This document shows positions 1-64,000 of a stretch of 64,000 nucleotides of DNA, one piece after another. Source of the stretch: Octopus sinensis (Eukaryota); NCBI RefSeq assembly GCF_006345805.1, contig NC_043013.1, positions 24,366,001 through 24,430,000 on the forward strand, written 5' to 3'. The position numbers and the translations under genes were made by a program. Below the pieces are notes generated by a model. That model did no database searches. It was not told where the DNA came from and saw only the letters and a list, made by a program, of their open reading frames with translations. Position 1 is the first letter of the stretch. The number at the start of each line of letters is the position of its first letter.

Positions 1-1632
1 GCGGAAGTAAAGAGAAAAGGGAAAGTTTATAAATGAAGAATTTACCGCAAAGAGATTTACGGAAATGATTGTAGCTTGCCTCCACTGATGGAATATATTG
101 ATTTACAGACATGTTGATTATTCAAAGAAAAAGACTCGGATACAAGAAATCTAAGGCGACAATAAATATTGAAGAGAATTCTGGGGGCTTATTCTAAATT
201 ACTGCATGACATAGAAGCTCTTTCTGTTTGGAGAATGGTTGAATCAGACGACTTGCCTTTCATCTACTTCTCTTAAACCTTTCTCAATAATTCAGCAAAT
301 CAAACAGATTTTTCAAACAACTATTTTTAGAACAATATATTTCCCTGTATATCATTATTCTTTATTATCGAACGTAAGGTTTATTTATTCACCATTTAAT
401 AGGTATGCTATGGGGTTTTTTTTTATGCTGTACTGCTTCAATATCGAAAGAAACCGTTCAGTCTCACAAGCCTTCAATTTATCGCTATTTTCCCAACTTT
501 TTGACTTTTATTTCGGCCAGAAGTTCAGAACTCAAGAAAGTGTTTTTTTATGACCCATGGTTTAAATTTTACAGTGGTGAGGTGAAAGACTTGATTTGCC
601 CTTCATGTATCATAGCTCTCTAGTAGTAGTAGTAGAACATGCGTACGTATACAAATAGCATAGATTTCCTTTCGGAAATTCAGAATTAGTTACCGGCCTT
701 TCATTTAATTCAAACACTTTCTCCAACACACATGCACAGCGCAGAAACATCAACACACAGAGAAAAACATATACAGATACAGACGCACACATACTTCACT
801 TGCGTGTGCATATGCTTACGCACACATTACCATTATCTGCAGGAGCCGTAAGAAAGAACATTTAACTCCATTGCTGGAGATTTGTAAATAACATTTTCAC
901 GGTGAAATGCAATATTTGATGTTTACTTTGAAGTTCAATTGATCACTGAACCGGAAATAATCATTAGCTGTTTGATATTCGATCATCATTTATCTTTCAC
1001 ATCATTGAAATATTTGCTTCAGTGATTGATTATTTTCGTACCAGCTGATCTTTCAGATTCTGCGATTCAAACAGATCTATAAATGGTTGTAGAACACAAT
1101 AGACGAAAATGAATACACTGTTGAGATAAATTGAAAAAATTATCCAGTCTTACAAGGAATTCCACTAAGTGATCCCAGAATCAGTTGTACAACTCCTGGC
1201 ACAAGCGAACAAAATACAAACTGTGTCCCAGTAGACGAATGATAATATTAAGCCATCCAAATATTGCACAGAAAATTCTAACCAAGTTCTTTAATTTTAA
1301 CCACCGCAGGAAAGTGTTCTAAGCAATAGTTTCTTCTTATATGGACATTAATTACCGATTGCAATAACCAATCACAGCAAATGGTTCATATTTTTTCTGT
1401 TTTTATTTAAAAAACTAACTGGATGAGAAGTGGAGACTTCATTTTGACAATATATTGAATGTAAGTTTTTTAATAGTCAACATTTTAATATTATTTCCCG
1501 TTAAATATTTATTTCCCCACTTTGTATATACCCTTCCACCATGTCTTATTGTCTGCAAATCTATAATTTTACTATGTATATATGTATGCTATATTTTCGT
1601 AGTTCTTTTTTTCATTATTTAGTACATAGTGA

Positions 1633-1849
1633 GGTGGCGAGCTGGCAGAATCGTTAGCATGCCGGGAAAAATATGTTTAGCGCCATTTCGTCTGTCTTCA
1701 CGTTTTAAGTTCATATTCCGCTGAGGCCGGGGTCGACTTTGCCTTTCATCTTTTCGGGGTCGATAAAATAAGTACCAGTTGAGCACAGGGATCGAGGCAA
1801 GCAACTTACCACTCACCGAAATTGCTAGTCTTGTGGCAAAATTTGAAAC
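1633..1849 (+). mobile_element. tRNA-derived SINE, family A (Nin-domain-like)
   Basis: GGCGAGCTGGCAGAATCGTTAG head, GCCTTTCATC...GGGGTCGATAAAATAAGTACCAG body and CTTGTGGCAAAATTTGAAAC tail, all shared with other copies in the window. Confidence 0.8.
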
Positions 1850-3169
1850 TAATATTTATTGCATCGTGTCTTTATGTTATTTCTGTCAACTCAACAACTT
1901 CTTTTTGGTTACGACATTCACAAGTCTGATAAGGTGATGACGAATTGGTAGAGCCGTTAGGGGCGTAGAACAAAATGCCTTGTTGTTTATTCTGACTGTT
2001 TACACTCTCAGTTCAAACTTCGACCCAACAATCTCAATGGGCCTAAAAGAAGAAACAAACGTAAAGCAGTCGTTGTTAGTGTCTTTTGCTCCCTGTAAAC
2101 GGAAAAAGAAAAATTCACGTTATTCAGCTTTTTACTAAGTTTGCCTTCCATCCTTGCAGAGTTCAATAAATTATATACCAGTGATATACTATGGTAAAAT
2201 TAGTCTACTAGACGCTCTCCCAAATTTTCTGGACGTTCGAAATCACTATAGTGCAACTCGGTACCGTATTTACATTTGATTGTGATGAAAGTCAATAAAT
2301 AAGTACCAGTAATATACTCGATAGAATTAATCGACGGTATTCCTCTCGAACATTTTAACTAGATAATGTTAGAAACCATTGTTTTGAGTTTGCCGTTTAT
2401 CCTTGTAGAACCAGCACATTAGCTACCACATCACCTACCACATTACCTACCACAAGTACATTCTCTCAACATTCAACATTTTTATATTCTTCTTCCTACA
2501 TTTATTTTCTCGCACTACATAGACTTTTCTCACATGTCTAGGCGTCTATATATCTCCATATTTTTCATGCATGTGTGTATGTTATATACACATATATCAA
2601 GATGTTCTTATACGACCACATTTTCCTTTTTTCAAAAATTAGTGTGACATTTAACAAGATCATCAAGAACACGAATTTACGAAGAATACAAAGGCAAAAA
2701 CACACATATGTAATTTGAACAGTTTAGGGCAGGCTACGAAGTTACCAACGTAACTGGTGAATACTTACTGTTCTTACTAGGGCAACTATCAATTATTTCG
2801 TCATTGGTTTAGCTTTTAGTTGGCAATATTTGATAATTTCACTTTCTAAGCCGTTCATCTTGGCCTAATTTGATCGTTGGAACATTGTCTCGTCTTGGGT
2901 TCTTTGCAATGGTGTCAGTTATTTCCACGTCTTATAAATAATCCTACGCCCAGCCTACCCTTTCGGCCCGAGAATACAGCAGAGGAATGGTAGATATCCT
3001 TGACAGTAAAAGTAATTCGGTCCCGGAGGAGGAGAGGTCTCCAGTGCCCCCTCCACCCCTCGTCTTTGTACAACTGGTACATTCAAAGCCCAGATTTATT
3101 TGGAAGCCTACTCTTTCAGGTTTCTTTGCATTTTTATGTATCTTTGAGTTTTATGGCTAATAACAAAAG

Positions 3170-3202
<33 letters not shown>

Positions 3203-5207
3203 GTTTGAAATTTAATCATATTCTTGACTGCTGACATTTCCCCCTTACTTATGCTGTTAAAGGTTGAGAAAGGTTTGAACTTTCCACAGACTCTTTTATT
3301 TATTCCCCTTTTCACTTTTTCGCTGTGCCTACATGAAAAAAAAATCGATATACGATGCATGCAGTGTTCAAGGAAGATATATACCCTTTAAGATAAAAGT
3401 TTGTGTTTAGAAAAGGCCAATTATTATCAGCCGCCACATGTTGCTGGTCGAGTTTTCAACTGTAGCTAATTCTGTCTATTTTGATAGACAGGTCAGCATG
3501 AATGGAGATAACATCTTTCATCTCCCAGGAGACTCAGCGACAATGAGTAATGTAGAATTCCTCTCGGAGTATAAGGGATATTTAGTGGACAATTTCTTAC
3601 TATGGTAAAATGTTTGAAAAAAAAGGATGAAGGAATGAAAATGTTATCTACTGTTCTATATGAGGAAAATAAGTTGAATTGAAATTTGAAGAATGAACAC
3701 TAGCATATGATGCAGAGAGAAGTTTGGTAGAGTGAAAGAGATTTCCTTGTAGATGTATCAGCGATAATAAAGTGAAGCAAACTACTTTACGCAGTACAAA
3801 GGCCAAGGCTGTGTACTAGTTTAATGCCACAATTTTGCTTGACCAATTAAACTTTGATTTTGTCACATGCTGCCATCTACTTCCCAAGTGCTGTCTCTTT
3901 TGTTGATGTTATCGTTGCCACTTAACAATCATAAACCTTACACAGCCTTTCCCCAAATTAATTGGTTCTTTCTCCCCTACAACGCCATCGGGTGCTGGAA
4001 TAACTGATTCTATGTCTTGCCATAGTTGTTGGCGACGCGCTCAATATTATCTTTTGTTAAACTTATATAAAATGTTATTCTTTAACTATCAGCTAAAGTG
4101 GAACCATAGAAAAATATTTGGTTCTCATATCCTATATTTCTCGACATAGTCATATGGTATATCGTTCTGGTTCTTTGTCTCTGGCCAGCTCAGTATTCTC
4201 CTTTTCTCGATAATCTGAGGGAAAAAGAAATTCATAAGATAACAGTAACACGATAAAATGTATAAAGGGAGAAATAAGTCGGTGAAAGAGAAAGACACAG
4301 ATGGGGAGAGTTATAGGGTAAAGAGAGAGAGAAACAGGTATATGCATGTGTGTTTATAATACATACATGTATACATACACATGTAAGTATGTATGTATGT
4401 ATTGAGAGAGAGAGAGGCGGAGGGGGGAAAGAAAAGTTTGATGGTACCTGTCAAAGAGAAGTATGTACTGGTAGTGATGATAAATCCGTATTTGGTTTGT
4501 GGAATGGAAACAGAAATTCGAGAAATAAAACAATGGCTCCATCTAGCGACCAGAAAAAGTAAAACTTTATCTTCCGAATGTTTTTTTTATATCGAAAAAA
4601 TGTTGGACTGTAAAGTTAAGTTAGTCCTTAAGCTCTCCGATGTCGTCTTGTTGAAGGTATCCAAATATTAGACTCAACACTTTAGGAAGAATGAAAATAG
4701 TTAAAAACGGGATAGAAATAATCCCCTAATTTCCCCAGGCAATGATAAAAAAATGAAGTACTAATATTTAAATGCTGTATCTGCCAGCCCATTTCTAAAT
4801 TATATTCTGGACTCTTATAAAAATAACCCAGAAACCCTGATTATCTTTAACTAATTGATGTTGATTGTGACTTGAGAAAACGACATTTACAGTATTATGT
4901 CACTCAAGTTAGTCTTCTTCGAAGTTTAAATATTATTGACTTGTCGGATGGAAAACGAAATGAGGTTTACATTGAAGCTGGTTGTTTGAGTAACTTTATT
5001 AAGCGATAATGATTGTTGAATGTTGTCCTAAGATAATATTGGTGTAGCGTTGATAATCAGAAAGTTGCCAAACCTATATTGTTGAAGACAAACACATTTG
5101 AAATATCTTGTGTATGTTAAAGTTGTTTTGTATATTGTTCTAGACATAATTTAATACTTGCGAGGCTAGAAAGCATTTAGTTTCAATATTATATACAAAA
5201 AGCAAAT

Positions 5208-5710
5208 CGGCGAGCTGGCAGAAACGTTAGCACGCTGGTATTTCGTCTGTTTTTACGTTCTGAGTTCAAATTCCGCTGAGGTCGAATTTGCCTTTCATCC
5301 TTTCGGGGTCGATAAATTAAGTACCAGTTGCGTACTGGGATTGATCTAATCGACTGGCTCCCTCTCCCCCAAATTTCGGGCCTTGTGCCTAGAGTAGAAA
5401 AGAATATTTAATTACAAAAAGCGCTAATGACGATTTTACTTTTCATCCTTTCGGGTTCGATAAAATAAATCTAGTTGAGCATTGGGGTCAATGTAACCGA
5501 TTTACCCCCTACCTGCGAAATTGCTGGCCTTGTGCCAACATTTGAAACCAATATTATATACAAAAAGAAGGCGGTGAGCTGGCTGAATCGCGAATACTCC
5601 AGGCAAACTGCCGAGTGGCATTCTGACCGTCTTTGCCTTCTGGTTTTAAATTCTGCCCGGATCGACTTTGCCTTTCATTCTTTTGGAGTCGATAAAATAC
5701 TAGTTGGCTG
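5208..5710 (+). mobile_element. Three consecutive family-A SINE copies (~5208-5405, ~5432-5550, ~5569-5710)
   Basis: Each repeats the TTTCATC..TTCGG.GTCGATAAA body seen at 1633-1849. Confidence 0.75.
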
Positions 5711-5899
5711 ACGGAGATTGAAATAGAATGCCCGATAGAGCCCCTACAGAAAGTTTGTCTCTAAGGGACAGCAATAATTATCAGGAGGGAGCTAAGCACT
5801 TTAAACACTGCTGAAAACTTGTGGATACCTACGGTTACAGGCAGTAACCTTTTTTTCTGCATAATTCTTACCAGGAATATGACCAAACCTAAGCCAAAC

Positions 5900-6564
5900 C
5901 AAAATAATAATAATGAGATACCTATCTCAAAGTAAGGAAACCTTGCTAATGTCAGGAGTGAGGGAGTACTGAAAGTAGAGAAAAGGGGAAAAACAAAGTA
6001 AGAAGTACAAAAAGGACATGAGTTAGCATTACTCAAGAAGGGACTACAGAATCAATTCCATGTAACCACAACAGAAGTTGCTGGAAAGCACATGTAGTAT
6101 TGGCTGAAGAAAGGAACACTGAACAAAAAGACCGAGAGCACGATATTGGCAGCGCAAGACCAAGCTTTGGCCACGAATTGGAGGCCCAACCTTAGAAATG
6201 AGCAAGTGTGTCTACTGTGCTGCATCTGTAATAGAGTGAATGAAACCATTGCGCATATCACGAACGAATGCCCTAGACTTGCCCAAAACCACTACAAGTT
6301 GTGGCGACACGATCAGGTAGCGGAAGTGCTACATTGGAAACGGTGTGAAAAGAAAAGTGGGGGCTAGAGAGAGGCAAGACGTGGTATGAACACAAACCGC
6401 AGAGAGTGGCGGGGTCGGAGACTAGCAAAATCGACTGAGATTTCCCAGTCCAAACAAATCAGCTGCTAGAGCATAACAGACCGGACCTAGTGGTAGTGGA
6501 CAAGGTGCATCACATGTGCTATGTAGCGTGCCCCCTTAACCTACGAATAGTCAAGAAGGAAGGC

Positions 6565-6609
<45 letters not shown>

Positions 6610-6876
6610 ATAATCCTCTTAAGTACGAAATAGCCCCAGCTATGGAAAATGAAGGTGAAGAGAGTGCCAGTTATTATTGGGTCCTTGGGATCAGTATCAG
6701 AAAGCATGAAAAGGGATATAAAAGAAATCAGAAAAGTGCCCAGTAGAACTGTTACAAAAGGTTTGCTTCCTTGACACGGCTAGAATAATCAGGAAAGTAT
6801 TAGATAGGTGAAAGGAACGGATAGCATGGTACCGCAGGCAGCAAGCATGACTCCAAGAGTTACAACAAAACCTGAG
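5900..6876 (+). mobile_element. R4/Dong-clade (RLE) non-LTR retrotransposon, 3' fragment, degenerate
   Basis: TESTILAAQDQALAT, CxxC..ETIAHITNECPRLA...RHDQVA (CCHC), HNRPDLVVVDK, VPVIIGSLG. (TA)n insert at ~6568-6612; (GAT)n(AAT)n tail at 6877-6924. Confidence 0.85.
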
Positions 6877-7193
6877 ATGATGATGATGATGATGATGATG
6901 ATAATAATAATAATAATAATAATAAACCTCCCACTCGTTTTGAATTTTGACACCTCTGGATCAGACGGTTGTCGTATTCCACTAGGCAAATTTTCTCTCG
7001 AAGGCTGAACCAATATTTTATTAGTGAAGGAAATATGTTTTCAACGAACTCAGGGGCGTATAAAGCTTTTGCTTAAAAAAACTTATTGGTTTCAACTTTG
7101 TAATTGTGAACATTCGATTTTATTATTTTCCTGCTCTACAGTGACAACTAAAATTTAGATAGTCATTAGTTATCCGTTGCCGTTGTGGTGATG

Positions 7194-7225
<32 letters not shown>

Positions 7226-8242
7226 TAGTGGTAGTAGTATAGACCCAAGCGTTATTTTCTGCCAGACAGATAAATAGAATCAGATTTAAATAACAACGAG
7301 CAGGAAATATCAGAGAGCCAAACCTCTGATAACATTCTCAACATTCATGGAAATAGAGAGCAAAATAAAACTTTAAGAAAAAGCCAATCCTCCACATGTC
7401 CGACTAATTTCATTACTCCAACTGTTTTCCACTAAGTCCATCATCACAATGTCCAGCAGAGTAATCATTATTACGAGCACTAATCACCACCACCACCATC
7501 ACCATCATCACGCCTACAGGATTTGGTACAGTCTCAAGCTAAATAATATGTATATATTTAGATTTAAAATAGAAATAACAGTAGCATCTACGTTTGCCGA
7601 ATCTTTTCAAGCCAAGCCTCTTATCGTAGCTGTACGCTTTGGCCCAATATCAGGCAGTTTTACTGAACTGTTCACAAACTTTCGCATAAAAATATATTTC
7701 TTGCCATATTTTTTCTAACTTCGTAAATACATTTTCTCATATAGCTACATATAATTCTAACAAATATAACAACATGTATGCATAATAACTTTACTGAAAA
7801 TTGCAACAATCTCTCTTTCACTCAGACCAATTGAGTCAAACGTTGTACAATTGGCAGTTATTTCTCGCCAATCAATTCACTTTCAGCGAATTCGCAACGA
7901 ACGTTGTCAGAACGATTACCTATATAATACAGAGCATTTGTATACTTTGTTTATTATCATATTTACATGTAAAAATCATTAACGTAACGCAAATTATCAA
8001 CACAATACATATTCAAATTTTTATCCCGCCATTGCATACAGCGTAGCCATACACCACTATATACATACACATGTACACTCATATATACACACAGACACAT
8101 ACAAATACACAGACACACAAAACTAACGAGAAATCTGATAAAATGTGAGCGTAAATGGGAATCGAACCTTCGTAACCTTTGTTGATGCACCGATGAAATT
8201 ATTGCTACGCCATTAACACGCCTTCATTATATGCTTTTACTT

Positions 8243-8613
8243 TGGATGGAAGCACTCCGTCGGTTACGACGACAAGGGTTCCGGTTGATCCGAATCAATG
8301 GAACAGCCTGCTCGTGAAATTAATGTGTAAGTGGCTGAGCACTCCACAGACACGTGTACCCTTAACGTAGTTCTCGGGGATATTTAGCGTGACACAGAGA
8401 GTGACAAGGCCGGCCCTTTGAAATACAGGTACAACAGAAACAGGAAGTAAGAGTGAAAGAGTACAGCAGGGATCACCACCATCCCCTGCCGGAGCCTCGT
8501 GGAGCTTTAGGTGTTTTCGCTCAATAAACACTCACAACGCCCGGTCTGGGAATCGAAACCGCGATCCTATGACCGCGAGTCCGCTGCCCTAACCACTGGG
8601 CCATTGCGCCTCC
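8243..8613 (-). mobile_element. tRNA-derived SINE, family B
   Basis: Near-identical reverse complement of 13390-13782; tRNA-like head GGAGGCGCAATGGCCCAGTGG...GGTTTCGATTCCC. Confidence 0.85.
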
Positions 8614-10223
8614 ACTGCTTTTTACTTTAATACAGGTATAAAGTAATTTTAATTTTCTTTTTAATATTTAAAAAAATTATTTACGTTTGTGTTTATTTCT
8701 GTTTTCCGATATTACGGTGGATTCGAGTTGAACATTTTATACTGAAAGTATAGACCGTTGCCTCGTCTATTTAGACCACCAAGGAACCCGAATCTAGTTT
8801 CCTTACGAATTGTAATTTGAATAATTGATTTTAGATTTTCAATTATATTTAGTGATCGCTGGACAAGGATTTAACAGTAAAACTTGAGCATAGATTGTAA
8901 TCATGACCAACCTGTCAATCTCTTTACAGAACAAAAATTGACCATGCTTTGGGCCATTTTCAGCTGAATAAAATATGATGATGCTGATATTGATTTAGGG
9001 TAAAATTTCAATATCAGGACCATAAACACTCATACTAAGTGCCTGTAGGGTAGGACTGAGCTCCCTGTTACTGCAGGATATAAAGAATAATGCTGTTTAA
9101 CTAGAATTCCACTTTTCTCTCCTGATTTCTACATTCGTTCTACTTGGAACATGAGATGCCTTTGTGTTTTGAATGGAATATATCTCGAATTGTTGATTGT
9201 ATGCTAACCACGTGCATTGCTCGACAAATAGCAATTATTTATAGAATTCAATGGCGAGGTTTACTTTGTATGAGATCGCAAAAAATGTTCTCGTTGTTGT
9301 TTAAACTTAGTTTAACTCTGATCGAGCAGATCTATGAGGAAACGTTTCCATCCATGACCATCCCGTCTCTTAGCACACCGCAACTAAAGCTACTTTAGCC
9401 AATATATACTGTTCTTAGAAAAATTGTATGATTTGAGGGAGACTTTTCAGCTCTTTCTAGTAAGTCGAGCACCATAATTCAATATATTCTATTTTAAGAT
9501 GATAGGATGCAACGTGAAGGAGCGTTGGCTGCCATTTCTAGCGGATAGTGACGATGTACTATTTATCCTGTTGACATTGAAGCCTATGTTACTTTAATAC
9601 GAATCTTCTGTTTTCCTACAGAAAATAAACTCATTCAAAGAAAATTGTGATGCTATTTAGAAAGAAATTATTATTGGTGTGTCCGGGGTTAGGCGTAAGA
9701 CTCAAACTTATAGAGAAACATAATTTTATATTAGGCGATTAGATTGTTGCATGTGAAGTGAAAACGCTTCAATGTGTTGCCAACTCATTTCTGGATTTAT
9801 TTTCCCAAAGTATAAAGCAAACCCTTTAAATCAGTTACTCGTGTTCATCGTGAGATACCAATAGTTTAGAAAGCAAAATGGATTTCTGTAAGATTTCATC
9901 ATAGAAAGTATTGAAACTAGTCGAGCGTGTAAAGTATGAGTCACTCTCGCAAAATGCCTTAATATTGGTTTCTTAATTCACTCTTAGGCCGATATTTCGC
10001 ATTTAATCTTTCTTCAGCTGATGCTTAGTTAACCTATTTCGAAGTAACGAAATGCAAAATCTGTTTTGTCTTAAATGAATTCAGAGAAATACAAAAACGA
10101 AATTATTTTCCATATTTATTCTGACGCTTTGTAACTTCAACCAAATTGCAGGCTTTAGGAAAATACTTTGACAGGGAAACAAAGTGAAGTCGAAGACACG
10201 GTGTGTAGAGGACTATCTCATTC

Positions 10224-10254
<31 letters not shown>

Positions 10255-11537
10255 CACACACACACACCCACGCACGCACGCACGTACACCCCCCGAAGAA
10301 ACAATTGTCAAATAACATTTTTGTAAAGGTAAATAGAAATTTAGAGGAAACAGCATTTATCAAACGTATAAATATGAGTAACAGCAATCTCATCGCGCTC
10401 TTCATTGACCAGGTTCTTGTCTCGCGTAATCCATTATAATAGCTGTGTGTACCACAGAAAGATATGACCAAACTATTTGCACGTGGAATTATTTAATCCC
10501 ACTCACTCGCATTAGAATCATTCCAATGCCATACCATTGATTTACAGGAGATGGGGCTTATCAATTTTCAGTTGAAAAGTATAGTTGCTATGTTGCAAAA
10601 GTCGATCTCAGATCAGGAAGATATAATCACTAGAAGTTTGATAGTTTATCGTTTCATTTTTGTGGATTAATCAAAGGAGCAAGAACAACGGTCATGGTTC
10701 TTTTCAGAGTTTCTAAAAGTTTTGGTGGAAAGGAGAGAGATGGACACTCGGAAACCACAATTCATGTGTTGTGGCTGCAGTGGAAAAATAGTGGATTCGC
10801 TGCTTTCCTCGTAAACTACTTTCTTTAAAAAATATTTTACCTTAGACACAAGACTTAGAATTTTGAGATACGGGATAGAGGCTAAATCGATGAACTTCTC
10901 CTGAAGAATGAAAGCGAAAGTCAGCCATGACGGGATTTGATCTCTGAACGGAGAAATATGTAGCTAAATAATGCTATACTGATTCTGCTATCCATCAATC
11001 CAAGAGCTGTCATAACGATACCAACAAAAATTTCCAGTTGAAATAAAATTAGTTTAACGATATTAGTGATTATAAATAAATAAGAGTATAATGTTATGGA
11101 GCAACCCGAAAGTTGAACCCCTTTTATATTTGTTGCCAGACAATAAATACCATCCCTTTTGCGCTGTTTGCGGAAGAAGCTCCCCGTAGACAAAATATAT
11201 ATAAATATATTTCCCGAGACGACGGCCAGACGGATTAAAAATGTGTAATGTCAGAGCAGATGTCGTTTTGACTGAAGTGGTTTCTTCTTAGCACTGTTAA
11301 TGTTCCTTCCACATGGCTATCACAACTCCACCCCAACCATACACCCAGACACGTTTTTATCTGCTGCTAGCTTCTACTCTAATTGAGACGAAGGACTTAT
11401 ATAAATACGGAAACGTATGTATGTACGTATGCGCGTACTCATTCACACTTTCGCATTTACATGCGCGCGTACACACAGTTATCTTGACTTTTACTCCATT
11501 ATTCTGTGTATGAATGTTTCTATCTATAATATATATA

Positions 11538-11580
<43 letters not shown>

Positions 11581-12989
11581 TATATATCTTATATATAGAT
11601 ATATATATATATATATGGTTGTATACATTTACACACACGTATGTACGTATCTAGGTTAATGCATATATATATATATATACATACATACGCATACACTCAC
11701 ACACTCACAGTTCCGAAAATGCTTATTTTAATCAATCATTGTCAGGAAATTATGTAATGACAATTTCGAAATGACAAAATAGTTCTGTAGCAGAGTATAA
11801 CAATGTAGAGTTATTAAATGTTAATCTTAAACAATGTTGTGATGTACGAGTACGATGTATTTAATAGGGGAAAGATAATTTCGACTCGGTTAAATATCAT
11901 CCACTTCAGTAGAGTCACCATTATTTAATCGTTCTATCCTGTGTAGATGATATCTGAAATTCATTTTTTGTTGTTTTAAAACAAATTTTCTGACATTAGT
12001 CAGAAAAAAGGAAGCTCCCAAGGCCAGTGGGAGGAAGTTATCATCAGACGGTTGTCTTCAAAACTGACGACGAAGTGGGCTCCATTAAAGACACAGAGAG
12101 AACAGAACGGCAGAACGGTACTTGTGATGGAATTCAGTATTGTTTTTGTCTTCTAAATTTAATTAACAATGTTTTAGCTGAAACAAGGCTATTGTAGAAC
12201 ACGCTCAGATGAATTGAACTCGAAACCACGTAGTTGCGTGGGAAACTTAAACACCCAGCTATGTCTATGCTGACATACATTTGACAATTAGTGTACAACA
12301 TTTACGTGATATGCCCTGGAGTTATCGAGTTTAGTAATTCTATTAAAATTGCCAGGTTTCGGCAAATATTTATAGGTTGTGTAAATGTTAAATGAAAGAA
12401 GAACCATTGCGTTTCTAAGTTTCTTAGATTCCACGAAAATGTAAGACCATAAAAAAAAAAAAAAACGGTTTTAACTGAAGTATTTATATATTTTCTATTG
12501 CTTCGCTGGCAATGTGTCTCCTCTTATCTCTCACTATTCTAGTTACTGTTGAACTTCTGTACTGCATACACTAAAACAAATTAATGTTTAATTTGTCCGA
12601 CCTGCAACCGATGCTAAACATTTTTCTTTCACGTTAAAAACATGAACAAATTTCAAAATATTGTTAGGATAATGAGGTCATACTGGTTTAAGTAAACTTG
12701 AGTATTTACATGGTCAGGAAAACTTCCCTGTCAATGCAAATCATATTAATTATAAAAAGCTCATGTAATGTTATTCATTTATATCAAATGTCAGCATATC
12801 TACAATAACCCCAAGGACTAACAACGCTTCAGGCTACTACTTGTCTACCTTGGTTCGGTGTTTTTTTTTTATTTTCATTTCTTCTTTTTCCTTTTTATCT
12901 CTTCACTCTCGACTGTTCTGGTGTTTGTTTCTCTTCTTTTTACTTTTGTTAGTTCTTTCAATTTTTCTTTTAAAACCGTTTCTCCACTT

Positions 12990-13370
12990 TTCGTGTCTTT
13001 ATTTCCCTCTTAAAATTGTTCCCAACGTTGCCAGCCACAGGAAATGCTGCCGAGATCAGAGCATCTGTTATTCTGTTTCTTGAAGAAAGAAGTTTGTTTT
13101 TTTTTCACCAGAAAACTCATCTATTGCTAAAACCCACAACGGTGTTCAGAATGCTGTGATATGCTGAGCTGGTTCATCAAAACAGATTTCTGCAAATGTG
13201 GTCATCGATAGTCAGACACCCGTTCCTTATACCTCACTCCTTTAACTAAGCTGCCATATCTGGTCAAGCGTATACTGATAATGAATTCTCGGAATCTAGA
13301 GTAACACCAGGCGCTCACAGCATTTTAACGACTGGACAGCGTGGATGACGCAGTGTTAAATCTTGAATTT
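12990..13370 (-). mobile_element. Very decayed L2/CR1-type RT C-terminal fragment
   Basis: Broken minus-strand frames give LGVTLDSE..., SVLMNQL..., LQETE remnants resembling the NLGV.LD...SRLDYCN...LQ..QN region. Confidence 0.4.
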
Positions 13371-13389
13371 CAATAAGTATTAATGCAGA

Positions 13390-13782
13390 GGAGGCGCAAT
13401 GGCCCAGTGGTTAGGGCAGCGGACTCGCGGTCATAGGATCTCGGTTTCGATTCCCAGACCGGGCGTTGTGAGTGTTTATTGAGCGAAAACACCTAAAGCT
13501 CCACGAGGCTCCGGCAGGGGATGGTGGTGATCCCTACTGTACTCTTTCACCACAACTTTCTCTCTCACTCTTTCTTTCTGTTTCTATTGTACCTGTATTT
13601 CAAAGGGCCGGCCTTGTCACTCTCTGTGTCACGCTGAATATCCCCGAGAACTACTTTAAGGGTACACGTATCTGTGGAGTGCTCAGCCACTTACACGTTA
13701 ATTTCACGAGCAGGCTGTTCCGTTGATTCGGATCAACCGGAACCCTCGTCGTCGTAACCGACGGAGTGCTTCCATCCATCCA
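13390..13782 (+). mobile_element. tRNA-derived SINE, family B
   Basis: A/B-box tRNA-like head, same body as 8243-8613, (TCCA)n tail. Confidence 0.85.
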
Positions 13783-13799
13783 TTAATGCAGATTATGAA

Positions 13800-14330
13800 C
13801 AAAGAAGTTTTTGTGGTTGTTCTGGGAGTCGACGAGGATGCACTGAACAACATTAGTGTCAACCTGTCCTGTAAAAATGTCGGGGACATGGCGAAACCCT
13901 CCTACACTCGATCGTTTTTGGTGCTCGTGGTATGTCGATTTATGAAATCGTGTGGAATAGCTGTGAGGGTGCGTAATAGGTATCTAGCTTTGTACAGAAA
14001 CCACTGAGTTCGACCGACAGCCTTCTTTGGTAAGAAAGAGTAAACTGTTTTCCCCTGCTTGGTAACTATAACGAAAAAGCTAATATGCTGGACGAAGTTA
14101 GGAAATGTTCAAAGGACTGAAAACAGGGCTTCGGTCAAAACTTCAACTTCAAGTTTTTCTTAAGGCAGAAAGTGAAGTTTAAGACAGAACTACTTCCTCC
14201 AACAAATTTCATGAAAGACGAGCATGGTGAATATAGTTAAGGTGAGGAGGTTGATTCTCTTATTTCGCCTGACCAGAATGTGGTTTTGGAATTGGATTGG
14301 CCCGATCCTCTTTTCCCTTGTAGGGAAATG
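13800..14330 (+). mobile_element. Decayed Tx1/L1-type ORF2 C-terminal fragment
   Basis: Broken frames resemble the L1/Tx1 C-terminal region (FGKKE*TVFPCLVTITKKLICWTK); many stops. Confidence 0.35.
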
Positions 14331-14359
14331 AAAAGTTGCGAGCTAACAATTGTTTTAGT

Positions 14360-14517
14360 GCGTCGGGCAAATGGCTGAACGGTACTCGTTCGTCTTCATG
14401 TTCTTAGTTCAAATTCTGCCGAGATCGACTTTGCTTTTCATCTTTTCGGAGTCGTTAAAATATATGCCAATTGAACACCACTCGAACTTGCAGGCCTTGT
14501 GCCAAAATTTGAAACTA
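14360..14517 (+). mobile_element. Family-A SINE (degenerate)
   Basis: GATCGACTTTGCTTTTCATCTTTTCGGAGTCG body and GGCCTTGTGCCAAAATTTGAAAC tail. Confidence 0.7.
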
Positions 14518-14864
14518 TCTTTGTTATATTTACATTTGTATGATAAATATAGCATTCCTGTTTTACGAAAATGGGACGATAGATACATTATATACTGCAA
14601 TTCAGTAAAGTTACTGTGAGGTCTTTGCTTTCCACTCACCTCTGCACAACATTGTATAGACATTACTTATTGCTGAGAGTGACGTGTGAGCAGCAAATCG
14701 GCCTCCGGTGCAAAAGATTTCTAGTTAAGTTTGTCTCTTCTTTATGAACAGCTCCCATGAACGTTAATTTAATTATCAAAGTTCAATAATAATAATGTTG
14801 ATGATGGTAATGACGACAACGACGGCGATGAATATTATGATGGTGATGATGGTGATGATAATGA

Positions 14865-15070
14865 TTTAGCCACAAGGCTAGAAGTTTTAAAGTAAAAGAT
14901 ATAGTCAATACTATTGACTCTAGTACTTGACTGGTACTTTATTTTATCGACCCGAAATGCTGAAAAGTAAAGTTAACCTCGGCGAGATTTGACCCCAGAA
15001 TCAAAAAGCCAGACCAAACACTTCAGCACACTACATCTCTCGCTCGAATAATTTTGCTTCACTTCTGCCG
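14865..15070 (-). mobile_element. Family-A-related SINE (degenerate)
   Basis: Reverse complement of the GGGTCGATAAAATAAAGTACCAGT motif at ~14930-14955. Confidence 0.6.
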
Positions 15071-15149
15071 CTCTTGATATCTTCATACAAAAGCCTTCGC
15101 TCTTTGTAACCTTTGTAACCAGTTGCATAGGAAGTGGCAGTACTTACCA

Positions 15150-15780
15150 GAACTGGTGGTACTTACCAGACCCCGAATATCTTAGCATATTCTTCCGACT
15201 AGCGACTTATGAAGCTGGCCAGAATGCGCTGGTCTCTCTAGATGCCAAGCTACAAGACTACCGATTTAACAGGATAAATTCGTGCTCCTTTATTACCTTG
15301 TACTCCTTTAGTACAGTACTATTTCATTTTTAGTGTTGTTGGAGACCGTCTCGATGATGACAGCTGCGTATTTCGACAGGGCTTTCTCGCGAATCAATTC
15401 AAAAGAAATATCCCCAAACATATTAAACTTCCTCAGTAGTTGTTCAAGAGTTAACACGTACAAAGGCAATGAGATAGAGCCGCAACATATTCAGAAGCAG
15501 TGCAGACCAATACTCACAGACCAAGTAGTGCCTTTATGTAGGCGTTTAATCTGAGAACGGAACAAGTCAAGCACGTATCTCGACAGCTTGTTGGACAGGC
15601 CCTCGAAACCAAGGGATTTGCCTCTCATTGACAAATATATCTCTGTTTCTGTTATTCTTATTTTGCAACTCAACACCTGTTACCCCGAAATCCGAGAAAG
15701 CCCACCCTTTCAGGCCTGCTACTACTCTCTAACAGTTGAGCAAAGAAGACTATCTTTGATCACATGTTTAACTTAGAAGG
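15150..15780 (-). mobile_element. Decayed Tx1/L1-clade reverse-transcriptase fragment
   Basis: Minus frame reads ICCGSISLPLYVLTLEQLLRKF (cf. QGCPLSPLLYVLALEPLL) and ALSKYAAVIIETVS (cf. SAYADDITVIVS). Confidence 0.55.
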
Positions 15781-16366
15781 CGTTGGCTTTTGTTTCATCA
15801 AAAGAAATTGGAGAAACATATCTATTTTTCTATCATCAGCATTCACGGCAACAAGCTTGTTTGTATTGACTTCAAATAGATATGTACAGATACATATTGA
15901 ATATATATTTCTAAAAGTTAAACAATCGAGATAATTCTTTTTCTCAGTTGTAGAATATGTTGAATAAATATATTAACGCATGGAATAATGTGAGCTGTCA
16001 TCAGTCAGGATATATATTAAATTCACGGGAAATACGTTGTACAAGTTACACAAATTTGCCGATGAAGACAACGTTTTAGAATATCCTCACATAAAAATAA
16101 ATAAAGCTTACTAACTCTGACTACTGTTATGAACTGGATAATACTAAACTATTATATTCCCGGAACAACACTGTTATGTTTTACAAGAAAGGATGTAAGA
16201 CTACCAACATTTTTTCTAAACTTTTCATTGTTTCCAAATGTAGATTTAAAAATATACTTTAGAAATACAAACACTGCTGCACCGTGTTCAGCTAAACTTA
16301 ATTATAAAGGATAATGCTTGCCTATTTTTATGATTATAAACTACCATTTTTAACGTACACACACAT

Positions 16367-16398
<32 letters not shown>

Positions 16399-17915
16399 CA
16401 CATACACATATATGGGGTGATATGTATATTTGTGTGTGTATTATATATGTATACAAGCATGTATTTGTGATCTATATACCTATAAATAAACACATTCATA
16501 TAAAAAAGAAGTATACATGTGTATATACATATGTGTATATATATATATAATATATATGTATATATATATATACACACACATACATACACATACATATATG
16601 CACACGCGCACACACGTATAGATGTATGTAAATACACACACAAATGCAATACAAACATTCACACCCAGAGACATATGCATGCACACCCATCATATATACA
16701 TACATACATACATACATAAAATATTTATTCTATTTATTTCAGTCACGATGAGTATTTTTTGTAAGTCACCATATGTCGACGAATCTACGTTGTGTATGTA
16801 TTCGCGTAATAATCTCCAAGATGTAGAGCAAACACAACTATATACATGATTACAAGAACAAAAAATAATAAAACCGTTTTCTGTACACAATGGTTCTTTT
16901 TTCAGATTTAACTTGAGTTTTAACTTGAGACATGTTTGTTTTAGTATTTTTGAATTTTATCTTAAAGCCGCTGCCATTGCCTTTTACTTCCAGGAAATAA
17001 ACCGAAGCTAAAAACCATACTTTGCATTTTGTAATAATTTCCATATGTTATTGGAACCGAGATAGAAATTAACTCATATAAAGCATAATAAATCCACGCA
17101 TGTCAACCATTCAGAATTTCTGTGTATTTTGATACCAAACGAGAGTAGAGGCCTGTAATGTGTACCGTTATAATAAATTTGTGATATCGAGTTAGTTGAA
17201 TGGTTATAATGTCATAAAGTGTATGTTTGAGAATCCACTGGAATATGTATGTAACAAACTTGCACTGTTGCGACTTGGATGTTGAAGACTTTGGTGGTGG
17301 AATAAATGTACAAATAAATACAGATATATAATGAAATACATCTTCATAGACATATGTATTCATCCGTCTATCAATACAATACAAACGCATAAAAATATAT
17401 GCATATATACAGTTGTATATACTGAATGTAAACACACTAATTTTGTAGGGTATAAACAGAAACGAAAGCCCGTAATTGTGATGTATCTGTGCAGTAAGAC
17501 TAATTTTTATATATATATAAATATACCTCGTTTTCTTTAGTTTTGTGTAGGGAGAATTCTTAACTGTTACTAGACTATCACTAGACATTCAAACTTACTC
17601 ACTTAAGAATATAGTCGCATTCTTTAAGTAGCGGCAGAAAGCTATCCCTTGGAAGAATGAAATGCGGATACTGAATAAGTATAACAAGTACGGAATTACC
17701 TCTATTCATATATAAAGATCCAGGGATCGAGGTGTAGGAAGAAAGTTAGCGTCAAGTAATCCATAATAAATGTAAAAAAAAACAACTTTTAGGGACAGCA
17801 ATGGTTTACTGAGACGGAAGGTTATGAATTGCTTTCGAATCGAGGTACGATAAGCTGAAAAAGTTCTTTTCATATTTCACGGTAGGTGACCAGGGTTGCC
17901 GGATGAATAAGAATA

Positions 17916-18253
17916 CGAGAGTTAAGGAGTTGAGTAGATAAGATCGAGGCTACATATGTTTCATAGCAAGCGTAACCTCAGAAGGGGTAAATATCCAAGT
18001 GAGGTGTCTACTGCAGGCTCCTCTTCCGGCCAAAGATATCTTGATTAAATGTAAGTTTACATTATCACACGGAGGTACATGTTAACACATGGAAGATTCA
18101 TCGCGACAATGTAAACTTTCATTTAATCAAGATATCCTTGGCCTGAAGAGTAACCCGGGGTAAACACCTCACTTGGATATTTACCACCTCCAAGGTTCCA
18201 CTTGATATGAAACATGTAGCCCAGATCTTATCTACTCCATTCCTTAACTCTTG
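17916..18253. mobile_element. Fold-back MITE (TA-flanked, Tc1/mariner-type)
   Basis: Arms 17916-18068 and 18103-18253 are ~80% reverse-complementary; TA at 17914-15 and 18254-55. Confidence 0.8.
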
Positions 18254-18429
18254 TATGTGTGTGTGTGTGTGTGTGCGCGTGTGCGTGTGCGTGTATGTAT
18301 GTGTGTGTGTATGTATGTATGTATGTATGTATGTATGTATGTATCCGTCGGTTTAACTCGTTCTCCTTCCCTTCTAGCTCCTCTAAACTTCTCTTCACTC
18401 TTGATATGAAGAGTCTATATACGGTCATC

Positions 18430-19320
18430 CCACACAACGAAGGACTTCTTGAACTTAAACACTTTCTAGACCTTCGGCCTAACCCTTAACCCGATAACTC
18501 CACACTTCTTCATCTGGCTGAACTTGTCCCCTCCCTCAACTGCTTCTCGTTCGCGGGGGAGTTTTAGCAACAGTTCTCTCGAGAGTGGCCATGGGAACAA
18601 GAATGGGACCCAACTATGCGAACCTATTCGTTGGCTACGTTAAGCCCAATTATTCTCACAATTCACTGGTCGCACTCCCGATCTATACGTTCGTTATATC
18701 GTTGACTGTATTGGCGCGACCTCAATCTCCCGCGAACGACTGGACTTCTTCCTTTCCTTCTATCCTGCCCTCGAATTCTCCTGCACTATATCTAACTCGA
18801 ATTTCAAATTTCTCGACATTTCTGTCAGCATACACGACTCCGCTCTCACTACCTCCATCCGCTACAAATATACAGACTCACACTCCTACCTTAACTTCTC
18901 CTCCTCCCACCCTACCCACGCCAAGCTCTCCATCCCCTACTCCCAATTCCTCCGTCTACGCAGGCTCTGCAGTGACGACCACGACTTTGAGACTGTCTCA
19001 ACTCATGGCTCGCCACTTCATCCTACATTGACATACCCTCATCATTATCCACACAGCGCTTGCCTGCACACGATCTGTGTACCGTGTCTCTGCTCTTTCT
19101 CCTCGTACCCATCCCACCCTTACCTGTCTGCCGTTTCCCTTCACCTACCACCCCTCCACCCTACCCCTCCAACGCACCATTTCCGAGCCTTTCGGCGACT
19201 CCAGTCCTACCCCTTCACCTCGCACATCTTCCCTAACCTACCCCTTCCCTCCTTCAAACGGGCCCATAACCTGCGTAACCTTCTGATTCATAGTTTCTTC
19301 CCAATCCCGCCTCGCAGCCT
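18430..19320 (+). mobile_element. Penelope-like element, RT fragment (pseudogenised)
   Basis: VAMGTRMGPNYANLFVGYV, YIRYIVDCIGAT, FLDISVSI, TDSHSYLNFSSSHP, SIPYSQFLRLRRLCSDD across frameshifts. Confidence 0.88.
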
Positions 19321-19484
19321 GGTTTTTTCTATGTATACGTATTTATGTACAAGTGCAGGAATACGTATACGTAAGCAATTATATTACAAAACAACAAATA
19401 AGACAAAATAATTTCTGTTATACGTACATACATAAATGCATCATACATACATACATACATACATACATACATACATACATAGAT

Positions 19485-20281
19485 GTATGACAGAGATGCA
19501 GGAAAAGCAGTAAGATGTAACACCGATGCAGACTTTGTGAAGTTTACACAGACGATATCACCCACATCATAAGTAATTGTCTGAAAATGTCATCATGGTA
19601 TATAACTACCGATAAGACATGATGCTGTAGCTAGGACAATGTAGAACGAGATCCGTCGAAAGGATAACTCCGACGGCAAAGAAATAAGAACCCACAGTAT
19701 GGTGGAAGACATAGCCACTCATAATAAGAAAGTGTACTGGCGGAATGGCCCAGTGAGAACCTTAATAAAATATAAACACAATAGACCTGATATAATGGTC
19801 TAGGACAAAAGAGAAATTGTGTACAGTTGTGGAAAACAGTTGCTTGGCGGGTGTTAACATAAAGCTGAATATCAATGAAAAAGGGAACACCTGTGCTGAA
19901 CTATTGAGAAATCTGCAGTTGCTCTATCAAGATTACAAGTTCAGGTTTATACCCCTAATTATTGGAGCACTGGGATACGTAGCACACTGCTTAAATACCA
20001 ATCCTAAGGAATTAGGCTTCTCAAAATTACAGATCCAAGTCACCACTGGAACTGCAAAAATTTGCAAAACTTTCCAGTAACTTATCATTTAAATATTTAT
20101 GAGCATGTCTTGATATGCAAGTATATGCACGAGGTACATACACAAAACACAACATACAGATCTGCATATATACAAAAATACCCAGTTGTTTGATGTTGAC
20201 ATTCCTATGAAGGAGCCTTGGATCTAGGCTAGAAACTGACACTTTCTCTATTACCAAGAAATCTTGAACTAAAACTGAATA

Positions 20282-20282
<1 letters not shown>
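19485..20282 (+). mobile_element. R4/Dong-clade 3' fragment flanked by (CATA)n
   Basis: CRLCEVYTDDITHII, HNRPDIMV, ELLRNLQLLYQDYKFRFIPLIIGALG. Confidence 0.85.
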
Positions 20283-20320
<38 letters not shown>

Positions 20321-20321
20321 A

Positions 20322-20352
<31 letters not shown>

Positions 20353-20356
20353 CATA

Positions 20357-20519
20357 GGCGCAGGAGTGACTGTGTGGTAAGTAGCTTGCTAACCAACCAC
20401 ATGGTTCCGGGTTCAGTCCCACTGTGTGGCATCTTGGGCAAGTGTCTTCTGCTATAGCCCCGGGCCGACCGATGCCTTGTGAGTGAATTTGGTAGACGGA
20501 AACTGAAAGAAGCCCGTCG

Positions 20520-20566
<47 letters not shown>

Positions 20567-20800
20567 ATGTGTGTGTGTATATGTTTGTGTGTGTTTGTCC
20601 CCCTAGCATTGCTTGACAACCGATGCTGGTGTGTTTACGTCTCCGTCACTTCGCGGTTCGGCAAAAGAGACCGATAGAATAAGTACTGGGCTTACAAAGA
20701 ATAAGTCCCGGGGTCGATTTGCTCGACTAAAGGCGGTGCTCCAGCATGGCCGCAGTCAAATGACTGAAACAAGTAAAATAGTAAAAGAGTAAAAGAGTAC
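20357..20800 (+). mobile_element. tRNA-derived SINE, family C (CORE-like motif, internal TA/TG microsatellite)
   Basis: GGCGCAGGAGT head, CTTGGGCAAGTGTCTT motif, (GTAAAAGA)n tail; other copies at 45393, 58285 and 61191. Confidence 0.88.
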
Positions 20801-21269
20801 ATTTATACATACACACATATGAGTGTTTTGTGTGTGTGTGTATGTAGGTATACGTATTTATGTACAAGAGTATGAATACATGTACGTAAGCAATTATATT
20901 ACAAAACAACAAATAAGACAAAATAACTTCTGTTTCAACGAGTAACACAAAAAATTCCGTTAAGAATCTTATATCCTAAAAGACAAGAGAAACTCTGTCT
21001 CTGTCCTGCACAATACCTATAAGAGGGAGGGAAAGAAGGGGAGGAATCGAAATATACGTCACAATGTATTTTTAGAAGAGGAGGGGAAACGTCTGTGTGT
21101 GTGTGTGTGTAAGTGTGTGTGTGTGTGTGTGTGTGTGTGTAAGTGTGTGTGCGAAAGAGAGTGTGTGTAAGATAGTGTTGTCACCATCGTAATTAACAAG
21201 TTTTGATTAATAACGCGGGGATTGTAAGTGCAAGCCACAGTAAAATGGAACATAAGCTTTAAAAAAACG

Positions 21270-21271
21270 AC

Positions 21272-21302
<31 letters not shown>

Positions 21303-21593
21303 AATCCAAACGGGAAACAAAAAAACAACAACAATGGAACAATTACAGTATTATTATTAATAGGCGCTCAAGTCGTTATATATTATATATATATATTATA
21401 TATATATAGTCGTTTATATATATATATATATATATATAGTCGTTATTTATATATATAATATATATATATAGTCGTTTATATATATGTATATATATATATA
21501 ATATATATAGTCGTTTATATATATTTAATATATATATATATATAAGATATAAGTCGTTATATATATATATATATATAATATATATATATAGTC

Positions 21594-21677
<84 letters not shown>

Positions 21678-21783
21678 ATATATATATATATATATATATA
21701 TACTATATATGTATCATATAGTATATATATTAGATATATATAACTATATATATAGTATATAGCTATAGATATATATATATATG

Positions 21784-21834
<51 letters not shown>

Positions 21835-21882
21835 ATATATATATTCTAATATATATATATATGTATGTATATGTTATATATA

Positions 21883-21966
<84 letters not shown>

Positions 21967-22003
21967 ATATAATAGATATATATATATATATATATATATA
22001 TCG

Positions 22004-22045
<42 letters not shown>

Positions 22046-22088
22046 ATATATATAATGTATATATATATATGTATATATATATATATAG

Positions 22089-22125
<37 letters not shown>

Positions 22126-22687
22126 CTATATATATATATATGTCTATATATAATCGTATAATATATATATATAGTATATATATATATATATACGTATATA
22201 TATATATATATATTGTATATATATATATAATCGTTATATATATATATATATATGTATGTATATATATATAATCGATATATATATATATATAATGTATATA
22301 TATATAATAATATATATTATATATATATATGTATATATATATATAATCGATATATATATATATATGTATGTATATATATATATAATCGATATATATATAT
22401 ATGTATGTATATATATATATAATCGATATATATATATATATATGTGTATATATATATATAATCGATATATATATATATATGTATGTATATATATATATCG
22501 ATATATATATATATATGTATGTATATATATATATAATCGATATATATATATATGTATGTATATATATATATATCGATATATATATATATATATGTATGTA
22601 TATATATATATAATCGTATATATATATATATGTAGATATATATATAATCGATATATATATATATATGTATGTATATATATATAATCG

Positions 22688-22722
<35 letters not shown>

Positions 22723-22727
22723 ATCGT

Positions 22728-22759
<32 letters not shown>

Positions 22760-22806
22760 ATCGTTATATATATATATATATTATATATATATATATATAT
22801 AGTCGT

Positions 22807-22837
<31 letters not shown>

Positions 22838-23292
22838 GTATATATATATATATATATATAGTCGTTTATATATATATATATGTATATATATATGTATATA
22901 TATATATATATATAGTCGTTATATATATATATGTATATATATAGTATATATATATATATATATATATAGTCGTTATATATATATATATGTATATATATGT
23001 ATATATATAATATATATAGTCGTTATATATATATAGATATGTATATATATATATGTTATATATATATATATATAGTCGTTATATATATATATATGTATAT
23101 ATATATGTATATATATATCGTTATATATATATAGTCGTTATATGTATATATATATATTATAGTCGTTATATATGTATATATATATATATAGTCGTTATAT
23201 CGTATATATATATGTCGTTATATATAATATATATATAGTCGTTATATATGTATATATATAAGTCGTTATATATGTATATATATATATAGTCG

Positions 23293-23326
<34 letters not shown>

Positions 23327-23340
23327 TTATATATAATATA
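21270..23340. repeat. ~2-kb (TA)n array with periodic TCG interruptions
   Basis: Direct reading; AATCG recurs every ~34-40 nt over 22345-22759. Confidence 0.95.
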
Positions 23341-23451
23341 TATGCGTGTGTGTGTGTGTGTGATACATGTAATCTTTATTTTTGTTTCAGTGTATGTGTG
23401 TGTGTTTCTGTATGTTTTTCAACATATAGACACATACTTCAAAAACTACAT

Positions 23452-23489
<38 letters not shown>

Positions 23490-23555
23490 CTACAACAACA
23501 ACAACAACAACAAACAAATCCTCTGTGTGGTTGTTCGGCAATAAATTCTTTATTA

Positions 23556-23758
23556 GGGTATCTGAGAGATACCACCACGCTGAAATAGCAGTCAAAACCT
23601 GACCCTAAAGTGACATTAAATGTTCATATAGCACTAGGAGAGTTTGCTAGTTTATTTTGTCTCTCTGTCTACTCTCCTAGTGCTATATGAACATTTAATG
23701 TCGTTTTAGGGTCAGGTTTTGACTGCTATTTCAGCGTAGTGGTATCTCTAAGATACCC
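23556..23758. mobile_element. Young fold-back MITE
   Basis: 91-bp arms 23553-23643 and 23671-23761 with 4 mismatches and a 27-nt loop; ends TTA|GGGTATC...GATACCC|TAA. Confidence 0.85.
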
Positions 23759-23992
23759 TAATTTAAAATTCTAAATAATTTTTACCTTTGTAATGTTTTT
23801 ATTCCCATGCTGACCACTTGATAAGATCGATATTTGAATATCGATCTTATCCTTATTTGTAAATTTATATATATATATATATACTTATAATAAATACAAA
23901 AAAGAAAACGAAGAACAAACACAAAACAACAACAACGTGTGGACGTGGTACATGTAAAGTATTAGCAGACATCCAGGGAAGAAAGAAAGGTA

Positions 23993-24027
23993 GTTTTACG
24001 TTTCGAGCAAAGCTCTTCTTCAGAAAC
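23993..24027 (-). ncRNA. Minimal type-I hammerhead ribozyme (Penelope pLTR type)
   Basis: Minus strand reads GUUU-CUGAAGA-A-GAGC(UUU)GCUC-GAAAC-GUA-AAAC: intact core, stem II, stem I (GUUU/AAAC), palindromic ACGU stem III and GUA cleavage triplet. Confidence 0.72.
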
Positions 24028-24110
24028 AGGAGACAGAGGAAAGTCCAAGAGAAAAGGAAGACGGGGGAAAAAAAATCGCCAACGATTCATATATGGTTAC
24101 ATTTTGTATA

Positions 24111-25398
24111 TTGGATTGGCAACTAAGTTCCCGCCGTTTTTTTAAATTTTGGAATATATTGCGTTTTTAAATTTTGGAATCTATTTTTTGCGAGAATTCT
24201 ATTTTTGAATCATTTTGGAAGCTATATATTTTTTCCTTGTTAATTTTAGTTAGTTTTTATTTATTTTCAGATCATTAAAATGGAATGCCATGTTAAGGAA
24301 AATGAGCATTTTCGATACCAGTTTCTTTTTGCTTTTAATCAAGATTGTAAGGCCGCAAAAGCTGCTCGCGACATCTGTATGGAGAGGGTGCCATAGTTGA
24401 AAGAACCGCTCGTGATGGGTATGCCAAGTTCAAAAATGGAATCTTTGACCTCAAAGACACACCTCATTCTGGCCGTCCAGTTGAGTTCGATGAAGAACGA
24501 TTTAAACCAACTTTTGCACGAAAATTCTCGTCAAACGACAAGGGAACTGGCAGAGAAAATGGAATGCTCCCACACCGCTATAGAGAAGCATCTTCACTTA
24601 ATGGGAAAGGTTCAGAAGTATGGAGCATGGGTTCCGCATGCTTTAAGTGACAACAGCAAAAATCAACGAGCCACAATCTCCGCTAGCTGGCTTGCTCGTC
24701 ACCGCTCAACTCATGCACACAAGCAACGATTTCTTTACCGAATCGTTATTGGCGACGAAAAATGGTGCCTGTATATCAATATCAAGCAACGTAAGGAATG
24801 GATTAGCTCAAGCAAACAAGCGACACCGCGCGTGAAATAAGATTTTCAACCGCGTAAACGATGTTGTGCGCATGGTGGGACTGGGAAGGGATTATCCATT
24901 ACGAATTGCTCGAACGGAACCAAACGGTCAACGCGGAATTCTATGTTCAACAGATGAAACGACTCAACACGGCTATTCAAGAAAAAAGACCTAATCAGCA
25001 GCATGGAGTTCTTCTGCTGCACGACAACGCCCGTCCTCATATCGCCAATATGACCAATGAAACCATTCAAACGCATGGCTGGGAAGTGCTGCCACACCCG
25101 CCGTACTTTCCTGATTTGGCACCAATGGATTTCCACCTCTTTCGATCTCTTTTAAATGCTATGCGTGGAGTTTCACTCAATACTTATGCAGAATTGAGAG
25201 CTTGGCTGGATCAATTTTTCTAGTCGAAATCGGGAGGTTTCTACCAAAGAGGTATTGAAATTTTTGTTGAACGTTAGGAAGGAGTTGTAAACAACAAGGG
25301 TGAAGATATTATCGATTAATTAGTTCTTATTTTTTATTAAATCTTTTAGAAAATGTAAATTTAAAATAAAAGCGGCGGGAACCTAGTTGCAAACAGAA
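24111..25398 (+). mobile_element. Mariner transposon, full length, transposase disrupted
   Basis: TIRs TTGGATTGGCAACTAAGTTCCCGCCG / CGGCGGGAACCTAGTTGCAAACAGAA with TA on both sides; WVPH, IGDEKW, HDNARPH, YFPDLAPMDFHLF. Confidence 0.95.
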
Positions 25399-25554
25399 TA
25401 TATACATATATATAATATATATATAATATATAATATATCTATAAAATAATATGTTACAATTACTCAATAGTCAAGATAAAACTCTGAGTTTCAGATGCCG
25501 AAGTGAAAATCCACAACACCATCTATTCGGTTATATACTCACACGAGTGAGTGG

Positions 25555-25586
<32 letters not shown>

Positions 25587-25866
25587 ATGTATATATATAT
25601 ATATATATATACATACACTGATACACATATGTGTATGTGCGTGTGTGTATATGTATGATTGGCTTACAATTGTTAGACACATTGTGTCCTTGAGCAGGAA
25701 GCTTTATTTCACTTTGGAATAAAGAGAGAGATGCGTATATAGACATACAGACGCGCGCACATATATAAATGTGTATATGCATTATTATATAGGCCCGCAT
25801 ACTTATGTACCTATACCCATACGCATATATACATATATATGCACACACACACACACACGCGCGCAC

Positions 25867-25901
<35 letters not shown>

Positions 25902-26274
25902 CACAGATTTATCTATCTATCTATATTCTACCCATTCTACACAGCACTTTTCTTGGATAATGGGACTGCAACTGTAACATCCTACAAATATTTTAATTTT
26001 CATTTTCATTCTCTTACTTCCCTTTATATTTCCTGAAGGGATATCCCTAATATCCTAGAAACAGCTGTAAGACTACCTTTCTCTTTATAAATGTCCCCAA
26101 AATTCCACACAGCCTTGGTTTTGTTCTCTCGTTTTATTTAACATATACATATTCACACAAGACCCGCATTAGACTCCTCACTTGTATTATTATCGAACCG
26201 AGAGTCTAACTACGGTCCTCCCGTAGCACTTACATAGCCCTACCTGCCATCTTGGATCTTCTGGATATCAATCC

Positions 26275-27402
<1,128 letters not shown>

Positions 27403-30399
27403 AATCCTTAAAAATGTTTTAGCCCGAAGGCCGCGGCCATGCTGGGGCACCACCGCTGAATGAGCCACACTAGTTTGTGAATCCACCTCTGATACGTGCA
27501 CTTGATCAACAGGGAGTTCGATGCTGCTGCCCGCATCCGCGTCTCCTGTCGTGAGGTAGGTTCATCTGGGACTTCCAACAAGAAGAGATCCAGTTTAGTT
27601 TTAAAGAAACCCACATCCACACCATGTAAGTCTCTCAGGCATTTAGGGAGGATGTTGAAAAGCTGTGGTCCTCTGAAACCCAAGCTGTTGCAGTATCTGG
27701 ACCTGTATTTTGATGGTGATGTTGGAATCCTTGGCACCACGCAGCGGCGCCCCGTTCTGCGGTTGGAGTAACTTTGAATGCCAAGTTTGGGATAAGACCC
27801 TCCAGGATTTTCCAGATGTATATTACTGCATATCTCTCCCTCTCCGCCTCCGCTCCAGGGAGAAGAGGTTTAATACCTTCAGTCTTTCCAGTAGCTGACA
27901 TTTTGCATTGAGACGATTTTCTTTGTGTAGCTTCTCTGAGTTGCTTCGAGTTCTGCTGTTTGTTTTATATTGTGTGGTGACCAAAGTTGGGAGCAGTAGT
28001 CCAAGCGGCTGAGGACAAATGTTTTCCATAGGACCATCAGTGTCTCCTTCTCTCTTGTTCTGAAAGTTCGGAGAATCCATCCAGCTAGCCGTCTGCATTT
28101 TATCACCAGATTAGCAATATGCATTTGGAAAGATGCATCATTGCTCATGTCAATGCCCAGGTCACGCACTGATTTTGACTCAGGGATTGCAATTCTTCCT
28201 GGGCCAGTGTATCCAGTCTTCACGTCATTTACCTTTGTGTGCCAGTAGCGCAGGGCCTGGAACTTACCTGCATTAAACTGCATGTTGTTGTCCTCAGCCC
28301 ACCTGTATATTGTGTCCAGCTCATGTTGCAGATGCGCAATATTTTCAGGGTTCTGTATTGCGTGGGAGACCTTTGTGTCATCTGCATAGCTAGCAAGGGT
28401 GGTCATCGTAGCAACTGAAGGCATGTCTGAAAGGGCCACTATGAACATCAGTGGCCCCAAGACAGTGCCCTGTGGGACACCGCTTGTTATTTGCGTTTCC
28501 CTGGAGGTGGCTCCATTGCTCACAACTGCCTGTTTTCTGTCTTTTAGGAAGTTGTGCAGCCACTCTCCAAGTTTCCCGCCTATGCCGAGACCACGCAGTT
28601 TATGACAGATCATACCATGGTCGACTTTATCAAAGGCTTTTGCAAAGTCAAGATATATTACATCCACATTTGAGCCATTTAGTAGCTGTTTCAACACCCA
28701 GATCATAGTGCTGCAGGAGCTGTGTTAGGCAGCCTCTACCTGGTCGAAATCCATGCTGGGTGTCAGACAGTAAGTCATTTTCTTCAAGGAACATGATTAG
28801 TTTCTTACGGACTATTCGTTCCATGACTTTGCTGATGTGTGAGGTCAGAGAGATAGGCCTATAATTTTTAGCATCTGCTCTGCTACCTCCCTTATGGATA
28901 GGGCATATTACCCCCTCTTTCAGTTTGACTGGGAGCTTACCACTTGCAAGAAAGCTCTGAAAAAGAAGCTGTAGCGGTTTTGCAAGGGCTCGTTTGCACG
29001 ATTTGAGAAGGATCGCTGGGAATCCATCAGGTCCAGCAGCTGAGTTTGTGTCAATCTCATCAATGGCTAGTGTGATATCATCTTCTTCGATGTTGATGTA
29101 CTCAATTTTTGTCTCTTTGGCCGCTGGTAAAGTGGCAAAGAATTCTTCTGGGTTGTTTACTTGCCTGTGTCCTAGAGGTGTAGTGAACACACTTTGGAAC
29201 TGTTCGTTCAGTATTTCACTTATCCTCGTGGGATTTCCTGTGAGAGAGCCATCTTTTTGGAAGAGAGGTCCTATTCTCTGGTGCACTGTGGCTGTCTCTT
29301 TGGCAAACTTAAAGAAAGCTTTAGGGTTTGATTTTATATTTTCTATTACCCAAGCTTCTTTATCTGCTCTCTCCTTTTCATGGGACTGATGTAGACTTTT
29401 CTCAGTTTCCATTAGCATTCTTTCGAGCCGAGACTTCTCACCACTTTTGGTGTGCTTGCTCAGGCGGTTTGCAATCCTTGTCCGTCGTCTCATAAGAATC
29501 CTCCTTTCTCTAGAGGGCCCTGCACATTGGGACATATTTGTCACATATGGCTTGTATTATGGACATGAAGTGTTTGTGTTTCATGTTTATGTCCGGTGTG
29601 GAGAGACATTCAGGCCAATCCTGTTTGAGGATCTCTTTCTCAATCGACTTCCAGTTGGCTTTATGAAAGTTTAAGTTGGAGAGATGGTGGGTGCTTCGTA
29701 TAGGCTGTGTGTCTGCGGGGGCTTTTGTTCCATACATAGACAGCTCTATTATGTTGTGATCCGAGATCATTGTCGGCATCACATAACATTATGGATAATA
29801 TCCATATTGTTTGTAAAGCAGAGATCCAGTATATTATCTGCCCTTGTTGGTTGCAGAACTATTTGCTCCATGAAAGAGGTATTTGTGAGATGGAGCAGGG
29901 ACTCCACCTGTGCCTGCTGATGGTGTGTCATCCCTGGGAGCATCTGCCCCCAGGCCATTCCACATTGGGGAGGTTAAAGTCACCCATGAAGAATACACTG
30001 TTGTGCTGTTCAAGGTTGGTGAGGACTTCTCCTATTTTTGTTAGGCAGTCTTCAAACATGCCTGAGTGTTTTGGGGCGTCTGGTGGCGATATGTAGTGCA
30101 TATGACGATATTCAGTTGTCTTATGTGTACAATTTGAGTTTCACATACTGAGTTTGAATATGACAGCAGGACCTGGGGCGTGAGGTCATCTCGGATGTAC
30201 ATTGCAACTCCACCATGGCTCCTCCCTTTTCTATCTGTGCGTATGACTGCATATTGCGGCATGTGTGTATTTCTGCATCACCTATATCGGGTTCAAGATG
30301 CGTTTCTGTGAGTGCCATGCATATAGCTTGATTGCATGTCACAAGGTCTCTCAGGAATGAAATTTTCTTTTTACAGTTTCCACGCAGCAGCCCTCCTAC
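27403..30399 (-). mobile_element. CR1/Jockey-superfamily LINE: near-complete ORF2 (APE endonuclease + RT) with frameshifts, no ORF1
   Basis: LTETHL, HGGVAMY, MGDFNLP and SDHNII (APE). AAGPDG, NYRPISLTSHISKVME, QHGFRPGR, YLDFAKAFDKV, GVPQGTVLGP, YADDTK, RDLGI and SRLDYCSQLWSP (RT). Embedded between TA arrays. Confidence 0.95.
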
Positions 30400-30940
30400 A
30401 TATATGTATATATATATATGTATATATATAATATGTATATATATATATATGTATATATTATATATGTGTGTATATATATATATGTATATATAATATATAT
30501 ATGTGTATATATTATATTATGTATATATATATGTATGTGTATATATATATATATATGTGTATATATATATGTATATGTATGTGTATATATATGTATATGT
30601 ATGTGTATATATATATATGTGTGTATATATATATGTATATGTATGTGTATATATATGTATATATATATATATGTATGTGTATATATATATATATGTGTAT
30701 ATATATATATATATAAAAATATATATATATATGTGTGTGTGTATATATATATATTATGTATATATATATGTATGTGTATATATATATATATATGTGTATA
30801 TATATATATATATAAAAATATATATATTATGTGTGTGTGTATATATATATATGTATGTATATATATATGTATGTGTATATATATATATGTATATATATAT
30901 ATGTATATATATATATATGTGTATATTATATGTATATATA

Positions 30941-30982
<42 letters not shown>
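30400..30982. repeat. (TA)n/(TG)n array
   Basis: Direct reading. Confidence 0.95.
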
Positions 30983-30987
<5 letters not shown>

Positions 30988-31329
30988 CTGATATTGTGTT
31001 ATAGCGGTGAATTTGTATGGATCAAATCGAAATGTTTTAGTCAGTTTACTTTGCACAAATTGAAAAATATAATGGACTATAATGGATATAACTAAAGAGA
31101 GACAACGACATGAATTTAGATAAGCTGTTCTGAATAATGAACTCAGAAGTTTTCCAATGAATTGGAATCTTCCTTGGAATGAAATTTGAAATTTAGTAAA
31201 AAATGTTAGCGAGTGTCAAAGTAAGCGGAAATAATTTCAATTCAAATTCACTTGAGATATTCCTCATTATTTTTTGATTATACTGACCAAAAATTATTCG
31301 TCACTTTTCAGTAAATTATTGTTGTTATG

Positions 31330-32242
31330 AAACGGCTCCTATTCCTGGACGACCACATCCCGCCATTAATGACGACACCGTCCACAAGGTTGAAGCCACC
31401 GTCTTGGAGGGTCACTGCATAACTTATTCGGTAAACTAGCCCAAGAAGTAGGGTCCATGAAAAAAATCATTCACGACCATTTGCACATGCGGAAGTTGTC
31501 TGCACGATGGATTCCCCGGGCGCCCACACCTTTTCAGAAGCAGGAACGAGTCAATTGTTTCCAGGCTCTTTTGGCAATGTGCTAAGAAAAGGAGGAGGAC
31601 TTTTTCGGGAGACTTACACCAGATGAAACATCACTATGACCCTGAGACTAAAGTCCAGTCGAAACAATGGAAGCATGCACCACCTCGTGTCCAACCCTCA
31701 GCAGGCAAGGTGATGCTCACAGTCTTTTGGGACCAGCGCGGAGTAATGATGATGGATTTTCTGAAAAAGGGAACCACAATTAGCGGGGCATATTGTTCTT
31801 CGCTGCTGCAGAAATTGCAGGACGTTGTCAAAGCAGAGAGACGCGGCATGCTGACCAAAGGAGTTCGCCTCCTCCAAGACGACGCCCAGTTCACAATGCG
31901 CATGTTTCCCAGATGAAAGCGCACTCCTGTGGCTATGAAATCCTTCCTCCCCTCTTACTCTCCTGACCTTGCACCATCTGACTGCTGCCTCTTTCCTACC
32001 ATGAAGGCTTTTTTGAAATGGAAGCACTTTTCGGATGATGATGAACTTATTTCCAAAGTAAAGTCTTGGCTCCAGACACAACCTTCTACAGATGAGGTCT
32101 TCACAGCTGCATAAAGTGATGGGAAAAGTGTGTCACCATTGGTGGTGACTATGTAGAGAAGGAATAATGATTATCTCGAGTTTCGTTTATCCCATTCCGT
32201 GGGAAGTAGGTCAGGGGAAATATTTAATGACCACCCCCCTCG
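31330..32242 (+). mobile_element. Mariner transposon remnant (5' truncated)
   Basis: HYDPETKVQSKQWKH, SAGKVMLTVFWD, YSPDLAPSD..LFP; right end CCCCCTCG|TA. Confidence 0.88.
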
Positions 32243-32381
32243 TACATGAATTCTGAATTCCTTTTGTCTCGGTACAGTTGCAAGCTGTCTTTCCACTCTT
32301 GTTAGTCACTCCGTGCTTTATGTTTCGCCGGTCTGTTCCACAACCCTCCTAAAATTCTTTACTTTCTTCCACATCTGGGAG

Positions 32382-32434
<53 letters not shown>

Positions 32435-32435
<1 letters not shown>

Positions 32436-32690
32436 TCTGAGTGAGAGAGCAGCGCATACCATCAAAGTGACACTAGGGTACAAATACACGAAACCCAAAA
32501 TACCCATCATAACTACCCGTCTGATAAGAGTACACCAGGCACGTGCATCACAACCATATGTGCACAACATGGCGATCTTGTATCAAGATAAACAGCGCAC
32601 GATCTTGCAGGTGGGGCTAAGAATTTTCTTAAGGTTGAGTAGCTTATACCGCTCAGAAGTCCATGTGGTTAGCTGAAGGGGAGGAGGATG
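32435..32690. repeat. Interspersed repeat next to (ATT)n; second copy at ~36340-36650
   Basis: Shared GGGTACAAATA..CGAA.CCC...CTACCCGTCTGATAA..GTACACC block in both copies. Confidence 0.7.
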
Positions 32691-33175
32691 AGAAGGATCA
32701 GAGGGATGGAAGAGTTGAGAGGAATGGGAGGGGGGAGGCGATAAGGGAAGGAAAGGGGGAGGAAGGGGTAGTGGCGAGTAAAATGAGTAATTTTTTAAAC
32801 TAAGATTTTTCCTACATTATTTAGCCCGTCTGCAACGCTTTTACGTGATTAGTTGGAGGGAAAGGCGAAGAGCGAAAGAAAAGGGAGAGAAAAAGAGTAA
32901 GGCAAAGAGTGAGAGAGAAAGGAGAGTGCTGTATATTAAGTCTATAAAATTCTGCATAAAGTATATAAAGTGCATTAAGTAATCATCGTATTCCAAATTC
33001 TTTCACTTTTCAATAATTAGCAGATGAGCAACTCTCTTTTCATACAGACACAACACAGGTTACGCTTTCAGGGTTTTTTGGATAAAGTTTTCAGAAATAA
33101 GTTTACCATTAATTCCGTGAAATATTCACGGGTCCTGCTAGTTATCATCATCATCATCATTATCATCATCATTAT

Positions 33176-34380
33176 ATGAAAACTCACAGCTTATTTTGCT
33201 GAGTATGATGGAAAGTGTCAGTTGTCCATAGCAAGCAGACTAAGGTGACACTTGTTTACTGGTCATGCTTCAAGAATCCTCCGAAGAATTCTTGCAGTTC
33301 CAAGCAATGCTGATTTTTGTAGGTGTTCTATCTTTACATTTGTACCAATCTTTTTGAGCCACACTGGTAGTGGAGTGTTGATACTTCCACGCGTGTCCGT
33401 TACTCTTGTTATTCTGACCACGCTCTTGTCCACAACCTTCATATTTCCAACTTGAAATCGTCATAGCTGTTCAGTTCTTCTTTGTCTTTGATCCGGTTGT
33501 CACCGGGACATGCTATGTCGATTATCACGCATGTTCCTTATTATTTCAACACAACAATGTCCGGTTCCCTATGTCTGGTCAGACGATCGCACTGGATCAT
33601 TACATCCCACAAGATTTTGCAGTTCTCATTTTTGGTGACTCTTCCTAGGGATTTTTCGTACTTCGTCTTTGCTCTTTGTAGACCTTGATTTCCACGGAGC
33701 TCCCAATGGATCATTTTTACCACATTGTCATGGCGTCGTTTGTAATCGCGTTGTGCAATTTCGGGCATTCGCTAACGATCTGCCATATCGTTTCACCCCC
33801 CTCACTACACATTCTGCATTTGTCACTATCGATAGTGTTATAAATTCTGCACTTCAAATAATTGGCTCTTAACGCCTGTTCCTGAGCTGCGCATATGCAT
33901 ATGAGTGCTTCTGTCTCTATCTTCAGGTCAATCCTCCTCATCCATAGCCACCGGTCCTCTATATCTGTCTTGGCGTTCATATCTCTTGCAGACTGACCGT
34001 ACATTTTTCCTTCCATACTTTTTCTTTTGTTTTTTACTTGTTTAAATTTTTCTTTAGTTACACAATTTTGTGTTTTGATGACGCCGACCTTCTTCGTGTG
34101 CTTCAACAGTGGCTCCACGGCATTTTTTATATACCACCCTAGGCTGTTTTCCTCTGCTTCGATACCATCCTAGCAACTGATCACACTTCTCCCACCCTTT
34201 CCTCTGGACAAGTACAGCCTATCGGTGTCACTCTTAGGGCGGAAGGTTCCGCGTACTGTCAACATTTTTCTTGTCTTGGTATCCATTTTCTTCATTTCTC
34301 TCTTTTGCCATTTTATAATTCCCGCTCCATACCGAAGTGATGCTATCGCCCACGTATTAACTGCCTAGATTTTATTCAAT
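33176..34380 (-). mobile_element. R4/Dong-clade 3' fragment
   Basis: ETEALIC..AAQEQAL, CRMC..ETIWQIVSEC, RRHDNV, ILWDVMIQCD, REPDIVV; bounded by (GAT)n and (AAT)n. Confidence 0.88.
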
Positions 34381-34382
34381 CC

Positions 34383-34426
<44 letters not shown>

Positions 34427-34451
34427 TATTATTATTATTATTATTATTCAG

Positions 34452-34750
34452 TAGTTTTATTTTTTATAGCGTGCTTTCACTTCACTACCGAGCGCAGCTC
34501 TGTGTGCCTTGGGTATGTGCTGTGATTTGTTGTGATGTTCTGATGGTTATTGTATGGAAAGTGTTTTGCGTAGGATGTGTGCAGTGCATAGTAGTGCAAT
34601 TTTCTGTATGTTATATGTGTTTGTAAGTCCTGGTGTTTTTGTTATGTATTTGTCTGAATATTTTTTTATCATGCCTAATGCACCTACTATGATAGGAATT
34701 GTTTCTGTTTTTAGATTCCACATTCTGGTTACCTCCATTTCCAGGTCTTT

Positions 34751-34751
<1 letters not shown>
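34452..34751 (-). mobile_element. Second R4/Dong-clade extreme 3' end inside an (AAT)n array
   Basis: EVTRMWNLKTETIPIIVGALG...IQKIALLCTAHILRKTLS; (ATT)n on both sides (34383-34450, 34752-34805). Confidence 0.85.
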
Positions 34752-34790
<39 letters not shown>

Positions 34791-36286
34791 TATTATTATT
34801 ATTATACAGTTATAATTTAATGGTAAACTATACACCACGTAATACTAAAGCATGTTTATAGTTGTCTCTTGCAAACATAGATCAGATTTCTCCCTAAGCA
34901 CGAAAATAAATTAAGACGGTAGTACTTAATTGGTACATCTATGTGAATGAAGTTACCTTTCTGTAACTGGTCGAGATGCGGTGAATAGGAATCCGATGTT
35001 ATATCGTTTCCGTTAGAATATCTGGGCGAGCAGTTTACTTCAATGGAGTAAACGATGTCTTTTCCAACTGTAGTAATGAGTGCTTTGCAAATCCCATTAA
35101 AATACCATAAGCTCGTTCTAATAAGGAAATACTATTCTCTTTCTTTTCCCGTCTTTGCCTTTCTCTGTCTGTCTGTCTGTCGGTCTCTCTCTAATGCATC
35201 GATTAATGAAAGAGGATATTTCAAAGAGCGTGCGCTTGCACACACACAAACACACACAAACACACACAAACACACGCACACAAACACACGCACACAAACA
35301 AACACACACACACGTACACACACATACACACACACAAACATAGATACCTTAGTTAAGAACGAACGTTAAGTAAGATGGTTGCTATATGCTGTTTCTAGTA
35401 GCACAATGGAATCGTCGGGGTAGTTGGTACGTCAACCAATAAAGATCGGTGAGTGAAAACTGGTGATGGATGATTTATGATGAAGTGTTATGGTCTTAAC
35501 CAAAGGATTACGATTCGATTTATATATGCTCTTAATTTTAGGTTTCGATTGTTTACTTAAGTAGTTATGAAACACTGGACCATATATAGATATTCGAGGT
35601 TGGTTTGTGTTGTGTGTGTATTAAAGCTATGCACGAAACTAATTTTCTCTGGAAGACTACCATATGGAAAAGATTAATACACATTTGAACATTCCGTTTG
35701 AAGATATGTTTCTTTATTAGCCACACAGGGCTGCCAAGATAGACATCATTATAGCTGGCAGTATATTAGAAACTATGATTAAAGTAGGCAGTTTGTATTC
35801 ATTTGAAGATTTCTCATGTGTTAATAACTATTTAAACCCATCAAAATATTTTCACTCCAACGCCCAACTGATATTCACTGTCGGAATATTTCTACGTCAT
35901 TATTAGGCAACACCATTTAATTAATTATAAATTAACAAGAATCAAACTATATAACATTGTAAATAGGTTGATTGTTAACCAGAATGTGGATCGCTAGGAA
36001 AATATTCGGATCTTTTCGGTTTGAACGGCAGTTTTTTCTAGCGGTGTCATATGAAATTGTCACCCATAATTATGACCCTAGTATCGATCTATTACATTTC
36101 AATCTATTTTAGGCTTAGGGGTGGGGGAAGGGTATATTTTTTTCTTCACAAATGTAAATAAACCCAATCTGTGTACTTGATACCGGATCACAACCAGTTT
36201 CATTAGATACTGAAAACTTTTCTTACAATCCTTGCTGTTCCCAGTAGAGCAGATTTCTAAATCAATGCAACTCTTGAGTTACATCA

Positions 36287-36341
<55 letters not shown>

Positions 36342-36699
36342 GGGGTACAAATATACGAAGCCCATTATACTCATCATGACTACCCGTCTGATAAAGGTAC
36401 ACCCAGCACATGCATCACAGCCATATGTGCGCGGCATGGTGAACAGCGCACGACTTTGCAGTTGGGACTCAGAATTTTCTTCAGGTTGAGTAGCCTGTCC
36501 CGTTCAAAAAGTCCCTGAATAATGTTTGTTTTCCAGAGGTGAATCATTCAAACCCCAAAGAATTCCTCTTTTATACCAAGACAAAGCAATGTACATGATA
36601 ATACTTCCAGCCAGTTAAGATTAAAAGCCAAGAGAGCCACTCTCGATATTGTTGCCTATTTCACATCTCCTATCTTCACATTCTTTTACTAAGAATTCT

Positions 36700-38850
<2,151 letters not shown>

Positions 38851-39176
38851 AAATCGCTGCATTTTACTCATGGGAATGTCATACATACATACGCATATGC
38901 ATATAGACATACATCTCTCTTTGAAGGCTACATCGATGCATTCCAAATAAGCTACCCTCTGGACACGAATATGGTTAGAAAAATACAAAAGAAAGAGTAC
39001 ATCTATGGACCACAGGAAATCCGAGGACGAATTAAATTAAGCCGGTGTGTGTAGAAATAAAGCCTTACGGCAGGGATACAAGATTTTACAGGCACAGAGA
39101 GGAATATAGATGTTGCACAGACGACAGCCGAACCAAGAAAGAAAGATCAGGCTTGGCCGAAAACCGGTCACGTAGG

Positions 39177-39224
<48 letters not shown>

Positions 39225-39264
39225 GGACAGAAGAATTAAGGAGGGGCGAGAAAAATACATATGT

Positions 39265-39675
<411 letters not shown>

Positions 39676-41673
39676 TAAAATTACACGCACAAACGCACTC
39701 ACAGACACGCACATGAATGATGAAGCTAAAAGTCAGTTATATATGTGTGTGTGTGTGTGGGGGGGGGGGTCTGTGTGCGAGCGCGCGTTTTGTAAATGTG
39801 TGTGTGTATGCATATATACAAATACACGTATGAACACACACACACACACACCTCCCTGAATAGTGAACTAACACACTTTTTTCGTCCCTCTTTTGCAATT
39901 ACATAAAGTTTAATTCACAACTATAACATACCATAAGTCAACGGAAGAAATAGCGCAGCTCACATATGTCGTCTGCGTTCTCCATATTGTTTTGATTGAA
40001 CATTCATTCCTTTCATTCTTGCATTCATTTGTCTCACTCTTAGCCTCTGTTCTTTTATTTCCTCGCAGTAGTATATGCTTTATCATTACCTTCCACACAC
40101 CTTTCTGTTTATGCTGGCTTGTCGCCTTCCACTTCTGATACTCCTTTCACGTTCTAATTTTCTTTGTTGTTTTTTTTTTGTTTTTATACAATTATTTTTG
40201 GTTAATGATCACACACAAAACCATCGATTATTAGTCGGACACATATCGGAGATACATCTGCTTTTACGTTATGGTTTTCCTATTTTGTTGTTGTTTAGTA
40301 CCAAGAGAGTTTTGATTAAGCAGACCTATTATTAAATATTTTCCAAGTGGAACATCGAGAGGCATTAGACAAATGCCTGAAGGCAATTGCAAGCGACTCT
40401 GAAATGAGAAGAGATTATCTCAAGCACAAAGATTTCTCCCGAATTGACATACCATATTGCAAGAACCAGTATGTTTTCGTTTTTCTGAAGATAAAAGGAC
40501 AGCGGTGGACGCATGTTTCTTTCTCAGTAGGTGTCACAATCCTCTGTAGAGTCCCCTCTTTGAATGCGGTAGGGTGTGAGTAAAAGGATAATTTTCTGCT
40601 ATTTCTAGCAAGTCAAACGACCTTGTAGAAGTTCTCTCATTGGTTCACCAATATTTTACTGCATAGCTTTATATCGTCCATAGTCAAATATACTTATATT
40701 AAAAGCATTTCACAGACCAGAACTATGCCCTTCGCATTTTTTCAAGACGGAAGGATGTGATTTGAAGGACATTTAACTGTTATTTCTGAAGGTCGAGTGA
40801 ACTTGTTATTTGGTGGTGAATGCTGAAAGGCAAGAGTAAGTTTCCAATAACGAGCTTTTAAATGCGTTGTCTTTATGTTTTTTATGACCTAATCAGAGGC
40901 GGAAAGACAACGGCCATGACCTTCTCTAGAGCCTTCAAAACCCGGAGAAAAAATGATGGCTATTCTCTGAGCCCGAATAAATATAACAACAGAATAGATT
41001 CCGCTTGTATTTGTGTCCACTGTAAAAGTGAGAAAACATTAGTTTCCTTTAACAATAAAACCTCAGGTTCCTTGTTTAAGTAAGAAATTATTGGCAATCT
41101 CCTTAGAATAGATTTCAACTCTGGAGAACGGAAGTTTTTTTCCTGATGTCGGATATCAGACTAATCTGCTTCAATTGCGAGAGTAGCGCCATTAAACCGA
41201 GCGATGGATTAAAACTGTTATTCAAGAACAGTCTAACAGGAATCTACACAGCTTCTAATTTCACTGCCAAGATTTTAGTCGTCTTGGGGGTATAGTACAT
41301 GACACTGGCCCAAGATGCCAATTAGTGCAATTAAAGCTGAAACTCCGTTATTGTGAAAGGAATTCCTTAATCAAACAACCGTCCCTGGTTAGTATAATAC
41401 GCTTAGTTTACATATACCGCTGATACACTAGCGGAATGCAGTGAAAGGAAGTCATTAATGTTTTTTCCACTAAAAATCTTCTGTGCACGTACTTTGCGAA
41501 GGAAACATTGACCAATTCGGGGCTACAGAATCAGAAGAGACTTCGTAATCGAAACAGAAAGGACCTGTTTGCGAAGTAAACTTCTTAACCCCATATCGTC
41601 CCGTATATTTTGTTTTGTAAATAGATATTATTGTTCTGAGTCAGTGAGAGCAGAATTATTTCACGTAGATCGA

Positions 41674-41720
<47 letters not shown>

Positions 41721-42033
41721 AAGATAATTTGAACGCAAGGTATTGTTGGTTACTTCGTTATTGACTGAAATTATTCTTCATAATTGACAAATTCTTGCGA
41801 TGTCGATTGACTCACTTTCGTTTCGGAAAAATTGTGAACATGTTTTTTTTTCTTGGTTTCCCGCCAAAAGCAAAGTTTATGTTTCTGTCTGTGATGTTAT
41901 GATAAATAATTTGTTTTGGCAAAGTCGTTATCATATCACTAGCTGGTTTCTTAAGTGGTTACTTAATGGTTATACAATAGTCAAATTATTTACTAGACGT
42001 GTTTACACACATAACTATACATGTGCATATATG

Positions 42034-42082
<49 letters not shown>

Positions 42083-42811
42083 CATGTATATATATGTTTC
42101 CATAAATACATACACATTTGAGTCTCTGTGTTTATTTCTATATGTGTGTGTGTGTGTTTAAATGAAAAGGCATATGGAATGAATTGATTCAAAGTTATAG
42201 TTTTCCCCATAATTGAGTGTAAATTGACTTTCTGTCAAATGTAAGGGCGTGTGATGTTAATTTTTTCAACCTGATTGTCTACGATAAATTGATGATAGTG
42301 TGATGAGCATGTGAAATAGTTTGATATGATTTTCTTTACATGCGAAGATATTTCTGCATAAAACGCTAATATTTTGCTTGTTTTGTAATTTTTCTCCGTA
42401 AAGAAATTGCACAGACAATTTTTGTTAATAAGTATTGTGTTTTATAAGGGCTGAATTTAATTAAACTAATCATTAACTTAAATCGTATTAACAACATTAA
42501 GTGAATGCTATATTTTATTTTTTAGGTGCACCAACAATAATGGACACGAACAGGAACCACATATCTGCTATGAAGTTGTTTTAATGGGCGCTACCATGAA
42601 ACTTCCTTCATAAGAGGAACACTCGTTTCTTGCTGATGTAAACAGTTGTGGCAATGATAGCATGAAGTGTCAACGTAGTCCAGGTAGAGAAAAATGATTT
42701 CGGCAATGAATTATAACAAAAAGAATTTTGATTAAACGCTTAAAATATGCAGATTTAATTTCCCTGAAATTGGCTTTGGATGTCTGAATGATTTACAGAT
42801 AACACATATCT

Positions 42812-43339
42812 ATGGCCGAGTTCAAAAGGATTATATGCTTCATTTTTCTTCTAATTACGCGAGTGGCGCTGGCGTCTTTAAGGCGCGATTTGCGAATTTT
42901 GGCTCGAATTCTTCCCGGAGAGTATAGCAACCTAAAACAGTACCACAATGACGCTTATTTGTCAAATGCTGTGCCCACGCGAGAACGACATATCTTCTTT
43001 TGGTCACGCTATACACCGATTAAACTGCCATCTTTGGACGAGGATACCACAAACTTTTATGTGGAACATTTTATGGACAAATCAATTAAACCATCTCAGC
43101 AAAAGATATACAGTTTCCTTCTTGATCCAGTTCAAAATTCTGTCCGAATGGAAGTTTATAAATTGGAAGGGATTGGTGACATCCGTAATTCACGTGCGGC
43201 AAGATTTCAGTTGCACAACATGACCAGCGCGGAACTCTATTCCAACAGAGAATGTGACATGTTTTGGAGACGATTAGGAATGCGAACTTTTGCGGCTGCT
43301 ACTGGACCACAGTGTGTTGCAAATATGAAAGGAGAAAAG
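42812..43339 (+). CDS. First coding exon (176 codons) of a predicted secreted CpcT/CpeT-family (T-type bilin lyase-like) beta-barrel protein; C-terminus in downstream exon(s)
   Basis: Clean non-repetitive ORF. Signal-peptide-like MAEFKRIICFIFLLITRVALA. Colinear CpcT/CpeT motifs: LRILARILPGEYSNLKQ (cf. L..LA..L.G.FSN..Q), RHIF, FYVEH..KPSQQKIY (cf. YxEQ...PYRQRVY), RMEVYKL, ECDMFWRR, and a second Cys (PQC). Phase-0 donor AAG|GTAAGG at 43339/43340. Acceptors at 42525 and 42798. Confidence 0.82.
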
Positions 43340-44131
43340 GTAAGGCACCTATTATTAAAAAAAAAACAAACAAACTATAAAGATGTATGAAACATTTAAC
43401 AAAGTGTAACCAGTCATATGCATTCTTACATGTATACATTCATACACACACACATAGATAAATATATTTTCATACACACGCATACATATACATACATGCA
43501 TACACACATGCATTCATACATGCATACAAGTATACATACATATGTATTGTATATTTGCGTATATATATTATATCTGTTTGTGTGTGTGTTTTCATGTGTG
43601 AGTATCAAGCGATCTGTATGTGTGAATGCCCATTCATGAATTATAGTTGTATTCCACGAGAGCTGTTCGATCAAAAGATAAACATCAACAAAGGAGTTAA
43701 TAACAAGAGTCTAAAACATTTGCGATACTAAAACATGAAATGTGAAAGAGATTAATATTGAAATATTAATAGATATTTAACAAAGTCATGATAATAATTA
43801 CTAATACTAATTAAAAAAAAGTCGCATTAAAAGCATGTAGCATATAATTATTTCACTCATTAAAAGTTCTCTTTCTGATAAGCACTGCTTTCCCCGTTTT
43901 CTTGTTTAAATATTGTATGAATCCTGTTATTTCGAATTGACTCTTAAATGAATGAAATTGGAACGAACAAGCTCACTCTATTATCCCTTATCTTTACCAT
44001 TAATCATTCTTAGATGATGCTAGAATTCAAAGAAGACAGTTTGATCTGTTGTTTACTTTTAGGCTAACTAATTTTTATCCGATCCGTTTTCTGAACTGAA
44101 TTATATTTTTCTGGTCAATCAAGTTATTTAA

Positions 44132-44528
44132 TCTTTATATATAAAAGTGAGGTTGTGTGCTGTCTGTCTCCTACGATTTAGATTCCTAACTACTCCCACA
44201 TTTTGCGGTGCAGTTTAACCAAAACCGGGTATCTTATAGTCGTGATTCATATCGAGCCCTTCTGGGTATTAGCGCGCGTCTACGATGAGTCTACGATTTA
44301 AAAAAAAATTTACCATCAATTTTTCCGATTTTTAATGCATTTTTGGCATATATAAGGGAAGTAACTCTCTAAAAATTTATTATTAAATCTCAGAACGTAA
44401 AAAGCTACAGTAACATCCCCTCCTTTGTAGTTAGCTATATTGAGATGGCTATTATACTTTACATCTCTAAAAATGCTTATATAGTTATTTCCCTTACAAA
44501 CCCGAGAAACGCCGGGCGATACTGCTAG
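44132..44528 (+). mobile_element. Non-autonomous Helitron in the intron of the CpcT-like gene
   Basis: A|TCTTTATATATAAAA 5' end; CCCG...CGGG hairpin (44501-44516) followed by CTAG|T 3' end; inserted at an A/T junction with no TSD. Confidence 0.85.
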
Positions 44529-45318
44529 TTTAATTATAATTAGTTACTCTTAAAGGATTTATTTTAACAAAGGGTATTTTAGAATTACAGTTACATTTTG
44601 AAATGAAATGAAATATTTGGACTATTCCTATGATCCATTCAAAATGCCATTGTCATACAGATGATATGAATATCTGAGAGCCATTTGTCTCGTTAGTTTT
44701 TACAGATCTATTTCTGCACTACCGCACTGTCGGGTGGGATTTGGTTGATACCAATTTGAATATGAGAACAATACTTTAAAAAAAATTTAAGTAGCTTAAA
44801 AAAATTCTTTTGAAAACCATGTTACAATGCTCGCTGTTGAGTTAGGATGATTTTAAATTTAAGAAACACGATTCTAGTTTGGGGAAAGAGGTAGAACCGA
44901 TTAGATATTTGTTCATTGATTATTTATTATTGCAATTCGAGAACAATAATGTCGTCAGTTACAGGTTGCCAACCGAAGAATCATTGGAGTATTATATCTC
45001 TGTCGCTGAGATTGTTAAGGGAGCGTCTGTAATTCGCTGCAGAACAAATAAACCGAGGAAATTCGTTCTTAAAGCATCGAGTTATATTATATCTGTGTGT
45101 GTGTGTGTGTCTTTTCTCTTGTATGACGTAATGCGATACGTTGTAAAGAAATACTTTATCTGTAGTGTACATTGGTTATGTGGTTCGAGTTCTCTTAGAT
45201 TTAGCTACTAAGCAGCATGGAAAAGGTAGGAACGTACTACAGCATCATATTTGATATAAATTTCGTGCTTATGTAGGAAGACACAACTTCTATAGTGCAA
45301 TAATTTGTTTTTCATTTA

Positions 45319-45550
45319 CGAGGGGTGTCGGAAAAGTCTTGAGCCTCAAAAAAACAAAACATTGTATAAGACTTCTGATGATTTATTTTTCACAGGAGTG
45401 GCTGTGTGGTAAGTAGCTTGTTTACCAACCACATGGTTCCGGGTTCAGTCCCACTGCGTGGCACCTTGGGCAAGTGTCTTCTGCTATAGCCCCGGGCCGA
45501 CCAAAGCCTTGTGAGTGGATTTGGTAGACGGAAACTGAAAGAAGCCCGTC

Positions 45551-45589
<39 letters not shown>

Positions 45590-47035
45590 TGTGTGTTTGT
45601 GCATCTGTGTTTGTCCCCCTAGCATTGCTTGACAACCGATGCTGGTGTGTTTATGTCCCCGTTACTTAGCGGTTCGGCAAAAGAGACCGATAGAATAAGT
45701 ACTGGGCTTACAAAAGAATAAGTCCCTGGTCGAGTTGCTCGATTAAAGGCGGTGCTCCAGCATGGCCGCAGTCAAATGACTGAAACAAGTAAAAGAGTAA
45801 AAGAGTAAAAGAGAGAGTCCCCTTTGATAGCTGAACCCTTTCTCCAGCGGTGCTGAAGTGCCTTTATCCCGGCGTAGAGGAACTCTTTTGTTTGAGACTC
45901 TAAGAAACTTCCTACAGTGTCTATGACGTCATTGTCAGTGGCAAAATAGCAACCAGCCAAGGGTTTTTTCATTTTTGGGAATAGATGAAAGTCAGAGGGG
46001 GCTAAGTCTGGCGAATAAGGCAGATGGGGAACAGGTTCGTATCCACAATCACGAATTGTTGCCATGGCAACCTCTGAGGTGTGGGCTGGAATATTGTCGT
46101 GATGAAAAAGGACTCCTCTGGTGAGCATTCCTGGTCTTTTTTCTTTGATTGCTTCCTAGAGGCATTACAGTAGCTGAGAATAATACAGCCCTGTCACGGT
46201 GTGACCCTTTTCAAGGTAATCGATCAGCAAGACACCTTGAGAATTCAAAAAAAAAAAACTGACGCCATGACCTTGCCAGCTGAAGGAATGACCTGGCCTT
46301 CTTTGGGGTAGGCGAAGATGTGTGCTTCCACTGCTTTGATTGTTCTTTGGTTTCAGGCTGGTAGTGATGAACCCAACTTTCGTCCATAGTAATAAAACGA
46401 GCAAGAAAATTCTCTTCATCGGCTTCAAACAGTTCCAGATTACTCGTGGACAAAGTGCACCTGGTGCGTTTCTGTTCAGGAGTCATAAGGTGAGGGACCC
46501 GCCTTGCAGAAACCTTTGAGAACCCAAGTTCTTTTGTGACAATGTTGTCTGCTCTTTCAAGTGAGATGCCCAGTCTCTCAGCTATCTGGCGACATGATAT
46601 TCGATGATCTTGCATTATCATACCAAGAGCAAGGTCAATGTTGTCCTCAGTGGTTGCAGTTGGAGGCCTCCCTGGTGTGGGATCATCTTCCACACTCTTC
46701 CTACCATGCTGGAATTCATTTATCCAGCGTTTGACTGTTGCATATGAAGGAGCATTGTCTGTTAAGTTTCTCACCATATCTTCATGGATTTCTGATGGAG
46801 TCATGCCTTTCAAATGAAGGTACTTTATGACAGCACGATACTCAGTTTTCTCCATTTTCCTTGTAACCTCGACACTTGCTTATTCAAAAATATGTAACAA
46901 AAAAAAAATTAAAATATCAAAATCATGAAAATGAACAAGAATACTCCGAAAAGACTGTACTTACCAGAAAAATTGTTCCAGCTACCTAGCAGCCCCGTTT
47001 CTAGGTTAGGCTCAAAACTTTTCATACACCCCTCG
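45319..47035 (-). mobile_element. Mariner transposon, full length, frameshifted, with nested SINE
   Basis: 28-bp TIRs CGAGGGGTGT..GAAAAGT.TTGAGCCT with TA flanks; MEKTEYRAVIKYL, TMDESWVHHY, HHDNIPAH, YSPDLAPSDFHLF. Confidence 0.95.
45393..45813 (+). mobile_element. Family-C SINE inserted in the last codons of the mariner transposase
   Basis: Same sequence as 20357-20800; splits the expected KGD|YVEK* C-terminus. Confidence 0.9.
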
Positions 47036-47639
47036 TATAATAAACCTTTTGTATAAAAGAAATGACAACCTTATTAAAGACAGCTTATTTCACCTCTAAC
47101 ACAACAGGCGATTTTAATTTATTATGCTAATCTATTTGATCATGACGTAGATCCAGTGCTGGTTCACAGAACAAAGTTTAAGAGAAGAGTAAAATCTTAA
47201 AAAAAGTAACTGTTCTACTGTTTCCAAATTCAGAAACTTGTGAACAAAAAACCACTGACTGTTTGAATAAAAAGAAGACAGAAAAATTGTTGTTGATATG
47301 TGATGCTTGTTATGTTTGGTCAGTCATATAGTAGACTAGTGTTTATCGTTGACTACAAACAGATGCTCACGTTCTAAGACTTATCTTTTAACAATCCTAC
47401 AGAGAATTTGTCTATTTTGCGTCGACAAGAAAACTTGTTCAAATTAGTAATATTCGAAATTACATACGCACACGCGCGCACGCACACACATATACACACA
47501 CACACACACACACTCACGTACAAACACAGTCACACACACATTCACACACACACACATATTTTCTAAAAACAGAGAAATAGTAAGTGCAATAGGTATATGT
47601 AGTATTGAATCACAAAACGGAGAACTTCGCGACTTCCAC

Positions 47640-49055
47640 AGCAGCAATAACTTCTTCAAATTTCTTCCAGTCACAGAGCACCTCGATTAAACTCCATCTT
47701 TTCACTCTAGATTTTCCTCCAGAAGGGGTCTATATCTTCTCGTGAAGGAGCTTCTGTGATGCTCACTGCTTCTCCTCTCATGTCTAGTTCCGGTTAAGTT
47801 CTTTGATTATTGTTTTTCTCTCGGTTATTCTCTTCTGATGTCGGAGTTTCTCACTGACAGCTTTTAGTTCCTGCATAAGGGAGATCAGCTTGCAAGTGTC
47901 CTCTTTTTGCTGTCTCCAAACATCATTTCTATCCCCTTCTTCACTTTCTGTTGGTGAGACGGATAGTGGTTTGCTTGTTTGGAAGCAATAATCATCATTA
48001 CACGGCTGATGGTCTTCAGTAAGTCAGCTATCCTTTTCTCTGTTGTTAAAACCCATGATGACACTTCCTTTGTTGCTTCGGTTTTATTTACTTTTTTAGT
48101 GTCCTTTGTGTATTGTTTTGCGGTAGTAGGCAAAGCTTATAGACAGGCGTTAATCTGCCAGAATGAGGGCTGATTACACTGCTGTAAAAACCCCTCTCTA
48201 ATTTCATTATCAGCTTTTAACACCGTGTCTATTAGTCTTTCCTTACTTTGGCAGAAAATACTCTCTCTTCGAGGAAGTACTTCAAAGCCAAAGTTACTTT
48301 CTCTAGAAAAATTTTACTTAGTGCATATTTCCCGGATATATCCTCCTGATTGCTTCTACAATGATCTTTAGAGGGACAATGGTCAGTTGCGTTAACCTGC
48401 AATGTAGCTTGGCTGGTAAGTAGTATAGAATATGTTGGAATGTTGTTAACTGTGAAATAACGTGGTGTTCTAACATCGTTCACTGTTTTGTTTATTTAGT
48501 TTGAGAGACGGTTAATTTCAGATCTTGATTTAACCTTAGTGACTGAAGTTACAGTCACCAACTTTCTTCCTATGTTCCACAAATTTTACTTGTTGACGTA
48601 ATTGTTTTACAGTAAAATGATTTTGTGCTAAGCGCAGATCGACCCAGTATGATTTCAGTCTATTCATATACTCAACAGAGCGGTTTTGTTTTACTCTCCT
48701 ATAACAGTTATATAACTCAGTCCTCTATTCATAACTCCAAGAAAAATGAGTTTTGTAATTACGAGTTCTCCATGAAAACAGCTAGAAAGATTCTGTTTAC
48801 CTGTTGAGCTGTTGTTTTCTGTTCGTCGGTTGTGTTGTTGTTGATGTCGCCCAGCCATGTTGCTTGTAGTAACTCTCTGCACGGTAAATTCTAGTTTCAG
48901 TCTAAAATCACTACGATATTGAATAAAAGGTTCCCTCAGTTAATTCATCTGAAGATTAACCAGTTATTTAACAGGGTTGATGGTGGTGGCTCCAAGTTGG
49001 AGATAAATTGTCTCCCTCGCCAAATATGCGACTTGTCGCTTCGAGTATGGTATGG
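47640..49055 (-). mobile_element. 5' part (UTR + N-terminal ORF) of an R4/Dong-clade element, 3'-truncated
   Basis: FSWSYE*RTELYNCYRR..YMNRLKSYW..FTVKQLRQQ, WQINACL, FWRKI*..FNRGAL: the N-terminal region typical of the clade. Confidence 0.65.
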
Positions 49056-49149
49056 TAGGGTATAGTATGTATGTATGTATGTATGTATGTATGTATGTAT
49101 GTATGTATGTATTTATGCATGTATGCATGCATGCATGCACGCACGTATT

Positions 49150-49970
49150 TATGTATGTCTCTTCTATTTTTTAATTATTATAAATCTTCCACTGAGGAGA
49201 GAGCCGGTTTCCAACAAAGATACAAGACTCCATCTTTGGAATGTAGTTAACACAGACAAACTTACATTTGGAACTTGAGAAAACTCTTGCATATTTTTAC
49301 TGTTCCACTCACAGATTGCATTTATAATGTACGAATCAGCCGGTCAGTTTCTGTTTCTTAAAATCTCAGTTTATCCAGATTCTCCTTTAAGCATTTACTA
49401 ACAAAACCTAGTGCTCCAATTATTATTGGTATGAATATGAATTCATAGTCTGGATATAGAAGCTGGAGGTTTCGAAGCAGTTGTCTATAGATATCCTCTT
49501 TTTTTTTTTTTTTTAAAGAGATATTTATATCTGCAGGGCAGCTAACCTCTATGATGCTACATACCTTTGCCCTTCTGTCCCAAACAACAATATCTGGCCT
49601 GTTATGCTTACATTTGACAGAAGTTTTGATGAGAATATTCCACCAGTATTCCTTGAGTTGGTGTTTATGAATGTATTCCATAACAGGGATTTTCTAAGTT
49701 TATTTCTGGACGGTCTTTTTTGCGGATAGCATTGTAAATTGTTTTAGCAACAACAACGTGCCGCAGAGGGAGGTAGTACCGTGACGACATTTTAGGACAG
49801 CTTCTAATCACATGCATGATGTCTTCCACAGAAACATGACATAGCCTACACATACAAGATTACAAGAGCGTCACTGTCTCTCTTGTTCACCAGGTACTTT
49901 GTGGCAATCTATGCAAACGCATAGCCTTCAAAGTGTGATAAGATGTAGTGGTCTTGTGTCTGTAAGTATG
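49150..49970 (-). mobile_element. R4/Dong-clade 3' fragment with (CATA)n tail
   Basis: SHFEGYAFA, CRLCHVSVEDIMHVIRSC, HNRPDIVVWD, IEVSCP, FIPIIIGALG; tail at 49065-49150. Confidence 0.9.
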
Positions 49971-51512
49971 TATGTTATATTTATTTTAAGCATATATAAT
50001 TAGAAATATTTTCTATATTAGCACAAACGTTGAGACAACTGATGGTATTATTAAAATGAAGCAGGAGTGAGACAAGTGATTTAATAGGGTTTGAATGCAA
50101 AATGTAGAAAGATAACAAGTAAATCATGACATTTAATTCAGTGCTTTATGACTTATGGCATGCACAGCACTTCGACATAATTGCCATAATGAAAGATGAG
50201 TATTATAGATGCAGAAATAAGTGTCTGTCAATGAAGACATTTCATGTCTATTTGACTATGTGTTTGGAAAAGGAATAAAAATTGGTCTTCTTGCCTGAAA
50301 AAGAGAGTCCTGATTCATGGAAAACATTCGATTTATTAGTAGAAGTTGTAAATTAATAACTTTAACGCACAAAGTTTATCTTGGTTATCTTTTCTCAATT
50401 CTTATCTATTTATATGTATTGAGCTTTTATGGTTTACATTTTCAAAATATTGCGTTTTTTCTTAAACCGAAGAAACAAGAATGATTCCATAAGTATCCAT
50501 ATGTTTTTCTTTTTTAGAAACTTCTGCTAAATAATTTGTAATGAGTTGTAGCTCTTTTCACTTCTAAGAGCTGGATTATTGGCAAGCAGGTTAGATTTAA
50601 TTGTTAGAACATAAACATTTGTAACGTGAACTATTTTTTATAAAACATCTTTCTGATTGTCTCATTGCTACTATCGAACACTAAGCAATTAGAAACATAG
50701 ACAGGCTCTATAAAATTAGAGATAGTATAATAATTATTATATTCTCGAGAGCGTCATTTTATTTTTTGGAGGGATTTTAAGTCAAGATTTTGTGTCTCAT
50801 TAACTGACTGGAAAACAAACAATTGAGAAACGTAAAAAGAAAATTCAAATTTAATTTATTTACGTTTTTCTTTTCTTTTTGGAAGGACACTAACACTACA
50901 ATCTATTTGTAGCGTTCTGTTTATCAATTCTTCGATTTCTAAAATTATGGAGAAAATAAAAATAACCTTCAAAAACTAAGTTAGGAATGAGACTGGTAGC
51001 TACCAAAACTGTAAGAATGTTTTTCATTATCATATTACAATAAAATAATTAAAGACCCCGTCGAAGTTGTTATAATTAATATAATACACACTTTCCTCTT
51101 AAGTTTACAATATTCTTGTATTCTCTTTCTCCAGTTTACATTCGAGTAAATCAGCCCATGAACACATTATCGAACCTAATGATATATTACACACTCTTTT
51201 CATCTCGTTTCCTTGATTTCATTGATTAAATATTTTAATGACCAAGAGGAGGTATTGTCTACGTTGAGTTACAAATATAATTACAGATAAACAACTATTG
51301 TTACTACACAACTCATGATACTTAGTTCCAGCTGTTCGTTAGCAGAAAATATTGGGCAATCTGCCTTCTCTTTTTGCAACACTCTCCTTATCAATAAAAT
51401 TTGTAAAATCAGTAGAAGCAAGTTGATAAATAACCTGTCTTCCACTTTCTGTTGTTATTAAACAATACAATATAGATGAATCATATATACATATATCCAG
51501 TTGACAAATATA

Positions 51513-51567
<55 letters not shown>

Positions 51568-51571
<4 letters not shown>

Positions 51572-53140
51572 GGCATCCGTCGATCTCGAGAGGCCATAGA
51601 TCTGCGCTCGAAGAATGGTGGTGCAGCGTCTGTTGTAGGTGTAGAAGTCCATACGGGAGTGGCAGTCACACACGCAGCGACTGTATTTGAAGGAACTCTC
51701 TGCCGTGCCACTTGTTTTTCTTTCCGCTGAGTGCGCTTTTTTTTTGTAGAGAGTTCTTGTTTTTCTTCCGCTCGTTTCATCCCCTTTCGCAGTATTTGTT
51801 TCCAGTGTGGGTGATCATTTGCAACCTCCTCCCATCTCATGTCGTCCAGATCAAGCGGCCTCATATGTCTCTTACAAACGCCCTTGGAACGAAGATGAGG
51901 TCGTTCTCGTGCTCTTGTACCGGTGGCCAATTCCCCATACCAGAAGTCTTTTCGAATCCTTCCGTCCAGCATGCAATGTATATGACGGAGCCAGCGCAAA
52001 CGACGCTGTTGGAGCTGGGTGAGTATGCTAGGTATCTTGGCTCAGTTGAGGACTTCGGTGTTGGAGATGTGGTTGGTCCACTTGACATCCTAGATGCGTC
52101 TCAAATTACGAGGGTGAAAGAGATTGAGACGCCGTAAAGTAGCGTACTAAGGACGCAGGCCTTGTAGACAGTAATCTCGGTGTCTGCAGCCAGTTTTTTT
52201 GTTTTCTCAGACCCTTTTTGTGAACTTGGCAAATGTGGGGTTCGCCTGCTGTCCGATTCGCCTGCTGTCCGATTCGCCTGCTGATCTCAGGATCGAGGGT
52301 GAGGTAATCGGCGATGGTAGAGTTGAGATAGGCGAATTGATTGACTACCTCCAGGTTGTAGCTGGTGATGGTAGGTGATGGATACTTGAAACTTTAGCCC
52401 AATACTTGGGTCTTCTTCAGACCGATAGTCAGGCTGAGTTTCCGACAGACCTTTGAAAATTTGTCCACGAGGTGTTATATTTGCTCTTCAGAGTGCGCTG
52501 TCAGTGTTGCGTCGTCCACGAATAGCTTTTCTCTGACAAGTACCTGACGCCCCTTGGATTTTGCTTTCAGTCTCGACAGACTAAACAATTTATGGTCTGA
52601 TTTGATTTGAAGGTAAACACCATTAGTTGATGTGCAAAATGCATGTTTAAACATGACTGCAAGGAAGATGCCAAACAGGGTGGGAGAAAGCACACAACCC
52701 TTCTTCACGTCGCTGCGTGTGTTAAATGCTTCCGGAAAAGAGCCGTCAAATTGTCCGCGTGAAATGATTGGATAATCTTGAGGAGTCTTGGATGACAGCC
52801 AGTCTTGGCAAGGGTTCTGAACAGGCCGTCTCTACTCACTAGGTCAAAAGCCTTTGTGAGGTCCATGAAGGTGATAAAAAGTTGCCTTTGCTCTCGGCGC
52901 TTCTGTAGCTGTTGGTGGTGGAGCGTTCTGATCCGAAACCGCACTGAAATTCGGGGTATACCCTCTCAGATAATTTCTGTAGTCTGTTTAGGGCCACACA
53001 AGCAAAGACCTTCCCAACGATACTTAACAGCATAATACCTTGGCAGTTATTACAGCCGCTTTTGTCCTCTTTGTTCTTGGGTGACAATGTTGCTGTCTCT
53101 CATGTCTTGCGGTACTGATCCCTCCTCCTAGCACTGACGC
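51568..53140 (-). mobile_element. RTE (BovB-like) LINE, 5' truncated, decayed
   Basis: GIMLLSIVGKVFA, QCGF, FMDLTKAFDLVSR, KKGCVLSPTLF, LFVDDA, RWLRHIHCMLDGRI, RARERPHLR; typical RTE 3' end GAGATCGACGGATGCC followed by (TA)n. Confidence 0.92.
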
Positions 53141-53715
53141 AGTAACTTCAGCAAGCGGCTAAGTAGAATTCTCCTTGCACATCTGATGATCTCTGCTGTC
53201 TTAAGCGGGTAAGGGTTTGATAAGCTGTATAACTAATAATGAGAGTTGCTTCTTTGGATGGCCGTTGGCTCTTCAGAGTTTATCCACCCTTTGACATTGT
53301 ATTTAATTCTGCAGGGTAATCAAATAGCAAGAAATGTACCCTCCTCAAAAGGCAAGCTCTGTGGGGTTGCCGGTTTAGTTGCCGACGGCCCTGGAACCTG
53401 TGAAAAGAAAACAAAAAACAAAAAAAGGAAGAGAGAGAGAGAAATATGGCGAGGTCCGTAAGCCAGTAATACAGAGATGAAATACAACAGACTTTAAGCA
53501 GAAGTTTTAGTTGCAGAAGCTAAGAGGCTTAAATAAACCGAAGGGCAGCGTGATAGATAATGCTGCTTATTACTAGGGTTGTTATTTTATTTCATTTTGG
53601 GCTGCTGCCTAAGGACAAAATCTTACGGCAAACGGCTATTCACACAAGCTGTTTGGCTTATCTGGTGGTGATTGGGGGTGAGCGTGATTGTTATGGGAAC
53701 GACGGGCGCAAGCTG

Positions 53716-53879
<164 letters not shown>

Positions 53880-54891
53880 GACTACCTACCTACCTACCCA
53901 CCCATATGCGCGTGAGTGAATGAGAGATAGAGTGTGTGTATGTACGTATTGCATGGTGTATCCTATCTTATTTCAACATATCTATTACAACGTAATTAAG
54001 CTAAACAGAACGATAATTTTGAAAACCTACCTGACACTGGTATTTAATATCAATGTTATTCAGATATTTTACTTCATGTCCTCATCATGAACAAAATTAT
54101 TGTTGAAGAGCAGACGACCAAATCGGTACTTCAAGCCGTTCAAAGTTCGCTTGCACTTTTCTGAGATCAAAAATACCTCGGCGCCTCCTTTGAAAGTTAT
54201 TTGAGTATCAGTAATATACGTACTTAAACAAATTACTTTATGTTCACTCAACACTATATTAAAACAAAATGTTTTAATAAATTATAGTTGTCCGAAATAA
54301 CTCTGTTTATGATAACTGTTTCACAGCTATGTTTTTGTAGAGCCGAGAACACACCGAACGGGAAACGAAATAGTCTCACTTATAAAATACACTTTAGTAT
54401 AGAGTGTAAGTAAATTGGTTTTAAATAGTGGTTTGCTATTCTATTCCTAAACTTCTTAGGACAGGTGTCGACTCAATTGTCAAGCATTAATTAGAATTTA
54501 ACGAGATCCTATGAAACTTTAGTTGAGTCAGCTAATGCCTCCGGAATATTTTCATAGTCTAGCAGAGCACACCTCAATGCTTTACCGACCTGGAGTTAGA
54601 AGAGGTCGAGTAGGAATATGAAGAAATATTATTATCCAAAACATGGCTCAAGCGAATCCAAATTCACAATTTTCAGTTATTTTACCAATAAAAGTTGTTG
54701 AATACTTCTGTCTCCCTCCCTTCCTCTTTCTCTATCTCTTACTCCGTATACCACCTCTCTATCCCCCCTCTCTTATAATGTTATTTTATGTTATTTCTGT
54801 AAAAAAATTCCTGTATTATGCAAGTAGAGAAAAATACAGTACAAGTATTTCAATTTTCGTTAACCTGTTTTATCTCTATCACCCCTTATCG

Positions 54892-54962
<71 letters not shown>

Positions 54963-55035
54963 ATCTATCTATCTATCTACCTACCTACCTACTACCTACC
55001 TACCTACCTACCTACTACCTACCTACCTACCTACC

Positions 55036-55094
<59 letters not shown>

Positions 55095-55442
55095 TTGTCT
55101 GTCTGTCTGTCTGTCTATTTGTATATGAATATATGTATCTATTATAACTAAATATATGTATATATTATATATGTATTGAATATATGTATATATAGTAACT
55201 GAAAAGATCGTAATTGCAGAACTCCGAGTTTCATACTTCCGATCATTCAGCTGGTAACTGGGGCCTGTTTTCTCTTGAACAACTTGTTGTTTGAATATAT
55301 TTCAGGCTGAAAGGTTAGAAACGTGTAACTCGGAGTTCTGGAATCACAAAGCTTTCATTCATAATGTATTAAAGAATTCTCTGCATTTACGTATAGAGTT
55401 CTGTAATTTATCGCTTCTTGTCGAATCTTTATATATATATAA

Positions 55443-55511
<69 letters not shown>

Positions 55512-55558
55512 GTGTGTGTGTGTGTGTGTATGTATTTATGTATATAGACGTACACCAG

Positions 55559-55621
55559 TATGTAATGCCATCAATCCAATTCTCTTTGAAGGATAACGTT
55601 CTCAATCTTGTTGGACGCCAG
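55559..55621 (+). CDS. Candidate internal exon (YVMPSIQFSLKDNVLNLVGRQ), possibly exon 2 of the CpcT-like gene
   Basis: Perfect donor CAG|GTAAGT at 55621/55622. AG acceptors at 55547 (phase 1) and 55558 (phase 0), both with weak pyrimidine tracts. The frame is open. Confidence 0.35.
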
Positions 55622-56644
55622 GTAAGTGTCTATTTACAAGTTGTGTGAGTTCTTGTCATATTCCCTCGTGGTATTTCAATCATTTTTTCCTTTCATTATA
55701 TTTTTGTTTTAACTTTTTACTCACAATATTATCAATTCACAAATACAAACGTAGAGATAGTATTTTTTAGTAAGTCTTGCTACAGTCTTATGTGTAGTGT
55801 TGTATGCTCTGTATTGTTTCCAACACCAAGTGGTTTTTATTTTATACACTACATAAGCGATGTTTCCTTTTCCCTGCATGTAATGTAAAGAATCGATGAC
55901 CTTCAACTCTTTACTTTTCGTTCTGTATCAAACACCTTTATAAGAACCATTCAAATATTATTATTGTGGTCGATATGCAACCGAAGTTTTACTGTCAAAT
56001 TTCTTTTTCATTTTCCCTATTTGTATTCTGATGTTTTATGAAGCTTTGTGTAACTTCTGATCAACGAGTGATTTCTATTTTTGTCTTGTAACTCAGTATT
56101 TTGTACGAAGTCTATTTTAAAGCATTCATATTTCCAGCAGTCACTAGAAATAGATATGTAATAAATATTTTAATTCTTCTTCTGATCTTAGCAGACAGAA
56201 ATGAACTGTATTTCTTCTGTGTTTCATAATTTCGCCAATAAAAACAAAAATCATTGCGCCAAAAACTTGCAGATTTAGCCTCTAGAATAATATGCTTTTC
56301 AGGAATGATTAGTTGTGGATGAAAATGGTGAGTGGAAATCAGAATCGGCGGAGCATCAGATAAAAATCCTTTGGCATTTGGTTATATCACCTTACTTTTC
56401 GAATTCAGCTATCTATCGACTTCAAAACTCCACGCTGGAAGATGGTATGATTTTGATATACTGAGCCTTCTGGCCTCTTCTCGTGGCACTTTTTCAGGTA
56501 ATGTCGATTTGATGGAAGAAGTAAGCTAATGTACGGCGCATACATTTGATCAGAATAAAAACCAATCGTTTGTGCAGGTCGTTCGGCAAAAGTTGAACAG
56601 TCATACATCGTTATCGACTGGAGAGTCCATTAAATGTGTATATA

Positions 56645-56686
<42 letters not shown>

Positions 56687-57004
56687 CCAACACCCACACT
56701 ACACACCACATCACCCCACCCCACACCAATCCAAACACTAGCACTGACCACTCCCCAGCACCCACACTAAATACCACCATCTGCACATCATCCATCACCA
56801 TCATCCGGACACCCACACACCATAGTCCACACACACACACTTAAACATTTTCACATGTACCTTCGTTTTGGGATCACCGATACTTTATTATCTCTCCTTC
56901 TTTCTACCTCTCCTGTCAAACCATTTTTTCTCAACCAGTCAACATGCTTCATCGCTAAATCCATACGTTTTTTATGTTCTCTCTCTGTTTATTTTCTCTT
57001 ATTC

Positions 57005-57040
57005 TTTTCTGCTGAAGAGCGTAGGCTCGAAACGTAAAAG
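57005..57040 (+). ncRNA. Hammerhead-like motif with core mutation (Penelope pLTR remnant)
   Basis: UUUU-CUGCUGA-A-GAGC(GUAG)GCUC-GAAAC-GUA-AAAG; the core A is replaced by C. Confidence 0.55.
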
Positions 57041-57129
57041 ACATTCCCGAGCGTCAAGCTAATACACCTATCTTCGTCCTTTGTTTTTCTGTAAATTATA
57101 TATATATATATATAACTTAGATATGTTTC

Positions 57130-57890
57130 GACCACCTGATAGGATTAACTAAATCCTTTTAAAGTCAAGTTTTGTGGTATCATGGTCTATTCGAGTAGGG
57201 AGTTCTTGCTGTGTGAGCTGTATCCAGGTACAGGTGGCTCATCTAGTATTCCTTGAAAAAAATTGTCCAGATTCCGTTTAAAGGTGATGGCATTCTTTTC
57301 ATCTTTTCGGGACAATGTTAAATAGTGCAGGGCCTGTTGAGGAAAAGAAATTGTATTAGTGTATTTATGTGTTGATATATTGAATTGGGGAGGAGACATA
57401 TGGCTCGTGGTCCTAGCTTTGGATGAATTCTGAAACTAATGCTAATGTTATATGGACAATGCTGGTGGTATATTCCCCACATCGTGCAAAAGATGTATCA
57501 CTCACGGCGGCGCTGAAGAGAATAAAGTTTCAATGCCTTAAGGCAGTCGCAACAATCGAGATCACTCTTGCCCTTAATTCTTTTAGTGAATGCCCTCTAG
57601 GGTGACTCAATTTTCGAAATGTTTTGTAGGGGAAGACCACAGGAGGCAGCAGTATTCGAGGTGTGGCCGTACAAAGGAGATGACACCTTGTTCTCTGCAC
57701 CGGAAGGTCTTTATGATTCAGGAGCTCATCCTACGAGCTATATCAACCTTATTGTTGATGTGGGCTCTCCAGCTGAGATTGTTGTCAGCAATTACTCCTA
57801 AGTCCCTGATATTATTAGATGCTGTGTGTGATTCCTCTGAAGGAAGAGAGTATGGCTGTTATAGCATAGTCTTTCTTTTATAATGCATCA
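57130..57890 (-). mobile_element. CR1/Jockey-type LINE 3' fragment, decayed
   Basis: DLGVIADNNLSWRAHINNKV, ISKIESP and FKRNLDNFFQGILDEP remnants. Confidence 0.7.
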
Positions 57891-57891
57891 G

Positions 57892-57966
<75 letters not shown>

Positions 57967-58284
57967 ATATCTATATATATATATGGCACAACGAAGTACC
58001 GATATTTACTGGAAAATAGCGAACGTAATAAATCCGACGCTAATGTATAGCTTCACCGCGTATGTACTAGCAAAAATGCGTGTGTGCAACAAACTTGAAA
58101 AAAAATTGTCTTACCTCCAGGGAGAACATCTGAAAGATGAAATACCTAGAAAGGGATAATGTGGGACCGGTTTCAGATTTCTCAAGATATGTCTGCACAC
58201 ATATACTTGATTTATCTTCATCAGCCAACATACACCTCGACAACATTTCAGATGTTGTCACATCAATGCCAATGACAAGTGTCC

Positions 58285-58595
58285 GCTACTATAGCCTCTG
58301 GTCGATCAAAGCCTTGTGAGTGGATTTGGTAGGCGGAAACTGAAAGAAGCCCGTCGTACATATGTATGTGTGTGTGTGTGTGTGTGTTTGTTCCGTGTTG
58401 GTCCCCTCCCCATCGCTTGGCAACTGATGCTGATGTGTTTACGTCCCCGTAATTTAGCTGTTCGGTAAAAGAAACCAGTAGAATAAGTACTAGGCTTACA
58501 AAGAATAAGTTCTGAGGTTGATTTGTTCGACTAAAGGCATTGCTCCAGCATAGCCTCAGTCAAATGACTGAAACAAATAAAAGAATAAAAGAATA
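58285..58595 (+). mobile_element. Family-C SINE, 5' truncated
   Basis: Body and tail match 20357-20800. Confidence 0.85.
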
Positions 58596-59767
58596 TTGAA
58601 CAGTTGAAGACGTTCATATACCGGAAATGGCTGAGGTGAAATAAGTTGCCTGTATTTTGACACATGTACTTGACTCTCAAAAACCTCAGTCACTGACTCT
58701 GCTGGATAAAACTCGATACCGAGTGTAGTGGTTGTTACTCTTTAACTTCTGGTGAGTCCTAATCGAGCAGACCTATGTTTAAGGTCCCATTCAGATCTAT
58801 GCCTAGGTAACATGTACTTTGGAATACACCCTATAAGTTCCTTCGTACAATAGTAGTTTATGAACTAAAGGAAATTTGATCGGGAGATCGTTTAGAGGCT
58901 CCCTTGTTGGGTAGCTTCTAATAGAAGTAGTAACACTGAAAACGGGACCTACGTTTCATTGGCGTGCAATATTGAGTTTAGTCTGAATTGCAGAGGGACT
59001 CACCAAGATGACCTGTCAGATACTTAATATAAATATGATGCCCTCAGATTTAACTCAACAACCCAATGGTTTATGGAATTCTTTTGAAAGTATATATACA
59101 TGTTTATTAGGTTTACAACCGGAAACCAGATTCCTGTGAACTGGTATCAATTTTCAATTTCCGGTTTGATTTTCCCTTCGTGAATATTACTAATATCCAT
59201 GAGAAAGACATAACCGTGACACCAATTCATTTCCTCGACTGCATAAACTTGGGCGTGTGATTATAAGAGAAATCTATTTTACCGATCATATACGGATGTT
59301 TAAGATTATGGTTTTCTCAAGTTAAGAACTAATACAATTAACTTTTTGTTGTTGTTGACAAAAAAAGGAAGCTTGTCAGAAATAGCAGTGAAACTTCAGT
59401 GCTCTAAAAGGGAACGTCTCATATTAATAAATTCAACTCTAACCTCTGATCTCAATGTACTGAAGACTGTTTCCTTTGCTTCATATCGAGCCAAATACTC
59501 TTGTGCAGAAATTCAGTATACTTTGTACTATTGATATATAACGGTAGTACGGATACATATATATATATATTAGTTTGCCACTTATTTACAGTGTTACATT
59601 ACATTACTAAGTGACGCATATTCACAGCTAAATGAAACTGTTTGAAAGCGAGGATTCTAGGAGATAGACAGAGGGAAATATTAGGGGCAACTTACGAACA
59701 GCAGAACCTGGTTACTGAAACAATTTTCAATCTGGTGTATGCAAGTGTATGCAGATGAACATATATA

Positions 59768-61046
59768 TCAGGTCATCCCATTAGATTTGTCCGAATTTTG
59801 AATAAAGACAACAAGTGATCAAATGTTATATTTAATTGAAATTTAATCATCAATGTACTTTCCCTGATTATCTATGACTTACTTCCATCTATTTACCAGC
59901 TTTTTAATCTCATCAATGTAAAACTCTTTTGGTTTCAATGCGAAGAACTCTGAAATGTCAGTTTCGACCTCCTCCTGGCTCGCGAAAGTTATGTCTCCTA
60001 ATGATTCTGTAAACTACGAAACAAATGGTAGTCTGAAGGAGCAAGGTCGGGAGAATAAGGTAGATGAGGAATTTTTTCCCAACAAGCTCTTCGATCTTCT
60101 GTGATGTGATCTTTGCAGTGTGGTGTCGCGCATTATCCTGATGAAACATCACTCCTTTTCGATTCACTAAAGCAGGTCTATTTTTCTTCAAAGCACGGTT
60201 CAAACACTCTAATTGCTGACAGTAGACTTGAGCATTGATTGTTGCATTAAGTCGTAACAATTCAAAGTGAATTACTCCTTTGCAATCCCACCAGATAGAG
60301 AGAAGAACCTTTTCCCCATGAAATTCCCTTCTCAGTTGAGGTTGAGCTTTTTCCCTTTTACCAAGCCACTGTTTACGACGTTTAACATTTCGATAGAAGA
60401 TCCATTTTTTGTCACCAGTCACAAATAAAGGGTGAAATAAGTTCGCGAGAATGGAGAGAAGAGCAGATGTCAACTCGGGATTTGCAGTTGCTTTCGGAAA
60501 ATTCATGAGGCACCCATTTTCCAAGTTTATGAATCTTTCCAAGTTGTTGAAGATGTCGATGAACAGTTGTATGGTTTGAACTAAGCTTTATTGCCAATTC
60601 TTCAACTGATAATGCAGGATTTTCTTCAAGTAATGTTTCAAGGAGCTTATCATCAAACTCAATTGGACGTCCTGTTCGATCTTCATCTTCAAGGCTGAAA
60701 TCTCTACTTCTGAATTTTGCAAACCATCTTCTGCAAATTCTTTCATTCAAGCATTCTTTCCCCATAAACTGAGTATATGTTTCGAGTCGCCTCGGCTGCA
60801 GTTTCCTTTTTTGTACTCATAAAGCATTATGTGCCTCAAATGCTCCTTGGATACTTCCATGTTAGAAAGGGTTTTAATCATAGAAATTTTAAGTCTATTA
60901 TTCTGTAAAATAATATTTAATTAGTTAAAATGTACACAAATGCATAAAAATAATTTTTAATTCCATTAAACATTCTAAAATACTATTAAATTTCATTCAA
61001 TTAAAAAAAAAGATAAAATCGGACAGAACTTATGGGATGACTTTGA
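59768..61046 (-). mobile_element. Mariner transposon, full length, frameshifted
   Basis: TIRs TCAGGTCATCCCAT..G.T.TGTCCGA with TA flanks; ATG at 60860; KWVPHE, VTGDKKWIFY, HQDNARHH. Confidence 0.95.
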
Positions 61047-61140
61047 TATATCAAATAACGAAGGCGACTATCCGCAATATAAACTCAAAAAGGTAAAATT
61101 CAGTTGTCAGCAATTGTGGCTGACGGTGCAGGGTACCATC

Positions 61141-61179
<39 letters not shown>

Positions 61180-61190
61180 TTAGATAGATA

Positions 61191-61597
61191 GGCGCAAGAG
61201 TGGCTGTATGGTAAGTAGCTTGTTTACCAACTACATGGTTCCGGGTTCAGTACCACTGCATGGCACCTTGAGCAAGTATCTTCTATAGCCTAAGGCCGAC
61301 CAAAGCCTTGCGAGTGGATTTGGTAGACGGAAACTGAAAGAATCCCGTCGTGTATATGTATATATACATATGTATGTGCGTATATGTTTGCGTGAATGTG
61401 TTTGTACCCCCAACATCGCTTGACAACCGATGCTGTTGTGTTTACGTCCCTGTAACTTAGCGGTTCGACAAAAGAGACCGATAGAATAAGTACTAGGCTT
61501 ACAAAGAATACATCCTGGGGTCGATGTGCTCGACTAAAGGCGTTGCTCCAGCATAGCCGCAGTCGAATGACTGAAACGAGACAAAGAATAAAAGAAT
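61191..61597 (+). mobile_element. Family-C SINE
   Basis: Full head, body and tail. Confidence 0.88.
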
Positions 61598-61769
61598 ATG
61601 TGTGTGTGTACATATAGAAAAAATAGAAGTTGAAAATGCCCTGAGAATAGTTGAAATTAGTTTTTATTATTATATTTAAAGATCTAACTGGTTTCATAGT
61701 TTACACTAATTTTCCAAAAAGTTCAAATAAGAAGACGTGGCTTATGTCGCAACTGTCTTGCTTCTGCTT

Positions 61770-63345
61770 TTCTTTATTCCCCCCCCCCCTTACCGCCCCC
61801 CAGGCCATAACATAGAGGGGACAACACAAGAACAGACAAAACACTTACTGCGGGAACATAAAACGTAAAACGAATGACAAATGACAAAAATGTATAATGA
61901 AAGGATAATAATGAAATGGCTGCATTGAACCCCACTTCTCAAGCAGTACTGTTTTACTGTTAATTTATACAAGTTATGAAAGTTTTCTTTTCTTCTTTCT
62001 TTTTACATCTTTTTCCCCGTTTTTTTGAAAAGAAATTTTAAATTTAATTCTATTTCCTTTTTTTCTTTTTCTCCTTTGTTAAAAAGTCCATTTCTGTTTT
62101 TTCTCTTTTAAAGTAATCCTTTTATTACCATTCCTTAGAGGTACCAACTCCTCGCATTTAACCACCCTGGGCAGCTCCTCAAACTCAATTTCCTGCCTCA
62201 AAGGGTTCACATCAGCCCTAAATAAGTCCTCCAACCTTTCATACCTCCTCTGTCAATCAGCACTCCCTTCACGCGCTCCGGGCAACGCTCAGCTGGCAAT
62301 TCAATCCCTATGGCATCCCTAAACATCGCTATTCTCCGCTCCATGGTGGCACCCCTCACACATGTTACTACATGCCACCCGCTCCCACCGGTATTCCCTT
62401 GTTTACGCCCCGGACCCGAACTGCCCGGGCAGGCCACTTCCCTTGGTTCCCCCGTCCGTACATAACCACAATCGTCCACCATTACAGCCTCCACTCCATG
62501 CTGTGACACCACACTACCCTCTTCTCCACCTTCCTCCCCTGTCTCCGGTTCCCCGTCGGAGAGCTCCCCCGCTTCCCCTCCTTCGCCCACTCACAACAAT
62601 AAACGTCTCCTCCCCACTTCCGACCCCTCCTTCTTGGTGAGCCGCTCCTGCTGCTCCTCCACCCCACCCTCCTGCTGAGGGCACCTCGCCTTCATGTATC
62701 ATTCCTGCTCACATAGAAAACATGTTGGAGGCCCTCCCTCCACCACCACTCCCAGTGCAATGTCCTCCGGCAGAAGAATCTCCTCAACAACTCCATGTAG
62801 GTTCCCCAACCCAACCTGTATTGCGTCTTCCAGGCCGCCGCCTCACCAATTGATCTCCCTCGCCCTGGCCATCATCAGAATCCCTACATCCTCCTCCACT
62901 CCGCGCATGACCGCTGCCACCAGCCAACACGCTTGCCATAGCACATCGGCAGCAGCACTCACTCCTGCGCTCCCACTGGCTCAGTGGAGCGGCCAATAGC
63001 GTCCTCCTCGCTGGACAACCCAACCTCCACTGTTCCATACCTTCTTCCACGCGTATAGAAGGTGGTTAATCCTTCTACGCCATGCAGACACTCCTCAATT
63101 GCCTCCATTGGGGCAACCTCCATCTTGGTAGCAGTTGATAACCGTTACTTCCTCCGGTGGGGCCAACTCCAAGCCGCCCCCCACTACCCTTGCAACAATT
63201 TGCTTCCCTTCTTCCACTCCTTTGTGCCCAGCTCCATCTCGCGAACTTCAACGGTGCCGGTCGCAGTAACCCCTGCAGCTGCGGACACACGTTCGACCCC
63301 TCCCCCCTCCTAGGTCACCCACAATGGTGAGGTGGGAGGCACACA
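61770..63345 (-). mobile_element. ORF1-only Tx1/L1-type element (HAL1-like), decayed
   Basis: GC-rich island. Broken ORF with RRM-like RGRRYGTVEV.LSSEE...LLPMCYGKR and knuckle GPPTCFLCEQE*YMKARCP, ending near 62080. Then ~300 nt of UTR ending in G10-AATAAAG. Confidence 0.6.
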
Positions 63346-63519
63346 CAACGACGGAAATTCAACAATTTAAAAATTTTAACTAATCCCGGTTCAGCCGCAC
63401 GGGGAAACCTACAACAATACATAATAATAATAATAATAGTGTATAACAATTTAACGTTCCAAAGAAATCAACACCAACTCCCAAAAACTGCGAGGCAACT
63501 CTCATCAAGATGGCTTGCT

Positions 63520-63603
63520 TCTGACTAGTGTTTGAAGCTTGCTCTGTTTTTATAGGGAGTCCACGGTTCAAATTTGTATATGCTCTGCATAGGACTTGAT
63601 TGG
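63520..63603 (-). promoter_or_regulatory. Candidate CCAAT + TATA core promoter
   Basis: CCAAT at 63603-63599, TATAAAAA at 63554-63547, Inr-like TCAG/CTAGT 28-32 nt downstream. Confidence 0.25.
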
Positions 63604-64000
63604 TAGAGGATAGTCACTTGACTGGTCTGAAAAGTTTTTGCAGGTTCCCCGCTACGTTCGTCTGTTAGTATCAAGTGACAATGTTTGGCGTCGTAAATTA
63701 AGGTTGACACGATTGACTGAACATGTTTAGTGATAGTACCACACAGTCAATGCTCTGAATGTTTTCTGTCAAGTGTTTGTAGAGAATGAACTCGTGATAA
63801 AGTTTAGAACCTTTTGTACGTTTTCCGCTACGCCCGTGCGTTTCGTGCCTAAAATGAAGGCGACACGGTTGAGCGAACATTGTTATTTATAAATCAGGAT
63901 ACTCTAAATTTAATCTGTCAGATGGGTGAGTGGACAGGAGTCCAGTGGCTAAAGTTTAGGTTGTTAGCTGTGTAGGTTCCTCATGTTAAGTGGAGAATGA

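What the first reader, a model, noticed from the sequence alone, without database searches (positions are those of the whole stretch)
42812..43339. Secreted CpcT/CpeT (phycobilin lyase-like) protein encoded by an intron-containing cephalopod gene
Seen: a signal-peptide-like N-terminus followed by colinear CpcT/CpeT motifs (GEYSNLKQ, H60, YVEH, C148, C168), one N-glycosylation sequon (N136-M-T), a GT donor, and host repeats on both sides, which argues against cyanobacterial contamination. Known: T-type lyases attach phycocyanobilin/phycoerythrobilin to phycobiliproteins and fold as bilin-binding beta-barrels; the plant homolog CRUMPLED LEAF is plastidial; animals have no phycobilisomes. The cyanobacterial PYRQR motif reads PSQQK here, so lyase chemistry is probably altered. 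Inference: this is a repurposed extracellular tetrapyrrole or small-hydrophobe carrier (pigment, biliverdin transport, light screening or chemosensory odorant binding), with the two Cys possibly forming a disulfide. It may derive from an old horizontal transfer or from patchy retention. I am not aware of a functional characterisation of animal members.
Basis: partly seen in the sequence, partly recalled or inferred. Interest (0 to 1): 0.75.

Follow-up and report, generated by a model that had tools for sequence, protein, structure and literature searches.

The report
Secreted CpcT-like octopus gene, first exon
The flagged stretch is the first exon of an annotated but unstudied octopus gene whose secreted protein joins a barrel resembling a cyanobacterial pigment-attaching enzyme to two further bacterial-type domains, a family found here only in molluscs and of unknown function.

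Summary
Window 42812-43339 (+) is a 176-codon ATG-to-GT-donor exon.

It is 100% identical to residues 1-176 of Octopus sinensis RefSeq "uncharacterized protein LOC115220992". Contamination is excluded. Exon 1 is under strong purifying selection (dN/dS 0.07 against Argonauta), and the same junction is spliced in cephalopod transcripts.

- Exon 1 holds the signal peptide and about three quarters of the barrel.
- A conserved 30-nt cassette microexon lies at 55592-55621.
- The rest, the last barrel strands, a basic disordered linker and two VirK-like domains, lies beyond the window.

An AlphaFold2 model superposes on Nostoc CpcT (TM 0.80) and on Legionella VirK/NttG (TM 0.84).

Every named eukaryotic relative is a mollusc. 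The nearest prokaryotic relatives are exported CpcT-like proteins of non-photosynthetic marine proteobacteria and Bacteroidota, not cyanobacterial lyases. The residues aligned to CpcT Tyr65/Arg66 are Ser/Gln in cephalopods.

Best reading: a secreted, non-lyase ligand-binding barrel in a mollusc-specific three-domain protein, probably of old bacterial origin. The ligand and the function were not tested.

The parts
42800..42802 (+). In-frame TAA stop 12 nt upstream of the start codon; it fixes ATG 42812 as the first possible start in this frame.
   Evidence: RefSeq protein P0068 starts with the same MAEFKR.
42812..43339 (+). Coding part of exon 1 (176 codons, ends in phase 0). It encodes the signal peptide plus about the first three quarters of a CpcT/CpeT-fold beta-barrel.
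   Evidence: ORF and translation. Pfam PF06206 E=2e-13. 176/176 identical to Octopus sinensis LOC115220992 isoform X2. dN/dS 0.07 against Argonauta.
42812..42874 (+). Predicted signal peptide M1-A21, with cleavage expected after A19-L20-A21.
   Evidence: Hydrophobicity scan and -3/-1 rule. Orthologues keep a hydrophobic but sequence-variable N-terminus followed by a conserved S-[LM]-[RK]-R-D-L-R-I-L. Inferred; SignalP not available.
43217..43225 (+). N136-M-T N-glycosylation sequon. It is kept as NMT, NIS or NIT in the four cephalopod orthologues.
43340..43345 (+). 5' splice donor GTAAGG of intron 1.
   Evidence: Sequence. The orthologous genomic contig L001 has CAG|GTAAGT at the same codon, and transcript L008 leaves the genomic sequence exactly there. 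P0068 continues with VRILVS after K176.
43340..55591 (+). Intron 1, 12.25 kb when the microexon is used. It is rich in microsatellites and holds a mariner-like transposase remnant at 45772-46855 (-) and a SINE-like repeat at 45439-45551.
55592..55621 (+). 30-nt cassette microexon encoding DNVLNLVGRQ (phase 0 to 0), with acceptor AG at 55590-55591 and donor GTAAGT at 55622-55627.
   Evidence: tblastn gives 100% amino-acid match to Argonauta P0002 residues 178-187. Sequence and splice sites. 29/30 nt identical, and 87% over 85 nt including flanks, to Argonauta L007 13023-13107. The equivalent DNLLNEIGRK is present in cephalopod transcript L012/P0069 and absent from P0068 and P0070.
55622..64000 (+). 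Next intron, running off the window. No further coding exon of the gene was detected before 64000.
   Evidence: tblastn of P0002 and P0068 against the window finds only exon 1 and the microexon. In Argonauta the next exon lies 16.5 kb after exon 1 and the VirK exons about 35 kb after it.

Best explanation
Shown:
- Window 42812-43339 is the first coding exon of Octopus sinensis gene LOC115220992, and 55592-55621 is a conserved alternative microexon of the same gene.
- The gene encodes a ~521-aa protein with, in order: an N-terminal signal peptide; a CpcT/CpeT-fold calyx beta-barrel (residues ~22-220, of which exon 1 supplies up to residue 176); a ~40-residue basic, disordered linker; and two VirK-like domains. 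Each of the three domains carries one invariant Cys pair.
- The family is conserved under purifying selection and is transcribed and spliced in cephalopods.
- It is present in cephalopods, gastropods and bivalves.
- Its nearest non-animal relatives are signal-peptide-bearing CpcT-like proteins of non-photosynthetic aquatic bacteria.

Inferred:
- The protein enters the secretory pathway, is disulfide-stabilised and N-glycosylated, and acts outside the cell.
- The barrel works as a non-catalytic binding pocket for a small hydrophobic or tetrapyrrole-like ligand, not as a phycobiliprotein lyase. The organism has no phycobiliprotein substrate. The residues aligned with CpcT Tyr65/Arg66/Arg68 are Ser/Gln/Lys in cephalopods. 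The whole clade it belongs to is exported in bacteria that have no phycobilisomes.
- The VirK-like pair supplies a second, unknown interaction surface.
- The basic linker (RGRR, RSRK) may be a convertase cleavage or polyanion-binding site.
- The microexon adds a 10-residue loop to one hairpin of the barrel and could tune that surface.
- The family most likely entered the mollusc stem lineage from bacteria and then acquired introns and its domain fusion.

The confidence given is for the whole statement. The identity, structure and architecture part is about 0.95; the small-ligand binding mechanism alone is about 0.4.
For: Identity:
- 176/176 identical to P0068, Octopus sinensis LOC115220992.
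- 84% identical to the Argonauta hians orthologue, whose gene spans 38 kb.

Family and fold:
- Pfam CpeT E=2e-13.
- A family profile hits Nostoc CpcT 4o4o at E=7e-15 over residues 5-202 of 207; hhalign probability is 97%.
- The AF2 model has pLDDT of about 90 over residues 1-220.
- Foldseek top hits are 4o4o and 4o4s, at E=2e-8, TM 0.78-0.80, rmsd 2.5-2.9 A. Cyanophage CpeT-like proteins give TM 0.74-0.79.

VirK domains:
- Pfam PF06903 matches in 8 of 8 full-length molluscan members; 5 reach the gathering score.
- Foldseek 5xta: E=7e-6, TM 0.84, rmsd 2.1 A.

Real, expressed gene:
- dN/dS is 0.07.
- Full-length spliced transcripts occur in five RNA-seq assemblies.
- The transcript/genome break falls exactly at the donor.
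- The microexon is conserved at 29/30 nt.

Secretion:
- Signal-peptide-like N-terminus and a conserved sequon.
- Invariant Cys pairs C149/C169, C285/C370 and C420/C499.

Not a lyase:
- S95/Q96/K98 stand in place of Y65/R66/R68.
- phmmer with the octopus exon alone does not reach CpcT in the PDB at E<=10, yet it finds exported bacterial CpcT-like proteins in a far larger library.

Distribution:
- Every named eukaryotic hit is a mollusc.
- The neighbour-joining tree gives one molluscan clade in 37 of 60 bootstraps.
- Bacterial relatives are Halieaceae, Luminiphilus, Rhodospirillaceae, Emcibacteraceae and Runella.

Microexon loop: the insert is a low-confidence loop between two strands, with the barrel otherwise intact.
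Against: - No ligand, cavity volume, localisation or tissue expression could be examined, so the carrier function is inference from fold and context.
- The importance of Tyr65/Arg66 for CpcT catalysis is recalled from Zhou et al. 2014 (J Biol Chem 289:26677), which could not be opened here.
- Other molluscan members keep P-[FY]-[RK]-Q-[RW], so cephalopods may differ functionally from the rest of the family.
- The signal peptide was not scored by a trained predictor.
- Mollusc-only distribution rests on named database entries. Unnamed Logan and ENA hits could come from other phyla, and bootstrap support for monophyly is only 62%.
- Bacterial gene neighbourhoods give no hint of tetrapyrrole chemistry: amine oxidase and glyoxalase genes in Emcibacteraceae, nothing telling in Runella.
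- The motif-based bacterial genome scan cannot find cyanobacterial CpcT by design, so it does not test relatedness independently.
Confidence: 0.55

Rival explanations
1. The barrel is not a small-molecule carrier. The protein acts through protein or glycan contacts, for example as a secreted immune, microbe-recognition, adhesive or chaperone-like factor. The CpcT-like and VirK-like domains would serve as interaction modules.
For: - Two of the three domains are VirK-like. The VirK homologue with a solved structure, NttG/lpg1832, is a type II-secreted protein of undefined activity (PMC6617341).
- The CpcT-aligned Tyr/Arg are lost in cephalopods.
- The long basic linker could bind polyanions.
- Bacterial neighbourhoods show no tetrapyrrole genes.
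Against: - The barrel is the best-conserved and most confidently modelled part, and it superposes on the ligand-bound CpcT structure 4o4s.
- Calyx barrels of this kind, such as CpcT and nitrobindin (3ia8, probability 0.97), typically enclose ligands.
- Nothing here points to any particular protein partner.
Confidence: 0.25
2. The product is a pro-protein. Convertases cut the basic linker (RGRR, RSRK) and release a free ~200-aa CpcT-like barrel and a separate VirK-VirK fragment, which then act independently. This can coexist with the best explanation.
For: - The linker at 222-263 has pLDDT below 50.
- It is rich in R/K in all molluscan members, with R-x-R-R motifs.
- Gastropods also have short, stand-alone secreted CpcT-like paralogues, in Aplysia, Elysia and Bradybaena.
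- The linker varies between isoforms and models by an 18-19-residue segment.
Against: - There is no proteomic evidence.
- Basic linkers are common without cleavage.
- The linker lies outside the window.
Confidence: 0.2
3. It is a working T-type bilin lyase that attaches a bilin covalently to some animal protein.
For: - Family membership and the fold match to CpcT.
- The Cys pair and the acidic residue near CpcT D163 are kept, as E in QEGWY, encoded outside the window.
Against: - Animals have no phycobiliproteins (established knowledge).
- Ser/Gln replace Tyr65/Arg66.
- The protein is routed to the secretory pathway.
- Its nearest relatives are in bacteria without phycobilisomes.
Confidence: 0.03
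4. It is an artefact: bacterial or cyanobacterial contamination of the assembly, or a decaying pseudogene fragment left by a transfer.
For: The domain is otherwise typical of bacteria, plastids and phages.
Against: - A canonical intron donor sits at a position shared with other cephalopods, and there is a conserved microexon.
- Host transposons and SINE-like repeats lie in the introns.
- The sequence is identical to a RefSeq gene model.
- Spliced transcripts exist.
- dN/dS is 0.07.
- Exon GC is about 32-33%, like its surroundings.
Confidence: 0.01

Closest known systems
Nostoc sp. PCC 7120 CpcT (All5339; PDB 4o4o, 4o4s), T-type phycobiliprotein lyase
   Same: - Same Pfam family.
- Same calyx beta-barrel: TM 0.78-0.80, rmsd 2.5-2.9 A over about 200 columns.
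- Same Cys pair (C116/C137 = C148/C168).
- Shared N-terminal x-[FY]-x-N-x-x-Q helix motif.

   Different: - Only 16-17% identical.
- The octopus protein has a signal peptide, an N-glycosylation sequon, introns and two extra VirK-like domains.
- P-Y65-R66-L-R68 reads P-S-Q-Q-K.
- The host has no phycobiliprotein substrate.
Exported CpcT-like proteins of non-photosynthetic bacteria (annotated 'chromophore lyase CpcT/CpeT' in Runella, Emcibacteraceae, Halieaceae/Luminiphilus, Rhodospirillaceae), function unknown
   Same: - Nearest non-animal relatives by sequence, at 24-30% identity.
- They share the RH, C-D-[MVI]-F-W-[RQ]-[RK] and Cys-pair signature.
- They have N-terminal export signals.

   Different: - They carry a different, un-annotated ~110-130-aa C-terminal domain instead of VirK domains.
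- They have no introns.
- They mostly keep P-Y-R-x-R.
Arabidopsis CRUMPLED LEAF (CRL; PDB 6lix), plastid outer-envelope CpcT homologue
   Same: It is another eukaryotic CpcT-family member that has been recruited away from phycobiliprotein maturation.
   Different: - It is only weakly related to the molluscan profile (E=0.0036, partial).
- It is plastid-associated rather than secreted.
- It has no VirK domains.
- It descends from the cyanobacterial endosymbiont rather than from the exported bacterial clade.
VirK family (PF06903), e.g. Legionella NttG/lpg1832 (PDB 5xta)
   Same: The two C-terminal domains of the full-length protein match it by Pfam and by fold (TM 0.84, rmsd 2.1 A). Like NttG, they sit in a secreted protein.
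   Different: - These domains are encoded outside the window.
- Here they are duplicated and fused to a CpcT-like barrel.
- The activity of VirK proteins is itself undefined (PMC6617341).
Animal extracellular calycins that bind bilins or haem (lipocalin-type bilin-binding proteins, nitrobindin)
   Same: The proposed mode of action is the same: a secreted or soluble beta-barrel enclosing a tetrapyrrole or hydrophobic ligand. Nitrobindin 3ia8 is a weak structural neighbour (probability 0.97, TM 0.49).
   Different: There is no sequence relationship, and the strand number and topology differ. This is a functional analogy only, from general knowledge, and was not tested.

Membership tests
CpcT/CpeT family (Pfam PF06206) | Score above the Pfam gathering threshold | tested here: met
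   51.1 bits against a cut-off of 21, E=2e-13, for exon 1 alone. 48.6-77.5 bits in five of the eight full-length molluscan members, 25-42 bits in the other three, all above the cut-off of 21.
CpcT/CpeT family (Pfam PF06206) | Calyx-shaped beta-barrel fold as in CpcT crystal structures | tested here: met
   AF2 model with pLDDT of about 90 in the domain. Foldseek 4o4o_A: E=1.8e-8, TM 0.80, rmsd 2.5 A; repeated with a second model. These are predicted structures, not experimental ones.
CpcT/CpeT family (Pfam PF06206) | Conserved Cys pair (CpcT C116/C137) | tested here: met
   C148/C168 are invariant in 38 aligned sequences and align to C116/C137.
CpcT/CpeT family (Pfam PF06206) | Complete domain present at the flagged coordinates | tested here: not met
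   Exon 1 covers profile positions 2-139 of 181. The remaining strands (VRILVS...QEGWY...PYKL) are in a later exon not found in the window.
T-type phycobiliprotein lyase (functional class) | Pocket residues Tyr65/Arg66 of the P-Y-R motif (their catalytic importance is recalled from Zhou et al. 2014 and was not re-read here) | tested here: not met
   They align to S95/Q96, and R68 to K98, in octopus. The same holds in Argonauta (PAQQK) and the other cephalopods (PSQQK).
T-type phycobiliprotein lyase (functional class) | Same compartment as the phycobiliprotein substrate (cytoplasm or plastid); no export signal | tested here: not met
   Signal-peptide-like N-terminus, a conserved sequon, and Cys pairs in every domain. 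This is a heuristic assessment, not SignalP.
T-type phycobiliprotein lyase (functional class) | Phycobiliprotein beta-subunit substrate and a phycobilin supply in the organism | not testable with these tools
   Only a 64-kb window is available. By established knowledge animals lack phycobiliproteins.
T-type phycobiliprotein lyase (functional class) | Bilin binding and transfer activity | not testable with these tools
   Needs recombinant protein.
VirK family (Pfam PF06903), for the whole gene product | Pfam match and VirK fold | tested here: met
   Pfam PF06903 hits in P0002 and the other full-length molluscan members. Foldseek 5xta_A: E=7.4e-6, TM 0.84. These domains are encoded outside the window.

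The most novel reading that the evidence does not exclude
Molluscs acquired an exported CpcT-like barrel from marine bacteria before cephalopods, gastropods and bivalves diverged. They fused it to two VirK-like domains and use it as an extracellular bilin- or porphyrin-binding protein. It would then be a previously unrecognised animal tetrapyrrole-handling system, possibly linked to the bilin and porphyrin pigments known from mollusc shells and tissues, with cephalopods having remodelled the pocket (PSQQK).
Probability: 0.15. Interest if true: 0.75.

Novelty: new variant of a known kind. Interest (0 to 1): 0.55.

Why it matters
CpcT/CpeT proteins are known as enzymes that attach bilins to light-harvesting proteins in cyanobacteria, red algae and cyanophages. 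CRL is a repurposed plastid relative.

A conserved, secreted, intron-bearing animal family built from this barrel plus two VirK-like domains has, as far as the searched literature shows, not been described. It shows that the fold has a life outside photosynthesis, as do the many exported bacterial homologues that are mislabelled "chromophore lyase".

If the barrel binds a tetrapyrrole or another chromophore, this would give a handle on pigment or haem-breakdown handling in molluscs. If the origin is bacterial, it is a clean example of an old transfer followed by domain fusion and intron gain.

On the practical side, the gene is short, the family is well sampled, and the barrel should be easy to express, so the question can be tested directly.

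Tried and rejected
- Single-sequence phmmer of exon 1 against PDB sequences found no CpcT, only a chance hit to a designed helical protein. A family profile was needed.
- NCBIfam gave no match.
- Rfam found no RNA family anywhere in the window.
- The word-indexed protein search with exon 1 returned a single hit. The same search with a 9-sequence alignment timed out.
- tblastn for downstream exons in the window found only the microexon. The VirK exons are not in the window.
- The look-up of encoding contigs could not locate the O. sinensis gene record, so the full exon map comes from Argonauta.
- The CpcT and phage CpeT structure papers could not be opened. Statements about catalytic residues are therefore from memory.
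- Literature searches returned nothing relevant. These covered "chromophore lyase" with "mollus", PF06206, the LOC identifier and the RNA-seq run accessions. Two broader queries were swamped by unrelated papers.
- The first attempt at a bacterial genome scan failed because the alignment had no conserved stretch.
- Bacterial gene neighbourhoods gave no functional clue.
- ORFs in the GC-rich patch at 62.2-63.0 kb, and several other ORFs, match no family.
- Contamination and pseudogene readings were considered and rejected; see the rival explanations.
Full report
**1. What is at the coordinates**

Window 42812-43339 (+) is an open reading frame. It starts at an ATG preceded by an in-frame TAA at 42800 and runs 176 codons to AAG|GTAAGG, a canonical donor at 43340.

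- GEYSNLKQ at residue 36, H60, YVEH at 83, PSQQK at 94.
- A single sequon, N136-M-T.
- Cysteines 148 and 168, plus C9 in the leader.

The N-terminus has the layout of a signal peptide: K5-R6, a hydrophobic run I7-I15, then A19-L20-A21|S22. It was judged by hydropathy and the -3/-1 rule only.

The translation matches Pfam PF06206 (CpeT/CpcT) at E=2e-13, 51 bits against a cut-off of 21. The match covers only profile positions 2-139 of 181.

**2. Which gene it is**

An exhaustive HMMER search found 61 relatives. The best is a 515-aa protein, 84% identical, which is Argonauta hians "uncharacterized protein LOC115220992 isoform X2".

A follow-up search returned the Octopus sinensis RefSeq protein of the same name (P0068, 521 aa). 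Its first 176 residues are identical to the window translation. The window is therefore O. sinensis, or a near-identical octopus, and the gene is already annotated but uncharacterised.

After K176, P0068 continues with VRILVSIVLTPTYINAQEGWY... This sequence is not found anywhere in the window.

In Argonauta the gene spans 38 kb. The next constitutive exon lies 16.5 kb after exon 1, and the remaining exons about 35 kb after it. The window, which ends 20.7 kb after exon 1, simply stops inside an intron.

**3. A second coding piece inside the window**

tblastn with the Argonauta protein found a perfect 10-residue match, DNVLNLVGRQ, at 55592-55621.
- It is flanked by an AG acceptor and a GTAAGT donor, and it is phase 0 to 0.
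- At the DNA level it is 29/30 identical to Argonauta. The conserved block extends over both splice sites, with 87% identity over 85 nt.
- Apart from exon 1 and one upstream block, it is the only non-repeat conservation between the two loci.
- The equivalent segment, DNLLNEIGRK, is present in one assembled cephalopod transcript (L012/P0069). It is absent from others (P0070) and from O. sinensis isoform X2.

It is therefore a conserved cassette microexon.

In an AlphaFold2 model of the microexon-containing Argonauta isoform, the insert is a low-confidence loop between two barrel strands, and the barrel is otherwise intact.

**4. It is a live host gene, not contamination**

- A genomic contig of another cephalopod (L001, protein 71% identical) has CAG|GTAAGT at the same codon.
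- A 2.9-kb transcript contig from the same species matches that genomic contig at 99.3% up to exactly that point. It then continues into the next exon.
- Full-length spliced ORFs occur in five RNA-seq assemblies.
- Exon 1 has dN/dS = 0.07 against Argonauta, with dS about 1.5.
- The introns hold host elements: a Mos1/mariner-like transposase remnant (45772-46855, minus strand), a ~113-nt SINE-like repeat that is multicopy in the Argonauta locus, and many microsatellites.
- The GC content of the exon region (32-33%) matches its surroundings.

**5. Architecture and fold of the product**

All eight full-length molluscan relatives that were scanned carry CpeT followed by VirK (PF06903) matches. Their alignment shows three invariant Cys pairs, one per domain.

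| Test | Result |
|---|---|
| Family profile against PDB sequences | Nostoc CpcT 4o4o, E=7e-15, nearly full length; plant CRL weak (E=0.0036) |
| hhalign, family profile against CpcT | 97% probability |
| AF2 model of P0068 | pLDDT about 90 over residues 1-220; disordered linker at 222-263 |
| Foldseek, P0068 model | 4o4o_A: E=1.8e-8, TM 0.80, rmsd 2.5 A; ligand-bound 4o4s similar |
| AF2 model of Argonauta protein | mean pLDDT 85.6 |
| Foldseek, Argonauta model | CpcT TM 0.78; Legionella VirK/NttG 5xta E=7e-6, TM 0.84, rmsd 2.1 A |
| Foldseek, viral library | cyanophage CpeT-like proteins, TM 0.74-0.79 |

The product is thus a signal peptide, a CpcT-like barrel, a basic linker, and two VirK-like domains.

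**6. Relation to true lyases**

In the alignments, P64-Y65-R66-L67-R68 of CpcT corresponds to P94-S95-Q96-Q97-K98 in octopus.
- All four cephalopod sequences have PSQQK or PAQQK.
- Most other molluscan members keep P-[FY]-[RK]-Q-[RW].
- C148/C168 align with C116/C137 and are invariant in 38 sequences.
- H60 is invariant in the subfamily but aligns with Tyr31 of CpcT.

The catalytic weight of Tyr65/Arg66 is my recollection of Zhou et al. 2014. The paper could not be read here.

The octopus sequence alone does not detect CpcT in the PDB. It does detect, in a library about ten thousand times larger, many 320-350-aa bacterial proteins with export signals. The named ones come from Runella and Emcibacteraceae/Kordiimonadaceae.

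A motif-anchored scan of bacterial genomes found relatives in Halieaceae, Luminiphilus, Rhodospirillaceae and Caulobacterales. That scan is biased by its pattern. These bacteria are not phycobilisome-bearing. Their proteins carry a different C-terminal domain with no VirK match. Their neighbourhoods show no bilin or haem genes.

**7. Distribution**

Every eukaryotic relative that carries a name is molluscan:
- Cephalopods: Octopus, Argonauta.
- Gastropods: Aplysia, Physella, Haliotis, Batillaria, Babylonia, Nucella, Gigantopelta, Littorina, Elysia, Bradybaena.
- Bivalves: Pinctada, Mytilus, Sinanodonta, Potamilus.

Gastropods also have short, barrel-only secreted paralogues.

A neighbour-joining tree of the barrel domain, rooted on Nostoc CpcT, puts all of these in one clade apart from the bacterial exported proteins. 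Bootstrap support is modest, 37 of 60. Cephalopods are monophyletic in 60 of 60. Unnamed Logan and ENA hits could in principle come from other phyla.

**8. Mechanism**

Shown: gene identity, exon structure, fold, architecture, selection, transcription and distribution.

Inferred:
- The protein is secreted, glycosylated and disulfide-stabilised.
- Its barrel is a binding pocket rather than a lyase. The reasons are the absence of a substrate in animals, the remodelled P-Y-R motif, the export signal, and its membership of an exported non-photosynthetic clade.
- The VirK-like pair provides a second interaction surface of unknown specificity. VirK/NttG activity is itself undefined (PMC6617341).
- The basic linker may be cleaved by convertases or may bind polyanions.
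- The microexon modulates one barrel loop.

I put about 0.4 on the small-ligand carrier reading, about 0.25 on a protein- or glycan-interaction role, and about 0.03 on retained lyase chemistry. Artefact is essentially excluded.

**9. Novelty**

No paper in the searchable library mentions a chromophore lyase homologue in molluscs, PF06206, or this gene. The gene model and its Pfam hits already sit in public databases, so the sequence itself is not new.

What appears undescribed is the family: a mollusc-wide, secreted CpcT-VirK-VirK protein related to exported bacterial CpcT-like proteins. I rate it a new variant of a known kind. Its interest is moderate because the function remains open and no experiment could be done here.

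Noticed in passing
window 55592-55621 (+): Conserved 30-nt cassette microexon (DNVLNLVGRQ) of the same gene, 12.25 kb downstream of exon 1. It has canonical splice sites, is 29/30 nt identical to Argonauta, and has an equivalent segment in one cephalopod transcript.
   Followed up: yes
window 24397-25223 (+), 31623-31916 (+), 45772-46855 (-), 59958-60765 (-): Four broken Mos1/mariner-like transposase remnants (Pfam Transposase_1 and HTH_48 matches). Two of them lie inside introns of the CpcT-like gene.
   Followed up: partly
window 27879-29544 (-): Frameshifted reverse-transcriptase ORFs (RVT_1) of a LINE-like retroelement.
   Followed up: partly
window 20407-20519, 45439-45551, 61241-61350; L007 at eight or more sites: A ~113-nt interspersed, SINE-like repeat shared at 80-87% identity between the octopus window and the Argonauta locus.
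   Followed up: no
window 41853-41983 vs L007 8527-8661: Single-copy conserved non-coding block (74% over ~135 nt), about 0.85 kb upstream of the start codon. It could be a promoter element or a 5' UTR exon.
   Followed up: no
window 62000-62999: Patch with 53% GC and strong C excess (GC skew -0.46) in an otherwise 30-40% GC region. ORFs on both strands match no Pfam family.
   Followed up: partly
window 53716-53902 and 54887-55118; also 21785-22944, 26316-27463, 30418-31095: Very long tetranucleotide arrays, (ATCT)41 and (TATC)59, lie just upstream of the microexon. Kilobase-scale TA/TACA-rich tracts give spurious YIYIYI ORFs.
   Followed up: no
L013-L015 (Emcibacteraceae-like metagenome contigs), genes at 2723-6972: The exported bacterial CpcT-like gene directly follows GntR-regulator, amine-oxidase and glyoxalase/dioxygenase-family genes on the same strand. 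This may be an operon, and it has no bilin or haem genes.
   Followed up: no
P0068 residues 222-263 (outside the window): Basic, disordered linker with RGRR and RSRK motifs. An 18-19-residue segment of it is present in some cephalopod isoforms or models and absent in others.
   Followed up: partly
P0023, P0027, P0029, P0062 (gastropods): A second class of short (~250-aa, or with a long Ser/Thr/Pro-rich N-terminal extension) secreted CpcT-only paralogues in Aplysia, Elysia and Bradybaena.
   Followed up: partly
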